Shown: piece after piece, positions 1 to 64,000 of the stretch | Position numbering within the stretch: position 1 is the stretch's first letter | Layout: each line of letters starts with the position of its first letter | Assembly (NCBI GenBank): GCA_934096175.1 | Contig: CAKOLG010000001.1 | Coordinates: 117,736 to 181,735 of the forward strand | DNA: 64,000 bases | Direction: 5' to 3' | Source of the DNA: an uncultured Bacilli bacterium | GTDB lineage: Bacteria > Bacillota_I > Bacilli_A > RF39 > UBA660 | The notes under the pieces: generated by a model | Databases searched by the model: none | What the model saw: the letters and a program-made list of their open reading frames with translations, nothing else | Told to the model about the DNA's origin: nothing | Program-made: the position numbers and the translations under genes

Positions 1-2142
1 CATAAGTTTGTACTGGGTATCTATTTGTTGGTGGAGTATCTATAATAGATAAATCTCTCAAACCACTTAACGCCATTTTTAATGTTCTAGGAATTGGCGT
101 TGCACTTAAAGTAAGTACATTAACATCATTTTTATACTCCTTAATTTTTTCCTTGTGAGTAACACCAAAACGTTGTTCTTCATCAACTATTAATAAACCT
201 AATTTAGAAAACTTAACATCATTAGATAATAATCTATGTGTTCCAAATACTAAATCAATAGTTCCTTTCTCTAATCCATCTAATATCCTTTTTGTTTCTT
301 TTGCACTAGTAAACCTATTAAGTAATGCAATTTCTACTGGATAATTTTTAAATCTTTCTACAGCATTTTCATACTGTTGTTTAGAAAGAATTGTCGTTGG
401 ACATAAATAAAACACTTGTCTATTATTTACTATTGTCTTAAACATCGCCCTAAAAGCAACTTCAGTCTTTCCAAACCCAACATCCCCACACAACAATCGA
501 TCCATTGGGATTTCACTACTTAAATCTTTATCAATATCTTCGATCGCTTTTAATTGATCAGTAGTTTCTTTATAAATAAATTCTGATCCAAAAACCGCTT
601 CTTCAGCATAAGACTTAAAAGGCGTACCTTTTACACTACTACGTGATGCATATAACTTAATCAATTCTTCACTAATATCTTTAATTTTACTACGTAATTC
701 TCTTTTTTTCTTAGCCCAACTAGTACTATTCAATTTATCTAATTTAGGCATTGATCCCTCTTTACCAGCATACTTAAATATTGTACTAATCTTTTCAACT
801 GGAATATAAATTTTATCATTTCCTTGATAATTTAATTGTATATAATCTTTCTTTAAGCCGTTCTTAGTTAACGTAATAACTCCATTATAAATTCCAATTC
901 CATGTTGACTATGTACTACATAATCACCAATTGATAATTGACCGAAATCCTTAATCTTTTTACCTATATGATAAGAATTTTTATAATTAATCACTGCATT
1001 CTTAACTTTTTCAATATCAGATTCTGCTATAACTACATAATCTTCAAAAATAAAACCACTATTTATTCTTTTATATAAAATATTAATCTCCTTGTTGATA
1101 AGTTTATCATTATTAACAACATGATAACTATTTAAAAAAGGCTCTAAACTACGTAATTGATTTTCCTTACTTAAACAAATAACTATTGTCTTTCCACCTA
1201 TTATTTCTTTATCACAATATTTCCCAAGTAACTCAAAATCACTATTAAAATTTTCTATTTCCTGAGATTTAAAATTTAAATATTTCCCAAAACTAACATT
1301 ACTTATATTATTTAAATAAATTACATAGTCACAAGCAATCTCATCAAATTCATACATATATTTCTTAGAAACATTTTCATTTTTATTATATTCGACAATA
1401 TCATTTAATAATTTTTCATAAGCAACATCAATTTGTTCTTTATTAACCATTACTACATAGGGATTATCCATATAATCAAACAAACCGCTTTTACTATCCG
1501 TAACTACTTCCGTATATGGTTTTATTTTAACAGATTGTATTTCCCCTATAGATAATTGTGTATTTTCATCAAAATACCTAATTGAATCAACATCATCACC
1601 AAAAAATTCAATTCTTATAGGATGTTCCTCATCTATTGCAAATAAATCTACAATATAACCTCTTACTGCATACTCGCCCGTAGTTGTTACCAAACTTTCC
1701 CTAACATAACCATATTTTTCTAAAATACTAAGTATTTCATCCCTTTTTAATTTATTTCCCAAACATAAATTAAACTCTAAACTTTTTGCATCATCTTTAC
1801 TTGGTAAATATCTTAAAAAACCTGTCAAATTAGTTACTATAATCTTTTTTTTATCATTTCTAATAATATCTAACGTTTCTAGTCTTTTTATTTTTAAATC
1901 TGGTGATATAGCCACTGCAACACTAGTTAAAAAATCATCCATTGGAAATAAACAAACATCATTAGTATAAGTATGTAATGAATCATAATACATATTTGCT
2001 TCAAATAAAGTGTTTGTTAATATTAAAATATTTCTGTTTTCTTTTTCAAATAAATTAAGCACATAAAAAACATTTAACTCTTTAGTTAAACCAGTGACCG
2101 TCAAACCATTTTCATACTTAAAAAATTTATTCAAAAAATCCA
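1..2142 (-). CDS. mfd: transcription-repair coupling factor Mfd, N-terminal portion (gene runs off window start)
   Basis: Open minus-strand frame from ATG (RC of 2140-2142) to the window edge. Translation starts MDFLNKFFKYENGLTVTGLTKELNVF and contains the helicase Walker-A motif GDVGFGKTEVA (RC around 430-470). It lies directly downstream of pth, as in Bacillus. It is missing from the ORF track because it is truncated by the window. Confidence 0.8.
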
Positions 2143-2153
2143 TAGTACAACCC

Positions 2154-2711
2154 CTATTTTATTCTAGAATTATAAACATTCATAGTTTTATCAATACCAT
2201 CAATTATAAAAGATTCAATTATTTTATTAAAATCCTTTTGCATTTCATTTAATTTATCTATTTCAGCCTTACTAAAGTTACCCAAAACATAATCTTTAGT
2301 ATCTATCGTTCTATCATGCGAAACACCAATCTTAAGTCTAGCAAATTCCTGAGAATTAAGTCTATTTATAATAGATTTTATACCATTATGACCACCAGCA
2401 CTACTATTTTTCTTTAGTTTATACGTAGAAAATTGTAAATCTAAATCATCATGAATGACAAGTATACTATCAATATTAACATTGTAATAGTCAACAAACT
2501 TAACAACAGCATCACCAGATAAATTCATAAAAGTCAAAGGTTTAATAAACAAAACTTTTTCCCCATTTATCCTTGTTTCATGGTATAAAGCATTAAATTT
2601 TTCCTTCCAATCATTTGTATTTAAATAATTATCTATTACAAAAAAACCAACATTATGTCGAGTATTTTTGTAATCTTTACCTGGATTTCCTAGTCCTACT
2701 ATTAATTTCAC
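2154..2711 (-). CDS. pth: peptidyl-tRNA hydrolase
   Basis: The ORF track protein contains VKLIVGLGNPG...HNGIKS (the Pth signature). The likely true start is GTG at 2711, giving MKLIVGLGNPG, 2 nt after the upstream gene's stop. The track's 2762 start would add 17 atypical residues overlapping the upstream gene. Confidence 0.8.
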   Translation of the reverse strand: MKLIVGLGNPGKDYKNTRHNVGFFVIDNYLNTNDWKEKFNALYHETRINGEKVLFIKPLTFMNLSGDAVVKFVDYYNVNIDSILVIHDDLDLQFSTYKLKKNSSAGGHNGIKSIINRLNSQEFARLKIGVSHDRTIDTKDYVLGNFSKAEIDKLNEMQKDFNKIIESFIIDGIDKTMNVYNSRIK

Positions 2712-2712
2712 A

Positions 2713-3435
2713 TTACTCACTCTTTTCAAATATACCTTTATAAGATTTATATTGTAATACATCTATTGGTGGCATTACCTTTAAACTTCCTGTTTTTCCG
2801 TTCTTTGTAGCTTTAATTAATACCATAATTGCTTCCTTATTAAAACCAGCATAAATAAATTGTAATTTTTTTACAGTAAAATTATATTTATTTAAACAAT
2901 CCATTATTTCTTCTAATCTATCACATCTATGTACTAAATATAATGGTGCTTTATTCTTTAAAATATACTTCGCAGATACCATAATATCTTCTAAATTCAT
3001 AGTAATTTCATGTCTAGCAATTGCCTTTTCCTCATCTTCATTAATTAAAGAACTATCTTTTTCATATTTAAAATACGGCGGATTACAAGTAACCGCATCA
3101 ACACTCTCCGGCAAAATATACTCTAACGCTTCTGATAAATTTGCATTAATTATTTTTATTTGAGAATTTAAATTATTTTCTAATACACTTAATTTCGCTA
3201 ATTTATAAATATTCTCTTGCAATTCAAAACCATATATTCGAGCTTTAGTCTTAGTAGATAAAATCAGTGGCACAGGCGCATTTCCTGTACAAAAATCAGT
3301 TATTATCCTTGTATTATTTTTTAATTCAACAAACTCTGCTAGTAATATAGAATCCAAAGAAAACTTAAATTTATCTTCATATTGATATATTTTTAAATTA
3401 TCATAGTCAAACAAATCATTTATTACACTTGCCAC
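2713..3435 (-). CDS. SAM-dependent methyltransferase, YabB/TrmN6-like (tRNA m6A37-type, NPPY motif)
   Basis: The TCNPPYF motif and a small methyltransferase fold pattern. Its position between yaaT and pth resembles B. subtilis yabB. Confidence 0.6.
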   Translation of the reverse strand: MASVINDLFDYDNLKIYQYEDKFKFSLDSILLAEFVELKNNTRIITDFCTGNAPVPLILSTKTKARIYGFELQENIYKLAKLSVLENNLNSQIKIINANLSEALEYILPESVDAVTCNPPYFKYEKDSSLINEDEEKAIARHEITMNLEDIMVSAKYILKNKAPLYLVHRCDRLEEIMDCLNKYNFTVKKLQFIYAGFNKEAIMVLIKATKNGKTGSLKVMPPIDVLQYKSYKGIFEKSE

Positions 3436-4213
3436 AATCTAAAACAACCTCCTTGATTACACCATCACATTCAACCTTATATTTTCGATTTAAAATATCT
3501 ACAGAAACAACTTTACCCATTCCACTATCAGTTTTAATAGTTTGTCCAACATTTGGCAAACCTTTTTGGCAACGTTCATATTCTTCATCTTCGTATGTTA
3601 AACAACATAATAATCTACCACATAAACCATTTATTTTTGAAGGATTTAAAGCAATATTTTGATTTTTAGCCATATTCATCGTCACAGAATCAATATGATT
3701 TAAAAAAGTCGAACAACATAAAGATCTCCCACACTGACCAATACCGCAAACTGTACGAGCTTTATCCCTTGCACCAATTTGACGCAACTCAATCCTAGTT
3801 TTATAAGAAGATGCCAACTTTTTAGCCAATTCTCTAAAATCAACTCGTTCATCAGCAATAAAATTAAATAAAAGTTGTTTCCTATCTAAAGTATAATTAG
3901 CATCCAGGATATTCATCTTTAAACTCATATCCTTAGCTAACTTACGTGCCCTTAAAAGACATTTCTCTGCATCACCCAAATTTTTTAAATATGTACTATA
4001 ATCATCTTCCGTTGCCATATTAATAATTTTCTTTAAATCTTCACGAGGAATCTTAACTTTTTCTTCTATTATTCTACTAGCAACTTTACCAAGCTGTATT
4101 CCTTTTTCTGTTTCTACAATAACGTAATTATCTTTAACGAATTCAAAGTCTTGACCATCAAAATAATAAATTTTTCCTTCATTCTTTAAAGTAACGCCAT
4201 ATATATTACTCAC
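3416..4213 (-). CDS. ricT: PSP1-domain protein RicT/YaaT (stage 0 sporulation / RNase Y regulator)
   Basis: Cys-rich PSP1 C-terminal domain (CGIGQCGRSLCCSTF...CGRLLCC). It lies downstream of holB, as in B. subtilis. Confidence 0.75.
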   Translation of the reverse strand: MSNIYGVTLKNEGKIYYFDGQDFEFVKDNYVIVETEKGIQLGKVASRIIEEKVKIPREDLKKIINMATEDDYSTYLKNLGDAEKCLLRARKLAKDMSLKMNILDANYTLDRKQLLFNFIADERVDFRELAKKLASSYKTRIELRQIGARDKARTVCGIGQCGRSLCCSTFLNHIDSVTMNMAKNQNIALNPSKINGLCGRLLCCLTYEDEEYERCQKGLPNVGQTIKTDSGMGKVVSVDILNRKYKVECDGVIKEVVLDCGKCNK

Positions 4214-5048
4214 AACAATCCCTCATTTCAATTACAAATTTATCTAAAATCATATCTATATTAACATTTGACTTTATATACTTCAAAATTTGTTCTATTA
4301 AACTTATTATTTTAATAGCCTGTTGACTATTAATCTTGTTAATAACTTCTATCTTATCAACACTTTTTTCAAAGTAACAATTCTTTATATAAAACAACAT
4401 CGTTAAAAAAAACATTTCCCATTTTTTTCTATCATCATATAAATTACTCATATTAACTTTATTAAATAAAACCACATCATCATTAGTAAATATATAATTT
4501 AAATACAATTTAACTTGTTCCAAATATTCTTCTTCAATTACAAATCCATTCTCTTCATATTCTGCATTTACTATTTGACATCTACTACGAATTGTTGATA
4601 AAACATTCTCTTTATTATTTGTAATAAAGAAACCAATTATATTATCTTCCGGCTCTTCTAAAAATTTTAAAATTGTATTGGCAGCTGAAGAATTAAATCG
4701 ATCTGCCTGCTTTATTATATAAACATTATATTTAGAAAAAATAGGTTTTGTTGAAAATTTTCTCATTAAGTTTAGTATTTGTTCTTTTTTGATAACCTGT
4801 CCATCCGGTTCAATCACAATAAAACTAGGCAATTGATTATTATTAATAAGATTACATAAATTACAATCTTTATCACAATTTTCTTCATAACTTTGAGGAC
4901 AATTCATCATTTTAATAAAAGTTACAACATCATTATAACATTTCAAATCATTATTTGTTTCAAGCAAAAAAGCATGAGCTAACTTATTCTCATGTAATTT
5001 TTCTAATAATAAATTAATTTGCTTTGCTTCAATCAAAATACCACCCAC
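4206..5048 (-). CDS. holB: DNA polymerase III delta' subunit
   Basis: N-terminal AAA-like region with no intact Walker A (HAFLLE..., IFSKYNVYIIKQADR). Synteny holB-yaaT. Confidence 0.7.
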   Translation of the reverse strand: MGGILIEAKQINLLLEKLHENKLAHAFLLETNNDLKCYNDVVTFIKMMNCPQSYEENCDKDCNLCNLINNNQLPSFIVIEPDGQVIKKEQILNLMRKFSTKPIFSKYNVYIIKQADRFNSSAANTILKFLEEPEDNIIGFFITNNKENVLSTIRSRCQIVNAEYEENGFVIEEEYLEQVKLYLNYIFTNDDVVLFNKVNMSNLYDDRKKWEMFFLTMLFYIKNCYFEKSVDKIEVINKINSQQAIKIISLIEQILKYIKSNVNIDMILDKFVIEMRDCCE

Positions 5049-5053
5049 AAATT

Positions 5054-5236
5054 CTATATTATTAACTTAATAACTAAAATAGCCAAAATCCCACTTATTC
5101 CTAAAAAAGAACTTAACGCAATCGTATAAACATTTATAGGAATAACAATATTTATTAAACTAAATAAAACATTTACACTATAAATACCGAAAATACCTAA
5201 ACAAATTTTCTTCAAAATTTTACCACAAATTTTCAT
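5054..5236 (-). CDS. bofA: BofA-like pro-sigma-K processing inhibitor (small membrane protein)
   Basis: The C-terminus INVYTIALSSFLGISGILAILVIKLII matches the BofA signature (INLVTTAISGVLGIPGIAALVVIK). It lies downstream of recR, as in B. subtilis. Confidence 0.6.
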   Translation of the reverse strand: MKICGKILKKICLGIFGIYSVNVLFSLINIVIPINVYTIALSSFLGISGILAILVIKLII

Positions 5237-5273
5237 AAAATCACCTACATAATATTATGTTATACAACAATTA

Positions 5274-5873
5274 TTATGATATTTTTTTTCGGTCATTTAA
5301 GGCTCGATCTAATGTTATTTCATCTAAATAATCAATCTCTGCTCCCATCGGAATTCCATAAGATAGTCTAGATATTACCACATCTTTTCCTTCCAATATT
5401 TTTTGTAAATATAAAGTTGTAGTATCCCCCTCAATTGTCGATTTCAAAGCAATAATAATTTCTGGTTTTTCCAACTTTTCTATTCGTGATAACAAACCAG
5501 CTATATTAATATCATCTGGTGTAATGTCATCAATCGGGGAAATTAAACCATTTAAAACGTGATAAACACCATTATAATTACCAGCTTTTTCAAAAGCAAA
5601 TACACTCTTATAATCCTCTAAAACACATATAACATTTTTATTACGATAATCACTAGCACAAATATCGCATATATCCTTATCCGTGATATGACCACATATG
5701 CTACATTGTTTTAAATTTTTTTTGGAAGCAAGCATTGCAGATGCAAAATGTTCTACATCTTCATTACTCAAATCTAATAATGATAAAGCATGCCTTTCAG
5801 CACTCTTTTCACCTACACCAGGTAACTTTTTAAAATAATTTATAAGCTCCGCTAAAACTGCAGGATACGCCAT
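5274..5873 (-). CDS. recR: recombination protein RecR
   Basis: HhH motif (LPGVGEKSAERHA), C4 zinc finger (CSICGHITDKDICDIC) and Toprim domain. Confidence 0.9.
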   Translation of the reverse strand: MAYPAVLAELINYFKKLPGVGEKSAERHALSLLDLSNEDVEHFASAMLASKKNLKQCSICGHITDKDICDICASDYRNKNVICVLEDYKSVFAFEKAGNYNGVYHVLNGLISPIDDITPDDINIAGLLSRIEKLEKPEIIIALKSTIEGDTTTLYLQKILEGKDVVISRLSYGIPMGAEIDYLDEITLDRALNDRKKIS

Positions 5874-6169
5874 TACATTAACCCATTAAGTTGACTTCCA
5901 TATGCACCTAACATACTCTCAGTCTCTTTATCAATTTTCTTCATTGCATCATTTACAGCAATTACAAACATATCTTGTAATATTTCTTTATCACTATCAT
6001 CTAATCCATCTTGTTTAATTGTTGTAGAAACAATCTTTTTATCACCCGTAAAAACAACTTCTACTAACTCTGAAATACCAACAAAAGTCTTTTTATTTAA
6101 CTCATCCTTTTTCTTAGTTATATCTCTTTGCATTTTTTGTGCTTGTTGCATTAATGCTTGCATATTCAT
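5873..6169 (-). CDS. ybaB: nucleoid-associated protein YbaB/EbfC
   Basis: ~98 aa protein between dnaX and recR. The terminal GLM(GL)..GMM-like tail is typical of the family. Confidence 0.85.
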   Translation of the reverse strand: MNMQALMQQAQKMQRDITKKKDELNKKTFVGISELVEVVFTGDKKIVSTTIKQDGLDDSDKEILQDMFVIAVNDAMKKIDKETESMLGAYGSQLNGLM

Positions 6170-6190
6170 AAAATTTTTCCTTCTTTCCTA

Positions 6191-7831
6191 TCATTCAGTT
6201 TCATATGTACCAAAGATTTCCTTAGCCACATCTTCAATATTATCGGTCTTTGACTCAGAAATTTCAACTTTTTCAGTGTCTTCGACATTATCTTCTTCCA
6301 TATAACTATATTTTATTTTATTCTTCAAATTAATTCTATACTTTTCTACTTCTTTTAACCACAAATTTTCATTTAATGCACAAAACAATAAATTATTACC
6401 AGAAAATTCAGCATATTTTTTTTCTAAATTTTTAATATCGGCATTAATCAAATCATTAGTAGAAGCTATTGTGCTTTCTATCAAAACATACTTATTTGAA
6501 GCAGCCAATATAACTGTATCTGCTAATATAGAAACCAATTGCCTATCTGCCTTCATCAAATAATTCATAAAATCAACCCATGAGCTTGTAACTAAACTTT
6601 TTTGTTCCTTAGAAGCATCTACAAAACAATTATTTATCCTTACATCAATATTAAAAGTAATCTCACTCTTGTTGATAACTTTATTTCCCAAATCTTTTTT
6701 TAAAGTAACAAAATCTTCTCTTGAACTTGTTTTTTTATTTCCCGTATCATTCGCATTATTTCCCGTACCCTGTTTATAGTTTTCAATATATTTTTGTTTA
6801 TTTCCCGCTTTATTTATATACTTCAATAGCACAATTTCAATCAATACATATGGATCAACATTGATATTTACGTTACATAAGCATTCATTTAAATCAAATA
6901 TCATCCCATAAATATCATCAAAACAAAAATCATGCTTTACCTCTCCTGACTTTAAGGATATAGCAACTTTTCTTAACTCAAAAATCATTTTCTCTACAAA
7001 AACAGAATAATTTGTGCCAGATTCTTTTATCTTTTTTAAAATATCCAGTAACTTTTCAATATTCCCCTCTTCAATACTTGTTAATAACTCATCAATTTTC
7101 TCGGTTGAAATACTACCAAAATAATTAGATACAATATCTAAAGTTATTTCCCGATCATCCGATGAGAGCTGATCCAACATACCTAAAGCATCACGCATTC
7201 CGCCAGCTGACAATAAAGCAATCTCATTTAAAGCATCATCCGTACACTTAATATTTTCTAAATCACAAATATAACCCAAACGTTTAACAATAGCAGCCTT
7301 ACTAATCGGTTTAAAATCAAACCTTTGACACCTAGATAAAATAGTTATTGGAACATCTTGAATATCAGTAGTCGCTAAAATAAAAACAACATGAGAAGGT
7401 GGTTCTTCCAAAGTAAGCAAAAGTGCATTAAAAGCACTAGCAGTCAGCATATGAACCTCATCAATAATATAAACCTTATATTTGGAAGACGTAGGAACCA
7501 ATTTTACATTGTTGATAAGTTCCCTTATTTCATCTACACCATTATTAGAAGCAGCATCTATCTCTATAATATCAGGATTTTCCTTAAAACTAAGGCAAGA
7601 ACTACAACAATTACATGGATTTCCATTCAATGGATTTTCACAATTCAGCGCCTTAGCAAACAACTTAGCTGAACTAGTTTTACCAGTTCCCCTAGGTCCA
7701 GTAAAAATATAAGCATGAGAATGCTTTCCACTTATAATAGATTTCTTTAACATATCAATTGTATAATCTTGTCCCACCACATTATCAAAATCATCCGGAC
7801 GATATTTTCTATACAAAACCTTATATCCCAT
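6191..7831 (-). CDS. dnaX: DNA polymerase III subunit gamma/tau
   Basis: Walker A GPRGTGKTS, zinc module CNCCSSC, and the SRC sensor motif (ILSRCQRF). Confidence 0.9.
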   Translation of the reverse strand: MGYKVLYRKYRPDDFDNVVGQDYTIDMLKKSIISGKHSHAYIFTGPRGTGKTSSAKLFAKALNCENPLNGNPCNCCSSCLSFKENPDIIEIDAASNNGVDEIRELINNVKLVPTSSKYKVYIIDEVHMLTASAFNALLLTLEEPPSHVVFILATTDIQDVPITILSRCQRFDFKPISKAAIVKRLGYICDLENIKCTDDALNEIALLSAGGMRDALGMLDQLSSDDREITLDIVSNYFGSISTEKIDELLTSIEEGNIEKLLDILKKIKESGTNYSVFVEKMIFELRKVAISLKSGEVKHDFCFDDIYGMIFDLNECLCNVNINVDPYVLIEIVLLKYINKAGNKQKYIENYKQGTGNNANDTGNKKTSSREDFVTLKKDLGNKVINKSEITFNIDVRINNCFVDASKEQKSLVTSSWVDFMNYLMKADRQLVSILADTVILAASNKYVLIESTIASTNDLINADIKNLEKKYAEFSGNNLLFCALNENLWLKEVEKYRINLKNKIKYSYMEEDNVEDTEKVEISESKTDNIEDVAKEIFGTYETE

Positions 7832-7877
7832 ATTAAAAACCTCCTGTTGATAATTATAGCATAAAAAAAGAGGTTTT

Positions 7878-8303
7878 TTACCTCATATTATCAAAAAAAT
7901 CTGTTAATAAATTTTTCAGCTCCGATTTTTCTTTTTCATAACCCTCAACTTCACAAAAAAAATCATTACTACTACTGTGATTAACACCACTTTTCAAAAA
8001 ATAATATACTCGTTTAATTCGACATTCCTCAATAATCGCCTTACACATTTTACAAGGCTCCAAAGAAACAACCATATAACAATCATTCAAACGCCAATCC
8101 TTAACCTTCTTCTCAGCCTTTAAAACACTGATAACCTCTGCATGACCCAAAACATTTCTTTTCCCTTGCCTATTATTAAAACCAGAACTAACAATACAAC
8201 CATTACAATCAAAAACAACTGCGCTAACAGGAACTTCTCCTTTCCTTAATGCTTTTTTAGCATTACTAACTAACAGATTTAACACTTTCTTATTAAACTC
8301 CAT
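7878..8303 (-). CDS. tadA: tRNA-specific adenosine deaminase
   Basis: CDA motifs HAEVISV and PCKMC. The likely ATG start at 8303 (MEFNKKVL) is used rather than the track's GTG at 8327. Confidence 0.8.
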   Translation of the reverse strand: MEFNKKVLNLLVSNAKKALRKGEVPVSAVVFDCNGCIVSSGFNNRQGKRNVLGHAEVISVLKAEKKVKDWRLNDCYMVVSLEPCKMCKAIIEECRIKRVYYFLKSGVNHSSSNDFFCEVEGYEKEKSELKNLLTDFFDNMR

Positions 8304-8315
8304 AAAATCACCATT

Positions 8316-8400
8316 AAAAAAGTGCACACAAACAGTGACTGATATGGCTGCTATCTTCCGATCCTGACCAAGTTACAATATATTTGTTGCACAAACATAT
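8316..8400 (-). ncRNA. ffs: signal recognition particle RNA (small 4.5S/scRNA-type), candidate
   Basis: The minus-strand sequence ACUUGGUCAGGAUCGGAAGAUAGCAGCCAUAUCAG matches the universal SRP domain IV motif (GGUCAGGNCCGGAAGGNAGCAGCCA), including a GGAA tetraloop. The closing stem is GUGCAACAAA...UUUGUGUGCAC, followed by a U-run. It sits next to tadA/dnaX, as scr does in B. subtilis. Confidence 0.65.
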
Positions 8401-8431
8401 ATTACAAAAATATTAATAAAATGTCAACATA

Positions 8432-8447
8432 TGTTTCACGTGAAACA
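8432..8447. promoter_or_regulatory. parS centromere-like site (TGTTTCACGTGAAACA), copy 1
   Basis: Perfect 16-bp palindrome identical to the Firmicutes parS consensus tGTTNCACGTGAAACa. It is origin-proximal. Confidence 0.7.
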
Positions 8448-8654
8448 TTAATCACATTTCAAAAAAATTTTCACATAATTTCTCGTCATAAAAAAGGAGC
8501 AATTTTAGGAATCGAAATGATTAACATATCAGCTTTAACTAATTCGATGCCTAATTTCAAAAACAAGCATATTGATCAAATCCTTTTATTTATTAGCAAA
8601 AATCCATTTTTAGTAGAATAAAAAAAGATATTTTTTCACTATTTTTATCAACAA

Positions 8655-8670
8655 CGTTTCACGTGAAACA
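8655..8670. promoter_or_regulatory. parS-like site (CGTTTCACGTGAAACA), copy 2, one mismatch
   Basis: Same palindrome with one mismatch in the first base. Confidence 0.6.
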
Positions 8671-8710
8671 TAAAAAAAAGAAACTGACAGCAAAATATCA
8701 ATTTCTCCAA

Positions 8711-8726
8711 TGTTTCACGTGAAACA
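8711..8726. promoter_or_regulatory. parS centromere-like site (TGTTTCACGTGAAACA), copy 3
   Basis: Perfect 16-bp palindrome, 12 nt downstream of the gyrA stop. Confidence 0.7.
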
Positions 8727-8738
8727 TATTATCAACAT

Positions 8739-11213
8739 CTACTCTGAAACATCTTGATTAATTACATCAGATGATGAAATTTCAACATTTTCCAAATTAG
8801 CTTCTTCTTTTTCTTTCTCAACCAAACTTATAGTAGCAACAGTATGATCATCCTTTAAATTAATTAACCTTACACCTTGAGTAACTCTTCCTAAAACAGA
8901 TATTTGCTCTAAAGGCATTCTCATAACCATACCAGCATCTGTAATAATAACAATATCAGAATTAGGTTTAGCTATCTTAAACGATGCAATATCACCATTC
9001 TTTTCAGTAATACTTAAAGCCTTAACACCTTTACTTCCTCTATTTGTTTGTCTATACTCACAAACATTTGTTTGTTTACCGTAACCTTTCTTAGTTACAA
9101 TCATCACTACATCATCATCTGAAGCTATTTCAGCCCCAATACAAGACGAATCATCTAAATCAATACCTTTTACACCAGAAGCTGTTCTTCCCATTATACG
9201 GACGTCTTTTTCATTAAATTTAACCATTCGGCCATTACTTGACCCAAGCAATACAAAATCATTTCCAGATGTCTTTCTAACAGCAATTAACTCATCATCT
9301 TCCCTTAAAGTTATACAAATTTTTCCACCAGATCTTATAGAATCAAATTCAGCAACTGCCGTCCTCTTAACAAGACCTGACTTAGTAACAAATAATAAAT
9401 TACTAACTTCTTCCTCAGGCGAAATCTTAATTATTGAATTAACCATTTCATCCTTTTCAATTTGCAATAAATTCACAACTGGCAATCCTTTAGACTGTCT
9501 ACTAAATTCAGGTATTTCATAACCCTTTAACCTATAAACCTTACCCTTATTAGTAAAGAATAATACATGATCATGTGTTTGAATATTAATCATATGCTCA
9601 ACAAAATCTTCCTCATTTGTTGCCATACCTTTAATTCCAACACCACCTCTATTTTGAGATTTAAACGTATCTGAAGTCGTTCTCTTAATATAACCCTTAT
9701 GAGTCAACGCAATAATAACATCTTCATTTGGAATTAACGATTCATCTTCTATATAATCAATCGCTGTCATATCAATCTTTGTACGACGTTCATCACCAAA
9801 CTTACTCTTTATTTCTAACATTTCCTCTTTTATTATATTTAATACTTTTGCCTCACTAGCTAGTATAGAACGTAATTCTTCAATTTCTTTCATCAATTCA
9901 GCTAACTCAGCTTCTATTTTATCTCTTTCCAAACCAGTTAATCTACGTAACTTCATTTCTAAAATTGCTTGTGCTTGAATTTCTGTCAAACCAAACTTAG
10001 TCATTAAACCAGTTAAAGCTTCTTGATCACTTTTAGATGCTCTTATTAACTTTACAACCTCATCAATATTATCTAAAGCAATTTTTAAACCTTCTAATAT
10101 ATGTGCTCTTTTTTCTGCCTTATCTAAATTAAATCTAGTTCTTCTAATAATAACCTCTTTTTGATAATCAATATACTTAAGCAAAATACTCTTTAAACCC
10201 AAAGTCTTTGGCGTACCTTGATCCAACATCAAAAATATTATTCCATAATTAGTTTGAAAATCTGTATGTTTATATAATTGATTTAAAATTACCTGTGGAT
10301 TAGCATCCTTTTTTAAAGTAATTGTTATTTTTACGCCGTTTTTTAAATCAGTATGATAATCTGTAATACCATCAATTATCTTATTATGAACCAAATCTGC
10401 TACTTTATTTTTTAATTCCAACGTATTTACGCCATATGGAACCTCATCAACAATTATATAATGTCTTCCATTTTTTTCTTCAATTGTAGCTTTCGCTCTT
10501 ATTGTAATTGAACCTCTTCCTGTTTCATAAGCTCTTTTAATGCCAGAATTTCCAAGAATTATCCCCCCTGTTGGGAAATCTGGTCCAGGAACAAACTTCA
10601 TCAAATCATCTAACTCAATATCAGGATTGTCGATAACTGCAACACAACCATCAATAACTTCACCTAAATTATGCGGTGGAATATTTGTTGCCATACCAAC
10701 CGCAATTCCCATTGTTCCATTAACTAAAATATTAGGAAATCTTGATGGTAATATAGCAGGCTCTCTTTCTGAATCATCAAAATTAGGTATCATATCAACT
10801 GTATCCTTGTTGATATCCCTTAATAATTCCAAAGATATTTTTGAAAGTCTAGACTCAGTGTAACGCATCGCTGCTGCCCCATAACCTTCAATATTACCAA
10901 AATTACCATGTCCATCAACTAACATATATCTATATGAAAAGTCTTGAGCCATTCTAACCATTGCTTCATAAATACTAGAGTCACCATGTGGATGATATTT
11001 ACCCATTACATCTCCGACAATTCTAGCACTTTTCTTATGTGGTTTATCTGGAGTATATCCAGACTCATACATCGAATACAAAATTCTTCTATGAACTGGC
11101 TTCAAACCATCTCTTAAATCTGGTAATGCACGTGCAACTATTACACTCATCGAATAATCCAAAAAAGAATCTTTAACTTCTTTAACAATATTATTTTGTT
11201 CTAATCTGTCCAC
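8739..11213 (-). CDS. gyrA: DNA gyrase subunit A
   Basis: AAAMRYTE catalytic-Tyr motif, QRGG-like box and C-terminal beta-pinwheel repeats. Adjacent to gyrB. Confidence 0.95.
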
Positions 11214-11226
11214 AACAATTCACCTC

Positions 11227-13140
11227 CTACGCATCCAAATTTTGTACAAAGCCAGCATTTTGTTCAATAAATTGACGTCTAGGTTCAACCTCATCGCCCA
11301 TCAATTTAGAGAATACTTCATCTGCAGCTCTTGCATCATCTAATGTAATTTGTCTTAAAACTCTTTTTTCAATATCCATTGTTGTTTCATTTAACTCTTC
11401 TGCGTCCATTTCGCCTAAACCTTTCATACGTAATATATCTTTTTTAGTTTCAGGCTTTAATGTTGCCAAATATTCATCTCTTTCTTCATCATTAAGAACA
11501 TATTTAATTGTTTGGCCATGTTTTATACAATAAAGAGGTGGCTGTGCTGCATAAACATGTCCTGCTTCAACAATAGGTTTAAAAAATCTATAAAATAAAG
11601 TTAATAATAATACTCTAATATGAGCTCCATCAACATCAGCATCTGTCATTATAATAATTTTATTATATCTTAATTTAGATAAATCAAACTCATCACCTAT
11701 TCCCGTACCAAAAGCTGTAATAATAGTTCTAATTTCTTCATTACCTAAAGCACGGTCAAGTCTTGCTTTTTCAACATTTAATATTTTACCTCTTAAAGGA
11801 AGAATAGCTTGAGTCATACTATTTCTACCCTTTATTGCTGAACCACCAGCTGAATCTCCTTCGACAATAAATATTTCACATTCTGAAGGATCTTTACTTT
11901 TACAATCTGACAACTTACCATAAAAATTAGTTATATCAAGATCACCTTTACGACGAGTTAATTCTCTGGCTTTTTTCGCAGCTAATCTAGCACGAGATGC
12001 AGTCATTGACTTTTCAACAATTCTCTTAGATTGTTCTGGATTTTCTAGCAAAAATCTTTCTAAACCGTTACTAAAAACATCATCGGCAATTTTTCTCACC
12101 TCAGCATTACCAAGTTTAGTTTTTGTTTGACCCTCAAACTGTGGATCAGGATGCTTACAAGAAATTATCATTGTTAAACCTTCTCTTACATCATCACCAG
12201 TTAATGCATCATCATTATCCTTCAAAATTTTAGCACTTTTAGCATAATTATTAATAATTCTTGTTAATGCTCTTTTAACACCATCCTCATGAGTTCCACC
12301 TTCATAAGTATTAATATTATTTGTAAAAGAATATATTTGAGAATTATAATCTTCATTATATTGGAAAGCTACTTCTAAAGATATACCATCTTCTTGACCT
12401 TCAACATATACTACTTCATCATGAATAGGCTTTTTATTTTTATTAAGTTTTTTTACAAACTCAATAATTCCACCATTATACACAAATTCATCTTTTTTCT
12501 CATCTTCTCTTAAATCTTGCAAAATAATTCTCAAACCTTTATTTAAGAAAGCCAATTCCTCTAGTCTTGTTGCTAATGTATCATAATCATAAACTGTTGT
12601 TTCTTTGAATATAGTAGGATCTGCCGCAAATGTTACAGTTGTACCAGTTCTCTCAGGATCACAATCAGCAATTACTTTTAATGGTTCTACAGCATGTCCA
12701 CCATTTTCAAATCTTTGAAAATAAACATGTCCATCACGATAAACTCTAACTTCTAACCAACTTGATAAGGCATTAACTACTGATGCTCCTACGCCATGTA
12801 ATCCACCAGATACCTTATATCCGCCGCCACCGAATTTACCACCTGCATGTAAAACAGTAAATATTGTTTCTATTGTCGACAACCCTGTTTTACTATTAAT
12901 TCCTGTTGGCATACCACGACCATCATCTTTTACTGTAATAACATTATTTTTTTCAATAATAACTTCGATATCATCACAATAACCTGCTAATGATTCATCA
13001 ACAGCATTATCTACTATTTCCCACACAAGATGATGTAAACCTCTAGAACTTGTAGTTCCAATATACATACCAGGTCTTTTTCTAACTGCTTCAAGTCCTT
13101 CTAATACTTGAATATCACTATCTCCATATTCTTGTTTCAT
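11227..13140 (-). CDS. gyrB: DNA gyrase subunit B
   Basis: GHKL ATPase ([16 protein letters not shown]), Toprim EGDSAGG, and [12 protein letters not shown]. Confidence 0.95.
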
Positions 13141-13141
13141 A

Positions 13142-14230
13142 TTAATCCACCCTCACTTCTCCATCTGAAACTTTAAATAATCTACTATTATCTAATATAT
13201 ACTGATTAATTTTATCAATCTCTGTAGTAGTTATAAAAGTTTGAATGTTTTTATTTATTAAATTAAGTATATTATTAATTTTTTCTTTATCAAGTTCACT
13301 AAACAAGTCATCTAGTATCAAAATAGGATAACTTTTTCTTATTTCAAAAAATATTTCTAATTCACACAACTTATACGCTATAATTGCATTTTTTTGTTGA
13401 CCTTCTGAGCCATAATCTCTAATACTAGAACTGCCTAATTTAAACTTAATATCATCATGATGAATACCAAAAGTTGTTTTTCCCAAAATAATATCCCTAT
13501 TTAAATCTGTATTATATTTTTTTATAATCTTTTCTTTATCAAAATCTTTATAGTCTGAACTATATTCAAGTTGCAAATCAGACAAACCACATATTTTATA
13601 ATAAAAATTAGAAATCTTACTATTAATCATTTCAATATATTTTTTTCTTGCATTAAATATTTTTTCGCCTACATCAACCAATTTACTAGTTAAAATATTT
13701 AAATAATCGTAAGACGAATTAGCATTAATATTTAAAGCTTTTAAATATACATTTCTTTGTTTTAACAATTTATTATAAACATTAAGATTTTTTAAATAAG
13801 CATTATTAATTTGTGATATTTCTAAATTAATTGCATTTCTCCTAATACTAGGAGAATCTTTAATAAATCTAAGATCATCAGGATTAAAGAGTACAATACT
13901 AATCTTTGATATATAATCACTTAACTTTTCTATACTCGTATTATTAACTTTTACCTTTTTTTCCCCATCTTTTATAATTATTTTATATTTTGTTTCGCCA
14001 CTATCTTCAATATTCCCTTCAACTCTACACACTTCTTCGTTGTGCATAATTAATACTTTATTAACAGTATTCCTAAAAGATTTAGTAAGCGCTAGTACAT
14101 AAATAGCTTCTACAAGATTTGTCTTTCCTGAGCCATTATTTCCATAAATAATATTATACTTATCAGAAAAAGTTAGGTCTATTTTTTTATAATTTCGAAA
14201 ATTTAATAATTTCATTTGATGTATTTTCAT
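13142..14230 (-). CDS. recF: DNA replication and repair protein RecF
   Basis: Walker [10 protein letters not shown] and ABC signature. The preferred start is ATG 14230 ([14 protein letters not shown]) with RBS AAGAGG. The track's 14299 start adds 23 atypical residues. Confidence 0.85.
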
Positions 14231-14336
14231 TTTTAAGCCTCTTTTACGACCATAGATTAAAAAAAAGTATTTTTTAGTACTCCCATACCACAATACCATT
14301 ATAACACAAAAAAACTACCTTAGAGTAGCTTTTTTA

Positions 14337-14786
14337 CTATTTTTTATCAATTTTTCTTAATTGTAGAGCTTCTTTTAATCTTGAACATCTGTATAATTGA
14401 TTATCAATAATTGCTGATGATACATCAACAAGAATCTTTTTCCCATTTTTAAGTTCTATAATTGTTTTATCCTTAAATTTATCTGGTTTAAAAATATGAG
14501 AATAACTCAACCAAGAACATTCTTCATTTTTAGGTGATAATGTTGGAAAAAAAATCAAATCAAAGCTTTCCTCTACAATAATTGGTACCTTATGCGTAAA
14601 ACCGATTATCTTCGATGTCCCCACCTGTCTTCCTTCTAATGAACTACCAAAGTATTCACAACTTTCTTCAACTATTTGTAATGGTGTTTTATCAACAACA
14701 AAAGAATTATCCTCCTCATAAACAATAGTTTTTTTATCTTTTGGAACTAACGCAATCGTATTTTTATTAATTTCATATGATTCCAT
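14337..14786 (-). CDS. comK: competence transcription factor ComK-family protein
   Basis: From the ATG at 14786 (strong RBS GGGAGG): MESYEINKNTIALVP...TPLQIVEESCEYFGSSLEGRQVGT...VPIIVEESFDLIFFPTLS. This aligns closely with B. subtilis ComK (ESYEVNGATIAVLP...KPLQIVDRSCRFFGSSYAGRKAGT...PPIMVDPSNQIFLFPTLS). Confidence 0.7.
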   Translation of the reverse strand: MESYEINKNTIALVPKDKKTIVYEEDNSFVVDKTPLQIVEESCEYFGSSLEGRQVGTSKIIGFTHKVPIIVEESFDLIFFPTLSPKNEECSWLSYSHIFKPDKFKDKTIIELKNGKKILVDVSSAIIDNQLYRCSRLKEALQLRKIDKK

Positions 14787-14913
14787 TTTAAAACCTCCCT
14801 TTCTTCCAAAATTTACCAACCTTTTAACAAATTTTATTGTCGAAAAAAATCGTTTTAAGTCGATAAAACGACAAAAAAGCAAAAAAATCGACAAAAATAA
14901 AAAAAATTACAGC

Positions 14914-14941
14914 CAAAAAAAAACCACTTTTCGCGGTTTTT
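14914..14941 (-). terminator. rho-independent terminator downstream of dnaN (bidirectional hairpin)
   Basis: Minus-strand ACCGCgaaaaGUGGU stem (one G-U pair) followed by a U9 run, directly after the dnaN stop. Confidence 0.45.
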
Positions 14942-14947
14942 AAATTT

Positions 14948-16066
14948 TTAATAAGTTTTAATTGGTAAAATTAATTGTATCAAAGATTCATCTGATATTG
15001 ATTTAATTACAATTGGTTTAACCTCACCATTTAATAATATTAATATCTCTTCATCTTTCATTGTTTTAAGTGCATCTAACATATATTTTGCACTAAATGA
15101 AATATCTATATTAGCATCTGTACTTGTTTCTATATCTAACTTTTCTTCTACTTTTCCTATTTCAGATGCATATGAATTAATAATCATTTGATTATTTTTA
15201 ATTTTCATTTTTACTATATTTTTATCTTTACTTTGTGTAAGTAAAGCTGCTCTATCAATAGCTGAATAATAATTATCTAATTTAGTATTAACAATTATCG
15301 AAAAATCTGTAGGTATTAAATTTGATGTATTAGGATACGTCCCAGATAATAAATTACTTTGAAAAATAATGTTTTTATACTTAAATAAAATTTTATTTGA
15401 AAATACATGCATTTCAACATTTTCATCTTCTGTAATAATTTTGTCTAATTCTATAATATTTTTACCAGGAATAACAATATTTATATCTTCTTCTGAAGGA
15501 GTTTGTAACTTAATATTTTTTTTAGCTAATCTGTAAGAATCTGTAGCAATACATTCTAACAAATCTCCAACTATCTTAAAATTAAGTCCTGTCAATAATG
15601 GTCTTAACTCTTGCGTAGAAATAGCAAAAGCAGTTTGACTAATTATTGTTTTAAAAGTATTACCACCTATTATAATTGGATTATTACGTTCTTCTAATTT
15701 TAAAGATGGATATTCTTTAGGATCTAAACAATTTAAATCATATTGACTATTATCAGAATATATTTTAATTTTTAAACCATCCATTAATTCAAAATTTATC
15801 AAATCAGATGGCATCTTTCTTATAATATCTAAAATATATTTACTTTGTATTATAATAGATCCTTCACTTTCTATATTCTTTATAGCTTTTTTTTCAATGA
15901 AAGATCTAATTGTTAACTCACTATCACTAGCTGTTAAGAATAAACCTTCATCATTTAAATCAAATTTTACTCCATTTAATATAGGTATAATATTTTTTGT
16001 CGAAATAGCTTTAACAACATTTGATAAATTTTCTAATAGTATATTTTTTTCAATTGTAAATTTCAT
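14948..16066 (-). CDS. dnaN: DNA polymerase III beta sliding clamp
   Basis: 372 aa three-domain clamp. Canonical position between dnaA and recF. Confidence 0.9.
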   Translation of the reverse strand: MKFTIEKNILLENLSNVVKAISTKNIIPILNGVKFDLNDEGLFLTASDSELTIRSFIEKKAIKNIESEGSIIIQSKYILDIIRKMPSDLINFELMDGLKIKIYSDNSQYDLNCLDPKEYPSLKLEERNNPIIIGGNTFKTIISQTAFAISTQELRPLLTGLNFKIVGDLLECIATDSYRLAKKNIKLQTPSEEDINIVIPGKNIIELDKIITEDENVEMHVFSNKILFKYKNIIFQSNLLSGTYPNTSNLIPTDFSIIVNTKLDNYYSAIDRAALLTQSKDKNIVKMKIKNNQMIINSYASEIGKVEEKLDIETSTDANIDISFSAKYMLDALKTMKDEEILILLNGEVKPIVIKSISDESLIQLILPIKTY

Positions 16067-16219
16067 TTTTTTTCCTTCTTTCTTATTTCTTTTATAAATT
16101 TTTTATTATTATTATAAAGTGAATAATGTTGATAACTTATTTTTTATCCACAAATATCGTCATTTTTTTAAAAATTAACTTGTTAATAAACCATAAAATA
16201 TTAACAATTAATTAACAAT
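16067..16219. promoter_or_regulatory. dnaA-dnaN intergenic AT-rich region with DnaA boxes (part of bipartite oriC)
   Basis: Perfect DnaA box TTATCCACA at 16144-16152 and a one-mismatch box (tgttgataa) at ~16128-16136. The region is very AT-rich, consistent with a DUE. Confidence 0.55.
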
Positions 16220-17593
16220 TTATAATTTTGCTTTAATTTCATTAATAATTTCTTTTAATTGAGAGTTACTTTTTAAATCTTCTTCAATTTTATCACATGC
16301 GTGAATAACAGTTGAATGGTCCCTACCCCCAAATTCTAAGCCAATTCGTGGAAAAGACTGATCTGTTAAAATTCTACATAGATACATAGCTAACATTCTC
16401 GGATAAGCAATATTAGCGCTTCTTTTTTTACCTTTTAAAACTTCAACCGTTAACTTGTAATAATCAGCAACTGCTTTTTGAATACTTACTATATCATTCA
16501 TTATATATGGATTTTTTGTTATATAATCTTTTAAAGCCTCATTTGTAAAATCCAAATCTATTTTTTCTGGCACACACATCGCCGTATATGCTACAAGCCT
16601 ATTAATTGCACCTTCCAAGCTTCTAACATCTGTATCACAATTATTAGCAATAAATTCTATCGCTTCATCAGTCATTTTATCCCCTATATTTAAATGTTTG
16701 ATCTTATCCTTTATAATTCTGCACCTTAAATCAAAATCAGGTGGATATATATCAACCGGTAATCCCCAAGCAAACCTACTTCTTAGACGTTCCTCTAAAA
16801 GCTTTAAATCTTCAGGAGATCTATCTGAACTTATAATAATTTGCTTATTTCTTCCATGTAAATCATTAAAAGTATGAAAGAATTCTTCTTGAGTTTTTTC
16901 TGCTCCAACTAAATATTGAATATCATCAATTATTAATACATCAATATTTCTATATTTATTTTTAAATTCATTTGCATAATCTAAAGAATTTTCATTAGAA
17001 TTGGCAATTCCTGTATAATCTTTTCTAAAATCATCACTAGTAGTATAGAGCACTTTTAAATTAGCATTATTTTCTGCAATATAATTACCTATTGCATGCA
17101 TTAAGTGAGTTTTGCCAAGTCCACTCTTTCCATATATAAATAATGGATTATATTGTACTCCAGGATTTTGCGCAACTGCAAACGCAGCTGTTCTTGCAAA
17201 TTTATTTGTATCTCCGACTACGAAGTTATCAAAATTTAATGATTTATTAAGGTTACTTTCATAAGGTTTAATCTCTTGTTTGTTGATAACTATTTCTTTA
17301 TCAACAACCTGATTAATTATTTGGTCTACATTTGATTTTATTTCATCTTCTAGTAAACACTCAATTTCTCTTTCGATACCTGTAACCTTTATAAAAGCAT
17401 CATTAATTAATTCATAATAATTTGATAAAAGCATACGTTTATGTAAAGACATAGGTACTTGTAAAATGATTTTTTTATCATTTATCTCATGTAATTTAGT
17501 TTCACCAAACCATGTACTAAATGATACAGGATGCAGTTCTTTTTTTATAATTTCGAGAACATTACTCCAAATATCATTTGAATTCAAAACCAT
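16220..17593 (-). CDS. dnaA: chromosomal replication initiator DnaA
   Basis: AAA+ Walker A GKSGLGKTHL and C-terminal DnaA-box-binding domain. The preferred ATG at 17593 (MVLNSNDIWSNVLEI) is used rather than the track start at 17656. Confidence 0.9.
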   Translation of the reverse strand: MVLNSNDIWSNVLEIIKKELHPVSFSTWFGETKLHEINDKKIILQVPMSLHKRMLLSNYYELINDAFIKVTGIEREIECLLEDEIKSNVDQIINQVVDKEIVINKQEIKPYESNLNKSLNFDNFVVGDTNKFARTAAFAVAQNPGVQYNPLFIYGKSGLGKTHLMHAIGNYIAENNANLKVLYTTSDDFRKDYTGIANSNENSLDYANEFKNKYRNIDVLIIDDIQYLVGAEKTQEEFFHTFNDLHGRNKQIIISSDRSPEDLKLLEERLRSRFAWGLPVDIYPPDFDLRCRIIKDKIKHLNIGDKMTDEAIEFIANNCDTDVRSLEGAINRLVAYTAMCVPEKIDLDFTNEALKDYITKNPYIMNDIVSIQKAVADYYKLTVEVLKGKKRSANIAYPRMLAMYLCRILTDQSFPRIGLEFGGRDHSTVIHACDKIEEDLKSNSQLKEIINEIKAKL

Positions 17594-17897
17594 CACCCCA
17601 CTTCGCACCAATTTGTACAAATATTTTAACGCAAGCTGTGGAAAAATAAAAGCCATAAATTATCTTTTTTTAGTAATTAACAGCTTGTCCACAAAGTTAA
17701 TAACAAAAATAATTCGTAAAATATTAGAAATAATATAGTTATTAACATTGTTAACAATTTTTAATTAACAAGTGAAAAAAGTTATCCACATATCCACAGG
17801 TAACTGTTGATAAAAAAATAAAAAATAGATTTTCTTGACAATTTTAATTCGTTAATATTATAATAAGGAAGCTTATTTAGATGTGGAGGTGTAATAT
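17594..17897. promoter_or_regulatory. oriC / dnaA upstream region with DnaA boxes and rpmH promoter
   Basis: DnaA boxes TTATCCACA at 17782-17790, TATCCACAG at 17791-17799 and TTGTCCACA at 17685-17693. There is a TTTTCCACA-like box on the other strand at ~17637-17646. The region lies between divergent dnaA and rpmH. Confidence 0.7.
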
Positions 17898-18023
17898 ATG
17901 AAAAGAACTTATCAACCAAATAATAGAAAAAGAGCAAAAAAACACGGTTTTTTCGCTAGAAAAGAGTCTAATATTTTAAATCAAAGAAGAAGTAAAGGAC
18001 GCAAAAGAATAGTTGTAAAATAA
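17898..18023 (+). CDS. rpmH: 50S ribosomal protein L34
   Basis: 41-aa [44 protein letters not shown]. It is absent from the ORF track (<60 aa) and has a GGAGG RBS upstream. Confidence 0.95.
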
Positions 18024-18048
18024 GCCACTGATAAAGTGGCTTTTTCTG
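18024..18048 (+). terminator. hairpin + T-run after rpmH (partial terminator/attenuator before rnpA)
   Basis: GCCACTgataaAGTGGC stem followed by TTTTTCTG. Confidence 0.5.
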
Positions 18049-18061
18049 TAATAAGGGTGAA

Positions 18062-18385
18062 ATGATGAAAAGAGCAGAAACAATTAAATCAAAAGTAGAT
18101 TTTAATAGAATAATAAAAAATGGTCAATATTTTAAAAATGAATATTATGTTATATATAAGGAAAAAAATGAAAATAATGAAGAATTGTATGGCATAGCAA
18201 TCAGCAAAAAGGTAGGAAAAGCTTTTTTGAGAAATAAACTAAAACGCCAAACTAGAGCAATTATAGATAAAAACAGAAAAACATTTAAAAAAGGTTACAA
18301 TTATATTATAATGATAAGGAAGAACTGCGCTAATGCAAATTATAATCAATTAGATTTTGCATTAAGTAGTTTAATAGAAAAATAG
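18062..18385 (+). CDS. rnpA: ribonuclease P protein component
   Basis: Basic ~107-aa protein following rpmH. It contains an RNR-like motif (KLKRQTRAI). Confidence 0.85.
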   Translation: MMKRAETIKSKVDFNRIIKNGQYFKNEYYVIYKEKNENNEELYGIAISKKVGKAFLRNKLKRQTRAIIDKNRKTFKKGYNYIIMIRKNCANANYNQLDFALSSLIEK

Positions 18386-18393
18386 GTGAAAAA

Positions 18394-19332
18394 GTGAAGA
18401 AAAAAATAAAAATAGTACTTGTAGCAATATTATTAATTTTATGTACAGGTTGTACTAAAACGTTAAAAGATGGAAAAACGAGTGTAACCAACGAAAAAAC
18501 TGGACAAACTTTAACATCAAATATATTATGTCAACCAACAGATGCTGACTTATATGAAAAATATCAAGAATATGATGAAAGTTTGCAAGTAAGTTTAGAA
18601 GAACTCCCAACATGTGAATCATTTACTCCAAGAAAATTAAAATATAAAAGCTTATGGGAATCGATTTTTATAAAACCATTGGCATGGCTAATTTTAAAAT
18701 TAGGATATTTGATAAAAAATATGGGTGTATCAGTAATGATAATAGGATTATTGATTAGAATAATAATTTTACCAATTCAGATAAAATCAGTTATTCAATC
18801 AGATAATATGAAAAAAGCCCAACCAGAAATAGCCAAAATAGAAAAGAAATATAAAAATAGAACAGATAATGAATCATTAATGGCGAAAAGTCAAGAAACA
18901 ATGATGGTATATAAAAAATATAAAATAAACCCTATTAGCGGATGTTTAATGGCGTTTATTCAATTGCCTTTGTTCTTTGCTTTCCTAGAAGCAATTAACA
19001 GAGTACCAGCAATATTCGAAGGAACATTCCTAGGAATGAATTTAGGAATGACTCCAGTGACAGGAATTTCTCAACACAAATACATTTATATAATTTTGAT
19101 AATCTTGATAATATTAACGACATATTTATCATTCAAAAACTCTATGAAAAACCAAGAACAAAGTTCCGAAATGGGCGAACAAATGAAAATGATGTTTATT
19201 TTTATGATAGTAATGGTATCTGTAGCGTCTTTGAGTTTGCCTACAGCAATCGCTTTATACTGGATTGTTACTAATGGTTTTGCGGTAATTCAAAATTTAA
19301 TCATAAAAAAAGTAATTGAAAAGAGGAAGTAA
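18394..19332 (+). CDS. yidC: membrane protein insertase YidC/SpoIIIJ (lipoprotein-type)
   Basis: Lipobox LILCTGC, multiple TM helices and conserved position after rnpA. GTG start. Confidence 0.85.
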   Translation: MKKKIKIVLVAILLILCTGCTKTLKDGKTSVTNEKTGQTLTSNILCQPTDADLYEKYQEYDESLQVSLEELPTCESFTPRKLKYKSLWESIFIKPLAWLILKLGYLIKNMGVSVMIIGLLIRIIILPIQIKSVIQSDNMKKAQPEIAKIEKKYKNRTDNESLMAKSQETMMVYKKYKINPISGCLMAFIQLPLFFAFLEAINRVPAIFEGTFLGMNLGMTPVTGISQHKYIYIILIILIILTTYLSFKNSMKNQEQSSEMGEQMKMMFIFMIVMVSVASLSLPTAIALYWIVTNGFAVIQNLIIKKVIEKRK

Positions 19333-19334
19333 AA

Positions 19335-19946
19335 ATGAAGTTTGAAATTTTTGAAGGAAAAACAATTGAAGATGCAAAAAATGCAGCCTTATCTCAAATG
19401 AATGTTTCTGAAAGTGAAATATTATTTAAAACTGAAGAAAAAAAGGGAAAATTATTTAAGGCAACAACCTATATCTTTAAAGCAATAAAGATTTCAGATA
19501 TTCAAAATTTCTTAAAAACAAAGACAACAGAATTATTAAATAACATGGGAATAGATGTAAAAATTGAAAGTAGCATCAGAGATGATCAAATCAATTTAAA
19601 ACTATATTCAGATAAAAATAATATATTAATTGGTAAAAATGGTCAAACGCTACTAGCAATCCAAACAATATTACGTCAAATAGTTTATAATCAATTAGGT
19701 ATTTATCCATATATCTTAATTGACGTCGAAAATTACAAAGAAAAAAAGATTTCTAATTTAGAAAGAAATGCTAAAAAAATTGCCAAAGAAGTTTTAAAAA
19801 CTAAAATAGACGTAACACTAGATGATATGAATTCATACGAAAGAAGAATAGTTCACAATGCACTTTCGGAATTTAAAAATATTACAACAACGAGCGAAGG
19901 CGAAGAGCCAAACAGACATGTAGTTATCAAATATAAAGAAGATTAA
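19335..19946 (+). CDS. khpB: Jag/KhpB RNA-binding protein (KH + R3H domains)
   Basis: C-terminal R3H motif (YERRIVHNAL). Canonical position after yidC. Confidence 0.8.
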   Translation: MKFEIFEGKTIEDAKNAALSQMNVSESEILFKTEEKKGKLFKATTYIFKAIKISDIQNFLKTKTTELLNNMGIDVKIESSIRDDQINLKLYSDKNNILIGKNGQTLLAIQTILRQIVYNQLGIYPYILIDVENYKEKKISNLERNAKKIAKEVLKTKIDVTLDDMNSYERRIVHNALSEFKNITTTSEGEEPNRHVVIKYKED

Positions 19947-19957
19947 TCTTCTTTTTT

Positions 19958-19973
19958 TATTTCCCGGGAAATA
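19958..19973. promoter_or_regulatory. Noc-binding-site-like palindrome TATTTCCCGGGAAATA
   Basis: Contains a perfect 14-bp ATTTCCCGGGAAAT, identical to the B. subtilis NBS consensus. It lies 12 nt after the jag stop. The hairpin could also act as a weak terminator. Confidence 0.55.
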
Positions 19974-20060
19974 ATTTTTGATATACTATATATAACATAA
20001 TAAAAATATTTCCCAAGTACATAAATTGTGCTATAATACGAGCCAAAAGGAGTGAAGGCG

Positions 20061-21425
20061 ATGAATGATACTATATGTGCTATTGCAACTAGCCAAGGTG
20101 TAGGAGCAATTGCAATAATAAGAGTAAGTGGTGAAGACGCGGTTGCCATAGTTTCTAAAATATTTAAAGGAAAAGATTTAAAAACGGTCGATTCTCATAC
20201 AATTAACTACGGTCACATAATTGATAAATCGGGAAATATTATAGATGAGGTTTTAGTTTCCGTAATGCTAGCTCCTCGAACTTTTACCGCTGAAAATACT
20301 GTTGAAATAAATACCCACGGTGGTATAGCTGCTACAAACAAGGTTTTGGAATTACTTTTAACCAGTGGTTGTCGTCTAGCTGAACCAGGTGAGTTTACAA
20401 AAAGAGCTTTTTTAAACGGCAGAATAGATTTAATAGAAGCAGAAGCCGTTATGGATATGATTAATGCAAAAACAAACACTCAAAGAGAACTTGCTATAAA
20501 CCAAATAACTGGAAAAGTATCAGATCTTATAAATGAATTAAGAGATGACATGGTTCAAATAATTTCAAATATTAACGTAAATATTGATTACCCTGAATAC
20601 GATGACGTTGATATTATGACAGATGAAATTTTAGTTCCTAAAATAAACAAATTAAAAACTAAAATTGAAAAAATTTTACAAGAATCTAGAAATGGTCGTA
20701 TTATTAAAGATGGTATTAAAACATGTATAATAGGTAAACCTAACGTTGGGAAAAGTAGTTTACTAAACGCTCTTTTAGAAGAAGATAAAGCAATTGTTAC
20801 AGATATTGCTGGTACGACACGCGATATTGTTGAAGGCCAAATTAATATTAACGGAATTTTACTAAATATTATAGACACAGCAGGTATAAGAAATACCGAA
20901 GACAAAATTGAAGCTTTAGGAGTTGAAAAGAGTCTTAAAATGATGAATGAATCAGATTTGATTTTATTTGTTTTAAATAATAATGAACCATTAACTGATG
21001 ATTTACGAACTCTATTACACCAGCTTTCTGGTCGTAATTATATAATTATTATAAATAAAATAGACTTACCAACAAAGTTAGATTTAACAGAACTTGATGT
21101 TGATAACTGTGAATTTATTCACATGAGTGTTTTAAATAACCAAGGAATAACAGAATTAAAAAATAAAATAATAAAATTATTTAATATTTCCCAAATTGAA
21201 ACAAGTGATCCAACTTATCTAAGTAACGCTAGAAGTATAAGTATTTTGGAAGATTGTTTAGAATCTATTAAAGAAGTTGAAATAGGTTTGGGAAATAACC
21301 AACCGATAGATATGATAGAATTAGATATTAAAAATATCTGGGAAAAACTTGGTACCATAAATGGTACAACATATGAAGAAGAATTATTGGACGAAATGTT
21401 TAGTCGTTTTTGTCTTGGAAAATAA
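20061..21425 (+). CDS. mnmE: tRNA modification GTPase MnmE
   Basis: G-domain GKPNVGKSS and DTAGIR motifs. The C-terminus ends FCLGK instead of the canonical C(I/L/V)GK. ATG 20061 follows the RBS AAAGGAG. Confidence 0.9.
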   Translation: MNDTICAIATSQGVGAIAIIRVSGEDAVAIVSKIFKGKDLKTVDSHTINYGHIIDKSGNIIDEVLVSVMLAPRTFTAENTVEINTHGGIAATNKVLELLLTSGCRLAEPGEFTKRAFLNGRIDLIEAEAVMDMINAKTNTQRELAINQITGKVSDLINELRDDMVQIISNINVNIDYPEYDDVDIMTDEILVPKINKLKTKIEKILQESRNGRIIKDGIKTCIIGKPNVGKSSLLNALLEEDKAIVTDIAGTTRDIVEGQININGILLNIIDTAGIRNTEDKIEALGVEKSLKMMNESDLILFVLNNNEPLTDDLRTLLHQLSGRNYIIIINKIDLPTKLDLTELDVDNCEFIHMSVLNNQGITELKNKIIKLFNISQIETSDPTYLSNARSISILEDCLESIKEVEIGLGNNQPIDMIELDIKNIWEKLGTINGTTYEEELLDEMFSRFCLGK

Positions 21426-21443
21426 AAGGAAGTGTTAATAACT

Positions 21444-23312
21444 ATGTATGATGTAATAGTTGTAGGTGGCGGTCACGCCGGTTGTGAAGCGGCTCATGCT
21501 TGTGCAAAAAAAGGACATAAAACTCTTTTACTAACAAGTAATATTAAAAATATCGCTGATATGCCATGTAATCCGCACATTGGCGGTAGTGCCAAAGGAA
21601 TAGTAGTACGTGAAATCGATGCATTAGGTGGAATAATGGGACGTATTGCGGATAAAACGCACTTACAAATAAAAATGTTAAATAGTGCCAAAGGTCCAGC
21701 TGTTCAATCCCTAAGAGCTCAAGGAGACAAAATAGCTTACCCTAAAGAAATGTTAAAAACTCTAAAATCATTACCGGATTTAGAAATAAAAGAAGGAATG
21801 GTTGAAGATTTAATAGTAGAAAACAACGAAGTAAAGGGAGTTATCTTAGAAAATGCTACCAAAATTTTCTCTAAAGTTACAATTTTAACAACAGGGACAT
21901 ACTTAAAAGCGGATATTCTTGTTGGAAATACACGTACTAGAAAAGGTCCACACGGTGAAAGACCATCAAATTTCTTAAGCGATAAGTTAAAAGAATATGG
22001 CTTCAAAATAATTAGACTAAAAACAGGTACACCACAAAGGATAGATCGTAAATCAATTGACTTTTCTAAAACCAAACTCGAACCAGGTGATGACAAGTAT
22101 CTAACATTTAGTTACGATTTAGAACCATGCTATAAAATAGAAGATCAAGAACCTTGTTATCTGACATACACTACCGAAAAAACTCACGAAATAATTAGAA
22201 AAAATCTAAACAAATCTAGTATGTATGGTGCATTAGACGATATTAAAGGAATCGGTCCAAGATACTGTCCATCAATTGAAGATAAAGTAGTTAGATTTTC
22301 CGATAAAGAAAGACATCAATTATTTATTGAACCTGAAAGTAGATATTATGACGATATGTATCTTCAAGGTTTTTCAACTTCAATGCCGCCTGAAATTCAG
22401 GAACAAATGGTTCATAGTTTACCAGGATTTGAGAATGCCAAAATTTTAAAATATGGTTATGCTATCGAATATGATGCAATATACCCAACTCAATTAAATG
22501 CCAGCCTTGAAACAAAAATCCTATCTAATTTATTTACAGCCGGTCAAATAAATGGTACAAGTGGCTATGAAGAAGCAGCTTGCCAAGGTTTAATGGCCGG
22601 AATAAATGCTTGCCTTAAACTAGAAGGAAAAGAACCCTTTATCTTAAAACGTTCAGACGCATATATTGGTGTATTAATAGATGATTTAATTACAAAAGGA
22701 ATTAGGGATCCCTACAGATTATTAACAAGTCGAGCTGAATTTAGACTTCTTTTACGTAGTGACAATGCCGATTTACGTTTAAGAAGAAAAGGTTATGAAG
22801 TTGGTCTTATAAATAATGAACAAATAAATAAATTAAATAAAAAAGAAGAAGAAATAAAAGCATTATTAGAATACATGAAAAATACAAAATTAAAAATAAC
22901 TGATGAAATAAAACAATCATTTATAAACAATAATTACCAAGTACCAACAGCTTCATTAAGCTTAGAACAGTTAATAAAAAGACCTGAACTTAATATAGAT
23001 TTTTTAAGCAAACTAATAAATATTCCTTTTAACAAAGATATTCAAGATCAAGTTGAAATCAATTTAAAATATGAAGGATATATTGCCAAAGCTTATAAAG
23101 AAGCCGAAAAAATGCTAAAATTAGAACAAAAACAAATCCCAAATGATATAGATTATGATAAAATTTCAAATATTGCCAGCGAAGCTCGTCAAAAACTAAA
23201 AGAAGTAAGGCCAACTACAATAGCACAAGCTATCCGTATTAGTGGTGTAAATCCAGCTGACATTTCTATATTATCGGTATACTTAAAAAAGGAATATAAC
23301 AAAAATGAATAA
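21444..23312 (+). CDS. mnmG: tRNA uridine 5-carboxymethylaminomethyl modification enzyme MnmG
   Basis: FAD-binding motif VIVVGGGHAGCEAA. Conserved gidA position. Confidence 0.9.
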   Translation: MYDVIVVGGGHAGCEAAHACAKKGHKTLLLTSNIKNIADMPCNPHIGGSAKGIVVREIDALGGIMGRIADKTHLQIKMLNSAKGPAVQSLRAQGDKIAYPKEMLKTLKSLPDLEIKEGMVEDLIVENNEVKGVILENATKIFSKVTILTTGTYLKADILVGNTRTRKGPHGERPSNFLSDKLKEYGFKIIRLKTGTPQRIDRKSIDFSKTKLEPGDDKYLTFSYDLEPCYKIEDQEPCYLTYTTEKTHEIIRKNLNKSSMYGALDDIKGIGPRYCPSIEDKVVRFSDKERHQLFIEPESRYYDDMYLQGFSTSMPPEIQEQMVHSLPGFENAKILKYGYAIEYDAIYPTQLNASLETKILSNLFTAGQINGTSGYEEAACQGLMAGINACLKLEGKEPFILKRSDAYIGVLIDDLITKGIRDPYRLLTSRAEFRLLLRSDNADLRLRRKGYEVGLINNEQINKLNKKEEEIKALLEYMKNTKLKITDEIKQSFINNNYQVPTASLSLEQLIKRPELNIDFLSKLINIPFNKDIQDQVEINLKYEGYIAKAYKEAEKMLKLEQKQIPNDIDYDKISNIASEARQKLKEVRPTTIAQAIRISGVNPADISILSVYLKKEYNKNE

Positions 23313-24024
23313 AGAAGAATTTATAATAAACTTAAAAGAATTAGGTATTATCCCAAGTGATAAACAATTAAAACAACTAGAAATTTATTGCCAATTTCTC
23401 TTAGAATATAATACTCATACAAACTTAACTGCCATAAAAGAAGAAGATCAGGTATATTTAAAACATTTCTATGATTCATTAACTTTTACCAAAGCTATAA
23501 ATTTAACAAAATATAATAATTTGCTTGATGTAGGTACAGGAGCTGGATTCCCTGGAATGGTCTTAAAAATTTTTTATCCAGAACTAGAAATTACTCTTTT
23601 AGATTCTAATAATAAAAAAATAAATTTTTTAAAAGAATTAACCCAAAAATTAGAACTTACTAAAGTTAATTTTTATCACGGGAGAGCTGAAGAGTTTTGT
23701 CAAGAAAACAGAGAAAAGTTTGATATTGTAACAGCTCGTGCAGTAAGTAATTTATCTGTTTTAAGCGAACTTTGCTTACCGCTAACTAAAATAAATGGTT
23801 ACTTTATTCCCTTAAAAGGATCTAACTATGAAGAGTTAACTTCTGCTGATTATTGCATAAAAACATTGGGTGGAAAAATAGAAAACAAAATAACTTTTAC
23901 CTTACCAAAAGAAGAAAGCGTTCGCAATATTTTAATTATAAAAAAAATAATGCCAACACCACAACAATATCCTAGAAGATACGAAAAAATAATTAATAAG
24001 CCATTGAAAAATAATGCTAAATAA
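23305..24024 (+). CDS. rsmG: 16S rRNA m7G527 methyltransferase RsmG
   Basis: GidB family (DVGTGAGFPG). It overlaps the mnmG stop by 8 nt. Confidence 0.9.
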   Translation: MNKEEFIINLKELGIIPSDKQLKQLEIYCQFLLEYNTHTNLTAIKEEDQVYLKHFYDSLTFTKAINLTKYNNLLDVGTGAGFPGMVLKIFYPELEITLLDSNNKKINFLKELTQKLELTKVNFYHGRAEEFCQENREKFDIVTARAVSNLSVLSELCLPLTKINGYFIPLKGSNYEELTSADYCIKTLGGKIENKITFTLPKEESVRNILIIKKIMPTPQQYPRRYEKIINKPLKNNAK

Positions 24025-24066
24025 TGTATTATAAATAATAGGAAAAACTAAAAAGGGGCTGATAAA

Positions 24067-25452
24067 ATGAATTTAGAGTCTGGTGTTCTTCAAGTACATA
24101 TTGAAGATATTATACCTAATAGATTTCAACCAAGATTAAATTTTAATGAACAAGGAATAAAAGAATTAGCAGATTCTATAAAAGAACATGGAATAATTCA
24201 ACCTCTTGTTCTAAGAAAATTAGGCGATAAATATGAAATAATTGCTGGTGAAAGACGTTACAAAGCAGCACAATTAGCTGGACTTTCAACTGTTCCAGCT
24301 GTTATCGCAAATATTGATGATAATAAATCGGCAGAAGTTGCACTAGTAGAAAACGTCCAAAGAAGAGATTTAACTGCAATAGAAGAAGCTAGATCATATC
24401 AAAGTTTACTAAATAAAGGATATTTAACTCAAGAACAATTAGCAAAAAGAATGGGTTTATCTCAACCAGCAATTGCTAATAAACTAAGATTATTAAACCT
24501 TGACGAAGAAGTTCAACAAGCATTATTAGACGAAAAAATATCTGAAAGACACGCAAGAACACTGTTAACAATTGAAGATAAAAACCAACAAAGAGAATGG
24601 TTACATCGTATAATTAATGAAAGGTTAACTGTTCGTCAGTTAGATTTAGAGTTAAAAAAAATGAAAGAAGAAACAAATCCAAATAATGAAACTGATGAGG
24701 AAGAAGTTCCTTTAGTAGAACCAGTACCTAGTATTGAAAATATAATTGCTAATGCTGAAGATATAAACTCACCAAAAAATAAAATGTCTCTAGAAGACTT
24801 AATGAAACCACAACAAGTAGTCAATGAAAACATCGAAACTCTTGATCCGCCAGAGCCACCAGAAAATAAGGTTGAAACTTTTACAAGTGCAACCAAGGTT
24901 CCAGAATTTAATATAGCAACCCCAAACTCTGCTAGCACATTAATATCTGAGGAAGATATCACCAATTTAAATAATGACACCGGAAAATTCTTTAACTTTT
25001 CTGACCAATCAGCAGAACCTAATTTTAAAGAAAATTTACGCACTAATTTCCAAAATGATTTTATTGATATGACTCAAGCATCAGATAATCAACCAACTGA
25101 AGTAGAAGAAACTCCATTAGAACCTACTGATGATATTACTAGCAACACACATACAGATTTTGTACCAAACTCAAATAACAAATTCTTTACTTTAAATAAT
25201 TCTGAAAATATTTCAAACAACCTTCCTCCTAAAAAAGATACATATATTGATCCAATGGATGCAGTAAATAACTTAACTCCAGAAAAGCCAAAACAAGAGG
25301 AAAAAGAAAATGTAACAGATTTAAAAAATGCAATTTTAAGTATTAGAAAATGTATTGAAAATTTGGGCGAAAAAGGATTTTTTATAGATGTTGAAGAGAT
25401 AGATTTCCAAGCAAATTATGAAATAAAAATAGATATTCATAAAGATAATTAA
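24067..25452 (+). CDS. noc: ParB/Noc-family protein with ~180-aa acidic low-complexity insertion/tail
   Basis: N-terminal ParB domain with IIPNRFQPR and GERRYKAA. The HTH region, IANKLRLL...ISERHARTLL, resembles Noc (ITERHAR) more than Spo0J. No soj/spo0J follows it. Confidence 0.7.
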   Translation: MNLESGVLQVHIEDIIPNRFQPRLNFNEQGIKELADSIKEHGIIQPLVLRKLGDKYEIIAGERRYKAAQLAGLSTVPAVIANIDDNKSAEVALVENVQRRDLTAIEEARSYQSLLNKGYLTQEQLAKRMGLSQPAIANKLRLLNLDEEVQQALLDEKISERHARTLLTIEDKNQQREWLHRIINERLTVRQLDLELKKMKEETNPNNETDEEEVPLVEPVPSIENIIANAEDINSPKNKMSLEDLMKPQQVVNENIETLDPPEPPENKVETFTSATKVPEFNIATPNSASTLISEEDITNLNNDTGKFFNFSDQSAEPNFKENLRTNFQNDFIDMTQASDNQPTEVEETPLEPTDDITSNTHTDFVPNSNNKFFTLNNSENISNNLPPKKDTYIDPMDAVNNLTPEKPKQEEKENVTDLKNAILSIRKCIENLGEKGFFIDVEEIDFQANYEIKIDIHKDN

Positions 25453-25475
25453 AAAATTGTAGGAGGCTTTAAAAA

Positions 25476-26156
25476 ATGAAAAAAATAAATACTCTAAAAA
25501 TTTTAATGGCTACAATAATAATTGCTTTAGCTATTATCATTATAGTTGGAGATTTCTTTTCAAAAAAAGAAACAGCTAATAAAGAAAATGCTAAAACTGA
25601 AGAAGTAAAAAAAGAAATGTTTACAGCTACTTTAAAAGAAAATGATGAAATGGTAGTTCCAGTAAATGATAAAAAAATTTCTTTAAAATATAGCGTTGAA
25701 AATTATAGTGAAGACGTTGCTCAATTCCGTACTCATCTATCTGTTAATGAAAGCCAATTTACAAAAGAGGGAAGTGCTTTAAACGGTTATAAAGTTTTTG
25801 TTGTAAAAGGTACAGATGATAAAGAATATTTAACGCTTACAACTTCTTATAATACAGGTGGAACTGGTTTTGACGAATTATTAATATTTAATGATAATGG
25901 TGAGAAAATATACAGTTTTGATTACAGTGATTTTTCTTTTGATAATTGTGCTTTATTAGAATTTAATGGTAAGAGTTCTATACTTATAGAAGACAATAAA
26001 ATAATTTACTACGAAGCAACAGATAGTAATGTTGAATACACAAATGAAAAATATTACGTAAATGTTTCCGAAAAAGAAGTAATAATTAATAATAACACAG
26101 TAACATTAAAAGATAACGGAACAAAAAAAGGTGAGGCAGCACTAACTTGTTACTAA
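25476..26156 (+). CDS. hypothetical membrane-anchored protein
   Basis: N-terminal TM helix (ILMATIIIALAIIIIV) followed by a beta-rich extracellular region. No recognised motif. Confidence 0.5.
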   Translation: MKKINTLKILMATIIIALAIIIIVGDFFSKKETANKENAKTEEVKKEMFTATLKENDEMVVPVNDKKISLKYSVENYSEDVAQFRTHLSVNESQFTKEGSALNGYKVFVVKGTDDKEYLTLTTSYNTGGTGFDELLIFNDNGEKIYSFDYSDFSFDNCALLEFNGKSSILIEDNKIIYYEATDSNVEYTNEKYYVNVSEKEVIINNNTVTLKDNGTKKGEAALTCY

Positions 26157-26160
26157 TGAA

Positions 26161-26188
26161 AAAATAGACATCGTGTCTATTTTTTTAT
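26161..26188. terminator. bidirectional rho-independent terminator between convergent genes
   Basis: AATAGACAtcgTGTCTATT 8-bp stem, flanked by an A-run upstream and a T7 run downstream. Confidence 0.7.
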
Positions 26189-26189
26189 A

Positions 26190-28139
26190 TTAATCTAAAG
26201 ATGTTTTTTCTTTATATACAAATTCTGTATCTTGATTATTATGTTCGCTTCCGTTTACATAATAAAAAATAGTAGTTTTAGAAATGTCATCAGTTTGCTC
26301 TCCTGTAATAGCATTTAAAGGGACTCCAACGACATTATTAGGTGTTTCATACCAATTAGCGTTTATATCAATTTGATTCATTGTTTCTGCCCAAATATTT
26401 TTAGATATAGTTCCATCTTTTACTTGCAAATCTCGGTTATCATCATATCCATTCCAAACCATCATTAATAAATCAGAATTATATCCTACCATCCAACAAT
26501 CTGTTCCAGAAGAACCAGTTTTAACTGCATATTTACTTTTTATTTTTGAAGCTATACTCATAACAGTAGGCGTATTATAATCAATAAATGCACTATTATA
26601 AGTTGATGTCATCATTTCATTTAAAATATAAGTATATGATCCATTTAAGACCATATCTGAGTCATAATTCTTTTGATATAAAACATTACCATTTAAATCC
26701 TCAACTCTATTAATAAAGGTAAGTTCTCTTTTAAAACCGCCAGATGCTAAAGTTGTATAAGCTCTCGCAAAATCTAACATACTTAGTTCACAAGTCCCTA
26801 AAGCCAACGATGGAATAGCTTCTAATTCAGTTTTAATACCCATTCTTTTAGCAGTATTAACTAAAATTTCTTCTCCTAAAAATAAATGTGTTTTAACTGC
26901 ATATATATTATCAGAATAAGCCAAAGCAGCTGCCATAGTTATGTTTTGATTTCCATATTTATTATTATAATTAGCCGGTGAATAAGTCTTGTTAGAAGAA
27001 AAAATAAAAGTTGTAGGTTCACTTAAAAAAGTAGAAGAAGAAACCATTCCATTTTCTAAAGCAGCATAATAAAGAAGAGGTTTAATTGAGGAACCAACCT
27101 GTCTTTTTGAACTTATAGCTCTATTATATTGACTTTTAGCGTAATCAATCCCTCCAGAAAGAGCCATAACACCTCCAGTATTTGGGTTTATAATAATACT
27201 TGCAACTTGTAAATCACTATTATTCATATTATTTAAAATATTTTTTTCCATTATTTCTTGAGCTTCCATATTTAAAGAAGTATATATTTTAATACCACCT
27301 GACTCAATTAAAGAATCAGGAATCTCTGGTAAAGACTCTAACTCATCATAAACCGCATCTTGATAATACATTAACATTTTTAAATCATTTTCATTTCTTT
27401 CACCATAAATTTCAATCTTATTATTAAATAAATTACTATATTCATTTTCCGTAATGTATTCATTATTTAACATAGACTTTGCAATAATTTTAGCTCTATT
27501 TATTGATGCGTCGTAATTTGAAATTGGATTATAATAATTAGGACTTTTCGGTATACCAGCTAAAATAGTTGCTTCTTCTAAAGTTAAATCCTTGGCGCTC
27601 TTATTAAAATAAAATTGACTAGCATTTTCAATCCCATAATTTCCCTGACCAAAATTAATTGTATTAAGATATCCTTCCAAAATTTCATCTTTACTATAGT
27701 GTACTTCTAATCGTATAGTTAACAAAGCTTCTTCAAGTTTTCTTTCCCAAGTTTTCCCAAAATCCAAATACATATTTTTTATATATTGTTGACTAATTGT
27801 CGAAGCTCCTTGAACAATTTTTTTGCTTTTAAAATTTAAAAACAAAGCTTTAGCAATTCTTAAATAATCAAATCCATTGTGTTTGTAAAAATTTTTATCT
27901 TCCGTATTTATTATGGCGTTTATCAAATTTGGTGAAATATCGTTAATAGAAACCCATTCATTATTCCCACTACCTTGGTAAACTAATTCCTCATTATCGT
28001 CATATATATAAAATTGATTAGCGTTTTTTATATCAAGCACTGGGCTAAAATATGCATAAGCATATAATGCACAAATACCTAAAATTCCAATAATTAAAAA
28101 AAATACGCCAATTTTAAAAAGTCTTTTAAAAAATTTCAT
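26190..28139 (-). CDS. class A penicillin-binding protein (glycosyltransferase + transpeptidase)
   Basis: GT51 motifs (INTEDKNFYKHNGFD; RKLEE), transpeptidase SxxK (SSIKP) and KTGS (KTGSSG). N-terminal TM. ATG 28139 with GGGTG RBS. Confidence 0.85.
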   Translation of the reverse strand: MKFFKRLFKIGVFFLIIGILGICALYAYAYFSPVLDIKNANQFYIYDDNEELVYQGSGNNEWVSINDISPNLINAIINTEDKNFYKHNGFDYLRIAKALFLNFKSKKIVQGASTISQQYIKNMYLDFGKTWERKLEEALLTIRLEVHYSKDEILEGYLNTINFGQGNYGIENASQFYFNKSAKDLTLEEATILAGIPKSPNYYNPISNYDASINRAKIIAKSMLNNEYITENEYSNLFNNKIEIYGERNENDLKMLMYYQDAVYDELESLPEIPDSLIESGGIKIYTSLNMEAQEIMEKNILNNMNNSDLQVASIIINPNTGGVMALSGGIDYAKSQYNRAISSKRQVGSSIKPLLYYAALENGMVSSSTFLSEPTTFIFSSNKTYSPANYNNKYGNQNITMAAALAYSDNIYAVKTHLFLGEEILVNTAKRMGIKTELEAIPSLALGTCELSMLDFARAYTTLASGGFKRELTFINRVEDLNGNVLYQKNYDSDMVLNGSYTYILNEMMTSTYNSAFIDYNTPTVMSIASKIKSKYAVKTGSSGTDCWMVGYNSDLLMMVWNGYDDNRDLQVKDGTISKNIWAETMNQIDINANWYETPNNVVGVPLNAITGEQTDDISKTTIFYYVNGSEHNNQDTEFVYKEKTSLD

Positions 28140-28237
28140 AAATAACACCCAATATTATTATGAAATATAAATAAAAAATTATGAGTGCAAATAATACAAT
28201 ATTATGTTATAATCACAACGAAAAAGGGCAATACAAT

Positions 28238-28594
28238 ATGAAAAGAATAATGAAGTTAAAATTATTAAAAAATAATATTTCAGAAAAAGAATATGAAAAA
28301 ATAACTTGTGTAGATAAAGATAACTCTCTAATATTTTCGCTAGAAGATGTCATTACAAAACTTAATTCTGAAACATTTATTAGAGAATCTAAAGAATTTA
28401 AATTTGAATTAGATATTCAAAACAAAAAAGCCCTTTATATATTAAAAGAAAATAATTTGATTTTTAATATAGAAGTTATAGATGTAAGCTATCAAAGAAA
28501 TAAAGATAAAATTAACTTCACATATTTAATTAATACAGATGACGATCCATTTACGTTAGAAATATATTTAGAAAAAGGTGAAAATAATGAGTAG
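28238..28594 (+). CDS. DUF1934-like small protein upstream of argS (YwiB-like), start uncertain
   Basis: The ORF overlaps the argS start by 8 nt. In many Firmicutes a DUF1934 beta-barrel protein precedes argS. No motif confirmation. The alternative track start is 28181. Confidence 0.4.
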   Translation: MKRIMKLKLLKNNISEKEYEKITCVDKDNSLIFSLEDVITKLNSETFIRESKEFKFELDIQNKKALYILKENNLIFNIEVIDVSYQRNKDKINFTYLINTDDDPFTLEIYLEKGENNE

Positions 28595-30335
28595 TTTTAT
28601 AGAAAAAGAAGAAATGTACTTAAAAAATATTATTAAAAATTTAGGTTATGAAATAGATGAAGTAACTTTAAATATTTCATCGCGCCCAGAATTTGGTGAC
28701 TACCAATTCAATGGAGCAATGCAATTGGCTAAAAAATATTCTGCATCACCTCGTGAAATTGCAGATAAAATAGTTCAAAAAATAATAGCTGATAATAAAT
28801 ACAAAGATATAAACATCGCTGGACCTGGTTTTATAAACATAACATTTAAAGATGAAGAACTGATTAATCATTTAAACGAACTAAATGAAAACATAAATCT
28901 AAATTATTATAACGATAATCCTAAAACAATCTTTTTAGACTATGGTGGTGCAAACGTTGCTAAAGCTCTTCACGTTGGCCATTTAAGAAGTGCTAACCTT
29001 GGAGAAGCTTTAAAAAGACTAGCAAGAGCCTTGGGAAATAAAACAATTTGTGATGCGCACTTAGGCGACTGGGGCCGACCAATTGGTTTAGTAATGCTTG
29101 AAATAAAAAAAAGAAATCCTGAATTACCATATTTTAATGATAACTTTACTGGCGAATATCCTAAAGTATCTCCTGTAACTAATGATGACTTAATGATTCT
29201 GTATCCTTTTGCTAGTACTAAAGCAAAAGAAGACGAATCTTACATGGATGAAGCTCGAGAAATGACAGTTAAATTCCAAAATGGAAATAGAGGGTTAACT
29301 GCTTTGTGGAACCATATCATGAATGTCTCTAAAGCAGACATAAAAAGAATATATGACCGTCTAAATACAACTTTTGATATTTGGGAAGGCGAAAGCGATG
29401 GTAATAAATATGTACCAGAAATGACAGAGTATTTGAAAAGTAAAAATCTAATCAAAGAAAGCCAGGGAGCTCAAATTATCGAAGTAAAAGAAGAAAACGA
29501 TGATCATGAAATTCCTCCTTTACTATTATTTAAATCTAATGGCTCAGCTTCATATCAAACAACTGATTTAGCTTGCATTTGGGAAAGAATGAAACTTTTC
29601 CATCCTGATGAAATTTGGTACCTTACAGACGCTCGTCAACAATTACATTTTGAACAAGTTTTTCGTGCTGCTAGAAAAAGTGGAATTGTTCAAAATACAA
29701 AATTAGAATTTATTCCTTTTGGTACAATGAATGGTGCTGATGGTAAGCCATTTAAAACCCGTGATGGAGGAGTAATGTCATTAGAATCATTACTTGATTT
29801 GGCTTATACAGAATGTGAAAAAAAAGTATTACCAAACATTGTTGGTGAAGAAAGAAAACAAATAGCTGAAAAAGTAGCTATTGCAGCAGTAAAATATGCT
29901 GATTTCTTACCATTTAGATTGACCGATTATAATTTTGATCCAATCAAATTTAGTGATTTACAAGGCAAAACCGGCCCTTATTTACTATATTCAACCATTA
30001 GAATGAAATCTTTACTACAAAAAGCCCAAGAAGCAGGAATAAAATATAATAAAATGACTAAAATAAAAGACGAATCAGACAGAAATATTTTAGTAGGAGT
30101 TTTAAATTTAAGAAGTGTTTTAGTTAAAGCATTTAATTTGAAAACATTAAATGATATAGCTGAATATTTATTTAAAATAACTAATTTATATAATAACTTC
30201 TACAGTCAAAATAGAATCCTTACTGAAGAAGATAAAGAATTACAATCTTCATGGTTATTATTAACAAAAGTTATTTATGATAACAATTTAAAATTATTGA
30301 ATATACTAGGAATAGATGTACCAGAAAAAATGTAA
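28587..30335 (+). CDS. argS: arginine--tRNA ligase
   Basis: Class I HIGH motif (HVGHLRS), KMSK-like motif (KTRDGG) and DALR anticodon-binding domain. ATG 28587. Confidence 0.9.
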   Translation: MSSFIEKEEMYLKNIIKNLGYEIDEVTLNISSRPEFGDYQFNGAMQLAKKYSASPREIADKIVQKIIADNKYKDINIAGPGFINITFKDEELINHLNELNENINLNYYNDNPKTIFLDYGGANVAKALHVGHLRSANLGEALKRLARALGNKTICDAHLGDWGRPIGLVMLEIKKRNPELPYFNDNFTGEYPKVSPVTNDDLMILYPFASTKAKEDESYMDEAREMTVKFQNGNRGLTALWNHIMNVSKADIKRIYDRLNTTFDIWEGESDGNKYVPEMTEYLKSKNLIKESQGAQIIEVKEENDDHEIPPLLLFKSNGSASYQTTDLACIWERMKLFHPDEIWYLTDARQQLHFEQVFRAARKSGIVQNTKLEFIPFGTMNGADGKPFKTRDGGVMSLESLLDLAYTECEKKVLPNIVGEERKQIAEKVAIAAVKYADFLPFRLTDYNFDPIKFSDLQGKTGPYLLYSTIRMKSLLQKAQEAGIKYNKMTKIKDESDRNILVGVLNLRSVLVKAFNLKTLNDIAEYLFKITNLYNNFYSQNRILTEEDKELQSSWLLLTKVIYDNNLKLLNILGIDVPEKM

Positions 30336-30421
30336 AATATAAGAAATATATATTTTAAGTATTGTCATATGAGAAAAAATATGTATAATGGTGTCTAGTG
30401 ATTTATTTGGAGGTTATTTTA

Positions 30422-39611: not shown

Positions 39612-40192
39612 AAAGAAATACTATCACTTTACAATTCACAATTAATGGAATATTAATACTAAATAATAAAAAATTAAATGAATATGACTTAAATGATTGT
39701 GTTGATAAATATAAAGTTATAAACAGTCAAATATTCATAAAAAAAATAAAAAATATCTTAGATGAATTAAAAATAAATCAACATTTATTAACTGACAATG
39801 TAGATATTATCATTGATAAAACATATAACCAAATAGATAAAGACATTTTAGAGAGAACTTTTAAAGATCTTTCTTTTAATAAAATAAAATTTCTTAATAT
39901 AACAGATAAACTATTAACATGTAATACAGATGCTATGGTATCTGTTCATCAAAAAGCTTTAAAAATATTTTATTTAAATGAAGTTATCTACATTGATATT
40001 TATTTTAATAAATATAAAGAAATAATAGAAATTTTATTAAAAGAATTAAATACTAAATATAACATTAAAACTATTAAATTGTATGGTGATAATAAAATTA
40101 TTGACGAAATACTTAAATTATATGAAAAAAATAAAAAAGTTCAATTATACAAATTTTCATATCCTAATCAGATTCCAATAAATTTATTATAA
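39608..40192 (+). CDS. hypothetical protein
   Basis: 194-aa Lys/Ile-rich ORF. Its start overlaps the spoIIID stop (ATGA). No recognisable motif. Confidence 0.4.
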   Translation: MKRNTITLQFTINGILILNNKKLNEYDLNDCVDKYKVINSQIFIKKIKNILDELKINQHLLTDNVDIIIDKTYNQIDKDILERTFKDLSFNKIKFLNITDKLLTCNTDAMVSVHQKALKIFYLNEVIYIDIYFNKYKEIIEILLKELNTKYNIKTIKLYGDNKIIDEILKLYEKNKKVQLYKFSYPNQIPINLL

Positions 40193-40247
40193 AATCTTGT
40201 TCATCAGCCTAATAAATGTTATAATCTTACTAGGAAGGATGATGAAT

Positions 40248-40784
40248 ATGAAATTAAATATTCGTGGCGAAAAAATAACAATTACTCAAGCAATGAAATC
40301 ATACATTACGGAAAAACTTACTAAAGTGGATAAGTATTTTGAAAATCCTGAAGAAATTAATGCGAATGTACTTGTAAGAGTAAAAGGATTAGAGCAAATC
40401 ATAGAAGTAACTGCCTTCACAAAAAAATTTACCCTAAGAGCAGAAGAATCAAACGAAGATTTTTATGCTGCAGTAGATCTAGTGGTTTCTAAACTAGAAA
40501 AACAAATTAGAAAAAATAAAGAAAAATTAAACAATAAATATAAAAATATAGAAAAATTGGAATTTAATTTTGACTATGAACTAGATGCTGAAGAAGCTGA
40601 AGAAGAAAAAACAATAGTAAAAAGAAAAAATATTTCAATGAAACCAATGGACGAAGAAGAAGCAACTCTTCAAATAGAATTATTAAATCATGACTTCTTT
40701 GTCTTTAAAAACATCGATGAAGAATGTGTCTCTGTATTATATAAAAGAAAAGATGGAAACTTTGGAATAATAAATATGAAATAA
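40248..40784 (+). CDS. hpf: ribosome hibernation promoting factor (long form)
   Basis: MKLNIRGEKITITQAMKSYITEKL is a RaiA/HPF N-domain. The C-terminal dimerisation extension is typical of Firmicutes long HPF. Confidence 0.85.
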   Translation: MKLNIRGEKITITQAMKSYITEKLTKVDKYFENPEEINANVLVRVKGLEQIIEVTAFTKKFTLRAEESNEDFYAAVDLVVSKLEKQIRKNKEKLNNKYKNIEKLEFNFDYELDAEEAEEEKTIVKRKNISMKPMDEEEATLQIELLNHDFFVFKNIDEECVSVLYKRKDGNFGIINMK

Positions 40785-40808
40785 GGAGGCTTGAACTCCT
40801 TTTTTTGT
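40785..40808 (+). terminator. rho-independent terminator after hpf
   Basis: AGGAGgcttgaaCTCCT stem followed by TTTTTTTG. Confidence 0.7.
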
Positions 40809-40888
40809 TGAAAAACAAGTAAAAAGCAAACTATTAAATTGATATTTAAAAAGTTATTTGCTAAAATATACACTGTGGAGGAATGGAT

Positions 40889-43387
40889 ATGGGATTTTTT
40901 AGAAAATTAATCGATTCAGAATATAAAGAATTAAAAAGGTTTGAAAAAATAGCAAATGAAATAGATGCGCTTAGCGAAGAAATGGCAGCATTAACTGATG
41001 AACAGTTAAAAAATAAAACAACTGAATTTAAAAAAGAATTAGAAAATGGTAAAACTTTAGAAGACTTAGTAGTACCAGCTTTTGCAGTTGTTAGAGAAGC
41101 TGCTTATCGTGTAATTGGAGAAAAGCCATATTTTGTTCAAATTTTAGGTGGACTAGCAATTCATTATGGAAATATTGCTGAAATGAAAACAGGAGAAGGT
41201 AAAACTTTAACAGAAACAATGCCAACATATTTAAATGCATTAACTGGAAAAGGTGTTCATATTATTACTGTTAATGAATTCTTAGCAAAACGTGACTCAG
41301 AGTGGATGGGTAACATTTTTAGATTTTTAGGATTATCAGTTGGTTTAAATATGCGTGAAATGTCTCCTGCCCAAAAAAGAGAAGCTTATAATTGCGATGT
41401 TTTATATTCTACAAACAATGAAATAGGATTCGATTACTTAAGAGACAACATGGTAGTAAGAGCAGTTGATAGAGTTCAACGTCCATTAAACTTTTGTATT
41501 GTCGATGAAGTCGATTCAATATTAATAGATGAAGCAAGAACACCATTAATTATATCAGGTGGAAAATTTGATTCAAAAGATTTATATACACAAGCAGACA
41601 AAGCAGTTAAACGATTATCTGAGGATGATTATACAATCGATGAAAAAACAAAAAGCGTTTCATTGAGCGAATCAGGAGTAGAAAAAATTGAAAAGATGTT
41701 CCATTTAAATAACTTGTATGATATGGAAAATGCAGTTCTAGTCCATCATTTAAATCAATCTTTAAAAGCAAATTATGGTTTTAAACTAGATGTTGATTAT
41801 GTTGTAGAAAATGGTGAAGTTATAATTGTTGACCAATTTACTGGCCGTTTAATGCACGGTCGTCAATTTAGTGATGGTCTTCATCAAGCTATTGAAGCCA
41901 AAGAAGGCGTAAAAATAAACGAAGAAACAAAAACTATGGCTACAATTACATTCCAAAACTTATTTAGAATGTATAATAAACTTTCTGGTATGACAGGAAC
42001 AGCTAAAACAGAAGAAGAAGAATTTAGAGATATTTATAACATGTACGTTATTCAAATCCCTACTAATAAACCAGTTATAAGAAAAGATTACCCAGATTTA
42101 GTTTATGCTACAGAAAAAGGAAAATTTGCAGCAATAGTTAAAAAGATCAAAGAAATTCATGAAACTGGTCAACCAATCTTAGTTGGTACAATTTCAGTTG
42201 AAAATAATGAGAAACTAAGTGCTCTACTAAAAAAAGAAGGATTAAAACACGAAGTTTTAAATGCTAAAAATCATGAAAGAGAAGCTGAAATAGTTGCCAA
42301 AGCTGGTGAAAAAGGTGCTATTACTATTGCTACAAATATGGCTGGTCGTGGAACCGATATAAAACTTGGCGAAGGCGTAAGAGAACTAGGTGGTCTTTGC
42401 GTAATTGGTACAGAAAGACATGAATCTCGTCGTATCGACAACCAATTAAGAGGTCGTTCTGGTCGTCAAGGAGACCCTGGTATGTCTCAATTCTTCGTTT
42501 CATTTGATGATGATTTAATGCGTCGTTTTGGTACAGAAAAAATTCAAGCAATGCTTATTAGTGTTGGCTTTAGTGATGATCAAGCTATAAGATCAAAAAC
42601 ATTTACAAAGAGTATTGAAACCGCTCAAAAAAAGGTTGAAGGAAATAACTATGATACTCGTAAATCTTTACTAGATTATGATAACGTAATGAACGAACAA
42701 AGAGAAATAATTTATGCTAGAAGAAATGAAATATTAGAACAAGAATCAATATCTGAAAGAATTCAAGCAACATTTGATAATAATATAGCTAATCTAGTAG
42801 ATGAACACATAGAACCAGAAGGTTACTTAACAGAATTTGATAAATCAGAAATAATAGAATATTTAAATACAAATTTAATTAAAACAGACAAATTAAAAGT
42901 AGACGAAATTCTTGATATGAAAGACGAACTTGAAATTAAAGAATATCTAACAGAAAAAGTAAGAAAAGATTATCAAGAAAAAACAAAGAGTATTCCAAAA
43001 GAAATAATTAATGAATTCGAAAAAGCAATATCATTAAGAGTAATAGATGAAGCTTGGGTAGATCATATTAGTAATATGGAACATTTAAGAGAAGGTATAG
43101 GTTTACGTGGTTATGGTCAAACAAATCCTTTACAAGCATATACCATGGAAGGCTATGAATTATTTGATAACTTAATGGCTAGTATTGAGTCAAAAATTTC
43201 AATATATTTATTAAAAGCTGAAGTAAGACAAAATACTGAAAGAAAAGAACAAAGATCAAATAAAATAGTACACGACACACACGTTAAAACCAAAGGAACT
43301 CCTATTAAATCAGATAAAAAAGTAGGACGTAATGAACTTTGTCCATGTGGCTCAGGCAAGAAGTATAAACAATGTTGTGGTAAATAA
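40889..43387 (+). CDS. secA: preprotein translocase ATPase SecA
   Basis: DEAD-like motor domains and a C-terminal zinc-binding tail CPCGSGKKYKQCCGK. ATG 40889 with GGAGGA RBS. Confidence 0.95.
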   Translation: MGFFRKLIDSEYKELKRFEKIANEIDALSEEMAALTDEQLKNKTTEFKKELENGKTLEDLVVPAFAVVREAAYRVIGEKPYFVQILGGLAIHYGNIAEMKTGEGKTLTETMPTYLNALTGKGVHIITVNEFLAKRDSEWMGNIFRFLGLSVGLNMREMSPAQKREAYNCDVLYSTNNEIGFDYLRDNMVVRAVDRVQRPLNFCIVDEVDSILIDEARTPLIISGGKFDSKDLYTQADKAVKRLSEDDYTIDEKTKSVSLSESGVEKIEKMFHLNNLYDMENAVLVHHLNQSLKANYGFKLDVDYVVENGEVIIVDQFTGRLMHGRQFSDGLHQAIEAKEGVKINEETKTMATITFQNLFRMYNKLSGMTGTAKTEEEEFRDIYNMYVIQIPTNKPVIRKDYPDLVYATEKGKFAAIVKKIKEIHETGQPILVGTISVENNEKLSALLKKEGLKHEVLNAKNHEREAEIVAKAGEKGAITIATNMAGRGTDIKLGEGVRELGGLCVIGTERHESRRIDNQLRGRSGRQGDPGMSQFFVSFDDDLMRRFGTEKIQAMLISVGFSDDQAIRSKTFTKSIETAQKKVEGNNYDTRKSLLDYDNVMNEQREIIYARRNEILEQESISERIQATFDNNIANLVDEHIEPEGYLTEFDKSEIIEYLNTNLIKTDKLKVDEILDMKDELEIKEYLTEKVRKDYQEKTKSIPKEIINEFEKAISLRVIDEAWVDHISNMEHLREGIGLRGYGQTNPLQAYTMEGYELFDNLMASIESKISIYLLKAEVRQNTERKEQRSNKIVHDTHVKTKGTPIKSDKKVGRNELCPCGSGKKYKQCCGK

Positions 43388-43566
43388 GTTGATTTATAAG
43401 GTGTTGTGCAGTAATGCAGCAGTAAAAAAAGTCAAAAAAATAGACAAAAAACAGCTCAAAACGCACACTTGTGTGCAATTTGTGTGCGTAAAACAAAAAA
43501 TTAATGCACACAATTGATTTAAGCCTTATAAAACAAGGGATTTTTCAATGAACACAAATTCACAAT

Positions 43567-43591
43567 AATCAGCATTCGTGCTGATTTTTTT
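43567..43591 (+). terminator. rho-independent terminator ~180 bp downstream of secA
   Basis: AATCAGCAttcgTGCTGATT stem followed by a T7 run. Confidence 0.6.
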
Positions 43592-43622
43592 CGTTCTCTA
43601 AAGAAATTTAGAGGAGGAAGTT

Positions 43623-44936
43623 ATGGGAAAAGTAAATGTAACAAAAAGAGGGAATCTATATCAATATAGATTTGAAATAGCTCCACAAGGGGGAGTTAGA
43701 AAATTTATTAACAAATCAGGTTTCAAGACAAAACAGGATGCTTATGTTGCTGGGATGAAAGCATTTAATGAATATATGAATACAGGTAAAAAATTTTCTC
43801 CTAATACATGTTCATATTCAGATTTTTTAGATTATTGGATGGCTAATTATTGTCAAATTAATCTAAGATATAATACGATAGAGGCATATAAAAGCATTAT
43901 TAAAAATCATGTTAAACCCAAATTAGGATTTTATAGGCTATCGCAAATAGATACAGCTACATTAAATGATTTTCTTACAGATGTGTTTTTGAATAAAGGA
44001 GTGTCAAAAAACTTTTTAAAAAGTATAATGAAAGTTTTAAAATCTTCATTTGCTTATGCTGAAGATGGTGTTGGATTCATTAAGCATAATCCAGCGTTGA
44101 AAATAAGATTACCAAGATATGATGGTCACGATGAAGATCCAGCTCATATTTTTACACCAGAAGAAATAGAAATGATTTTTAATAGATTTAAAAATAGTCA
44201 TTGTATATATTATGCTTTTTTAACAGCTTATTATACTGGACTGAGAGTTTCAGAAGTATTTGGACTGACATGGGAAGATATTGACTTGAAAAATAAGAAA
44301 TTAACTGTAAATAAAAATATTGTTGAAAAAAATCAAGTAGGTGGAACAAAGCACAGACTTATCAAAGGTCAAAGAACTACTGTTTGGTATTTTGGACCAT
44401 GTAAAACAAAAGCTAGCTATAGAACAATTGATATTGGAGATACATTAGTAGCAGCCTTAAAAGAATTTAAAGAAGAGCAAGAAATATATAAAGAACAATA
44501 TGGGGATTCATATATCAAACATTATGCAAAAGAAGTTTTAAATCAATATACAAATAAACCAGAAACTAAAATAGTTGATTGCAGTGCAGAAATTGATGTT
44601 GCTTTACCTGAAGTACATTTGGTATTTATAAAAAATAATGGGGCATTTGAAGGAAATAATACTTGCAAATATCCATTTAAAGTAATTCACTATGAGTTAG
44701 GAATACCTTGCAGATTTCACGATTTTAGAGATACACACGCAACAAGATTAATTGAAGCAGGAGCAGATATAAAAGCCGTTTCAAAAAGATTAGGACATAG
44801 TACAATTGAAACAACTTATAATATTTATGTAAGAGTTACAATTCAAATGGAAGAAGAAGTAGTTAGTAAATTTGAGGATTATGCAGACTCTTTAGAAATT
44901 ACTATTTCAAGAAAACCTACGGAATCAATTTCGTGA
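43623..44936 (+). CDS. int: tyrosine-type site-specific recombinase/integrase
   Basis: Catalytic domain with R...HDFRDTHATRLIEAGADIKAVSKRLGHSTIETTYNIYVRV (R-H-R-Y residues). N-terminal arm-binding-like domain. First gene of the accessory region. Confidence 0.85.
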   Translation: MGKVNVTKRGNLYQYRFEIAPQGGVRKFINKSGFKTKQDAYVAGMKAFNEYMNTGKKFSPNTCSYSDFLDYWMANYCQINLRYNTIEAYKSIIKNHVKPKLGFYRLSQIDTATLNDFLTDVFLNKGVSKNFLKSIMKVLKSSFAYAEDGVGFIKHNPALKIRLPRYDGHDEDPAHIFTPEEIEMIFNRFKNSHCIYYAFLTAYYTGLRVSEVFGLTWEDIDLKNKKLTVNKNIVEKNQVGGTKHRLIKGQRTTVWYFGPCKTKASYRTIDIGDTLVAALKEFKEEQEIYKEQYGDSYIKHYAKEVLNQYTNKPETKIVDCSAEIDVALPEVHLVFIKNNGAFEGNNTCKYPFKVIHYELGIPCRFHDFRDTHATRLIEAGADIKAVSKRLGHSTIETTYNIYVRVTIQMEEEVVSKFEDYADSLEITISRKPTESIS

Positions 44937-45021
44937 TAACAATAGTTATTATACGAATACGGAACTGAACAATAGTCAGTTCTTTTTTTAATGTTTAAAA
45001 ATAAAAGAAAGGGTGATTATA

Positions 45022-45816
45022 ATGGCAGTATTTAAAATAGAGAAACAAAAGAATTATACAGTTATGAGTAATTATCATTTGCAAGATAGAAATCTTTCTT
45101 ATAAAGCAAAAGGACTATTATCATTCATGTTAAGTTTGCCTGAAGATTGGGATTACTCTATGAAAGGATTAGTAGCAGTTAGTAAAGAAAATATTAAAGC
45201 TATAAGAACTATACTTAATGAACTTAAAGAACATGGCTATTTAGAAATACAACAATCAAGAGGAGATAAAGGATATTATAAGTATGAATATATTATTCGT
45301 GAAATTCCATTAGAGGTTGAAAAACAACATGATAATCCAGATACCCAAAAAGGGAATACCGTTGAAGGAGATGCCGAAAAGGATACCCAAATAAATACTA
45401 ATAAACAAAATACTAAAGAACAAATAGTTAAAAGAGTTAAAGAAAATTTACCATTTGTCGATTTAGATGAATTAAATCCTTTAACTCTTTATTTAATTGA
45501 AAAAAATTATATAGATGAGTATGATACTGATATATATAATTACGACAATCTTTTTGAGGATTTATTGCAACAAGGGCATTTATATAAAGATTTAGTTAAA
45601 ATGACACATTATATTGTACCAATAGTTGTTTCAAGACATTTTATTGATGAGAATGGTAATAAAGTAGAGAATAAGTTTGGGTTCTTTCAAGGAGCAATTA
45701 ATAATTGCATTGAAAGATTAAGAATAAATGATAAATTAGAAATAGATACAGAAACTGGTTGGTTTAAGTACCTTGAAATTGAAGAGGAAAACGACATTTA
45801 TGATAGAGATTATTAA
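45022..45816 (+). CDS. replication initiator-like protein (RepA_N/DnaD-like winged-helix N-terminus)
   Basis: LSYKAKGLLSFMLSLPEDWDYSMKGLVAVSKENIKAIRTILNELKEHGYLEI resembles the Firmicutes plasmid/ICE RepA_N motif. Confidence 0.5.
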   Translation: MAVFKIEKQKNYTVMSNYHLQDRNLSYKAKGLLSFMLSLPEDWDYSMKGLVAVSKENIKAIRTILNELKEHGYLEIQQSRGDKGYYKYEYIIREIPLEVEKQHDNPDTQKGNTVEGDAEKDTQINTNKQNTKEQIVKRVKENLPFVDLDELNPLTLYLIEKNYIDEYDTDIYNYDNLFEDLLQQGHLYKDLVKMTHYIVPIVVSRHFIDENGNKVENKFGFFQGAINNCIERLRINDKLEIDTETGWFKYLEIEEENDIYDRDY

Positions 45817-45832
45817 AAAATAAAAAAATATG

Positions 45833-46234
45833 TTATTTCATATTTTTCAAAACATTATGTAGAATATCTAATTTTTCAGAATCAGAATTCACTATAATAC
45901 TATGTATTACTTCTAAGTCTTCTTTTGATAGATTATATAGTTCATTATTAATTTGAGCTATAAGAATATCAGTATCGTGGTTATAATTGTTGCTATTATT
46001 TTTTTCTTTATACTGTTCAATTAATTTTTGAAAATCAATCATATTCATTTTCATTCCTTTAGCTATTAATTCAGTATAAGTCATGGAAATACCAACTTTG
46101 CCATACTTTTTTTTCATAATTTTACTCATATAGGCTTTACTAATTCCACTTTCTCTTGCAAACTGTGTAGGCGTAATTTTATGAATTTTGCAATAATCAG
46201 AAATTATAAACCTGATGGCTTCTTCTTTAGTCAT
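45833..46234 (-). CDS. XRE-family HTH transcriptional regulator (repressor-like)
   Basis: N-terminal HTH (ITPTQFARESGISKAYMSKI). It is divergent from the rightward island genes and has an operator-like inverted repeat in the shared intergenic region. Confidence 0.65.
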   Translation of the reverse strand: MTKEEAIRFIISDYCKIHKITPTQFARESGISKAYMSKIMKKKYGKVGISMTYTELIAKGMKMNMIDFQKLIEQYKEKNNSNNYNHDTDILIAQINNELYNLSKEDLEVIHSIIVNSDSEKLDILHNVLKNMK

Positions 46235-46292
46235 TTTTATCTCCTTTCGTTATAATCATATCATTAACATTGTACTATTTTTTTATAATATT

Positions 46293-46351
46293 GTCTACCA
46301 TTGTGAACTTAATTCATAAATAAAGCCTTAAAAAAGTTCACGACAGTAGAC
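46293..46351. promoter_or_regulatory. operator-like inverted repeat GTCTACCATTGTGAACTT / AAGTTCACGACAGTAGAC
   Basis: Near-perfect 18-bp arms (46293-46310 and 46334-46351) between the divergent XRE gene and the rightward operon. Confidence 0.55.
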
Positions 46352-46473
46352 ACAAAAAGAAAATAATGATAAAATATTTTATATAGTATTAAACTATATA
46401 TTTGAAGTGGAGGAGTAAAGTAATGAAAATAGTAAGATGGGTGATACTTTCATCCTGACTATTAGAAAGACAG

Positions 46474-46668
46474 GTGAAATTTTTGAATAAGGGGCAGTCT
46501 TCAAAACAGATGAGTTGTATCAAAATTTTAGTTGCAAATAAAAATATAGAATTAAGTACAACAAGCCAATTGGATGATGAATCTGTGATTCAGATCTTGG
46601 AAGTATGTCTAAAGCAGTTGAGGGAGAAGGCATCACAAGAAGCAGTACCAATTGGAAAGGAAAAATAA
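46474..46668 (+). CDS. hypothetical small protein
   Basis: ORF only. Start uncertain. Confidence 0.3.
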   Translation: MKFLNKGQSSKQMSCIKILVANKNIELSTTSQLDDESVIQILEVCLKQLREKASQEAVPIGKEK

Positions 46669-46669
46669 A

Positions 46670-46972
46670 ATGACTAAAGAAGAAAAAAATGCAGTAAAAG
46701 AAGTAGAAGTAGTTTTGGGAGTAAAAATTGGAAAGTATCTTGAAAAAAAGCAAGATATACCTTATGAAGTAATGGAAGAAGTTGTAAAAAAGATTTTGGA
46801 AATTGAAGCAGATTACAATAAAACGAAAAAAGAACTTTTATTTTGTAATTCTTCAGCAGTAAAATTAGAAAGACTATTAGAAATAATTGGTACTGTGAGT
46901 ACAATTTCAGTTGAAGATGAAGAATCCTTAGATAAAACTTTAGATGCTTTAGATAGAATATTAAATTCATAA
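46670..46972 (+). CDS. hypothetical protein (acidic, helical)
   Basis: ATG after RBS GGAAAGGAAAA. No motif recognised. Confidence 0.4.
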   Translation: MTKEEKNAVKEVEVVLGVKIGKYLEKKQDIPYEVMEEVVKKILEIEADYNKTKKELLFCNSSAVKLERLLEIIGTVSTISVEDEESLDKTLDALDRILNS

Positions 46973-47086
46973 AATACTGAAATGTGTACGAACTGTATAG
47001 ATATTCTATACAGTTTTGTTTATAAAAAAAAATAAAAATAAATTATTGACTTTTATTAAATAAAAGGTTATTATTTTAGTATAAAG

Positions 47087-47104
47087 AGTTTACTATCGTG
47101 AACT
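47087..47104 (+). repeat. AGTTTACTATCGTGAACT motif copy (operator half-site-like)
   Basis: Identical 18-mer repeated at 47206-47223. It is closely related to the arms of the 46293-46351 inverted repeat (ACTNTCGTGAACT core). Confidence 0.5.
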
Positions 47105-47205
47105 GCTTTAAATTTGTTGGAGGTGGTAGATGTTATTGTGTTTTGAAAAGTCATTATAAACTTTTCGCATTTAAATGTAGTAATATATTTTATTTTTAAT
47201 CAAAT

Positions 47206-47223
47206 AGTTTACTATCGTGAACT
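47206..47223 (+). repeat. AGTTTACTATCGTGAACT motif copy 2
   Basis: Exact direct repeat of 47087-47104, in a 470-bp ORF-free region. Confidence 0.5.
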
Positions 47224-47445
47224 AAAAGAGAGGTGATTAAATAAACTACAAAGAGAAGGAAAGGTATAAAATATATAATACCTTATCTGATAACCATGGA
47301 TATTTTCTAACTATCATTAAAGTAATAAATAACAAAGTTTATTATTTATTTGATGGGGATGATGAAATAAAATTCTTTGAAGTTGGTAGTCAATTTGAAT
47401 TCGATTTAATAAGGATAATTTAAAAGATTCGAGAGGGGAAACAAA

Positions 47446-47709
47446 ATGAAGTTTTCAAGTGAAAATAGTAAAATCCCTGATTGGATATTGCATCATTTAA
47501 GAAAATATGGCAATTGTTGTTGTGGCAGAGATATAGTCAAGAAAATCGGTAGAGAAAAAATTATAGAAGTTTTGAAACAAGAAGGGTATCCATGTATTCT
47601 TAAAATAATATATGAAAATAAATATAGATATAAGCGAAGAGTAAAATACCCATTAGATGCTTATTATATTTTGGAGATAGAATGTTTGGTAAAAAGTTAT
47701 TATATATGA
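47446..47709 (+). CDS. hypothetical small Cys-rich protein upstream of and overlapping mazF-like gene (possible non-canonical antitoxin)
   Basis: 87 aa. Its 3' end overlaps the toxin start by 4 nt. It contains CCCGRD and is neither a RHH nor an AbrB fold by eye. Confidence 0.35.
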   Translation: MKFSSENSKIPDWILHHLRKYGNCCCGRDIVKKIGREKIIEVLKQEGYPCILKIIYENKYRYKRRVKYPLDAYYILEIECLVKSYYI

Positions 47710-48029
47710 AAAACTTTAAAAAAGGAGATATATTTTTAGCTGAATTAAATGATTCCTACAATCATGTTCAAAACGGAATAAGACCTTGTTTAATTGTTCA
47801 AAACAATCAGGGTAATACTTTTTCGCCAACACTAATTGTTGTACCGTTAACAACAAAAATTAAAAAGACTAATATGCCTGTACATGTTGTGATAACTCCA
47901 TATCAAATGGTTTTGTGTGAATGTATTTTAACTATTTCAAAGAAGCAAATAATTTCTTACATTAAAACATTGGATGAAAAAACTATGAAAAAAGTAGATG
48001 AAGCTTTATCCGTATCATTAGAGATTTAA
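47706..48029 (+). CDS. mazF: MazF/PemK/EndoA-family endoribonuclease toxin
   Basis: KGDIFLAELNDS...GIRPCLIVQNNQGNTFSPTLIVVPLTT...MPVHVVI...MKKVDEALSVSLEI matches B. subtilis EndoA (RPVLVIQNDIGNRFSPTAIV...LPTHVEI...MDKVDEALQISLAL). Confidence 0.75.
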   Translation: MKNFKKGDIFLAELNDSYNHVQNGIRPCLIVQNNQGNTFSPTLIVVPLTTKIKKTNMPVHVVITPYQMVLCECILTISKKQIISYIKTLDEKTMKKVDEALSVSLEI

Positions 48030-48078
48030 AAAGGGAGGAAAAAACATTAAAACAAAGGTAAAGCAGTTTTATGAAGAC

Positions 48079-48636
48079 TTGTTTAGTAGTAGTTCAGGGA
48101 AGTATTGGTGTAATGAAGGTAATAATAAAAGAATGCGTAATTATCATAAGTTATCATTTATTTTAAAAGTAATAGAAAATGTTTTACTATTATCATTTAT
48201 TCTATATTGTTTATGTTTATCTACAAATACTATATTTTATCTATTTGATAGATTAAAGTATTGCAGCGAGGGAATAGCTTTGATGAACATAGATACTTTT
48301 AAAAAGTTTGTCTATGATACTTATATTATAACTTTTATTATGTCGTTGTTTGTAGTTCTATATGTTAGTAGAAAAAGGAAATACTCTTTAAAAAAGATTG
48401 TTTTAATAATGATTAAAGGATTATTATTTTTACCAATCAGCTCACTATTAACTTATAATTTTGTGATGTTAGGCAGTTTAATGAGAAGTTTCTATTTAGC
48501 AGTAATTATTGCAGTATTAGTATTTGCTATTGATTTTTTAATAAAAAGAATTGATAGTTTATATGATTTGGCAGTAGGTAGTACAGATGTTAATAAGAAT
48601 AGAAAAGGAGAAAGCAAAGTATGCAAGAAAAAGTAA
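48079..48636 (+). CDS. hypothetical multi-TM membrane protein
   Basis: Four hydrophobic segments. Start uncertain. Confidence 0.4.
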   Translation: MFSSSSGKYWCNEGNNKRMRNYHKLSFILKVIENVLLLSFILYCLCLSTNTIFYLFDRLKYCSEGIALMNIDTFKKFVYDTYIITFIMSLFVVLYVSRKRKYSLKKIVLIMIKGLLFLPISSLLTYNFVMLGSLMRSFYLAVIIAVLVFAIDFLIKRIDSLYDLAVGSTDVNKNRKGESKVCKKK

Positions 48637-48638
48637 AT

Positions 48639-48878
48639 ATGAAAGGTAATGTTAAGTGGTTTAGTAGTGAGAAAGGATATGGATTTCTCTCATGTAGTGA
48701 AATAGAAAATGATATATATGTACATTTTTCAGATATACAAATGAAAGGATTTAAAACTTTGGATGAGAATGATTCAGTAATTTTTGATTATGACGAAGAA
48801 AAGCAAAAAGCAGTAAATGTTCGCAAAATAACTGAAGAAGAATCCAATGCAGAAGAAGATAATACGGATTCTGAATAA
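48639..48878 (+). CDS. cold-shock domain protein with acidic C-terminal tail
   Basis: MKGNVKWFSSEKGYGFLS...VHFSDI has CSD RNP1/RNP2-like motifs. Confidence 0.7.
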   Translation: MKGNVKWFSSEKGYGFLSCSEIENDIYVHFSDIQMKGFKTLDENDSVIFDYDEEKQKAVNVRKITEEESNAEEDNTDSE

Positions 48879-49339
48879 TGATTAATATTTTTGATAAAGA
48901 AATTATATCAAAAATAGATATGGATAAAACAGTTATAAAAGGAAAGAAAATTTGTGAATTATATCAACCTTTAGTTGAAAAAAGGTTAAGACAACTAAAT
49001 ACTAAAGCTTTTAATTCAGCAAGTATAGTTGTATTCTCTGGAGCTTCCACGGGTTCAACTTCATCTGATAGATTGTTAAAAAGTTTATCTTGGAATGAGG
49101 ATCAGATAGCAAATTATATAAGAAGCATTTTTAGAATTCAAAACGAAGACAGAACAATTAGAGAGTTTTTGAGAATGAAATGTTTATATGGCTATACGGA
49201 TAGAGAAATTTCTGATAAACTTGAAATATCAGAAAGAACACTTAGAAGATATAAAAACAGAGCATATTTCTATTTAGCTGTTTATTCAAATCAAGTGGAA
49301 TTTATTTATGAAAGGACTTATCATTTCTACTGGGATTAA
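48878..49339 (+). CDS. ArpU-family / sigma-70 region-4-like transcriptional regulator
   Basis: C-terminal YTDREISDKLEISERTLRRYKNRA HTH is typical of phage late-gene activators (ArpU/RinA-like). Confidence 0.5.
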   Translation: MINIFDKEIISKIDMDKTVIKGKKICELYQPLVEKRLRQLNTKAFNSASIVVFSGASTGSTSSDRLLKSLSWNEDQIANYIRSIFRIQNEDRTIREFLRMKCLYGYTDREISDKLEISERTLRRYKNRAYFYLAVYSNQVEFIYERTYHFYWD

Positions 49340-49401
49340 ATAGAATTAAATATTGTGGTAATTCATTACCACAAGGACATAGAAGTTTGGAGGAGCAAAT
49401 T

Positions 49402-50427
49402 ATGAAGCGTAGCTTAAAGATAGTAATACCTATTATAATACTAATTATATTTTTAGTAGGATTATTTATTGTATATAAAAATACATATAAAATAGAATTA
49501 AAAAAAGAAGAATTTATTTATGAATTAGGAGAAAAAATTAGTTCTGATGTATCTAATTATTTAAAAGATGCTGATGCTAATAAAAATATAAAAGATTATA
49601 AACTATCTTCAGAATCATTAAAGAAGGATAATGATTTATTTATCATGGATGAATTAGAGTTAGTTCCAGTAGGTGAGTATATAATAACTATTGATTACAA
49701 AAAGAAGAGTGTTGATTTTGTAATTAAAGTAAAAGATACTATTGCACCAGAATTTTCTTCATTTAAAGATACCATAGAAATTGAAGAAACAGAAGATAAA
49801 CTGGATTTAACTACTTATTTTAAAGCAGAAGACTTAACAAAAGTAAAACTTCTAATAGAAGGAGAATATGATCTTAAAAAAGTTGGAGAATATAAATTAA
49901 AAGTTGTAGCTGAAGATGAAAACGATAATATAACTTCAAAAGATTTTATATTAAAAATAAAAAAGAAAATAGAAGAGCGACCAAAAGCACCTGAAAAGAA
50001 ACAAACTACAAATAATTCAAAATCGCCAACACCCCCATCAAATAAACCATCTAACAATATATCTAATAACAATACTTCTGGTTCTCCTAAATATCGTAGA
50101 GATATTTCTAATTCCTTTGCCAACCAGATAAATATATATAGGGAAGAAAATGGTTTATCTGAGTTGCCAATTACTTCTGAAGCTCAATCAGAAGCTGATA
50201 GAAGGTCTAAAGAAATATCAATTAACTATTCTCATGATGGAGCAGGATATGGATTTGGTGAGAATATTGGTTATGGTGGAATAGGATCAGATTTTATTGC
50301 TGCATGGAAAAACAGTCCATCTCATAATGCAACAATGCTTAGAGAACAGAATGTTGCAATGGCAGTAAGTGTATATGAAGCAAACGGAATGTGGTATGCT
50401 GTAACTTCTTTTAGGATGAATTATTAA
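49402..50427 (+). CDS. membrane-anchored CAP (SCP/PR-1-like) domain protein with Ig-like region and Pro/Ser/Asn linker
   Basis: N-terminal TM. The C-terminus YSHDGAGYGFGENIGYGG...AAWKNSPSHNATML...WYAVTSF matches CAP/YkwD motifs. Confidence 0.6.
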   Translation: MKRSLKIVIPIIILIIFLVGLFIVYKNTYKIELKKEEFIYELGEKISSDVSNYLKDADANKNIKDYKLSSESLKKDNDLFIMDELELVPVGEYIITIDYKKKSVDFVIKVKDTIAPEFSSFKDTIEIEETEDKLDLTTYFKAEDLTKVKLLIEGEYDLKKVGEYKLKVVAEDENDNITSKDFILKIKKKIEERPKAPEKKQTTNNSKSPTPPSNKPSNNISNNNTSGSPKYRRDISNSFANQINIYREENGLSELPITSEAQSEADRRSKEISINYSHDGAGYGFGENIGYGGIGSDFIAAWKNSPSHNATMLREQNVAMAVSVYEANGMWYAVTSFRMNY

Positions 50428-50556
50428 CAAATTTATTTATTATTTAATTTTAATAGTAATCTAATAATTCATCAAAAGAATAGTATCTATCTTTTAATAT
50501 TTCTAACATTTTATTTGATTATTTAATTGGAAGAGTATACATTAGGACAATAAAAT

Positions 50557-50586
50557 AACACGATTAACTAACACCGTGTTTTTTTA
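50557..50586 (+). terminator. rho-independent terminator after CAP-domain gene
   Basis: AACACGattaactaacacCGTGTT stem followed by a T7 run, between convergent genes. Confidence 0.5.
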
Positions 50587-50600
50587 TAAGTTAAATATTA

Positions 50601-51671
50601 TTAATTTGTATATAATTTACTTAATATTTTTGTATTTTTAATTTTATAGATCAGGTACAAAGTAATAAATAATATTAATATACATATTGCAATAGATATA
50701 AAATAACTATAGTATATAAAGAAAATTAGATTAACTCCCCATATTAAATTAGCCAATTTAAATAAAATGATAGTTACTATATTATCTATTATAAAAATGG
50801 TATAAGTAAGATAAGTAACAGCTAAAAATACATTCCAAATTATTGACAGATTTGTATAACCAGATAATTTTAGTATAATTATTATTAATATTTTATCATT
50901 AATTAAATCATTTATAAATATGAATAAATTGATTATGAAAAGAAAAATAATTATAAAAATAAATGGTGTTATTATAGATAACAGGCTATTATATTCCTTT
51001 AACTCAGTTTGATAACTATTATCAAAAAGAGTAGCATTGATATTATGGCTTTTAAATATATTTATTAAATCATCAACTTGTTTTTGTTCGCTTACTTTTA
51101 TTAGAAATTCATTTTCACTATTTTGAATGGTTCTAATTATATTATCTGAAATATAAATTTTATTTTGAAGATTAGAATCTCTCTCTTTATAAAAGCCAAC
51201 AATTTTACAAGTTATTTTCTTTTCTTCTATTGATAGAACAATATTAGAATTTAAAATTTCTTTACTTAAATTTTTATATAAAGATTCAGGTATAATAATT
51301 TCATTATTCTTGTTATTAAATTCTTTTCCATTTTGTATACTGATTTCCTCAGTTGGCAAAATCGGAGTGAGCATTATACTTCCTAATTTTTCGTTATATA
51401 TGTTAATGCTTCCTATATAATAGTAAACTTTTTTTATGCCCTTATTTTTTAATATCTCATAAAATTGATCTTCATTTTCTTTGGTACTAAATGATGTATA
51501 AACTATTCTATTTTCAACTCGATTTTGGAGTTTAGGAATCAAATTCTTTGATATTTGAGCATAGGATTGAATAATTACTATTATAGATAAGAACAAACCT
51601 GATAATATAATATATGAAATAATTTGTCTTTTACTTAATTTTATGAATTCTTTTAATAATAGTGAATTCAT
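50601..51671 (-). CDS. ABC transporter permease, FtsX-like
   Basis: N-terminal TM, an extracytoplasmic domain and three C-terminal TM helices. Downstream of the ATPase in the same operon. Confidence 0.6.
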   Translation of the reverse strand: MNSLLLKEFIKLSKRQIISYIILSGLFLSIIVIIQSYAQISKNLIPKLQNRVENRIVYTSFSTKENEDQFYEILKNKGIKKVYYYIGSINIYNEKLGSIMLTPILPTEEISIQNGKEFNNKNNEIIIPESLYKNLSKEILNSNIVLSIEEKKITCKIVGFYKERDSNLQNKIYISDNIIRTIQNSENEFLIKVSEQKQVDDLINIFKSHNINATLFDNSYQTELKEYNSLLSIITPFIFIIIFLFIINLFIFINDLINDKILIIIILKLSGYTNLSIIWNVFLAVTYLTYTIFIIDNIVTIILFKLANLIWGVNLIFFIYYSYFISIAICILILFITLYLIYKIKNTKILSKLYTN

Positions 51672-52889
51672 TTAATTTTTTAGTTCTTCCATAATATTAT
51701 TTTTTTTAAGCTTATTATTAAATATCAGTGATAACAAGACATTTATGATAATGCAGAATGAAATTCCTAGTATTATATTTAATTTTGAAATTGTTAATTT
51801 TAATCCATATAGCATTTCTTCGTTATTCAAATAACAGTTTTGAAAAACAAAAATTAAGAAGAGAGTTATAATTAGTGTTAGAAACAAAGTTACTAATATA
51901 CATAAAAATGATTCAAGGAATTGTAATTTTATAATATCTACTCGATTATACCCAAGTGTTTTTAATATTGCGTATTTTTTATTTCGCTTATATTGATTTT
52001 TTATTGATATTAAGATGATAACTATGATTGAAATAATCCCCACTAGTAAACCTATCGTTGTAATTAAATTCAAAATTTTATTCCCGATTGTGGTATCAAT
52101 TTTTACAACGGGATCTCCATTTGTATAAAAATGATTTTTTTCAAACCTTTTTAAAGTTTCATGAATATCATCTGTGCTTTTAAGTCTAACTACTAGAGGA
52201 TAAATTATTCCTTCTTCTTCTTTAAATGCTTCTGGCTGATAATACAAATTTAAATTTGTTACAATATCTGAATTTGTATAACAAAAATTTTCTTTTCCTT
52301 GTCTCATAGAGGAATCATAAGTTCCAATTAATCTAAAATTTTCTGTTTTAGTATCATCATCAATAAATTTTAAAGAAAATTGCTTTCCTAAAAGATTATT
52401 TAAATTTATTTCTTTTTTTTCTATTTTGTTTTCTTTTTTATATTCATAGAATATATTTTCAGGACATACCATAACTTTATCACTGGAATTATAATTATCA
52501 ATATTTTCCCCATTAGATATTGATATAGTATCTTTTGGTACTCCAAAAAGAAATAAATTGATTTCAGTATCATGATTAAGTCCCTCAAACATTCTCATAT
52601 TTATTATGTAGGAAGTATAAGGAGATATAGATTCAATCGTATTGTATGATTGCAATTCTGCTAATGCTTCTTTTTCTGTTTTCTCATCAGGATCATAATA
52701 TACAAAAAATGTACGATAATCCACCATCTTTTTAACGCTTTGATTCCAATAGTTATTTAAACTGTTGGAAAAAACTAAGCAAAATATTGTGATTGAAACA
52801 GCTATAGAAATAAAAATAATATTAAAATAATTTGCTTTATTTTTGTAAAATTCTTTAATCTCTATTTTTAACATATCAATTAATTTCAT
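51672..52889 (-). CDS. ABC transporter permease, FtsX-like
   Basis: Same architecture as the previous permease. Its stop is adjacent to the next gene's start (ATGA overlap with the ATPase). Confidence 0.6.
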   Translation of the reverse strand: MKLIDMLKIEIKEFYKNKANYFNIIFISIAVSITIFCLVFSNSLNNYWNQSVKKMVDYRTFFVYYDPDEKTEKEALAELQSYNTIESISPYTSYIINMRMFEGLNHDTEINLFLFGVPKDTISISNGENIDNYNSSDKVMVCPENIFYEYKKENKIEKKEINLNNLLGKQFSLKFIDDDTKTENFRLIGTYDSSMRQGKENFCYTNSDIVTNLNLYYQPEAFKEEEGIIYPLVVRLKSTDDIHETLKRFEKNHFYTNGDPVVKIDTTIGNKILNLITTIGLLVGIISIIVIILISIKNQYKRNKKYAILKTLGYNRVDIIKLQFLESFLCILVTLFLTLIITLFLIFVFQNCYLNNEEMLYGLKLTISKLNIILGISFCIIINVLLSLIFNNKLKKNNIMEELKN

Positions 52890-53556
52890 CTATAATCTCC
52901 GTCCTTCCATTTTTTAGGTAAATAATTTCATCAGCATAATCTTTAATGATGTCATCATGACAAATAACGATCACACATTTATCTTGATTTGAGAGTTTTT
53001 TTAATATACTTAAAATTTTAATTGTGTTTTCTTTATCTAAAGAAGCTGTGGGCTCGTCAGCTAATATAATCTCTGGATTATTGCATAGTGCACGAGCAAT
53101 TGCAACTCTTTGTTGTTCTCCACCCGAAAGTTGATTTGGGTAATGCTTATTCCTGTTTTCTATTCCTAATGAATTCAATAAGTTATTGACTCTTTCAACT
53201 TTTTCTTTTTTTGTTAAATTTCTATTAGTATAAAGTGGTAAAATTACATTTTCTGTGACATTCATTGTTGGAATCAAATTAAAAGATTGAAATATATATG
53301 CTAATTTCGTTTTTCTAAGATTAGCTATATTTTTTTCTGATAATTTTGATGTATTATGTCCGTCTATTTTTAATGTTCCGCTTGTTGGTTCTATAAGAAG
53401 CCCAATTATTTGCATTAATGTAGATTTTCCACTTCCAGATTCACCCATAATTCCATACAATTTTCCTTCTTCAAACTTAATATTAATATCATCTAAAGCG
53501 TTTATGCATTTATTTTTAAATGAATATTTTTTTTGTACATTAATTAACTCTATCAC
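52876..53556 (-). CDS. ABC transporter ATP-binding protein (MacB/LolD/antimicrobial-peptide exporter type)
   Basis: Walker A GESGSGKST, signature LSGGEQQRVAIARAL and Walker B ILADEPT. Confidence 0.85.
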   Translation of the reverse strand: MIELINVQKKYSFKNKCINALDDINIKFEEGKLYGIMGESGSGKSTLMQIIGLLIEPTSGTLKIDGHNTSKLSEKNIANLRKTKLAYIFQSFNLIPTMNVTENVILPLYTNRNLTKKEKVERVNNLLNSLGIENRNKHYPNQLSGGEQQRVAIARALCNNPEIILADEPTASLDKENTIKILSILKKLSNQDKCVIVICHDDIIKDYADEIIYLKNGRTEIIDEIN

Positions 53557-53578
53557 TATTTACCTTCTTTCTTTTTAC

Positions 53579-53992
53579 TTAGTTTTGAGTCATAATTACA
53601 CTATTTGATTTAATTCCACAAAATTGTCTTCCACCTGTATAATTTGTAGAGAAACCATATGCATATCGTCCATTTTTAAATTTTCCCATATTAGCTCTAA
53701 CGCATCGGTATAATTCTGTACTCATCATTTTACCAGATACTTGAGTGGTTGGACTGTAGTGTAATGTAACCCATAAAAGTTTTTCTCTATTAGATGTGCA
53801 ATCTGTATGAGCGTCCATAGAAATATCTATGATAAAATTTTTTGTGTCAAACCATCTATAGGAACCGATATGATTTGAATTAGCTGGCATATTTAATGTT
53901 GATTTATATTCAGCAGCAGAAACTTTTGTTGCCCCAAAAAGAGATAAAACAGCTATTCCAAAAACAAATAACGGCATTAATAATTTTTTCAT
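53579..53992 (-). CDS. secreted ~110-aa protein with 4 Cys, first gene of ABC exporter operon (bacteriocin-like candidate)
   Basis: Sec signal peptide MKKLLMPLFVFGIAVLSLFGATKVSA/AE. The mature domain is Cys-containing and beta-rich. The operon structure matches lactococcin-972-type loci. Confidence 0.45.
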   Translation of the reverse strand: MKKLLMPLFVFGIAVLSLFGATKVSAAEYKSTLNMPANSNHIGSYRWFDTKNFIIDISMDAHTDCTSNREKLLWVTLHYSPTTQVSGKMMSTELYRCVRANMGKFKNGRYAYGFSTNYTGGRQFCGIKSNSVIMTQN

Positions 53993-54129
53993 TCTTTCAC
54001 CTCCTACTATATTATATTTATCATTATGAAAAAAAAGTAATGTAAAAGCACGAATAAATGATAATTTTTATGATATAATAAAATAGATAAATTTATTTAC
54101 TTAAATTATATGTGGAAGGTGACAATTTA

Positions 54130-54690
54130 ATGGTAAAAAAATATATATTAATTGTTTTTTTGTTTTTAATTTTATTTTTATCTGGGTGTAGTAAAAAAGA
54201 AACGGGCTATTCTTATCATCCTACATATATAGACTCTAATAATGGCCAGCGTTGGTTGAACTATGCAATTTTGTATGAAAATACTTATACGGGGGTTAAA
54301 GATGGCTCATTAAGCATTTTAAAACAAGGAGAACAAACTGAGGAATATCAATTGTTTTTTTCAATAGATTCATTGTATTATAAAAAAGGAGATATTATAT
54401 TGGGGACTTCAAATTATATATACATCTTTAATCAAGATCAAGAAAAAAATTTTAGAATTATAGGATTTAAATTATCTTCTGAAAAAGAAACACCTGTAAT
54501 AATAGATAATAAAAAAATAAAATCTATTGTTAATGTCCATGGTGCTAACAAAGAAAATATATATGTAAGTTATTTTGATGATAAGAATGAAAGATATCTT
54601 AAAATAAGTGCAGATTTAAGTAAAATATATGAATTAGATAGTTTAGAAAGTGTAGAAGAACAAATGGAATATACTATTTTAAAAAAATAA
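54130..54690 (+). CDS. lipoprotein (hypothetical)
   Basis: Lipobox LFLSGCSKKE. ATG 54130 after GGAAGGTGA. Confidence 0.55.
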   Translation: MVKKYILIVFLFLILFLSGCSKKETGYSYHPTYIDSNNGQRWLNYAILYENTYTGVKDGSLSILKQGEQTEEYQLFFSIDSLYYKKGDIILGTSNYIYIFNQDQEKNFRIIGFKLSSEKETPVIIDNKKIKSIVNVHGANKENIYVSYFDDKNERYLKISADLSKIYELDSLESVEEQMEYTILKK

Positions 54691-54746
54691 TCAAAAATAG
54701 TTAAATATTTATGCTATAATGTATTTGTATAATATAGTGAGGAAAG

Positions 54747-54774
54747 GGTGATTAATAACAGGTGATTAATAACA
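54747..54774 (+). repeat. perfect tandem duplication 2 x GGTGATTAATAACA
   Basis: The 14-bp unit is repeated head-to-tail in the 5' leader of the downstream secreted-protein gene, just after a TGTATAAT extended -10. Confidence 0.6.
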
Positions 54775-54830
54775 ATAGTTTATTTTAATTTATTTATGTA
54801 TTCGGATGTAGAAATGGAGGAATGTTAATT

Positions 54831-55307
54831 ATGAAAAAAGTAGTATTTATAATTTTGTGTATGGCAGTTTTTATGCCGTTTGCAGTTGAAGCTAAGACTT
54901 GTGAGTATGGGATGCCATCACCACCAATATACTATAATGGAAATTGGGCTTATGGACAAGTAATAAATTTTAAGACGTCAGCATCATCATGTCTAGCTGA
55001 TAATATGTATGTTTATTTTAGTAATGGTAATTATTTATCCACTTTTAATTTTACCATAGAGGCTTATTTAATGGAAAAAGATAAAGATCCTAATCCAGAT
55101 GATAAAGCTAAACTATATTTTGGTTACAATTCAGGTTATAGTTTAATGAACTGGACTTTACAACAAAAATTTGATGGTAATTTAGATAGTGCTGGAGATC
55201 AAACTTGTGAGTTGTATATGAAATTTAGATTAAAAGAGCCGTTAGCACATAATAATTTTGAATACCTTGACAGCGATATGTTTAGATATACAATATGCAT
55301 GGATTAA
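54831..55307 (+). CDS. secreted Cys-containing protein, paralog A of a novel family
   Basis: Signal peptide MKKVVFIILCMAVFMPFAVEA. It shares KTCEYG / TSASSC / VYFSNG / YLME / GDQTCELYM blocks with the ORF at 63514. Confidence 0.6.
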   Translation: MKKVVFIILCMAVFMPFAVEAKTCEYGMPSPPIYYNGNWAYGQVINFKTSASSCLADNMYVYFSNGNYLSTFNFTIEAYLMEKDKDPNPDDKAKLYFGYNSGYSLMNWTLQQKFDGNLDSAGDQTCELYMKFRLKEPLAHNNFEYLDSDMFRYTICMD

Positions 55308-55789
55308 AAAAAACTCGAAAAATTTGGATACTATTATCAATTTTATTTTTGATAATAGTATCATCATTAATTGTTTTATTCAAAAAACCAATAAATAAAA
55401 TGGAAAGTAATAACTTGGATACAAATGAAAAATTTAATAAAAAGGAACAAAAAATAGTAGATGCAGCTTATAAAAAAATTGATAGTTCAGATTATTTTGA
55501 CCATTCTAATTTAAAAAAAATTGAACTAGAGAGCTTGCAATTATATGGATATTATAAATCTCAAAGCAATATTCTTTATATAAGGGTTAATTATAATTCA
55601 GAATGTAAAGATGGTACTTATAGTTGTGATAATCTTGCTAAAGATAAATCTTATAGCTTATCAAATAATATTCCATTTTATTTTTTTATTAAAGTAGATA
55701 CAAATAATTATAATCATTTAGAGATAGTTGATGGAATATCAGCCAATATAAATTCTGATTGGATATCAGATTCTAGTAAAATAGAGTAA
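55295..55789 (+). CDS. membrane-anchored hypothetical protein
   Basis: N-terminal TM (IWILLSILFLIIVSSLIVL). It overlaps the preceding gene's end. Confidence 0.45.
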   Translation: MHGLKKTRKIWILLSILFLIIVSSLIVLFKKPINKMESNNLDTNEKFNKKEQKIVDAAYKKIDSSDYFDHSNLKKIELESLQLYGYYKSQSNILYIRVNYNSECKDGTYSCDNLAKDKSYSLSNNIPFYFFIKVDTNNYNHLEIVDGISANINSDWISDSSKIE

Positions 55790-55892
55790 TATCATCAAAT
55801 AAAGCAGCAATAGAAAATAATATATTTCAAAAATTAAATTAAAAAAATATATTGACTAATATTTGATTAAATGTTAATATTATTATGACAAA

Positions 55893-55965
55893 TGAATACG
55901 GTGTATTTTCGGTGTTAATTATATATAGACCTTGGTTGGTTTTTTATAGTTAACACTTTTTTATT
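55893..55965 (+). repeat. conserved inverted-repeat/terminator-like element, copy 1 (TACGGTGTATTTTCGGTGTTAATTA...AGTTAACAC-TTTTTT)
   Basis: The arms GGTGTTAAT / (A)GTTAACAC, with conserved upstream TACGGTnnATTT and a downstream T-run, recur at 57866-57927. Confidence 0.55.
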
Positions 55966-56169
55966 ACCTAATATTTATTTTATATGTCCGGACTATAAAT
56001 AAAATATGGTATTTATATCTATTGTGTTCAATTGTCAATCATTTTATTTGATATTATGATTGAAACGGACTTGAATACGGTATTTTAAATCTTTCTATAT
56101 ATTAGATAAAAAATTTAATATTTAAGCAATTTTTTAATATTCTAACAAAAGCAGCAACAGGAGATCCAT

Positions 56170-56385
56170 ATGTATACAATGTACGAACCTACAGGGAATA
56201 TAATAGGTTATATTCAACCTCATGATTTCTATGTTAGATATCTGGTTAGTAGCCCTAGTATGGATAATGTTCATAGAGTTGTGTTTAATGATGGTAAAGA
56301 TGTTAAAATAGGTTATATAAGAGAACAGTATGTTTTACCTAGTATGACTTTAAATCCTACTGATGATGAAGCAGTAAAAGCATAA
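56170..56385 (+). CDS. hypothetical small protein
   Basis: 71-aa ORF downstream of element copy 1. No signal peptide. Confidence 0.35.
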   Translation: MYTMYEPTGNIIGYIQPHDFYVRYLVSSPSMDNVHRVVFNDGKDVKIGYIREQYVLPSMTLNPTDDEAVKA

Positions 56386-56388
56386 ATA

Positions 56389-56724
56389 TTGGTAGGTTAT
56401 GAACCATTCACTTGTGTAGAATATGATCAAGCTTCTGATGAATATATACTGCATAAATGGAAAGATACACCATCAAGAGAAATCTATATTAATAAACTAG
56501 TCCCTTATTTTAATGCCCAATGGTCTTATGTAGGGATGCTTAATAAAGGTGATTATATAAAAATAAATAGAGGTAATTTTATTAATCCAGGGTACACAAG
56601 ACCATGGACAAATCGTATAGATGGAATTAAGAAAAAAGGTAGTATTTCATTTACTAGTTTTTCTGGTTATGCAATTATTGGAATTGAGTACGCTAGTCAA
56701 GGATATGAAAGAGCTTGGTATTAG
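56389..56724 (+). CDS. hypothetical protein
   Basis: 111-aa ORF, 3 nt after the previous gene. Aromatic-rich, with no signal peptide. Confidence 0.4.
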   Translation: MVGYEPFTCVEYDQASDEYILHKWKDTPSREIYINKLVPYFNAQWSYVGMLNKGDYIKINRGNFINPGYTRPWTNRIDGIKKKGSISFTSFSGYAIIGIEYASQGYERAWY

Positions 56725-56785
56725 AAAACTATCATTAGATATTATCAAGTATAATATAATATGATATAATAGTTTTGGTGATTAA

Positions 56786-57007
56786 GCTGAAAATATAATT
56801 ATACTTTTACTTTTGATATTATGTGTATGTGGATGTGAAAATAACAATCAATATACAGATTTTAAACATTATGATTTAAGGAATTATGATATTACTAATA
56901 AATATTCCTATGTAGATGATGATTATATATATTATAATGGAAGTACTAGTATTTCTAGTTCAATTGAAGTTGTCAAATGTTCTAGAAATAGTTATAAATG
57001 TCAATAA
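56786..57007 (+). pseudogene. small lipoprotein-like ORF lacking an AUG/GUG start (remnant or non-canonical ATA/ATT/TTG initiation)
   Basis: The in-frame sequence AENIIILLLLILCVCGCENNNQ looks like a signal peptide plus lipobox, but no Met lies between the upstream stop (56783-56785) and the lipobox. A GGTGA RBS sits 13 nt upstream of ATA 56795. Confidence 0.25.
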
Positions 57008-57090
57008 TAAAATACCAAACTAAAACTATTATCATGATTAATAAAGAAAATGCTTGATATGCATTTTCTTTATTTTATTTATAGGCGAGG

Positions 57091-57849
57091 ATGGTGATTA
57101 AAATTAAACTTGTAACTAAAATATTTAAAAGAAATGATTGGTATGTAACTTCACCTTTTGGAAGTAGAAATCCAATTAAAACTAAAAAAGGTATAACCAC
57201 CAGCTTTCATAATGGATGCGATTATGGAACTAATGGAGAAAAGTGGGGACAATATGCTTTAGAAAATGGCAAAATTTTATCTTGTGGAATCGCTTCTGAT
57301 GGAGCTAAATATATATGGGTAAATTATCCAAGAATCAATAAAAAAATTTTGCACTACCATTTAGATAGTATTTGTGTAAAAACGGGGCAAGAAGTTCATG
57401 AGGGATTATTACTTGGCTATACAGGTTCAACTGGTATGGCTACAGGAATTCATTTACATTTAGGAATGAAAAATAGTAATGGTGGAGACTATGAAGATCC
57501 ACATAATTATGATTACCAGTTAAATAACATTAATCATTCTGAGACATCTAAAATGGATTTAATAAAAATTGCTTATGAAGTAATTGCAGGGAAATATGGT
57601 AATGGAAAGACTAGAATTGATAAACTTACTAATATGGGATATAATGCAAGTGATGTTCAAAAGATAGTAAATGAAATAAAAAATAAAGAGCTAAAACGGA
57701 CAAATTTTTACATAGTAAAAAAAGATGATACTCTAATAAAAATAGCTAAAAAATTTGGAACAACATGGGAAAAATTATATGAATTAAATAGAGACATTAT
57801 AGGTAATGATCCTGATTTAATTAAAATAGGTCAAATATTGAAATACTAG
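57091..57849 (+). CDS. M23 (LytM) peptidase with C-terminal LysM domain, no signal peptide (endolysin-like)
   Basis: HNGCDYG...GYTGSTGMATGIHLHLGM (HxxxD/HxH zinc site) and LysM YIVKKDDTLIKIAKKFGTTWEKLYELN. The N-terminus is not a signal peptide. Confidence 0.7.
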   Translation: MVIKIKLVTKIFKRNDWYVTSPFGSRNPIKTKKGITTSFHNGCDYGTNGEKWGQYALENGKILSCGIASDGAKYIWVNYPRINKKILHYHLDSICVKTGQEVHEGLLLGYTGSTGMATGIHLHLGMKNSNGGDYEDPHNYDYQLNNINHSETSKMDLIKIAYEVIAGKYGNGKTRIDKLTNMGYNASDVQKIVNEIKNKELKRTNFYIVKKDDTLIKIAKKFGTTWEKLYELNRDIIGNDPDLIKIGQILKY

Positions 57850-57865
57850 TAAAAAAAATTTATAA

Positions 57866-57927
57866 TTACGGTAATTTATTCGGTGTTAATTAGTATATAA
57901 TTTTTTATATTGATTAACACCTTTTTT
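57866..57927 (+). repeat. conserved inverted-repeat/terminator-like element, copy 2 (TACGGTAATTTATTCGGTGTTAATTAGTATATA...TTGATTAACACC-TTTTTT)
   Basis: The 9-bp arms GGTGTTAAT / ATTAACACC with a T6 tail. It sits 55 bp upstream of the holin gene. Confidence 0.55.
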
Positions 57928-57982
57928 ATATTTGTTAAAGAGTAGATGTTTTAAGTCAATTTTATAAAGAGAGGGGAAGAAA

Positions 57983-58417
57983 ATGAAACAAGTTCTTGAT
58001 AAAATAATTAGTTTTTTGTTATATTTTTTGCTTTTTCTATTTGGAAGTTTTGATTTTATGTTAAAAACTTTATTGTCTTTAATGTTTATAGATTATATAA
58101 CAGGTGTAAGTAGAGCATTTATTACAAAAAAGGTTAATAGCAGTATAGGAGGTAAAGGAATTATAAAAAAAGCAGTATACTTATGTGTTGTTGCAGTAGC
58201 AGTAATATTAGACAATTTATTGGAAGTAAACGGAGGTTTAAGAGCTTTAATTATATATTCATTTATTTTTAACGAAATGTTATCAATTTTAGAAAATAGT
58301 AGTGCTATGGGAATCAAAGTTCCTAATATTTTATATAAATCACTTGAAAAATTAAATAAAGATCAAAATGAAAATGATAAAGAAATAGTAAAAAGTGAAG
58401 AATCAAAGCATAAATAA
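57983..58417 (+). CDS. TcdE/UviB-family holin (toxin-secretion/phage-lysis holin, Phage_holin_4_1-like)
   Basis: Three TM helices, MFIDYITGV and the central TKKVNSSIGGKGIIKKAVY. Compare C. difficile TcdE SRKFNSSFGIDGGIRKVAM. Charged C-terminal tail. Confidence 0.7.
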   Translation: MKQVLDKIISFLLYFLLFLFGSFDFMLKTLLSLMFIDYITGVSRAFITKKVNSSIGGKGIIKKAVYLCVVAVAVILDNLLEVNGGLRALIIYSFIFNEMLSILENSSAMGIKVPNILYKSLEKLNKDQNENDKEIVKSEESKHK

Positions 58418-58833
58418 TGTTGCTAATACTTTAGCAGTGTATAAAAAAGTCGAATTTTATTGTATAATATCTATGATAGCAAGGCAAAAATGCCAAGTAT
58501 TTATATTAAGAAATGTGATGGTGAAATAATAATAAAAAGAAACTAGTTAAGTAGTAAGAAGTAAAAAGTAGTATAATACACTTTCTATTCTTACTGTAGA
58601 TACTAGTTTATATATGCAAAAAAATTGTGTAGTATTTATTTTTTGCTTTATATGAATTGCTTTTATGGAGCGATTATTATGGAACTAGAAAAGTATTATA
58701 CATATTTTTTAGTAAGAAAAGATAGTATATTAAATCATAAAAAGACTATATTCTTTGCTCTAAAGGCTAATAAGAAATATAGTCTTTTTCAATTTATAAA
58801 AATACTTTTTCTTAGGGCAAGAAGTCCTCCCGT

Positions 58834-58869
58834 TCCTATCAATTTAATAAAAAATTTAAATTGATAGGA
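58834..58869 (+). promoter_or_regulatory. RBS-occluding hairpin TCCTATCAATTTAA-taaaaaa-TTAAATTGATAGGA upstream of sigma-like regulator gene
   Basis: Perfect 14-bp inverted repeat. The 3' arm includes GATAGGAGG, part of the SD sequence for the ATG at 58880. Confidence 0.5.
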
Positions 58870-58879
58870 GGAAGAAATT

Positions 58880-59356
58880 ATGGGTAAGTTCCCAAAAAGA
58901 AGAAAAAGTAAGGATAATCCGTATACACTTGGATTTGATGAAATAAAAAAGACTTATACTATTTCATTTAAAGATGTGAATAACATTATTCAAGTGATTG
59001 AAATAAATGAATTGTTATATAAAGAGTTCAATAAGTTTGAATTAGAAGATTTATCTGAAATGAATGAATATGATAATCATATTGAGCACTCAGAACTTTA
59101 TGAAGAAACTTTATATAAAAGATCTTTTAATAAAGATATATCAATAGAAGACAATATTGAAACTAAATTAATGGTAGAACTATTAAACATTTTTATAGAA
59201 GAATTACCAACTATACAAAAAAATAGATTAAAAAAGTATTATATAGAACACAAAACATATGAAAAAATAGCAATAGAAGAAGGATGCACAAAAAGAGCAG
59301 TAAAATTTAGTATAGATATTGCAATTCAAAAATTATCAAAAAAATTTAAAAATTAG
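58880..59356 (+). CDS. sigma-70 region-4-like HTH regulator (possible TcdR/UviA- or RinA-like activator)
   Basis: C-terminal LPTIQKNRLKKYYIEHKTYEKIAIEEGCTKRAVKFSIDIAIQKL resembles ECF/sigma region 4. A basic N-terminus. 158 aa. Confidence 0.5.
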   Translation: MGKFPKRRKSKDNPYTLGFDEIKKTYTISFKDVNNIIQVIEINELLYKEFNKFELEDLSEMNEYDNHIEHSELYEETLYKRSFNKDISIEDNIETKLMVELLNIFIEELPTIQKNRLKKYYIEHKTYEKIAIEEGCTKRAVKFSIDIAIQKLSKKFKN

Positions 59357-59477
59357 ACTACACAAAACATATTTAAGTTAGGAAACAAGTGAAAGGGATA
59401 TAATACTCTTTCACTTGCTATCCAAAAATTTTATAAGCTAATTTTAAAAGATTTAGTGTTTAATAGTCAAAATCATA

Positions 59478-59663
59478 ATGAAAAAATTTACAGTAGAAAT
59501 AAATCAACTAAAATCACTTTCTTTTGAAGTAAATGCAAAAAACAAAAAAAGTGCAAGACAAATGATTACCGATTTTATCAATAAAGTAGATTTAAACAAT
59601 TTGAATTTAAATTGCTTAAAAAAAGAAAATGTTAAAGTGGTTGTAAATAGGTTAAGAAAATAA
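59478..59663 (+). CDS. hypothetical small basic protein
   Basis: 61-aa ORF with a GGA-less weak RBS. Low confidence. Confidence 0.3.
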   Translation: MKKFTVEINQLKSLSFEVNAKNKKSARQMITDFINKVDLNNLNLNCLKKENVKVVVNRLRK

Positions 59664-59681
59664 AAGAACGGAGATGAAAAA

Positions 59682-60017
59682 ATGGCATATGTAAAAAGAG
59701 TACCACCAATTAAGTTAATTCTTACAAAGAAAGAATATAACACTCTTATAGGTATTTTAACAAAAAATGTGGATGAAAATAATGATGCAACAGCTAGAGA
59801 ATTATCAATTAATACTAAAGAAAAATTATTAAAATATAGTATACCACATGAATTAAATGAGAACGATGTAGAGATTGATGTAAGATTATATTTAAATGAG
59901 GCAGCAGATATTATAACTGAGTTATTATTATATAATGTAAAAAGAATTAACGAGATAAATTATTATGAAGTTTTGATAAAAGTTAGAGAATCATTTGTAA
60001 ATCATACTGACGATTAA
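59682..60017 (+). CDS. hypothetical protein
   Basis: 111-aa ORF after GGAGATGAAAAAATGG-type RBS (AACGGAGATG). Confidence 0.4.
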   Translation: MAYVKRVPPIKLILTKKEYNTLIGILTKNVDENNDATARELSINTKEKLLKYSIPHELNENDVEIDVRLYLNEAADIITELLLYNVKRINEINYYEVLIKVRESFVNHTDD

Positions 60018-60116
60018 ATTAGTATTAAATCTTTTAAAAATGTAATTAAAAATTTGGAAAGCTTAGATGTACTAAAAATTTGCATTAAAAATTTAATATT
60101 TAAGGAGATGAAAAAA

Positions 60117-62540
60117 ATGGCAAATAATGAAGTAGTAGGAGATCCATATGTATTTTATACACAAAAATGGTTAAATGATACTTATGGAAATGACAGTAGA
60201 TTTAATACTGTTACAGAAAATGGTAAAACAGGATGGGCTACCATTTATGCTTTAACAAGAGCATTACAAATTGAATTAGGAATTCAATCAACAGCTGATA
60301 ATTTTGGAAATGGAACACAAAAAGCATTTAAAACTCAATATCCTAATGGTGTACAGCAACAATCATCAGATGATAAAACAAAGAAGAACATTTATGGAAT
60401 CATCCAAGGAGCACTATTATGCAAAGGATATGCAATAGGTGCTAACACACCTACCTGTAATTTTTACGGAGGAACAGGTGGCGCAATAAAGAAATTAAAA
60501 GCAGATGCAGGATTAACAGATACAAGTTCGACAGTAACATTGAATATAATGAAAGCATTATTATCAATGGATTATTTTTATTCTTATGATACATCAACAA
60601 GAACTCAAAATATTATTAGTATGCAAAGATATCTAAATAGAAATTATGAAGCATATATTGGAATTAGACCTTGTGATGGAGTATATTCTCGTAGAACAAG
60701 TCAAGCATTGATATATGCAATTCAGGCAGAAGAGTGTATGCCTACTTCAGTAGCTAATGGTAACTGTGGACCATCTACAAAGCGTTGTCTACCAACATTA
60801 TCAGTAACTGGATCATCATCAGGAACTAGTTATAAGGGACAAGCATATTCAACTGCTAGTTTAAATAAATTTAAAACTTTAGCAAATATAGCATTATATT
60901 TTAATGGATTTGGTTCAGGAGAATTAACATCTAATTTAGACGAAAATACTATAACAAGTTTTCAAACTAAGTACTCTATTTTAGCGACTGGGAAAATAGA
61001 TTATACAACATGGTTATCTCTATTAATTAGCTGTGGAGATACAGATAGAAGTGCTAGTGCATGTGATTGTGCTACTATTTTAACACCAGCAAAAGCAAAA
61101 ACTTTGTATGATAATGGTTATCTTCGAGTTGGAAGATACTTATCTGGATATATTGCAAGTGGAGCAAGTAAAGCATTAACAAAAAAAGAATTGCAAATTG
61201 CTGCTGACGCAGGATTATATATTTTCCCAATTCATCAATCAAGTGCTAACAAGGTTTCATATTTTACAACTGCAAATGCAGTAAAAGATGTAGACAGTGC
61301 TTTTGAACATGCAAATGCACTAGGTATGCCTAGTGATACTAGTATTTATTTTGCAGTCGATTGTGATCCTTTAGATACAGAAATAACCTCTAATATTATT
61401 CCATATTTTACAACAATAAATAATATAATGAAAAGTAAGTATAATAATAAATACCCTGTTAGTATATATGGAACAAGAAATGTTTGTACGAGAGTTAGTA
61501 ATAAAGGCTTAGCAAAATACAGTTTTGTTAGTGATATGTCAACAGGATTTAGTGGAAATTTAGGATTTCCTATTCCAGATAATTGGGCATTTGACCAATT
61601 TGCAACCGTTACTGTTGGATCTGGAGATGGTAAGATTGAAATTGATAAAGATGCAATGTCTGGTAGGGATCTTGGATTAATAGGTGATTTATATTTAAAG
61701 GATTATGGGAAGGTATATTATAATTTAGTTGATATGTATAATTTAGCATTAGATTATACTAATAACAATGAAGAAAAAAGTAATTTATTAGTTTTACAAT
61801 ATCTCAGAAAGGGACGCTATGGTGATACATCTATTTTTTGTGGTGATTCATTATCGGGAGATGCCTCAATTATTAAGTGGGAAATTGTAGCTGGTACTAT
61901 AGACAAAGGATATTGTAATTTAGTAGACAGCAAATTATATAATTTGAATTTTGATTTTGTGGATTCATCTGTAAATCCTACTACATCACATGATTTACCA
62001 CACTTGGCAGCTACTCTAAATTCGTTGCTATACCAAATTGGAAATGATGATTTAAGAGGTTTCGATGAATTAGTTGATTGTTACTCTGGATGGGCAGGAG
62101 ATACAATTTCGTATGCAGATTCAATTCAAAAAGCCGTGAAAGATGGATTAACTACTGATTATGTTAAATGGGCGAAAGATAATATTTGTACCCCAAACGA
62201 AGCACATTTTAACCTTCAAGATTATATTGATGATATTGATGCATATAATTTATACCATATGATTAAATTTAAAGGGTATACTCTGCCAGAAGCGTTTTAC
62301 TTTTATTATGTTTTATCATCATTAGAAACTCATAAATATGAGTATGAGAAAAGAGCAAGCAGATTTTTAAATTATATGTCAACATCTCATTTCATTGATC
62401 TTTGTGAGTTAATAAATTCTGATGAAACTCCTATAAAACAGTTAAAGAGAACATTAAGTAAAGCTGAACAAAAATATATTGATGCAGCAATAGATGCATT
62501 TAAATCATTTATATTCAAGGAATATGTAGAAGGAAGATAA
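60117..62540 (+). CDS. large modular cell-wall hydrolase-like protein: 3x peptidoglycan-binding (PG_binding_1-like) repeats + DUF1906/GH25-like TIM-barrel + ~290-aa uncharacterised C-terminal domain, no signal peptide
   Basis: PG-binding repeats (GWATIYALTRALQIELGI; IIQGALLCKGYAIG; SMQRYLNRNYEAYIGIRPCDGVYSRRTSQALIYAIQ). DUF1906-like block LRVGRYLSGY...ELQIAADAGLYIFPIHQ...IYFAVDCDP...VSIYGTRNVC. ATG 60117 sits 9 nt after AGGAG. The N-terminus MANNEVVGDPY is not a signal peptide. Confidence 0.65.
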   Translation: MANNEVVGDPYVFYTQKWLNDTYGNDSRFNTVTENGKTGWATIYALTRALQIELGIQSTADNFGNGTQKAFKTQYPNGVQQQSSDDKTKKNIYGIIQGALLCKGYAIGANTPTCNFYGGTGGAIKKLKADAGLTDTSSTVTLNIMKALLSMDYFYSYDTSTRTQNIISMQRYLNRNYEAYIGIRPCDGVYSRRTSQALIYAIQAEECMPTSVANGNCGPSTKRCLPTLSVTGSSSGTSYKGQAYSTASLNKFKTLANIALYFNGFGSGELTSNLDENTITSFQTKYSILATGKIDYTTWLSLLISCGDTDRSASACDCATILTPAKAKTLYDNGYLRVGRYLSGYIASGASKALTKKELQIAADAGLYIFPIHQSSANKVSYFTTANAVKDVDSAFEHANALGMPSDTSIYFAVDCDPLDTEITSNIIPYFTTINNIMKSKYNNKYPVSIYGTRNVCTRVSNKGLAKYSFVSDMSTGFSGNLGFPIPDNWAFDQFATVTVGSGDGKIEIDKDAMSGRDLGLIGDLYLKDYGKVYYNLVDMYNLALDYTNNNEEKSNLLVLQYLRKGRYGDTSIFCGDSLSGDASIIKWEIVAGTIDKGYCNLVDSKLYNLNFDFVDSSVNPTTSHDLPHLAATLNSLLYQIGNDDLRGFDELVDCYSGWAGDTISYADSIQKAVKDGLTTDYVKWAKDNICTPNEAHFNLQDYIDDIDAYNLYHMIKFKGYTLPEAFYFYYVLSSLETHKYEYEKRASRFLNYMSTSHFIDLCELINSDETPIKQLKRTLSKAEQKYIDAAIDAFKSFIFKEYVEGR

Positions 62541-62618
62541 AATATAACTAAGGATAGTTAATTGATTAAATTAATCAATTAACTATTTTTTATGGTATAA
62601 TATTAGTGGTGAGCAATT

Positions 62619-63293
62619 ATGTTAAACTTTTCAAAAAAATATATTGCTGTTATTATATTGAGTATAATTATTTTTCTTACATTATATTTTTGTTGGATAT
62701 TTTTGTTAAAAAAAGAATACAACTATAAAAGTGGGGAAATTAGAATTTATCAATATAATGATAAAATAAAAGTATCTGATTTAGATTCTCTCTTTTTGGA
62801 TTCTTTAAATGTAAATAATAATTATTTGTCTTTTTATGATGATGCGATTATTCAAATAAATAAAAATGACCTTCGTAAGCGTGCCATTGGAGAAGTATCA
62901 GTATTTGCTAAATATGATTCTATAGAAAATTTAGTTCTATTTTTAAAGGAAAATGGAGTAGAAATTCAATCTAATCTAATATTAGAAAATCGAAGAATAA
63001 TTATATATAGCAATGGAAAAACAGTGTGTATTTTATTTTTTGAATCTGATAATAAAGTTAGATTAAATTTTAGGACAGAATTACCATATAAAATATCCAA
63101 TATGTACACAAGTGATGATGAATTTGAAAATTATTTTTTAAAAATAAATGCAAAAACTCACTTATCAATAAAAGAACAATTAAAATATAATTTTATAAAG
63201 ATAGCCATTGTAATAGTTTGCTTTAATTTAATTTGTTTGGTATTTCTTACATTAAAAGAATTAATAATAATAAAAAAGTGTAAAAAAAAGTAA
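62619..63293 (+). CDS. two-TM membrane protein (candidate immunity/accessory protein)
   Basis: TM helices near both termini (IAVIILSIIIFLTLYFCWIFLL; IAIVIVCFNLICLVFLTL). Immediately downstream of the large hydrolase. Confidence 0.4.
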   Translation: MLNFSKKYIAVIILSIIIFLTLYFCWIFLLKKEYNYKSGEIRIYQYNDKIKVSDLDSLFLDSLNVNNNYLSFYDDAIIQINKNDLRKRAIGEVSVFAKYDSIENLVLFLKENGVEIQSNLILENRRIIIYSNGKTVCILFFESDNKVRLNFRTELPYKISNMYTSDDEFENYFLKINAKTHLSIKEQLKYNFIKIAIVIVCFNLICLVFLTLKELIIIKKCKKK

Positions 63294-63513
63294 TAATTTG
63301 TCTATTTGCTATTTTCTTTTATCAGAATATATGATATTATGATGATGAGAAATATAGTGATGAATATGCAGTATCTTTCATCGTTGCAGCGAGTTATTGT
63401 TGTGATTGGAAGCTACTGCTTTTTTATATAATAATATTGTTGCATCTGAAGATTATTAAAGACTATTAATTGCTTATAGCATTGATAGAATATATTAAGA
63501 AGGAGGTGATGAT

Positions 63514-64000
63514 ATGAGAAAAAAGATTATAATGTTTGGTGTTTTTCTAGTTGGACTATTTTTTGCAGGAAATTTTAATGTTTATGCAAGAGAGTGCGAA
63601 TGGGGATTACAAGCTCCTCAAATACCACAAGGTTATGCAGAGAATAGAGGTCATATTGTAAGCTTAAAAACAACAGCAAGTGCCTGTAAAGGAGTCAATA
63701 CTGCCGTTTATTTTTCCAACTTTGGAAGTTTACCAAATTGGTATACACCAAGTTCTGGAACAATTGTACATGGGTATTTGATGGAAGATGATCCTCCAGC
63801 ATATGAACCAGATGAAAGAGTTAAATATTACATTGGTTTTTTTACTGGAAGGGTATTAACAGATTTTCAGCTTAATAAAACAATTACTCCTGGAAATATT
63901 GATAGTGAAGGAGATCAAACTTGTGAATTATATATGAATTTCTCAATTTCTGGAACGACAGGTGGTACTCCTATTCCACAGGGATTATTCTATTATGGAA
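63514..64000 (+). CDS. secreted Cys-containing protein, paralog B (runs off window end)
   Basis: Signal peptide MRKKIIMFGVFLVGLFFAGNFNVYA. Shares RECEWG / TTASAC / VYFSNFG / YLMEDD / GDQTCELYM blocks with 54831-55307. Confidence 0.6.
   Translation, partial: MRKKIIMFGVFLVGLFFAGNFNVYARECEWGLQAPQIPQGYAENRGHIVSLKTTASACKGVNTAVYFSNFGSLPNWYTPSSGTIVHGYLMEDDPPAYEPDERVKYYIGFFTGRVLTDFQLNKTITPGNIDSEGDQTCELYMNFSISGTTGGTPIPQGLFYYG

Follow-up and report, generated by a model that had tools for sequence, protein, structure and literature searches.

A probable origin-proximal parS array in the gyrA-SRP RNA spacer of an uncultured Bacilli bacterium and its relatives

Introduction

In the window (the whole 64-kb stretch of DNA analysed here; G+C content, 27%), the 338-bp spacer from the gyrA stop codon to the SRP RNA gene contains three copies of a 16-bp palindrome. 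A sequence-only reading had taken the palindrome for parS and the spacer for a site of ParB loading next to the replication origin. The locus therefore raises the questions of whether the copies form a centromere, which protein would read them and whether the promoter beside them is affected. Here, we report a computational analysis of the locus and of its counterparts in related genomes.

Results

Three parS Copies Lie in One Spacer

The features of the spacer and the genes that bound it are as follows.

7878-8285, minus strand: tadA, followed on the same strand by dnaX, ybaB and recR
8306-8400, minus strand: small SRP (4.5S-type) RNA gene, by RNA family match
8399-8427, minus strand: predicted SRP RNA promoter, sigma-70-type (TTGACA, 17-nt spacer, TAATAT); the hexamers align in relatives
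8432-8447, no strand: parS-1, perfect TGTTTCACGTGAAACA, on the upstream side of the SRP RNA promoter at 4 bp from its -35 hexamer
8655-8670, no strand: parS-2, CGTTTCACGTGAAACA, just downstream of the gyrA terminator
8672-8708, minus strand: probable intrinsic gyrA terminator between parS-3 and parS-2, with an A+U-rich stem of about 13 pairs and then eight U
8711-8726, no strand: parS-3, perfect TGTTTCACGTGAAACA, 12 nt past the gyrA stop codon and inside the gyrA 3' UTR
8739-11213, minus strand: gyrA, 1157 bits to the DNA gyrase subunit A model; its 3' end bounds the array

The palindrome was compared with the parS consensus TGTTNCACGTGAAACA. Two copies match perfectly and one has an outer-base mismatch. 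Since the single mismatch of parS-2 is at the outermost base, a perfect 14-bp core is common to all three copies. Beyond these three, no parS match was detected in the 64-kb window at up to three mismatches. In dinucleotide-preserving shuffles (n=100), the expected number of sites was 0.00 at up to one mismatch and 0.28 at up to three. A chance origin of the copies is ruled out by the absence of sites in the shuffles at up to one mismatch. Thus, the three-site cluster between gyrA and tadA that had been proposed (two perfect copies and one with one mismatch) was confirmed by the scan and the shuffles, and the consensus match bears out the identification of the palindrome as that of parS. The surrounding genes that had been named (gyrA, SRP RNA, tadA, dnaX and recR) agree with our annotation of the window.

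Six independent assemblies of the species carry the three 16-mers without change, including two from divergent strains with about 11-14 differences in the remainder of the spacer. This invariance fits selection on the sites; on its own it is not significant, as about 1.9 changes would be expected in the 48 bp.

Read on the minus strand, the order in the spacer is parS-3, the gyrA terminator, parS-2, an A+T-rich stretch of 207 bp, parS-1 and the SRP promoter. The gyrA terminator region folds with -39.5 kcal/mol (z -7.8), a score that comes partly from pairing between parS-3 and parS-2. The terminator consensus scan passed over the gyrA hairpin because its stem has fewer than three G-C pairs. 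In the 207-bp stretch between parS-2 and parS-1, no recognisable feature was found with Pfam or Rfam. When the spacer was searched with Rfam at a permissive threshold, only the SRP RNA was detected; weak miRNA-like matches correspond to the parS-2/parS-3 hairpin. We regarded a 66-aa open reading frame across part of the spacer (8421-8621, plus strand), for which Pfam gave no match, as spurious.

The sites lie upstream of the SRP RNA gene and the tadA-dnaX-recR genes, as the earlier reading had stated, and parS-1 is 4 bp from the -35 hexamer of the SRP promoter. Given this adjacency, an effect of ParB on the expression of SRP RNA and tadA-dnaX is plausible.

The Array Is Close to the Replication Origin

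The origin was located from the following features.

16144-18060, no strand: oriC region around dnaA, from DnaA boxes and GC skew
16220-17656, minus strand: dnaA, by annotation

Perfect DnaA boxes were found at 16144 and 17782, and a switch in the sign of the GC skew was observed near 18 kb. The origin was placed at about 16.1-18.0 kb of the window, and its distance from the parS array is 7.4-9.6 kb. The DnaA boxes and the GC-skew switch thus uphold the origin-proximal position that had been claimed for the cluster. The minus-strand genes at the origin are dnaA, dnaN, a comK-like gene, recF, gyrB and gyrA. The plus-strand genes start from 18062 and comprise rnpA, yidC, jag, mnmE, mnmG, rsmG and one ParB-family gene. 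The ComK-family gene (14337-14894, minus strand), which lies between dnaN and recF, is kept in all relatives covering the region; B. subtilis has yaaA/remB in this slot.

The Array Position Is Conserved in the Lineage

DnaA of the window is 83-84% identical to DnaA of Candidatus Coprovivens and of MAGs named 'uncultured Bacilli/Tenericutes' from human, mouse and other animal guts. As relatives, we used 20-kb loci around dnaA from GTDB representative genomes, 18 of which are in the lineage (DnaA 51-84% identical). The order gyrA-spacer-SRP RNA-tadA-dnaX is kept in all lineage loci that reach the region. Core parS was detected in the gyrA-SRP RNA spacer of 13 out of 13 genomes covering it, the window included, with 2-8 copies and a median of 3. 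Outside the array, no parS was detected in 375 kb of genome loci. Furthermore, in 9 of 11 relatives, a 16-mer of parS (seven cases) or of NBS, the site read by Noc (two cases), is positioned upstream of the SRP promoter, 4-12 bp from its -35 hexamer.

Metagenomes were scanned with the pattern NBS-N(16-46)-parS. At least 120 stretches matched, and 80 loci were fetched. All 80 carry parS, at 1-9 copies per locus, and at least one of gyrA, tadA, dnaX, ybaB and recR lies beside the array in all but one of them. These loci are on contigs of 19-35% G+C, and an array holds up to 9 parS and 7 NBS.

In 873 kb of clade DNA, 333 of the 334 parS sites fall within the post-gyrA array. A repeat dispersed around the chromosome, which the sequence-only reading had named as the finding that would speak against parS, was not seen in the 64 kb or in this clade DNA; with no copies elsewhere in the 64 kb and the clade sites confined in this way, a dispersed-repeat origin is improbable. 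The description of the cluster as unusually tight holds in comparison with B. subtilis and fails within the lineage, where three copies are the median. The conservation of the array position across a deep lineage argues for function. As judged from these sequences, the post-gyrA spacer is a conserved, lineage-wide candidate centromere address, at which the window has the median copy number.

parS and NBS Form Two Discrete Site Classes

The window also contains one site of the NBS class.

19958-19973, no strand: perfect NBS, TATTTCCCGGGAAATA, between jag and mnmE, conserved at the same spot in relatives

In relatives, the jag-mnmE NBS overlaps or abuts the mnmE promoter. This arrangement suggests that the Noc-type protein may autoregulate the mnmE-mnmG-rsmG-noc-like operon from the NBS on the mnmE promoter. 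The predicted mnmE promoter, with the extended -10 element TGTGCTATAAT, is located at 20007-20037 of the window, and its -35 position in relatives is overlapped by NBS or by the NBS half-site ATTTCCCA.

Perfect NBS sites were also found inside the post-gyrA array, interleaved with parS, in 6 of the 13 genomes; the window's own array consists of parS only. In two species, the slot next to the SRP promoter is held by NBS instead of parS. Strict alternation of parS and NBS is frequent in the metagenome arrays, at periods of about 60-105 bp. From their sequences, the arrays appear to grow by tandem duplication. Examples of post-gyrA arrays in relatives are listed below.

L021, 19070-20460: post-gyrA array
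L094, 2469-3010: strict parS/NBS alternation, period about 60-105 bp
L099, 4149-4440: the same alternation and period range
L110, 988-1250: the same alternation and period range
L159, 5105-5370: 7 parS at a 38-bp period
L163, 13-320: the same alternation and period range as L094

In many relatives, the coding region of dnaX also contains perfect NBS sites (L012:20650, L014:11195, L023:14484 and 14592, and about 10 metagenome loci), and none was found inside dnaX of the window. In the literature searched, a published description of composite parS/NBS arrays was not found.

Since parS and NBS share a scaffold, we scanned with this scaffold while the two discriminating positions were left free in both half-sites. 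The 578 sites obtained consist of 333 pure parS, 231 pure NBS and 14 deviants, most of which differ in a single half-site base. A parS half joined to an NBS half was observed in one site only. The two classes also differ in distribution: 30 of 230 NBS lie outside the arrays, in the jag-mnmE spacer and within dnaX, as compared with 1 of 334 parS. The variants of parS follow the known degeneracy (T or C at position 5, often asymmetric), and no hairpin compensation was observed. The near-absence of hybrid sites and the differing distributions point to two separate readers. Two specific proteins would be expected to keep the site classes sharply apart and differently distributed, and this result supports a parS-specific Spo0J encoded elsewhere in the genome.

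The ParB-Family Protein near oriC Is Predicted to Read NBS

One gene of the ParB family was available as a candidate reader.

24067-25452, plus strand: ParB-family gene, 461 aa, the sole ParB-family gene found near oriC

At the four specificity positions (173, 179, 184 and 201), ParB has R-T-A-G and Noc has Q-K-K-R (PMC7383237). Jalal et al. 2020 reported that, given K179 or K184, adenine 1 of NBS is read by Q173 and cytosine 6 by R201, and that true ParBs have R173 and G201 without exception (PMC7383237). The protein of the window possesses Q173, K179, N184 and R201. In the alignment, B. subtilis Spo0J reads R-H-T-G at these positions. The residue mapping was checked on PDB alignments. Among the best 120 homologues retrieved with the N-terminal 202 aa as the query, Q-K-[N/S/T]-R was present in 118 out of 118 members with a readable motif, and no ParB of the R173/G201 type was listed, only Noc-type orthologues. 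Thus, the protein is predicted to read NBS and not parS. The proposal that the only ParB-family gene in the window is Noc-like is borne out by these residues.

The assignment as Noc has points on both sides. The NBS-type residues and the cognate NBS at 19958-19973 are as expected for Noc. The score against TIGR04285 (NCBIfam Noc) was 285.6 bits, below the cut-off of 315. Alignment scores with Geobacillus Noc (191 bits) and B. subtilis Spo0J (181 bits) were nearly equal. The GERRxK CTP motif is intact, and the protein has a long acidic linker. The open reading frame starts 6 residues before the ParB N domain, and an upstream start codon is impossible; Geobacillus Noc has about 27 residues ahead of this domain. 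The Noc-type N-terminal amphipathic membrane-targeting helix of 10 aa, which classical Noc requires (PMC8429893), is lacking in the protein.

The linker contains a motif that is conserved across the family, IPNKFFNFLEDEqANM in relatives and GKFFNF and NNKFFTL in the window. This PNKFFNFLEDE motif appears to resemble the N-terminus of B. subtilis Noc, MKHSFSRFFGLGEKEQ, and may thus represent a membrane-targeting sequence that has changed its place in the protein. When the motif was used as a peptide query against PDB, no match was obtained.

No Second ParB Gene Was Detected near the Origin

We searched for the protein that would bind parS. Between about -28 kb (on the gyrA side) and +56 kb relative to oriC, neither a second ParB gene nor a ParA gene was found. 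When B. subtilis Spo0J and Soj sequences were used as tblastn queries, nothing was detected in the window, the 18 relative loci or the 80 metagenome loci. With the Noc-type paralogue as the query, tblastn detected no second ParB in the window, the 18 relative loci (20 kb) or the 80 metagenome loci. An exact-protein look-up in 10-kb extensions past both ends of the window did not find ParA or ParB. Because no second ParB lies near oriC and the paralogue is of the Noc type, we infer that a parS-specific ParB/Spo0J is encoded elsewhere in the genome. Such a gene content has a precedent in S. aureus, where Spo0J and Noc are present without Soj (PMC7142367).

Other Features of the Window

An OLE (ornate, large, extremophilic) RNA was detected at 34662-35146 (plus strand, 233 bits) in this gut-dwelling uncultured member of the Bacilli, and an L31 ribosomal leader at 35764-35794. 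The region 43623-63300 is an integrated element or a prophage remnant. It encodes a tyrosine integrase (43623-44936), an HTH protein and a MazF toxin (47682-48029), and near 57-62 kb it carries genes of the holin and lysin type. The genes flanking this element differ in another assembly. The sporulation genes spoIIR, spoIID and bofA were found at 32765-33274, 37724-38608 and 5054-5236, respectively, and a SpoVT/AbrB-like gene lies just beyond the left end of the window. The gene content suggests a spore-forming relative with a cell wall, though MAGs of the lineage are often labelled 'Tenericutes'.

Discussion

Based on these results, we consider that the three palindromes are probably a genuine chromosomal parS array, an origin-proximal centromere read by a parS-specific ParB encoded elsewhere. 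The identity of the sites as parS, their proximity to the origin, their confinement to one spacer, the deep conservation of the array and the existence of two discrete site classes are directly supported. For the binder, CTP clamping, SMC loading and the effect on the promoter, we infer the following from established systems. A parS-specific ParB/Spo0J dimer with R173/G201-type residues would nucleate on each parS. The dimer would bind CTP, close into a clamp and slide onto the flanking DNA. A ParB domain would thereby form at 7-10 kb from oriC, where it would serve to load SMC-condensin and to organise the origins or segregate them. Nucleation, the CTP clamp, sliding and SMC loading are established ParB biology (PMC7022226, PMC7333895). 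Several sites in one spacer may raise the loading rate, as in plasmid centromere arrays. Since no ParA gene was found near the origin, ParB-parS-SMC may work here in a ParA-less mode, in the manner of Streptococcus pneumoniae and Staphylococcus aureus; systems of this kind have been described (PMC7142367, PMC7022226). Because parS-1 abuts the -35 hexamer of the SRP/tadA-dnaX promoter, we also propose, as a secondary role, that ParB on parS-1 may modulate this promoter. Alternatively, the strong SRP promoter may bound the sliding of ParB.

The main alternative concerns the identity of the reader. If the lineage had no ParB-family protein but the Noc-type one at 24067-25452, both parS and NBS would be loading sites of this protein, which would have taken over the centromere role as a CTP clamp of dual specificity. 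No other ParB-family gene was found at about -28 to +56 kb of oriC or in the related loci, the two sites share one array and often alternate strictly, and the slot beside the SRP promoter is occupied by either site type in different species. Dual specificity is itself possible, as deep mutational scanning gave 82 such variants (PMC7383237). However, Q173, R201 and K179 belong to the NBS-specific class, the dual variants mostly have T or S at position 201, and R173 is invariant in parS binders (PMC7383237). Moreover, hybrid or mixed-half sites would be expected under a relaxed reader, whereas pure sites account for 564 of the 578 and only one mixes halves. The confinement of parS to the array, while NBS is also dispersed, suggests different readers as well. 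We therefore regard a single dual reader as unlikely, and a separate parS-specific ParB remains our preferred reading. Less likely again is that the sites are mainly operators, through which a ParB-family protein at parS-1 regulates the promoter of SRP RNA and tadA-dnaX-ybaB-recR and segregation is secondary or absent. KorB at its class I operators would be one model for such regulation. The end of parS-1 4 bp upstream of the -35 hexamer, the parS or NBS kept 4-12 bp upstream of the SRP -35 in 9 of 11 relatives and the NBS on the mnmE promoter all speak for regulation, and repression by intergenic parS has a precedent in P. aeruginosa ParB at parS3/parS4 (PMC7022226). For an operator, one site would suffice, yet the arrays hold up to 9 parS; parS-2 and parS-3 flank the gyrA terminator, far from any predicted promoter; and the sequence is exactly the universal chromosomal parS, at an origin-adjacent position that fits a centromere. 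Operator and centromere roles are not mutually exclusive.

The palindromes could also act as RNA or DNA hairpins, that is, as a structure of the gyrA 3' UTR, a terminator or attenuator, or a REP-like repeat without a link to ParB. In the predicted fold of the gyrA 3' UTR, parS-3 pairs with parS-2 around the terminator (z -7.8), and sub-threshold Rfam hairpin matches were found at these two sites. However, any two copies of a palindrome pair trivially, and parS-1 lies beyond the gyrA terminator. It is the sequence, not mere symmetry, that is fixed to the parS consensus over hundreds of sites, and the asymmetric T/C variants at position 5 break the pairing. Compensatory, sequence-independent covariation of stems was not seen across relatives, and the palindrome is absent from the rest of the 64 kb, with 333 of 334 clade sites in the array. 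Since the conservation is of sequence and not of pairing, an RNA-hairpin function was rejected, and the hairpin explanation as a whole is scarcely credible. In a more novel reading, the post-gyrA array would be a composite centromere, typical of a large clade of uncultured low-GC Bacilli from gut and rumen, that loads two paralogous CTP-gated clamps side by side. These would be a parS-specific ParB and an N-terminally truncated Noc-type protein whose membrane-targeting-like motif may have moved into the long acidic linker, and together they would tether and organise the origin without ParA. In its extreme form, the Noc-type protein alone would be the centromere-binding protein. We put the composite centromere forward tentatively, as a possible but doubtful reading.

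Three parS copies beside oriC, taken on their own, are the centromere of one more Firmicute, an ordinary type of element. At a fixed address, from gyrA to SRP RNA, centromere sites are maintained in the lineage as a plasmid-like array, which expands and contracts (1-9 copies) and in many species is interleaved with NBS. More novel are the composite parS/NBS arrays found in relatives, together with the Noc-type protein, which is atypical. Should ParB and a relative of Noc be loaded together at one locus, origin segregation would be coupled to membrane tethering and to the control of division in a way undescribed for model Firmicutes. The arrays would then also be a natural test bed for the parS/NBS specificity switch that has been studied by deep mutational scanning.

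Comparison with Known Systems

One of the closest known systems is Spo0J-parS of B. subtilis, which was reportedly described by Lin and Grossman in 1998 and by Breier and Grossman in 2007 (cited through PMC7142367). The 16-bp palindrome TGTTNCACGTGAAACA, the origin-proximal position and the Firmicute host are the same, and the CTP-clamp and SMC-loading mechanism is expected here. In B. subtilis, about 10 single parS are scattered through hundreds of kb, including one within spo0J, and the soj-spo0J genes adjoin noc. In contrast, all sites known here lie in one 338-bp post-gyrA spacer, and the surroundings of the noc-like gene lack soj and spo0J.

Plasmid systems offer a different likeness. F sopC is a centromere array of 12 x 43 bp, and RK2 has the KorB-OB class I operators. 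As in F sopC, ParB-family sites are in tandem at short, regular spacing; as in the RK2 operators, a site is placed just upstream of a -35 hexamer. However, F sopC and RK2 KorB are plasmid systems with their own site sequences, whereas the array here is chromosomal and consists of the universal parS.

The parS1-4 cluster of P. aeruginosa also has several parS grouped near oriC (PMC4368675; PMC7022226), and its intergenic parS upstream of genes directly repress promoters (PMC7022226). In that species, however, the sites are spread among several genes, ParA is present and a second site class is absent (PMC4368675; PMC7022226). S. pneumoniae and S. aureus are low-GC Firmicutes with parS near oriC and without Soj/ParA, and S. 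aureus keeps Noc (PMC7142367, PMC7022226). They differ in that their ParB genes are identified and their parS are dispersed (PMC7142367, PMC7022226).

With the Noc-NBS system, the lineage shares perfect NBS 16-mers and a paralogue that has Q173, K179 and R201 and the CTP-binding motif (PMC7383237, PMC8429893). Classical Noc carries a 10-aa N-terminal membrane helix, and the protein at 24067-25452 is without it (PMC8429893). Classical NBS are dispersed around the chromosome, with no reported arrays with parS (PMC7383237, PMC8429893), whereas relatives of the window carry both site types in one array behind gyrA.

Follow-up and report, generated by a model that had tools for sequence, protein, structure and literature searches.

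The window, as we call the whole stretch of 64,000 nucleotides analysed here, comes from an uncultured Bacilli bacterium of the gut and combines a perfect Noc-binding site (NBS) with a gene for a Noc-like ParB-family protein that has no N-terminal membrane-targeting helix. The locus was compared with 80 orthologous loci (1.3 Mb), 149 distant representatives and gyrA loci (1.1 Mb), all of this related DNA being origin-proximal.

A ParB-family protein probably of the Noc lineage

The gene and the domains of its folded parts are as follows.

24067..25452, plus strand: Noc-like ParB-family gene, 461 aa, closing the mnmE-mnmG-rsmG cluster directly after rsmG
24067..24360, plus strand: ParB N-terminal (predicted CTP-binding) domain, aa 1-98, containing PNRFQPR and GERRYKAA
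24367..24675, plus strand: HTH DNA-binding domain, aa 101-203, including GLSQPAIANKLRLLNL (aa 130-145) and ISERHAR (aa 158-164)
25318..25449, plus strand: Noc-type C-terminal (dimerisation-like) domain, aa 418-461, with a helix (419-435) and two strands

Twelve gut-metagenome contigs encode the identical 461-aa protein, whose very large family comes from MAGs of low-GC gut Bacilli. Core identity to the window protein is 82-92% in the close family and 56-92% among the distant representatives. Pfam matches to ParB_N (2e-33) and HTH_ParB, PDB sequence matches at 1e-55 and best Foldseek matches to Noc and ParB (probability 1.00) give it the ParB_N and HTH_ParB fold of the ParB/Srx superfamily. CTP binding is predicted from GERRYKAA and from ENVQRR (aa 95-100, spanning the 3' edge of the N-terminal domain), which correspond to the GERRxR and ENxQR motifs; G61, E62, R63, R64, E95, N96, Q98 and R99 are invariant in the family. 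The strings quoted in the original prediction are all present, namely IIPNRFQPR (aa 15-23), ISERHAR and the short C-terminal dimerisation-like motif GFFIDVEEIDFQANYEIKIDI. A family profile assigns the C-terminal domain to the Noc type, matching B. subtilis Noc 239-283 with 31.6 bits (E 1e-11) and B. subtilis Spo0J not at all (-0.4 bits), while BLASTP with the single C-terminal sequence found nothing.

Jalal et al. 2020 defined four specificity positions (173/179/184/201), which read RTAG in ParB and QKKR in Noc, and found that Q and R switch specificity and that one permissive lysine suffices. Aligned at these positions, the window protein has Q133, K139, N144 and R161 (QKNR; three of four Noc-type), which supports the Noc-type rather than Spo0J-type specificity helix claimed for it. 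The Arg173 and small residue (Gly) at 201 that read parS are replaced by Gln133 and Arg161. The window's species keeps Q-K-x-R, as do 74 of the 80 orthologous loci and no fewer than 134 of the 149 distant representatives. Leu131 stands at the equivalent of Lys171, which contacts DNA and is usually conserved in ParB and Noc alike, and the family has Leu, Val or Ile there.

The NCBIfam Noc model (TIGR04285) gives the window protein 285.6 bits and other family members 273-288, against 373 for B. subtilis Noc and 259 for Spo0J. The protein falls under the curated Noc cut-off (286 vs 315 bits), and its Noc-model score exceeds that from the generic ParB model by 102, compared with 154 for Noc and 30 for Spo0J. 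The best PDB matches by sequence and fold are Noc (7ng0, 7nfu and 7ol9, 47-51% identity over the core). Like Noc of B. subtilis, Geobacillus thermoleovorans and S. aureus, the protein has the CTP-motif N-domain, the equivalents of Gln173, Lys179 and Arg201, the Noc-type C-terminal domain, an identical 16-bp NBS and a gene placed after rsmG (gidB). Unlike them, it has Asn for Lys184 and Leu for Lys171, and no soj-spo0J follows its gene. With Spo0J/ParB it shares the fold, the CTP-clamp motifs, ~43-50% core identity and predicted loading sites close to oriC, but not the specificity residues or the C-terminal domain. Judged by sequence, the product of 24067-25452 appears closer to Noc than to ParB and is probably a Noc-lineage descendant.

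An in-frame stop 18 nt ahead of the ATG makes an N-terminal extension impossible. Since the N-terminal domain begins only 16 residues ahead of PNRFQPR, Noc helices α1 and α2 are absent; the core starts at the equivalent of Geobacillus Noc residue ~27. The start position and this alignment agree with the original prediction that the N-terminal amphipathic membrane-targeting helix is missing, as it also is in the 80 orthologous loci and in ~140 of the 149 distant representatives. The protein is thus a natural counterpart of the NocNΔ26 construct. It likewise lacks the ParA-activating Lys/Arg-rich N-terminal peptide, and no parA is nearby.

The canonical noc-soj-spo0J order, described earlier as absent, is indeed not there. 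The rsmG-noc adjacency is present, but soj-spo0J is missing here and in 80 of 80 related loci, and tblastn and HMM searches find soj and spo0J nowhere in the 64 kb. S. aureus is also without soj, so the full gene order is not strictly defining for Noc. The downstream TM protein, put forward as a tethering partner, is not supported in that role; it is found only in the window's own species, and among the other loci with a recovered 3' flank most have a convergent PBP1 gene next and none has this protein.

NBS and parS sites near the origin

Four sites of the two types lie in the window.

8432..8447, unstranded: parS site TGTTTCACGTGAAACA, just 5' of the -35 of the SRP RNA gene
8655..8670, unstranded: parS site with one mismatch, CGTTTCACGTGAAACA
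8711..8726, unstranded: parS site TGTTTCACGTGAAACA, 13 nt past the gyrA stop codon
19958..19973, unstranded: NBS TATTTCCCGGGAAATA, a perfect 16-bp palindrome in the jag-mnmE spacer

The core ATTTCCCGGGAAAT (19959-19972), which had been equated with the B. subtilis NBS consensus, becomes the full 16-mer TATTTCCCGGGAAATA once its flanks are added. It matches the Bacillus NBS at 16 of 16 positions and is the consensus of both Bacillus and Staphylococcus Noc. It lies 12 nt past the jag stop codon and 88 nt ahead of the mnmE ATG, and is the single match within the window, where ~1e-4 exact copies are expected by chance (from base composition, scaled from related loci). A lack of further copies would have spoken against the original prediction; related genomes proved to hold many. 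The orthologous loci have 22 exact copies in 18 of 80, against 0.002 expected in 1.3 Mb, often in this same jag-mnmE spacer, and the NBS is by far the commonest palindrome there. The 1.1 Mb around gyrA has 103 exact and 38 one-mismatch copies. No compensatory variation is seen across the 22 and 103 exact copies. This excess over expectation indicates that the NBS is functional and under selection. Elsewhere in relatives, NBS copies are found between gyrA and the SRP RNA gene, between mnmE and mnmG, 3' of dnaN and within genes.

The three parS sites of the window were not mentioned in the original prediction. None has an NBS beside it. The site at 8711..8726 lies in the gyrA-SRP RNA spacer, homologous to the spacer that holds mixed parS/NBS clusters in relatives. 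In the gyrA loci, the 2.5 kb that follow gyrA contain every one of the 239 parS sites and 118 of the 141 NBS sites (84%). An NBS lies a median of 36 bp from its nearest parS, and both site types occur in 42 of 67 evaluable loci. Three loci (L125, L148 and L138) have tandem units with one NBS and one parS each, and a single contig of GCA_011262095.1 carries the Noc-like gene, an NBS at the operon promoter and, 3' of gyrA, another NBS together with a parS that has one mismatch. The parS sites form centromere-like tandem arrays in relatives; the interleaving of clustered NBS with parS by oriC is not described for Bacillus or Staphylococcus Noc.

The two site types share a common backbone. Among 225 backbone-sharing sites, 117 are pure parS and 103 pure NBS, none joins a parS half to an NBS half, and no intermediate palindrome was seen. 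The lack of mixed-half sites suggests that parS and NBS are served by two separate binders. From its three parS sites a separate true ParB is presumed for the organism, and these sites are predicted to be read by a protein other than the Noc-like one. The clustering near oriC points to an origin-centred role beside a separate ParB, not to its replacement.

The acidic linker and its motifs

Between the HTH and C-terminal domains lies a linker with three conserved elements.

24676..25311, plus strand: acidic, low-confidence linker, aa 204-415, 212 residues, net charge -29
24706..24765, plus strand: conserved linker island VPLVEPVPSIENIIANAEDI, aa 214-233, with a predicted short helix (223-229)
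24982..24999, plus strand: first FF motif, GKFFNF, aa 306-311
25177..25194, plus strand: second FF motif, NKFFTL, aa 371-376

The acidic, Asp/Glu/Asn/Pro-rich character of the insertion (16% Asn, 10% Pro) is as first described; its length is 212 residues rather than ~180. Noc, in contrast, has a short basic linker. The AlphaFold2 model has pLDDT <50 at 206-218, 246-394 and 406-416, and every family member examined has an acidic linker, 60 to 390+ residues long (61-386 among 57 orthologues measured). The segment is nevertheless not merely disordered, as it had been viewed, for short conserved motifs lie within it. The chief one in the family is N-K/R-F-F-N-F: N[KR]FF[NT][FLYP] has 50 occurrences across 79 orthologues and none in 379,000 residues of other ORFs, a >100-fold enrichment, and is missing in about a quarter of orthologues and two thirds of distant representatives. 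In the close family, N371, F373/F374 and T375 of the second FF motif are invariant or almost so.

The N-terminal amphipathic helix of Noc (aa 1-10/15) is highly conserved and essential to its function (Adams et al. 2015). Mutation of F5, R7 or F9 abolishes membrane binding. The motif core +FFxΦxE resembles R7-F8-F9-G10-L11-G12-E13 of B. subtilis Noc, and the consensus IPNKFFNFLED has a hydrophobic moment of 0.59, whereas residues 1-11 of B. subtilis Noc reach 0.43. Both FF motifs of the window protein are only weakly amphipathic (0.32 and 0.19) with no helix predicted, and the strongly acidic linker disfavours binding to an anionic membrane.

Proposed role

With moderate confidence, we read the protein as a CTP clamp of the Noc lineage that would load next to ParB in the oriC region and whose effector role has moved to the linker. 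The palindrome at 19958-19973 would be one of its loading sites. The protein would dimerise on NBS, close as a CTP-dependent sliding clamp and spread like Noc and ParB, and such spreading would coat origin-proximal DNA beside a separate, unlinked parS-binding ParB. The linker would carry its output, taking over from an N-terminal helix tied to the CTP switch. The N-K/R-F-F-N-F motifs may act as weak multivalent amphipathic membrane anchors, or they may offer docking peptides to a division or segregation protein associated with the membrane. In either role, they could keep the origin region near the cell periphery and the divisome away from it, and binding at the operon promoter may add autoregulation. 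The earlier reading as a "divergent nucleoid-occlusion or segregation factor" is partly supported, without the tether through the TM protein.

Alternative explanations

A possible but clearly less probable explanation is that the protein is a classical nucleoid-occlusion factor with NBS over most of the chromosome, still blocking division by dragging DNA to the membrane through a different membrane-binding element; the clusters beside parS would then be a by-product of scarce intergenic space near oriC. The NBS equals the Bacillus/Staphylococcus consensus, and its density outside clusters, one per 42-59 kb (23 in 961 kb; 22 in 1.3 Mb), is that of B. subtilis genome-wide (~1 per 60 kb), but these figures come from origin-proximal DNA and do not demonstrate dispersion. 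Membrane-targeting peptides known from Firmicutes are similar to the FF motif, and since Noc also works with a heterologous amphipathic helix, the exact anchor is not decisive. However, the N-terminal helix missing here is reported in every Noc homologue examined. In addition, 84% of gyrA-locus NBS sit in one spacer, tens of bp from parS, some of them in tandem units with one of each, a pattern that is hard to call accidental.

We consider it improbable that the protein is mainly a regulator of transcription or replication without tethering, either as a KorB-like self-repressor of mnmE-mnmG-rsmG-noc or as a modulator of oriC firing like S. aureus Noc. This explanation draws on two candidate promoter elements.

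19979..19987, plus strand: extended -10-like element TGATATACT, whose -10 hexamer starts 8 nt past the NBS
20007..20037, plus strand: top-scoring candidate mnmE promoter, TTCCCA-16-TATAAT, TG-extended

In the window and seven related species, where the same spacer of the latter holds a TGnTATAAT/TGnTATACT element, 6-9 nt separate the NBS from the -10 hexamer 3' of it, which puts the NBS over the -35/spacer region, from which we infer a promoter role for the TGATATACT element. An isolated NBS half-site, TATTTCCC (20007-20014), overlaps the -35 of the top-scoring candidate promoter. S. aureus Noc controls replication initiation, and KorB of plasmid RK2 is a ParB-family CTP clamp that works as a repressor. 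Yet most NBS copies lie away from the operon promoter, and the promoter NBS is confined to one sub-clade. The few intergenic spacers open to sites hold promoters anyway, and simple repression needs no conserved, motif-bearing linker of 60-390+ residues. With KorB, the protein would share a predicted site over its own-operon promoter in that sub-clade and a flexible region, which KorB uses for partner contact; identity is only 24-28%, the operator sequence differs, and no KorA-like partner is known for it.

That the protein is the organism's sole ParB, partitioning the chromosome by binding both parS and NBS, is very unlikely. No second ParB-family gene or Soj was found in the window, in the ~10 kb to the right of it or across 160 origin-proximal loci of relatives, nor any separate parS-binding ParB in ~2.5 Mb of origin-proximal DNA. 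The two site types are physically interleaved in relatives, overall BLAST similarity to Spo0J and Noc is nearly equal, and dual-specificity variants are known from a ParB mutant library. However, parS-specific variants invariably retain Arg173, and the Gln and Arg at 173 and 201 read NBS. A dimer tolerating both halves should also permit mixed-half sites, of which there are 0 in 225, and the C-terminal domain is of the Noc type. In Firmicutes, as S. aureus shows, it is normal for ParB to be unlinked and to lack a ParA.

Finally, a chance palindrome or jag terminator next to a ParB paralogue in decay whose insertion is junk might be argued from the single NBS in 64 kb, matches at ≤2 mismatches in 20 of 100 shuffles, a site just past a stop codon with a T-run after it and low model confidence over the linker, but we reject it, since the many exact copies, a hairpin of only -3.6 kcal/mol as RNA (no better than shuffled, not called as a terminator) and, in the close family, the conserved core, invariant CTP motifs and conserved linker motifs and C-terminal domain rule it out.

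Implications

A Noc-lineage clamp that works at the origin through its linker would have functional analogues in RicO (S. aureus), RocS (S. pneumoniae) and RacA (B. subtilis), sequence-specific DNA binders with origin-proximal sites that anchor the origin to the membrane or the pole. Their fold is unrelated (MerR-like HTH and coiled coil), their DNA motifs differ and they form no CTP clamp. RicO and RocS carry a non-N-terminal amphipathic helix, in Firmicutes without ParA; membrane binding is experimental for RicO and hypothesised for the window protein. An exact Noc target kept without the membrane anchor, at sites that in relatives alternate with parS, suggests a way of handling the origin that has not been described.

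Origin region and gene neighbourhood

The window, with a G+C content of 27.2%, includes the region around the origin of replication in a low-GC Firmicute. The minus strand carries tadA, SRP RNA, gyrA, gyrB, recF, a ComK-like ORF, dnaN, and dnaA, in this order. After dnaA, the plus strand continues with rpmH, rnpA, yidC, jag, mnmE, mnmG, rsmG, and a ParB-family gene (24067-25452), here called the Noc-like gene.

Features of the window: coordinates, strand, description
8306-8400, minus strand: small bacterial SRP RNA gene (Rfam RF00169, 56 bits)
8432-8447, no strand assigned: parS, perfect, in the gyrA-SRP RNA spacer of 410 bp
8655-8670, no strand assigned: parS with one mismatch, in the same 410-bp spacer
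8711-8726, no strand assigned: parS, perfect, in the same 410-bp spacer
25476-26156, plus strand: TM protein of 226 aa (TM segment at the N-terminus), separating the Noc-like gene from the convergent PBP1 gene

The order dnaN, dnaA, then yidC, jag, mnmE, mnmG, rsmG, the Noc-like gene, and a convergent PBP1 gene is fixed among the relatives. Neither soj nor a second ParB lies within 10 kb of the Noc-like gene in the related loci. The absence of soj-spo0J noticed at the outset also extends further, as tblastn and a family HMM found neither gene in the window, in about 10 kb past its right end, or in 160 related loci. The TM protein, instead, is peculiar to this organism. It matches no Pfam or NCBIfam family and is confined to the window's own species (one of 81 species compared), being encoded in none of the 80 related loci. 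The proposed partner is thus not conserved, and its role in tethering the Noc-like protein, raised as a question in the original prediction, was rejected.

Several other genes characterize the region. The ORF in the dnaN-recF gap (14337-14894, minus strand) is called as a 149-aa ComK-family protein (PF06338) on matching contigs, and its position is unusual. Sporulation-type genes for SpoIIR, SpoIID, and an M23 peptidase, possibly SpoIIQ-like, are found on the plus strand (32765-33274, 37724-38608, 38638-39291). Together with the Tenericutes or Mycoplasma labels of relatives in public records, they suggest a small-genome spore-former. A phage-type integrase (43623-44936) and, at about 54000-63300, a holin (PF05105) and cell-wall hydrolases (M23/CW_7/LysM; PG_binding), all on the plus strand, probably mark an integrated prophage or its remnant. 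In the related locus L088, a reverse-transcriptase gene and a phage-tail-type gene are located upstream of a shared flanking gene (62619-63293 in the window).

A Noc-lineage protein lacking the membrane-targeting helix

The Noc-like gene encodes 461 aa with ParB_N and HTH_ParB domains. Its closest PDB matches, by sequence and by fold, are Noc of Geobacillus and B. subtilis, with Spo0J/ParB a close second. The PDB alignment opens at Geobacillus Noc residue ~27-28, so both the amphipathic, membrane-targeting helix α1 and helix α2 are missing, and a stop codon 18 nt ahead of the ATG makes an upstream extension of the ORF impossible. The N-terminal amphipathic helix is thus lacking, as originally described, and the protein is a natural counterpart of the crystallised NocNΔ26 construct. 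According to Adams et al. (2015), this helix is extremely conserved in Noc, is predicted in all homologues examined, and is needed for function.

Jalal et al. (2020) found that four positions part ParB (R173, T179, A184, G201) from Noc (Q, K, K, R). Within the Noc-binding site (NBS), Gln173 recognises adenine 1 and Arg201 cytosine 6, and one Lys, at 179 or 184, is enough to license NBS binding. By elimination from their text, the NBS-preferring variants are QKAR, QTKR, and QKKR. Comparison at these four positions gave Q133, K139, N144, and R161 in the window protein, in agreement with the Noc-type specificity proposed earlier; the exact QKNR variant is not listed in the supplements of Jalal et al. 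The DNA-contacting Lys171, conserved in ParB and Noc alike, is replaced by Leu131.

Against the NCBIfam Noc model, the scores were 285.6 bits for the window protein, 373 for B. subtilis Noc, and 259 for B. subtilis Spo0J, and the excess over the generic ParB model was +102, +154, and +30, respectively (the B. subtilis Noc sequence used aligned with the model over its full length, in support of its accuracy). A profile built on the C-terminal 60 residues of the family matches B. subtilis Noc 239-283 (31.6 bits, E 1e-11) and gave no match to B. subtilis Spo0J. BLASTP of a single C-terminal domain against that of B. subtilis Noc returned no alignment. The position directly 3' of rsmG is likewise shared with noc. 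These model scores, the C-terminal profile, and the gene position argue for the Noc rather than the Spo0J lineage. Of the divergent Noc-like paralogue originally envisaged, the lineage thus stands, while the tether to a TM partner does not. The score of 285.6 lies below the curated NCBIfam cut-off for Noc, 315, and this, with the missing N-terminal helix, makes the protein a Noc-lineage variant and not a canonical Noc. Taken together, we predict with confidence an NBS-specific ParB-family protein of the Noc lineage with an intact CTP-clamp domain.

This architecture is shared by a large family. An identical protein is present on 12 gut-metagenome contigs sampled from humans, the Hadza among them. 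Close homologues carry the label Candidatus Coprovivens, Bacilli incertae sedis, and a homology search gave relatives of 449-542 aa, full-length and with 54-99% identity. A scan of species-representative genomes yielded 80 orthologous loci from gut MAGs with 22-35% G+C, labelled Bacilli, Tenericutes, Mycoplasma, or Erysipelotrichaceae. In an exhaustive search of 1.84 billion cluster representatives, the best 150 matches were all of the Noc-like type (205 to 821 aa), and their ParB core starts at residue 1-22, within the first 10 in all but four. At 50% identity the family falls into 150 or more clusters, every one of them from gut MAGs. Across the three sets, the N-terminus is short throughout and the specificity positions read Q-K-(N/S/T)-R nearly without exception. 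It is secure that the N-terminal anchor of Noc is missing across the family.

The acidic linker

Residues 204-415 form a linker that carries a net charge of -29 and is modelled with low confidence; the AlphaFold2 model is informative for the core and the C-terminal domain only. The insertion, originally noted as acidic and disordered, is not featureless: the family alignment reveals conserved islands inside it. The most widespread island, the FF motif (family consensus P-N-K/R-F-F-N-F-L-E-D), occurs in one to several copies in most orthologues; about one orthologue in four and two thirds of the distant representatives lack it. N[KR]FF[NT][FLYP] was found 50 times in 79 orthologues, versus 0 in the other ORFs of these loci, which add up to 379,000 residues. 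The window protein carries GKFFNF (aa 306-311) and NKFFTL (aa 371-376).

The FF core resembles R7-F8-F9-G10-L11-G12-E13 of Noc, where F5, R7, and F9 are needed for membrane binding. It also resembles the SepF N-terminal anchor. The helical hydrophobic moment of the FF consensus is 0.56-0.59, versus 0.43 for B. subtilis Noc residues 1-11. A role as membrane anchor is disfavoured, however, by the weak amphipathicity of the window's two copies (0.32 and 0.19) and by the acidic linker; the AlphaFold2 model predicts no helix at the FF motifs. As a β-clamp-binding motif or a mimic of the FtsZ C-terminal peptide, the FF motif was set aside because the spacing of its residues departs from the consensus in both cases.

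Noc-binding sites around the Noc-like gene

The NBS palindrome reported after jag is present and extends with its flanks to the full 16-mer TATTTCCCGGGAAATA at 19958-19973. A terminator or a chance match was rejected: the RNA fold (-3.6 kcal/mol) is no better than that of shuffled sequence and yields no terminator call, and about 1e-4 exact copies are expected in 64 kb from base composition. Further copies are frequent among the relatives. The 80 orthologous loci (1.3 Mb) hold 22 exact copies of the 16-mer, spread over 18 species (0.002 expected); it is by far the commonest palindrome there, and no parS was found in them. Its most frequent location is the jag-mnmE spacer, which also holds the window copy. 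This copy is, with good confidence, predicted to be one site of the Noc-like protein.

In the window and seven related species, the NBS lies 6-9 nt upstream of a -10 hexamer with an extended -10 element, which places it over the -35/spacer region of a putative promoter for the operon that ends in the Noc-like gene. Autoregulation is possible from this placement, but few spacers are available and the sites must sit there regardless. In two related loci, L070 (1846-1890) and L075 (7034-7078), an NBS falls within the mnmE coding region beside a second partial copy (…AAATTCCGGGAAA TATTTCCCGGGAAATA…), so that intragenic upkeep of the site is possible.

Half-sites were also counted. The NBS half-site TATTTCCC/GGGAAATA occurs 22 times in the window, versus 2.7 expected from shuffles, at positions including 1218, 1281, 1538, 1753, 6682-7145, 20007, 20231, and 21290, and the parS half-site shows no enrichment there. 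In the sense strand, GGGAAATA has 12 genic copies versus 1.6 expected from codon shuffling, most of them reading xxG-GGA-AAT-Axx (Gly-Asn) after a rare G-ending codon. Tried as a strand-polar motif, the half-site excess is modest in related loci.

Mixed clusters of parS and NBS after gyrA

The parS site at 8432-8447 immediately precedes, on the minus strand, the SRP RNA promoter (TTGACA-17-TAATAT). With up to three mismatches and both strands counted, the window holds 7 parS matches versus 1.8 expected. We compared 80 metagenome loci around gyrA (72-89% identity, gene order as in the window), in which the gyrA-SRP RNA spacer is a site cluster throughout the clade, with the SRP RNA gene as its far boundary in all relatives checked. 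These loci (1.1 Mb) contain 117 exact and 122 one-mismatch parS as well as 103 exact and 38 one-mismatch NBS. All 239 parS and 118 of the 141 NBS are within 2.5 kb after gyrA; the median spacing between an NBS and its closest parS is 36 bp. Both types are present in 42 of the 67 evaluable loci, parS only in 17 (like the window), NBS only in 4, and neither in 4.

In four of these loci, the sites after gyrA are arrayed, in tandem or dispersed, with parS and NBS following each other in turn at intervals of 10-20 bp. Each unit holds one site of either type in L125 (4140-4440, 61-bp unit x5), L148 (12471-13019, 119-bp unit x4.6), and L138 (4376-5467, 77-bp unit x14); the fourth is L130 (12488-14640). 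Thirteen other loci carry parS-only tandem arrays with a period of 34-140 bp. The loci around the Noc-like gene and those around gyrA have no direct sequence overlap. Contig JAAGKN010000211.1 bears the Noc-like gene, its promoter NBS, and a post-gyrA NBS with a one-mismatch parS. In this clade, NBS sites cluster near oriC, adjoining parS.

The backbone TnTTTCnC/GnGAAAnA is shared by 225 sites, comprising 117 pure parS, 103 pure NBS, and 5 single-base variants, and none of them combines a parS half with an NBS half. Two discrete palindromes without hybrids argue for two homodimeric readers of orthogonal specificity, and a separate true ParB should therefore exist.

Discussion

Noc is the textbook nucleoid-occlusion factor of Firmicutes, and its accepted mechanism relies on an N-terminal amphipathic helix set free by a CTP switch. 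The ParB/Noc fold, NBS, and parS are known already; the protein architecture and the site arrangement are new. Neither helix-less Noc proteins nor mixed or interleaved parS/NBS clusters and arrays beside oriC turned up in the literature searched.

In our proposed mechanism, the Noc-like protein would load onto origin-proximal DNA next to ParB and spread there as a CTP clamp. The FF motifs might then newly connect it with the membrane, or with a protein of cell division or segregation, so that the origin is anchored or occlusion acts locally; this is a tentative guess, functionally reminiscent of RicO/RocS in Firmicutes without ParA. Also tentative is the full model, a two-part centromere of gut Bacilli in which alternating parS and NBS beside oriC would load ParB and a Noc-derived clamp without the CTP-gated membrane helix, and multivalent short motifs of the long acidic linker would tie the origin to the membrane or divisome independently of ParA.

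Alternatively, the protein may still act in classical nucleoid occlusion across the whole genome. NBS occur once per 42-59 kb outside the clusters, a density equal to that of B. subtilis, in sampled DNA that is all origin-proximal. [quoted passage not shown] A true ParB of the clade was not found in about 2.5 Mb of origin-proximal DNA. The Noc-like protein acting as the sole ParB is nevertheless poorly supported, as a single reader is at odds with two palindromes that never mix their halves. An explanation of the locus as junk is also poorly supported.

A large natural family thus retains the DNA specificity and C-terminal domain of Noc, in effect a NocNΔ26 made by nature with a new, motif-bearing linker. 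It lends itself readily to testing which elements of the Noc mechanism are indispensable and shows the rewiring of a ParB paralogue after duplication. The interleaved clusters suggest that one chromosome stretch can be loaded, deliberately and together, with two orthogonal ParB-family clamps, which bears on origin positioning and segregation in Firmicutes without ParA. The organisms are abundant uncultured members of the human and animal gut microbiota, with small genomes and a barely charted cell biology. If our model is true, they would possess a ParA-independent origin-anchoring or segregation system derived from a repurposed nucleoid-occlusion protein.

Follow-up and report, generated by a model that had tools for sequence, protein, structure and literature searches.

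Type VII ABC systems work in the extracytoplasmic space, and among them are systems that protect bacteria from their own bacteriocins and toxins (PMC5985334). YknWXYZ (acting against SDP), AS-48EFGH, and the BceAB-type systems shield the producer or the target cell from an envelope-active peptide, acting outside the membrane, and FtsX-family systems are established activators of extracellular hydrolases of the M23/LytM, CHAP, and NlpC/P60 types (PMC5985334). In the loci for lactococcin 972 (Lcn972) and streptococcin B (scbABC), which are accessory and patchily distributed, the membrane protein(s) and ABC ATPase are thought to serve in immunity or export (PMC11796350). Bac41 of Enterococcus faecalis (bacL1-bacL2-holin-bacA-bacI) is an experimentally established bacteriocin locus with its own holin (PMC11808071).

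The operon described here recalls the Lcn972 and scbABC loci in its layout. It lies in a 64,000-nucleotide stretch of DNA from an uncultured Bacilli bacterium, hereafter the window, and encodes on the minus strand a small secreted protein (SP), an ABC ATPase, and two permeases (P1 and P2), with a terminator-like hairpin at its end (Table 1). As in those loci, the first gene of a short operon specifies a Sec-secreted, unmodified protein predicted to be rich in β-structure; genes for membrane protein(s) and a MacB-clade ATPase follow, and the locus is accessory and patchy. In contrast to Lcn972, SP is unrelated by sequence or profile, is nearly twice the size, and has another predicted fold; the ATPase gene is second in order, two 4-TM FtsX-type permeases stand in place of a single large DUF1430/TIGR01654 protein, and the ATPase scores under the TIGR03608 cut-off.

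Table 1. Features of the SP operon and the surrounding island (window coordinates)
Feature	Position	Strand	Remarks
Tyrosine integrase	43623-44936	plus	Left island edge, right after chromosomal secA
Terminator-like hairpin and T-run	50580-50557	minus	21 nt past P2 stop
Permease P2 gene	51671-50601	minus	356 aa
Permease P1 gene	52889-51672	minus	405 aa
ABC ATPase gene	53556-52876	minus	226 aa; start codon GTG
SP gene	53992-53579	minus	137-aa precursor
Shine-Dalgarno AGGAGGTG	54005-53998	minus	5 nt 5' of SP ATG; read from sequence
Lipoprotein gene, lipobox LSGC	54112-54690	plus	Divergent from SP operon; context
17-nt island motif TTTCTAWATATTARATA	56092-56108	plus	Only exact copy in window
M23/CW_7/LysM peptidase, no signal peptide	57091-57849	plus	Context
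Phage_holin_4_1 holin	57983-58417	plus	Context
Sigma-region-4-like regulator	58880-59356	plus	Context
828-aa BacA homologue (PG_binding_1 and Rv2525c-like glycoside hydrolase domains)	60054-62540	plus	
Two-TM membrane protein	62619-63293	plus	Downstream of BacA-like gene; context

Operon Structure and the ABC System

The original prediction, made from the DNA letters and their reading frames, had placed a secreted protein, an ATPase, and two permeases in this order on the minus strand, with overlapping or adjacent stop and start codons. The reading frames and their junctions bear this out: a gap of 22 nt separates the SP and ATPase genes, the ATPase and P1 genes overlap by 14 nt, and the P1 stop directly abuts the P2 start (TAAATG). 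All four genes are real and are under purifying selection, with dN/dS values among orthologues of 0.07 (SP), 0.11 (ATPase), 0.21 (P1), and 0.30 (P2). The operon holds no modification genes, and the open reading frame list and Pfam models reveal neither a two-component system nor an adaptor (MFP) gene adjoining it. Of the relatives, only the closest, L007 and L008 (80% identity), keep the divergent lipoprotein gene beside the operon, and it is thus not a demonstrable part of the module.

The ATPase matches ABC_tran (9.7e-38) and retains intact Walker A (GESGSGKST), signature (LSGGEQQR), and Walker B (ILADEPT) motifs. Among models and solved structures, it is best matched by MJ0796, MacB, YtrE, BceA, and LolD, and, judged by such matches, it is a member of the MacB/LolD/FtsE clade. 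Subfamily models do not discriminate further: DarD (225.4 bits), TIGR03608 (213.9), FtsE (206.5), and LolD (203.6) give about equal scores, each below its model's cut-off (254.85 bits for TIGR03608, 264.85 for FtsE, and 307.75 for LolD). Assignment to the TIGR03608 (L_ocin_972_ABC) subfamily was rejected at a shortfall of 41 bits.

P1 matches FtsX (7.2e-10; 39.4 bits, cut-off 25.5 bits), solved MacB chains (5e-5), and, weakly, MacB_PCD (1e-5; 26.3 bits, just under the 27-bit cut-off). A first transmembrane segment at residues 19–44 leads into an extracytoplasmic domain of ~225 aa, and TM2–4 make up the FtsX domain. P2 has the same topology, TM1 being followed by a large extracytoplasmic domain and then by TM2–4, and a weak match to FtsX (E 0.089); it is a divergent P1 paralogue, detected in relatives at E 5e-5 to 3e-4, and is probably the other half of a heterodimeric permease with P1. 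Four transmembrane segments, an extracytoplasmic domain between the first two, and a C-terminal FtsX domain are the features of type VII (MacB/FtsX-fold) permeases, and the clade and intact motifs of the ATPase are those of the nucleotide-binding subunit. The MacB-type ATPase and two FtsX-like permeases that had been predicted are thus confirmed by model matches, topology, and the paralogy of P1 and P2.

One ATPase gene with two paralogous 4-TM FtsX-type permease genes is the arrangement of LolCDE, and it implies a heteromeric type VII transporter. LolCDE, however, is a Gram-negative housekeeping lipoprotein extractor, whereas the present operon resides on a mobile island in a low-GC Bacilli-class host, and its ATPase falls below the LolD cut-off. 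FtsEX, with its partners EnvC, PcsB, CwlO, and RipC, offers another likeness, in that an FtsX-family ABC system and peptidoglycan hydrolases (M23, CHAP, or others) are linked genetically; but the window locus is not the chromosomal division locus, its FtsE score is below the cut-off, P1 has the weak MacB_PCD match, and SP is devoid of the coiled-coil used by known FtsX partners. A housekeeping FtsEX or LolCDE identity was considered and rejected, both on the two ATPase scores and because an integrase/MazF island houses the operon, which related islands lack or retain only in decayed form. Like YknWXYZ, AS-48EFGH, and the BceAB-type systems, it combines a MacB-clade ATPase with MacB/FtsX-fold permeases whose extracytoplasmic domain is large. 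Those systems use one kind of permease (a homodimer or the 10-TM BceB) rather than two paralogues, often include an adaptor protein or two-component system, and have peptides as their cognate toxins, whereas SP is predicted to be a folded 12-kDa jelly-roll.

SP and the Lactococcin 972 Family

SP begins with a typical Sec signal peptide (residues 1–26), composed of MKK, a hydrophobic core, and a cleavage site between VSA and AEY. The mature protein of 111 aa is cationic (pI 9.4) and contains three cysteines (65, 97, and 125) rather than the four originally counted. Neither its sequence nor its AlphaFold model contains a coiled-coil, membrane anchor, or lipobox. The model (pLDDT 87.9) is an 11-strand jelly-roll of ~110 aa, for which Foldseek returns generic β-sandwich or jelly-roll neighbors, carbohydrate- or receptor-binding modules, at TM <= 0.5; model searches and Foldseek found no likeness to a known bacteriocin in sequence or fold.

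Pfam, NCBIfam, PHROGs, and PADLOC models give no match to SP (Pfam and NCBIfam at E <= 1), and source-named copies are all labelled "hypothetical protein." A profile search of 1.84 billion representative proteins yielded ~24 clusters; by this measure SP is the founding member of a rare, previously unannotated family of predicted secreted proteins. Precursors in the family alignment span 134–150 aa, and the mature proteins, of ~110 aa, are mostly cationic (pI > 8.4 in 22 of 26 members). The conserved motifs x-Y-x-S-T-L, G-x-x-R-x-Y, G...Y-x-F-S-T, and Y-x-G-x-x-S-N-x-V-x-M are all found in the window's SP. Cys65 and Cys125 are both present in 10 of 10 members and both absent in 16 of 16, a pattern of joint presence and absence implying a disulfide in one subclade. 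The exact sequence of the window's SP occurs on 123 contigs; relatives are present in Hadza and other gut metagenomes, and the hosts are uncultured rumen and human-gut Bacilli.

The original prediction linked the operon to lactococcin 972 through its architecture and through a TGGRQ stretch in SP. The architectural claim stands: on an accessory element, a small Sec-secreted protein has its gene in one operon with those of a MacB/FtsX-type ABC system, and SP shares with the Lcn972 family a predicted Sec-dependent secretion and an operon free of modification genes. The proposed kinship does not. SP matches neither PF09683 nor TIGR01653, the Lactococcin_972 model matches none of the 26 family members, and hhalign of the family profile with the Lcn972 precursor (verified as 2LGN) gives a probability of 1.4%. 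TGGRQ is indeed present, at residues 119–123, but it is kept only by the closest relatives and falls in a variable, indel-rich, non-conserved loop of the family alignment. Neither P1 nor P2 matches DUF1430/TIGR01654 at E <= 1. The suggested comparison of folds fared no better, as 2LGN is absent among the 50 Foldseek PDB matches listed, which are generic jelly-rolls. An Lcn972-like size and fold was likewise rejected, the mature proteins having 111 and 66 aa, and 11 strands in SP comparing with a small two-sheet β-sandwich in Lcn972.

That SP nonetheless truly belongs to the family, as a diverged lipid-II-binding bacteriocin accompanied by its cognate immunity and ABC genes, is scarcely credible. 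The operon logic is alike, with a Sec-secreted β-rich protein, membrane protein(s), and an ABC ATPase (PMC11796350); TIGR03608 ranks second among the ATPase models, and TGGRQ recalls the NNTGRQGK of Lcn972. Set against these are the failed profile matches of SP and its 26-member family, the hhalign result, the differences in length and strand number, the position of TGGRQ in an unconserved loop, the permeases without a DUF1430/TIGR01654 match, and the ATPase score 41 bits under the TIGR03608 cut-off. Membership is largely refuted. Two outcomes had been named as telling against it, a lack of Lcn972 similarity and an ABC system of housekeeping type; the first is what we find, but by profile the ABC system is not a housekeeping FtsEX or LolCDE.

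Genetic Linkage and the Bacteriolysin Island

The set of SP, ATPase, P1, and P2 is found in every relative with enough flanking DNA, at SP identities from 95% down to ~25–30%, with the exceptions of L006 and L021. L001, L002, L007, L009, L015–L018, L020, and L022 carry the full set; in L005 and L013, where contig ends cut the locus, SP and then the ATPase are visible. The linkage is reciprocal, for the loci with an intact P1 that were retrieved by the P1 profile (L020 and L022) both carry SP. All four components co-diverge among relatives, two SP paralogues flank the ABC genes in L009, and the distribution of the module is rare and patchy (~24 small-protein clusters). In L021, SP and the ATPase have been deleted and P1 and P2 pseudogenised, whereas the regulator, holin, M23 lysin, and BacA-like genes next to them remain intact. 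The ABC genes thus appear to be retained only where SP is present, and tolerance of the island's lysins does not require them. L006 has an intact SP gene but has lost the ABC system, perhaps recently; the 5' remnant of its ATPase gene is now joined to an ArsC-like reading frame. The small sample of loci included no orphan immunity-only locus.

These patterns bear on the idea that the ABC system serves in resistance or sensing, as a module of BceAB-, YknXYZ-, or MacB-like type directed against an external envelope-active antimicrobial, with SP as a secreted accessory factor. The YxdLM transporter of B. subtilis, encoded with the small secreted protein YxeA, is a precedent for pairing a secreted protein with an FtsX-type resistance transporter. 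The ATPase and P1 belong to the MacB/BceA/YtrE/LolD clade, and SP shows no toxin-like feature by Foldseek. Yet strict reciprocal linkage, and decay of the ABC genes upon loss of SP, would be unexpected for a general resistance pump; the module sits on a bacteriolysin island and not in a stress regulon, and a two-component system or MFP gene is missing beside it. Neither SP nor any family member matches the DUF1093 (YxeA) model, and SP matches no other. We find this explanation decidedly improbable.

The operon is part of an integrase/MazF element whose 828-aa protein shares 43% identity with BacA across 526 aa and whose holin is 32% identical to that of Bac41. By these resemblances the island is related to the Enterococcus Bac41 bacteriolysin locus, and it carries several predicted antibacterial cassettes. 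Both encode a BacA-like protein, a holin, a small regulator, and a lysin that has no signal peptide, and in both the BacA-like gene is followed by one for a membrane protein. Bac41, however, is without SP and the ABC genes; its lysin is BacL1, whereas that of the window is an M23/CW_7/LysM protein, and the window's sigma-region-4-like regulator has no similarity to BacL2.

Cell-wall hydrolases recur near SP. In L015–L018, the genes for SP, ATPase, P1, P2, an M23/LysM peptidase, and a holin form an uninterrupted same-strand string with gaps <= 37 nt; L003 and L004 encode a CHAP hydrolase just ahead of SP; the window's M23 lysin and holin genes lie 3 kb from the operon. In L015, L017, and L018 the 17-nt island motif stands ahead of the SP operon and again ahead of the BacA-like gene, and it is also found 5' of the SP operon in L002–L004. 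The window's copy precedes small ORFs leading into the M23 lysin gene, and the motif is absent at the window's own SP operon.

Because the operon of L015–L018 runs into peptidase and holin genes, a role in hydrolase control fits it equally well. SP would then be no toxin but an extracytoplasmic partner or adaptor of a heteromeric FtsX-type ABC system that controls or localizes the island's cell-wall hydrolases by mechanotransmission, an FtsEX-EnvC/PcsB/CwlO-like device on a mobile element that might, for example, time lysis or lysin release. The gene strings, the nearby CHAP and M23 genes, the motif common to the SP operon and the BacA-like gene in relatives, and the established activation of extracellular hydrolases by FtsX-family systems (PMC5985334) all favor this role, as does the dN/dS of SP (0.07, versus 0.21–0.30 for the permeases), a stronger constraint, more in keeping with a structural partner than with a toxin in an arms race. 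Nevertheless, SP lacks any coiled-coil, membrane anchor, or lipobox by which a monoderm cell could keep it beside the ABC system, and the lysin, holin, and BacA-like genes of L021 are intact despite decay of the module. The adjoining hydrolase varies between lineages or is missing, as in L009 and L020, and P1 matches MacB_PCD, if weakly (26.3 bits, cut-off 27), and scores far under the FtsE/FtsX equivalog cut-offs. On balance we regard hydrolase control as unlikely; it is quite doubtful that SP is an extracellular adaptor by which ATP hydrolysis switches holin-exported hydrolases (M23, CHAP, and BacA-like) on and off.

A Candidate Antibacterial Protein with Proposed ABC Self-Protection

The explanation we tentatively favor, at a little short of an even chance, is that SP is a new Sec-secreted antibacterial protein with type VII ABC self-immunity, an analogue of Lcn972 from outside that family. 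Following export by Sec and cleavage behind VSA, SP would act on the envelope of competing Gram-positive cells. In the producer, the ATPase, presumably working as a dimer, would drive movement of the extracytoplasmic domains of P1 and P2, presumably a LolC/LolE-like heterodimer, and so dislodge SP from its envelope target. Such a dislodging mode has been proposed for SDP (YknXYZ), AS-48 (AS-48EFGH), and bacitracin and lantibiotics (BceAB-type), and presumably applies to Lcn972. The ~12-kDa predicted jelly-roll forms an obligate genetic module with its dedicated type VII ABC system, and this module would be one among several antibacterial cassettes on the island; in relatives it has a promoter-proximal motif in common with the hydrolase genes there.

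Several features of the locus sit well with a bacteriocin. SP is small and cationic, bears a Sec signal, and is encoded at the head of a tight operon with a MacB-clade ATPase and two FtsX-type permeases; strict reciprocal linkage, co-divergence, purifying selection, the L009 paralogues, and the joint decay in L021 point the same way. So do the rare and patchy occurrence, the integrase/MazF island with its BacA-like hydrolase, and the motif common to the SP operon and BacA-like gene. Others sit less easily. By model searches and Foldseek, SP is unlike any known bacteriocin in sequence or fold; its survival in L006 is hard to square with a self-toxic protein whose sole immunity is the ABC system lost there; the small sample of loci yielded no immunity genes standing alone; and the window's operon has no island motif.

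Were SP an adaptor, an FtsEX-like hydrolase controller would travel with the bacteriolysin island and set the producer's lysin release or survival, and SP would represent a new partner class for type VII ABC systems. Even if SP is no toxin, the pairing of a soluble, predicted jelly-roll with a two-permease FtsX-type system would offer a tractable model for type VII ABC systems in monoderms. If SP is antibacterial, it would define a new class of Sec-secreted protein bacteriocins with heteromeric type VII ABC immunity, belonging to abundant uncultured Bacilli of the rumen and human gut, and Bac41-type bacteriolysin islands would be widespread outside the enterococci, with several weapon cassettes under one regulator.

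The SP operon and the protein family it encodes

The gene for the small secreted protein SP heads a minus-strand operon of four consecutive ORFs, followed by genes for an ABC ATPase and for two paralogous FtsX/MacB-type permeases, P1 and P2 (see table); this is the gene order of the original prediction. The overlapping or adjacent junctions that it described are also present: a gap of 22 nt separates SP from the ATPase gene, the ATPase and P1 genes overlap by 14 nt, and the start of P2 abuts the stop of P1. A ribosome-binding site read in the sequence, AGGAGGTG, precedes the SP ATG at 5 nt. A scan for sigma-70-type promoters upstream of SP gave nothing above shuffled expectation in this AT-rich DNA. 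Orthologue comparisons yield dN/dS ratios of 0.07 for SP, 0.11 for the ATPase, 0.21 for P1 and 0.30 for P2, values that identify all four ORFs as real, constrained genes.

Coordinates of the SP operon, of other features of the island and window, and of features in related loci (positions prefixed by a locus handle refer to that locus)
Feature	Position	Strand	Basis or remark
Operon, four ORFs	53992-50601	minus
SP gene, 137 aa	53992-53579	minus	ORF
ABC ATPase, 226 aa, GTG start	53556-52876	minus	ORF; ABC_tran
Permease P1, 405 aa	52889-51672	minus	ORF; FtsX
Permease P2, 356 aa	51671-50601	minus	ORF; FtsX weak, P1 paralogue
Terminator-like hairpin	50580-50557	minus	sequence
SRP RNA	8306-8400	minus
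OLE RNA	34662-35146	plus	RF01071, 233.5 bits
174-aa ORF	35164-35688		directly after OLE RNA
L31 leader	35764-35794
Integrase	43623-44936		start of island
MazF/PemK toxin, 115 aa, with preceding 87-aa ORF	47446-48029	plus	the two overlap
CAP/SCP protein, 346 aa	49387-50427	plus	2e-6, 29.1 bits, above cut-off
161-aa and 164-aa proteins	54822-55789	plus	overlapping genes; no family matches
Bac41-like cassette	56092-63293
BacA-like gene, 828 aa	60054-62540
Motif TTTCTAWATATTARATA	56092-56108		one exact copy
Motif TTTCTAWATATTARATA	L002 241-257
Motif TTTCTAWATATTARATA	L015 1042-1058, 4960-4976
ATPase-ArsC-like fusion	L006 3893-4225		in frame
SP family member P0008 and preceding genes	L011 829-5832
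BacA-like protein, 745 aa	L019 9971-12208		45% identity
Decayed ABC genes	L021 5980-7773

SP was expected to be a secreted protein of about 110 residues, and it is: its signal peptide is of the usual type, with MKK, a hydrophobic core and cleavage between VSA and AEY, and leaves a mature protein of 111 aa with a pI of 9.4. Its cysteines number three (65, 97 and 125) rather than the four first reported. None of the models of Pfam, NCBIfam, PHROGs and PADLOC matched SP, even at permissive thresholds; no near-identical DNA and no tblastn match was found in phage and plasmid collections, nor was SP found in IMG/VR. Among 1.84 billion representative proteins, a profile search returned 28 matches in all, 24 of them small (134-150 aa), full-length and secreted. 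The large Ig_7 or FG-GAP repeat proteins P0013, P0015, P0025 and P0027 match over a piece of 25-40 residues only and were judged spurious. The exact SP sequence of the window occurs in 123 public contigs, and a contig scan with a four-sequence SP alignment found two metagenome-assembled genomes; named copies are all called “hypothetical protein” by their sources. On sequence comparison, SP founds an unannotated family of secreted proteins.

The family alignment displays a motif x-Y-x-S-T-L directly after the cleavage site, followed by G-x-x-R-x-Y, G...Y-x-F-S-T and a C-terminal Y-x-G-x-x-S-N-x-V-x-M, and the pI exceeds 8.4 in 22 of 26 members. Cys65 and Cys125 are both present in 10 of the 26 sequences and both absent in 16, a pattern that implies a putative disulfide in one SP subclade, as expected for an extracellular protein. 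AlphaFold modeling from four sequences was unusable (pLDDT 46); the 26-sequence alignment was needed for a confident model, which is all-beta with 11 strands (pLDDT 87.9). Its Foldseek neighbors in the PDB and BFVD are generic jelly-roll modules at TM ≤ 0.5, such as the C-terminal domain of Clostridium perfringens enterotoxin, carbohydrate-binding modules, PP2 lectin, PirA and Ena. Searched against PDB sequences, the family profile found only the Hemolysin II C-terminal domain, at a nonsignificant E of 0.12.

The predicted combination of an ABC ATPase with two FtsX-like permeases is confirmed. The ATPase matches ABC_tran (9.7e-38) with intact Walker A, signature and Walker B motifs, and P1 matches FtsX (7.2e-10) as well as solved MacB chains, falling slightly below the 27-bit cut-off for MacB_PCD (1e-5, 26.3 bits). 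The FtsX match of P2 is weak (E 0.089), but P2 has the topology of P1, TM1, a large extracytoplasmic domain and TM2-4, and its paralogy to P1 is detectable in relatives. The ATPase scores 213.9 bits on TIGR03608 (cut-off 254.85), no better than on DarD, FtsE or LolD, and the ABC system does not profile as a housekeeping transporter of the FtsEX or LolCDE type, the identity that the original prediction had set against its own. Assignment of the locus to a defense system was rejected, PADLOC having given generic ATPase cross-matches only.

Relation to lactococcin 972

The locus had been put forward as a candidate relative of lactococcin 972 (Lcn972). Profile searches do not bear this out: neither Pfam nor NCBIfam connects SP to Lactococcin_972, and the 26 aligned family members have no convincing Pfam match, to that family or any other. 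Alignment of the SP family profile by hhalign with the Lcn972 precursor, whose sequence was verified against PDB 2LGN, gave a probability of 1.4% over 13 columns, and 2LGN is absent among the 50 Foldseek matches listed for the SP model. Models of Lcn972-type immunity proteins match neither P1 nor P2. The TGGRQ stretch noted as reminiscent of Lcn972 is indeed present, but it falls where the family alignment is richest in indels, and only the closest relatives keep it. With profile, hhalign, fold and partner models all failing to support it, true membership in the Lcn972 family is very improbable, and homology was rejected. Lcn972-like loci are described as a bacteriocin gene accompanied by genes for immunity and transport whose roles are predicted and in no case verified by experiment (PMC11796350); SP and its ABC genes are proposed to work alike, without homology.

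A mosaic island with a Bac41-like cassette

The part of the window left of 43.4 kb is chromosomal; mnmG, argS, a murA-like gene, a PBP gene and secA are among the genes scanned there. The OLE (Ornate Large Extremophilic) RNA in this part appears to have a rumen or gut Bacilli-class bacterium as its host. From the integrase to the window end extends a mosaic island, for which a tRNA integration site was rejected because the window has no tRNA genes. The island holds genes for a replication-initiator-like protein, a MazF toxin, a cold-shock protein, two small sigma-region-4-like regulators, a CAP-domain protein and several small secreted or anchored proteins, in addition to the SP operon. MazF/PemK probably has its antitoxin in the preceding 87-aa ORF, and the related L009 island likewise carries a PemK gene close to its integrase. 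The N-terminally anchored CAP/SCP protein, with its CAP/SCP domain at the C terminus and marginal Ig-like matches, adjoins the operon in L007 too (58% identity) and, in part, in L021 (75% over 111 aa, where the locus ends). The L007 island, otherwise collinear, lacks the genes for a Cys-rich secreted 161-aa protein and an N-terminally anchored 164-aa protein; in L008 a copy of the former has 35% identity. The pair may be another small cassette.

The island further encodes an M23/CW_7/LysM peptidase, a Phage_holin_4_1 holin and a protein of 828 aa in which PG_binding_1 and Rv2525c-like hydrolase domains are combined; neither the peptidase nor the 828-aa protein has a signal peptide. Full-length or N-terminal homologs of the latter occur on 565 plasmids, 384 of them enterococcal. 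Its counterpart on Enterococcus faecalis p1207_2 (43% over 526 aa) is the 726-aa gene product of the Bac41 locus, where its neighbors are bacL2, a gene for a BacL1-type hydrolase, a phage holin gene (32% identity to the window holin) and, downstream, genes for membrane proteins. Experiments have established Bac41 as a bacteriolysin system with joint action of BacL1 and BacA and with immunity genes downstream (PMC11808071). The window cassette shares the BacA homolog and holin with Bac41 but lies outside Enterococcus; it also holds a sigma-region-4-like regulator (58880-59356) and, downstream of the BacA-like gene, a two-TM protein that may be an immunity factor for the BacA-like protein. By eye only, this two-TM protein resembles the one encoded downstream of the BacA homolog in L009; BLASTP gave no match. 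In L019, an IMG/VR phage contig of higher GC, a BacA-like gene lies between replication genes (D5 primase, SNF2 helicase) and a small terminase, so that the BacA-like hydrolase family is also phage-borne.

A motif of 17 nt, TTTCTAWATATTARATA, was found ahead of several genes at a distance of 25-45 nt: it precedes the SP start in L002-L004, L006 and L015-L018, and in L015, L017 and L018 also the BacA-like gene. The window copy stands before ORFs leading to the M23 lysin, and none lies upstream of the window's own SP operon, where the sequence differs and is common to L007, with a divergent lipoprotein gene inserted. The motif evidence for co-regulation thus comes from the relatives and not from the window copy. 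The motif is a candidate promoter element for the sigma-like regulator of the island. A role of the lipoprotein as a conserved immunity component is not supported, since it is conserved in the closest relatives only; against L015 neighbors it gave E 0.15 and 2e-4, the latter from the signal peptide only.

Co-inheritance and possible function

The set of SP, ATPase, ~405-aa permease and ~355-aa permease recurs throughout the range of SP identity: 95% in L001 and L007 (rumen MAG “Bacilli bacterium”), 77% in L020 (human gut), 65% in L002, 42% in L005 (ATPase seen before the contig end), 33% in L009, 31% in L015-L018 (human gut, Hadza included) and 25% in L013 (ATPase seen). The four genes are also present in L022. 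In a reverse scan seeded with the P1 alignment alone, both loci with intact P1, L020 and L022, have SP upstream. A P1 homolog directly follows SP in L011 and L012. In L011 the SP family member P0008 comes directly after genes for DUF5305, glycine-rich secreted, camelysin/TasA-like and signal-peptidase-like membrane proteins, and mature N-termini of these neighbors (ALSQTLTINGS, ALNTELSISGT) resemble the family start x-S-T-L-x-I/L-x-x-G-S, a likeness that may reflect shared processing or a fiber-type strand.

Type-VII (MacB/FtsX-fold) ABC systems do not transport substrates across the membrane; ATP hydrolysis moves their extracytoplasmic domains and so does work outside the cell (PMC5985334). 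Documented roles include protection from endogenous toxins or bacteriocins (YknXYZ/SDP, AS-48EFGH, BceAB-type); in addition, the heteromeric LolCDE extracts lipoproteins, and FtsEX activates hydrolases (PMC5985334). For SP and its ABC genes we can only infer a function. Our preferred reading, held tentatively, is that SP would be secreted via Sec as an antibacterial protein and that ATPase2-P1-P2 would be a dedicated machine for self-protection against it. Several features point this way: a small cationic secreted protein is the first gene product; the two-permease ABC system is strictly co-inherited and co-diverging with it; the location is a mobile island of antibacterial cell-wall enzymes; SP is duplicated in one lineage, L009, where the ABC genes have one SP paralog on either side; and the ABC genes decay after SP loss. 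Two further readings are less probable than either antibacterial action or control of hydrolases: that the ABC genes form a general resistance module to which the secreted protein is an accessory, and that SP is a member of the Lcn972 family.

Control of hydrolases is the main rival, though an unlikely one: SP would act outside the cell as the partner by which the ABC system governs the hydrolases of the island. The BacA-like gene, M23 lysin, holin and sigma-like regulator accompany SP and its ABC genes in L009, L015-L018, L021 and L022; in L015-L018 the gene string continues directly into the M23 and holin genes, and a CHAP gene adjoins SP in L003 and L004. The strong constraint on SP also fits such a role, whereas SP lacks any tether or coiled-coil. 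L021 argues against it as well: there SP, the ATPase and the P1 N-terminus are lost and the P1/P2 remainders are interrupted by several stops, with the adjoining BacA-like gene, M23 lysin, holin and sigma-like regulator all intact. The same locus disfavors the ABC system as immunity to the island's own lysins. The main observation that fits the simple toxin-immunity model badly is L006, a deletion variant of the L015-type island. The first ~60 ATPase codons are joined there in frame to an ArsC-like C-terminus, and neither the permeases nor the M23 lysin nor the holin are left; the BacA-like gene is reduced to a remnant, but the SP gene is intact together with the motif preceding it.

Pairings of a secreted protein with its own type-VII ABC system are of a known kind; the SP family itself is undescribed. 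Its secreted proteins are locked to a presumably heteromeric FtsX-type ABC system and are encoded, in uncultured Bacilli of rumen and gut, within a bacteriolysin island related to Bac41.

Follow-up and report, generated by a model that had tools for sequence, protein, structure and literature searches.

Enterococci are the known source of Bac41-type bacteriolysins, which shape the competition between strains in hospitals. Lactococcin 972, dysgalacticin and streptococcin SA-M57 are protein bacteriocins that depend on Sec and have an immunity gene next to their own. Exported inhibitors of wall-hydrolase toxins include periplasmic Pim, which neutralizes pesticin, Tsi3, which neutralizes Tse3, and Tgi/Tge; lysozymes are inhibited by PliC/MliC, PliI, PliG and Ivy. 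To our knowledge, all exported wall-hydrolase inhibitors known so far act in diderm bacteria, within the periplasm. The Bac41 genes on pYI14 in Enterococcus faecalis are bacL1 (lysin), bacL2 (regulator), bacA (accessory effector) and bacI (immunity). Experiments showed that the gene downstream of bacA (BacI) confers immunity (PMC13532309, PMC11808071), and a type I/II specificity between BacA and BacI has been reported (PMC11808071, PMC8532689).

The window, that is, the whole stretch of 64,000 nucleotides analyzed here, comes from an uncultured Bacilli bacterium. Judged from its sequence, the neighborhood of interest is a Bac41-like bacteriolysin locus with a BacA-like protein, a TcdE-type holin, an M23 lysin and a sigma-like regulator. 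All features described are on the forward (+) strand, and L numbers denote related loci and strains. The predicted lysin (57091..57849) has no signal peptide and combines Peptidase_M23, CW_7 and LysM domains. The holin (57983..58417; Phage_holin_4_1 / TIGR01593 holin_tox_secr) scored 106.6 bits against TIGR01593, at a cut-off of 40.2, and was 31% identical to the holin of an E. faecalis Bac41-like locus (E 2e-8). A small sigma-70-like protein of 158 aa (58880..59356), with region 4 alone detectable and sub-threshold sigma-70/ECF matches, is separated from BacA-like B by two small cytoplasmic ORFs of 61 and 111 aa (59478..60017), the 111-aa one being conserved in L010, L022, L023, L038 and L039. 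BacA-like B itself (60117..62540; 807 aa, no signal peptide) consists of PG_binding_1 repeats, an Rv2525c/GH25-like domain and a YkzU-type C-terminal domain (matches to PF08924, 8.6e-46, and PF01471). In BLASTP it was 43.5% identical over 526 aa (E 1e-115) to the 726-aa BacA-position protein of E. faecalis, and a Lactiplantibacillus homolog carries the annotation 'BacA-like protein'. The BacI (immunity) position downstream is occupied by the membrane protein c64 (62619..63293); other BacA-like genes of the YkzU type are followed by members of the c6_191 family, to which c64 is homologous (hhalign 97.3%). BacA-like A (56106..56724) is a pseudogene remnant: the upstream motif is present, the start is altered, 1.66 kb of internal sequence found in L010 is deleted, and a nonsense codon lies at 56386. 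A lipoprotein gene, which in L010 follows BacA-like A, is also a remnant here (56813..57007; 295-bp internal deletion). No relevant literature was found on DUF1906 with bacteriocin, on YkzU, or on Rv2525c with holin.

The locus shares with Bac41 a BacA homolog that has PG-binding and GH25-like/Rv2525c domains but lacks a signal peptide, a homologous holin, a signal-less lysin, a small regulator and a small membrane protein after bacA. The BacA-like proteins are polymorphic in their C-terminal region, and a change of C-terminal type goes with a change of the downstream gene (c6/c64 for the YkzU type, a lipoprotein for the other type), which parallels the type I/II BacA-BacI specificity. Unlike in Bac41, the window lysin is of the M23/CW_7/LysM type, not a BacL1 endopeptidase with SH3 repeats, and was not similar to the BacL1-like protein of enterococci. 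The sigma-70-like regulator was missed by the BacL2 model NF041508, which scored 264.8 bits on the enterococcal protein, and the window BacI-position proteins had no detectable homology to the enterococcal one. TcdR/TcdE PaLoc and UviA/UviB-BCN5 loci also have a TcdE-family holin and a small sigma-like regulator beside a large signal-less secreted protein, and holin-dependent release of clostridial toxin and bacteriocin cargo has been discussed (PMC9527704). They differ in that BCN5, an M14 peptidase/SH3b protein, is not homologous to the window BacA-like protein (PMC9527704, PMC4459074). This also led us to reject BCN5 as the relative of an 828-aa neighbor, whose relative is Bac41 BacA. On a 9.2-kb plasmid of C. 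baratii, a BacA-like gene is paired with a sigma factor and a BhlA/UviB holin. The original prediction had correctly seen a holin/hydrolase module here, and had missed both its fuller identity as a Bac41-like locus and the gene that, as described below, always follows the genes flanking it.

The lysin/holin block (57091-58417) is indeed flanked, as proposed from the start, by two genes of one putatively secreted protein family, for which we use the working name FAM (FAM-A for copy A, FAM-B for copy B). The FAM-A precursor (54831..55307) has 158 aa, with GGAGG 9 nt upstream of its start; the listed ORF start at 54822 was rejected, being too near to this ribosome-binding site. For FAM-B (63514..64000), 162 of ~166 codons are in the window and the rest lies beyond its end. 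Its full-length homologs have 166 aa and end in ...YYGICMN (P0150, 91% identity; P0151, 79%), so that about four FAM-B codons, the fourth Cys among them, are missing at the window end. FAM-A and FAM-B were identical at 51 of 143 positions (36%, BLASTP E 1e-26) and are, by this comparison, real, old paralogs. The five shared blocks quoted in the original prediction were all present; its figure of ~30% identity was too small. A family HMM run against all window ORFs of at least 45 aa found no third copy. Signal peptides were called by eye from sequence features: both copies have a K/R-rich start and a hydrophobic core, followed by a predicted cleavage between VEA and K (FAM-A) or between VYA and R (FAM-B). 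The FAM-A signal peptide would cover residues ~1-21, leaving a mature protein of ~137 aa, 16 kDa and pI 4.6. The Ala at position -1 was kept in 78% of 147 family members, and no lipobox, LPXTG motif or wall-binding domain was found in FAM proteins. We infer that they are exported by Sec, in agreement with the signal peptides first recognized.

The family comprises ~130 clusters of proteins of 155-175 aa and has no family name. As had been suspected, neither copy matched Pfam, NCBIfam, PHROGs or PDB sequences; in Pfam at E <= 0.1, the only match for either copy was a chance-level one to UCH_N, and the lactococcin 972 profile PF09683 was unmatched by either. Among mobile and viral sequences, no FAM was found in 72,556 plasmids, 50,697 phages or IMG/VR. 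Four Cys are kept in the subfamily of FAM-A and FAM-B. Among the 147 members, 54 had all four (CCCC), 79 had none, and C--C (4) and -CC- (3) were rare. Conservation of the Cys positions, as originally described, therefore applies to the subfamily and not across the family: on these alignments the four-Cys set is a largely all-or-none trait of ~40% of the members. The partial patterns support a pairing of C24 with C156 and of C54 with C126 as the likely disulfides of the subfamily. What extends family-wide is an acidic signature (LxExD...NxD[DE] and GDxxxELY), and its DxDxNxD-type loop probably binds Ca2+.

The AF2 model of FAM-A was a jelly-roll beta-sandwich of eight strands (pLDDT 87.9). A Foldseek comparison, which had been suggested as a check, found no close solved structural relative in the PDB and no characterized family; the matches were generic jelly-rolls, namely TNF ligands, collagen-like protein heads, CBM11 and PirA. 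FAM resembles C1q/TNF-like and CBM-type jelly-rolls and PirA of the PirAB binary toxin in its ~137-aa mature size and eight-strand sandwich, but the superpositions (TM-score 0.25-0.5, identity 5-14%) are too weak for family assignment. Ivy, MliC/PliC, PliI, PliG, Tsi3 and Pim were all absent from the Foldseek PDB, Pfam and NCBIfam matches of FAM. Compared with bacteriocins of the lactococcin 972 type (also PMC7476776 for Lcn972), FAM is alike in its predicted Sec signal, its stabilization by disulfides or a beta-sandwich, the membrane-associated protein encoded directly after it and its place in a bacteriocin island. It differs in having no Pfam match, in being larger than Lcn972, in that its antimicrobial role is putative, and in its partner, which is single-pass or secreted and not an ABC transporter. 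The enterococcal Bac41 locus and the clostridial loci have no counterpart of FAM, and the former none of its partner, which was likewise missing from all 72,556 plasmids; a secreted 175-aa protein upstream of enterococcal bacA was rejected as a FAM analog (hhalign probability 1.2%).

A gene for a second exported protein, either TM164 or P281, directly followed FAM in all 25 assessable cases. TM164 is the partner of FAMs of the copy-A clade, which form a single clade, and P281 is the partner in all other clades. The two partners were rejected as homologs of each other, with an hhalign probability of 22.6% confined to the N-terminal hydrophobic segment. The TM164 gene following FAM-A (55295..55789) overlaps the FAM-A stop by 13 nt, ATGCATGGATTAA being read as ICMD-stop in FAM-A and as MHGLK in TM164; the MHGL start recurs among TM164 homologs. 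TM164 has a predicted N-terminal membrane anchor, replaced by a lipobox-like N-terminus in some homologs, and an exported alpha/beta domain with 2 Cys. Its AF2 model, of moderate confidence (pLDDT 78.7), showed a TM helix at 5-28 followed by a helix and a beta-sheet, and had no Foldseek match below E = 0.3. In the closest relatives of FAM-B (L015, 92% nt identity; L038, 91% aa identity), FAM is followed by P281 and then by a Cys-rich membrane protein. The N-termini of P281 resemble cleavable signal peptides (cut between VHA and Q, or VKA and M), and P281 may be secreted rather than tethered.

The reading we favor, tentatively and short of an even chance, is that FAM and its partner form an autonomous secreted effector with a cognate protector. 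The acidic, ~16 kDa FAM-A and FAM-B would leave the cell through Sec and, once outside, adopt the jelly-roll beta-sandwich, which the two disulfides would staple in the subfamily, with Ca2+ probably bound by the acidic loop. Each FAM gene would open an exported module of two genes and be followed by the one for membrane-tethered TM164 or for P281. The module appears to co-reside with Bac41-like cassettes (a BacA-like protein and a BacI-position membrane protein) in uncultured gut and rumen Bacilli, and these cassettes would often add a holin, a lysin and a sigma-like regulator. Released into the medium, FAM would serve as an additional antagonistic, envelope-directed effector, alongside the BacA-like protein, which would itself be released through the holin. 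The product of the gene after FAM would be its cognate binding partner; in type A, membrane-tethered TM164 would capture or neutralize FAM at the producer's own surface and so provide immunity.

A soluble Sec-exported protein without an anchor is released from a single-membrane Bacilli cell, and such release suits FAM as an effector better than as an immunity protein. Immunity to BacA-type proteins is supplied in Bac41, and probably here too, by the gene downstream of bacA, which we count in favor of the FAM pair as a separate effector and protector. Several points argue against an effector. The modeled fold of FAM is not recognizable as a toxin or enzyme, its matches being generic jelly-rolls with a TM-score of at most 0.5, and its predicted pI of ~4.6 is unlike that of membrane-active bacteriocins. 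The possible secretion of P281 weakens the anchored-immunity logic for most of the family. In L007, TM164 is frameshifted beside an intact FAM, which is awkward for TM164 as an essential antidote, although an assembly error is possible. Finally, an independent effector/immunity pair would not require strict co-residence with BacA-like genes. It is possible, but we regard it as doubtful, that FAM is a new family of Sec-exported, Ca2+-loop jelly-roll protein bacteriocins or obligatory co-effectors with two unrelated partner families, through which the Bac41-like bacteriolysins found in uncultured gut Bacilli would become weapons of three components; where a cassette has no lysin, as in L006, BacA would then have FAM as its partner instead of a peptidase.

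A BacA-like gene was present in 21 of the 22 FAM loci of at least 9 kb, in varied gene order and orientation, whereas only ~10 of the 22 had a TcdE-type or other holin. What is conserved is the linkage of FAM with the BacA-like gene and not with the holin. Co-conservation with the lytic module in related genomes, which the original prediction had set as its own test, was found; the TcdE-type holin, whose co-occurrence it proposed to check, is present in the window but not in the majority of loci. The linkage held even where FAM identity fell to 27-29% and where insertion site and gene order differed, and we count it for the effector and protector; such persistence is not easily explained by chance co-location. 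L006 has a four-gene unit of FAM, TM164, BacA-like and lipoprotein inserted beside yabG. In L008 the order is c5_250, FAM, TM164, BacA-like and lipoprotein, with gaps of 20-65 bp, and the genes are apparently co-transcribed. None of the island variants seen was without a FAM pair, and none without an intact BacA-like gene.

The gene order in L008 and the make-up of the island variants, together with linkage to BacA-like genes whatever their C-terminal type, would suit the main rival explanation, an immunity complex. Here FAM, held at the surface by its partner, would bind and neutralize either the M23 lysin or, in the BacA-like protein, the conserved muramidase-like or PG-binding part, and would protect the producer and its kin, much as Pim, Tsi3 or PliG/PliC-type proteins act on their own targets. 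FAM is predicted to be extracytoplasmic, where a wall hydrolase acts. Like the exported hydrolase inhibitors, it is small, exported by prediction, beta-rich and linked to the gene of a muramidase-like toxin, and several exported immunity or inhibitor proteins are beta-sandwiches as well. We consider this explanation unlikely. FAM has no sequence or fold match to the known inhibitor families, and a monoderm cell would lose a soluble secreted inhibitor. Of 72,556 plasmids searched, 558 carried BacA-like genes and none of these had FAM, which indicates that BacA-type proteins do not generally need it. In Bac41, immunity comes from the downstream BacI (PMC13532309).

Strain comparisons bear on the same point, and the modular presence and absence that they show favors the effector and protector. 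The left junction and leader of the FAM-B cassette (63288..63513) are strain-variable: identity to L030 ends at 63287, and ~190 bp of the leader are conserved in L023. L030, 99.69% identical over 13.3 kb, has kept BacA-like B and c64 without the FAM-B cassette, which speaks against FAM as the immunity of BacA-like B. L023 and L038 have the cassette and no BacA-like B, and in the window FAM-A and TM164 are retained beside the decayed BacA-like A. The FAM pair is gained or lost between near-identical strains, as an autonomous, shuffling cassette. The original phrase 'duplicated within the island' is therefore right about paralogy and otherwise misleading, since each copy comes from an old clade that has its own downstream partner, and each sits in a separate cassette, gained and lost independently of the other. 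An 'orphan immunity' argument from intact FAM-A beside decayed BacA-like A was dropped: the remnant still has a low dN/dS (0.23-0.26), so the deletion is recent and the retention of FAM-A proves little.

Divergence was compared across loci. FAM identity was correlated with partner identity (Spearman 0.57) but not with that of the adjacent BacA-like N-terminal 520 aa (-0.08), the pairs being non-independent. Between L015 and L027, the BacA-like proteins were 86% identical and the FAMs 53%. FAM and its partner thus appear to diverge as a unit, independently of BacA-like, which favors an effector with its own protector and counts against both an immunity complex and a shared function with the BacA-like protein. 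In 47 of 60 comparisons, FAM had changed less than its partner. For the window against L010, dN/dS was 0.14 for FAM-A (from few substitutions, 8 nonsynonymous and 12 synonymous), 0.11 for M23, 0.15 for BacA-like, 0.45 for TM164 and 0.40 for c64. The rate of FAM-A appears similar to those of the enzymes (M23, BacA-like), and that of TM164 seems to resemble that of c64 in the BacI position, which we also count for an effector and its protector.

The FAM-A leader contains a promoter-like sequence, TGTATAAT (54726-54733), and a perfect 2x14-bp tandem duplication, GGTGATTAATAACA x2 (54748..54775). Both had been noted originally, and both lost their weight as evidence. Promoter-like sites in the region numbered 89, with 91.1 expected from shuffles, and the duplication is a strain-level one, common only to the 99.7%-identical strain L030 and single-copy in L010 (96% protein identity). 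These features were rejected as regulatory elements. Structured RNAs were searched for in 50-64 kb, with no Rfam matches. Type-B cassettes often adjoin 1,100-aa SpaA-domain surface proteins, and FAM islands lie within ICE and recombinase contexts or close to them.

FAM, together with P281 in the loci that have it, could also be a third bacteriolysin component. As a lectin-like subunit for targeting or activation, it would be needed by the BacA-like protein for lysing live cells, as BacL1 and BacA need each other, with the downstream protein as co-subunit. Bac41 does require two secreted proteins together (PMC7476776, PMC11808071), and L006, L008, L015 and L017 have a BacA-like gene but no recognizable lysin. 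The modeled jelly-roll and conserved acidic Ca-like site of FAM recur in many carbohydrate-binding modules, P281 is possibly secreted too, and the constant company of a FAM pair and a BacA-like gene fits as well. We give this explanation a low probability because TM164 is clearly membrane-tethered in the producer and unfit as a released co-subunit, FAM and BacA-like do not co-diverge, and plasmid BacA-like genes of Enterococcus and Lactiplantibacillus work without FAM. In addition, the window FAM genes are not preceded by the 21-nt motif that lies upstream of both BacA-like genes, so there is no sign of co-regulation. A hitch-hiking envelope module, for example a wall- or glycan-binding protein with its anchor for adhesion or envelope maintenance, would agree with the SpaA-type neighbors, the recombination-prone surroundings and the absence of a toxin signature in FAM, but is similarly improbable, as L030 keeps SpaA without the FAM-B cassette, which places SpaA in the flank and not in the module, and as the linkage to BacA-like genes persists at such low FAM identity and at varied sites and gene orders.

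Returning to the effector and protector, the FAM pair most likely gives this bacteriocin island, which resembles Bac41 of Enterococcus, one more weapon-and-shield pair. A system of this kind is now seen in uncultured, low-GC gut and rumen Bacilli, assembled from interchangeable cassettes, and an additional, uncharacterized pair of exported proteins accompanies its BacA-like genes. If the pair were a hitch-hiker, the finding would shrink to one more hypothetical surface-protein family. Once worked out, its role could add a new family of protein bacteriocins or immunity proteins, and the pair could give a handle on what BacA-type proteins require to act on live cells.

The family of small, predicted secreted proteins studied here (FAM) had two copies in the window, both on the plus strand. 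FAM-A (54831-55307) encodes 158 aa, and a GGAGG precedes its ATG by 9 nt. FAM-B starts at 63514, behind an AGGAGG, and continues for 162 codons up to the window end. Its full-length relatives have 166 aa and terminate in ...GICMN, so about four codons, including the fourth cysteine, are missing from FAM-B. Pairwise alignment gave 36% identity across 143 residues (E 1e-26), correcting the ~30% of the original prediction, and contained every ordered block quoted there. The paralogy is therefore real. A family HMM found no third copy among the ORFs of the window. At both N-termini a K/R-rich stretch precedes a hydrophobic core, and a VxA motif leads into (K/R)xC, so the two proteins are predicted to be exported; SecA is encoded at 40883-43387. 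The mature FAM proteins have computed masses of ~16 kDa and pI values of ~4.6-4.7.

The family is uncharacterised. Word-indexed searches returned 22 relatives for FAM-A and 20 for FAM-B, all unnamed or "hypothetical" and none with a Pfam domain. When 1.84 billion representatives were searched exhaustively with a profile, 130 clusters were recovered at E <= 1e-3 (57 at 1e-10 or better), nearly all of them stand-alone proteins of 155-175 aa. FAM had no match in Pfam, NCBIfam, PHROGs or PDB sequences, in agreement with the initial impression that the copies belong to no recognised family. The universal residues among 147 members were L80, E82 and D84 (100%); N88, D90 and D/E91; K94 and Y96 (99%); G116, G122 and D123 (95%); and E127 (98%), L128 and Y129. 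The run D84-x-D-x-N-x-D-D appears to resemble a Ca2+-binding loop. The cysteines, proposed earlier as a conserved signature, are a subfamily trait: 54 members had all four (CCCC) and 79 had none. Partial patterns within this all-or-none distribution (C--C in four members, -CC- in three) argue for disulfide pairs C24-C156 and C54-C126 in the CCCC subfamily.

The window comes from the chromosome and includes the replication origin, with dnaA, dnaN, gyrB and gyrA on the minus strand at 8.7-17.7 kb, a GC skew sign change near 18 kb and an overall GC content of ~27%. A PemK/MazF toxin is encoded at 47682-48029, and the gene for a CAP-domain membrane protein (49387-50427) lies just before the island carrying FAM. 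The genes between the two copies encode an M23/CW_7/LysM lysin that has no signal peptide (57091-57849), a TcdE-type holin (57983-58417; TIGR01593, 106.6 bits vs a cut-off of 40.2) and a small sigma-70-like protein (58880-59356). Next come two short ORFs, then a signal-less 807-aa protein that combines PG_binding_1 repeats with an Rv2525c/GH25-like domain (BacA-like B, 60117-62540) and the membrane protein c64 (62619-63293). A relationship of the large protein to BCN5 was considered and dropped, BCN5 being an M14/SH3b protein (PMC9527704, PMC4459074).

By tblastn, homologues of the 807-aa protein were found in 558 plasmids, including 384 of Enterococcus and 70 of Lactiplantibacillus, and one of them was annotated as "BacA-like protein". 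The gene order on the E. faecalis plasmid NZ_CP141077 (peptidoglycan amidohydrolase, BacL2, holin, secreted 175-aa protein, 726-aa homologue, membrane protein) is the layout of Bac41. Bac41 is a two-component bacteriolysin in which lysis by BacL1 requires BacA, and BacI, encoded downstream, confers immunity with BacA-subtype specificity (PMC7476776, PMC11808071, PMC13532309, PMC8532689). The window protein was 43.5% identical to the enterococcal 726-aa homologue over 526 aa (E 1e-115), and the holins were homologous (31%, E 2e-8). Given the BacA and holin homology and the Bac41 layout, the lytic module noted beside the copies, whose TcdE-type holin and lysin are indeed present, is as a whole a Bac41-like bacteriocin locus, differing from Bac41 in its lysin and regulator. 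A 9.2-kb C. baratii plasmid likewise encodes a BacA-like homologue, accompanied by a BhlA/UviB holin and a sigma factor.

Several side observations concern these loci. In the E. faecalis locus (L033, NZ_CP141077 13249-26736), the genes between bacL2 and bacA encode the TcdE-family holin and the secreted 175-aa protein, which is unannotated; to our knowledge, neither is among the four genes by which Bac41 is usually described. The 175-aa protein was not related to FAM. Many 5-10 kb Lactiplantibacillus plasmids had full-length BacA-like genes (99% query coverage, ~36% identity) and few other annotated genes; the BacA-like genes may encode bacteriolysins of food lactobacilli that have escaped recognition. 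On the minus strand of the window, 50601-53992 encodes a secreted 137-aa Cys-containing protein without a family match, an ABC ATPase and two FtsX-type permeases. This four-gene set recurred beside BacA-like and FAM genes in six loci (L005, L010, L015, L023, L027, L030). It is similar in layout to lactococcin-972-like Sec-dependent bacteriocins with ABC-type immunity; no homology to these was found.

For locus comparison, 40 loci were retrieved by exact-protein look-ups and pattern scans, and their ORFs were called and clustered. A FAM homologue was present in 37; the other three were plasmid loci (L029, L033, L034). For all 25 non-redundant, assessable FAM genes, the next same-strand gene encoded one of two exported proteins, TM164 or P281. 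TM164 (~160-170 aa) has an N-terminal membrane helix, with a lipobox-like N-terminus in some homologues, and an alpha/beta ectodomain with two invariant cysteines. The N-terminus of P281 (~275-300 aa) resembles a cleavable signal peptide. Homology between the two was not detectable (hhalign 22.6%, hydrophobic segment only). The TM164 gene after FAM-A has its ATG within the final FAM-A codons, a 13-nt overlap, and its MHGL start was seen again in TM164 homologues. In a neighbour-joining tree, all TM164-partnered FAMs, including FAM-A, formed a single clade, sister to some P281-partnered members, and FAM-B fell within a P281-partnered clade. The closest relatives of FAM-B were in L015 (92% nucleotide identity over 63254-64000) and L038 (91% amino acid identity). 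There, P281, the Cys-rich membrane protein c7_262 and a SpaA-type surface protein follow, and the same three genes probably lie beyond the window end.

Two further unannotated families of exported proteins recurred at these loci. The membrane-anchored c7_262 (~260 aa) adjoined the FAM-P281 pair in L015, L016, L018, L019, L021, L023, L027, L036 and L038. The secreted, unannotated c5_250 (~250 aa) was usually encoded just 5' of FAM or a BacA-like gene (L001, L008, L017, L020, L031).

A BacA-like gene was present in 21 of the 22 FAM loci of at least 9 kb, the exception (L013) having only 0.5 kb of upstream sequence. This linkage persisted down to 27-29% FAM identity. The arrangements were FAM, TM164, BacA-like, small membrane protein; BacA-like, membrane protein, FAM, P281; and FAM, P281, BacA-like; convergent orientations occurred as well. 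Holins were less constant (TcdE-type in eight loci, Phage_holin_6_1 in two). FAM was not found in 72,556 plasmids, 50,697 phages or IMG/VR, and its hosts were gut and rumen MAGs of uncultured Bacilli and "Mollicutes". We therefore regard it as a lineage-specific addition to the Bac41-like islands of these bacteria.

The BacA-like proteins (window 60117-62540; L010 11301-13568; L005, L006, L008 and others) shared their first ~520 residues and then had one of two unrelated C-terminal types. Downstream of YkzU-type genes stood the c6_191/c64 family (c6_191 vs c64, hhalign 97.3%), and downstream of the other type a lipoprotein family. This joint switch in uncultured Bacilli mirrors the BacA C-terminus/BacI specificity of enterococcal Bac41, and by analogy the gene downstream of the BacA-like gene would provide immunity to the BacA-type protein. 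FAM type showed no correspondence with BacA-like C-terminal type.

In three loci (L006, L007, L012; ~9500-14200), FAM, TM164, BacA-like and lipoprotein genes lie between rsmA and yabG, surrounded by housekeeping and sporulation genes, with a 39-aa yabG (Peptidase_U57) fragment on the upstream side. The duplicated fragment indicates that the four genes were inserted as a unit, in what looks like an insertion with partial target duplication. The FAM pair itself is an autonomous cassette, and close relatives differed in which cassettes they carry. L030 was 99.69% identical to window positions 50000-63287, after which the SpaA gene came directly and the FAM-B cassette was absent. L023 and L038 have this cassette and lack BacA-like B, and L015 has one BacA-like gene, with FAM-B as its sole FAM. 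In L010, FAM-A/TM164 is followed by an intact 755-aa BacA-like gene (BacA-like A) and a lipoprotein gene; both are pseudogenes in the window (56106-57007), which relative to L010 has lost 1.66 kb and 295 bp in two deletions and carries a nonsense codon at 56386. L030 shares this decay. None of the island variants examined lacked a FAM pair, and none lacked an intact BacA-like gene.

The FAM-A leader contains, as originally described, a promoter-like TGTATAAT and a perfect GGTGATTAATAACA tandem repeat (x2). Sigma-70-like sites in the region occurred at the frequency of shuffled sequence (89 found vs 91.1 expected), and the duplication was common only to the window and the 99.7%-identical strain L030; a single GGTGATTAATAACA was present in the relative L010, with 96% identity in the copy-A protein. 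These features were therefore given no weight. Rfam families had no match in 50-64 kb of the window. A 21-nt AT-rich motif, ATAAAAAATTTAATATTTAAG, was located only just 5' of the two BacA-like genes (56106-56126 and 60084-60104) and was not found 5' of FAM genes; two matches were reached in 7 of 100 shuffles. It may mark the class of promoters that the sigma-like factor of the island recognises. A related 27-mer lies at 56092-56118 and 58833-58859, the latter 5' of the sigma-like gene. About 190 bp 5' of FAM-B (63330-63513) were conserved in L023 (9160-9335), whose protein is 79% identical. This leader includes GATGAATATG(C/T)AGTATCTTTCATC, with 6-bp inverted arms, which may be an operator.

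As to function, we tentatively favour FAM as an effector whose cognate binder or protector is encoded by the next gene: FAM would be released from the producer, and the downstream product would bind or protect as its partner. A soluble, signal-peptide-cleaved protein leaves a monoderm cell, and, following BacI, immunity to the BacA-type protein is already assigned to another gene. FAM was also more constrained than its partner, being more conserved in 47 of 60 comparisons, with a dN/dS of 0.14 vs 0.45 for TM164 and 0.40 for c64, on small substitution counts that weaken the argument. The pair moves as a unit and co-diverges. Across 36 locus pairs, Spearman coefficients were 0.57 for FAM vs partner identity and -0.08 for FAM vs the BacA-like N-terminal 520 aa, descriptive figures only since pairs are non-independent; between L015 and L027, BacA-like proteins were 86% and FAM 53% identical. 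The effector reading is weakened by the acidic pI and lack of a toxin-like fold of FAM, by a frameshift in TM164 of L007 and by the possible secretion of P281. Moreover, an independent pair leaves the strict co-residence with BacA-like genes unexplained.

That co-residence would be accounted for if FAM and its partner formed an immunity complex, yet we consider this unlikely, as FAM and the BacA-like proteins do not co-diverge, BacA systems elsewhere do without FAM, and the topology of a monoderm cell also speaks against it. More doubtful still is FAM as a third extracellular component, a co-subunit of the bacteriolysin, which is attractive for cassettes without a lysin but conflicts with the tethered TM164. 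That the pair is a hitch-hiker seems equally improbable.

The pair is genuine and its family uncharacterised; the earlier interpretation holds in part. The main advance is the placement of FAM in a Bac41-like bacteriolysin island, made up of cassettes that shuffle and in which FAM and its partner form an obligatory pair. FAM is a clean, testable family with a conserved genomic logic and a putative function.
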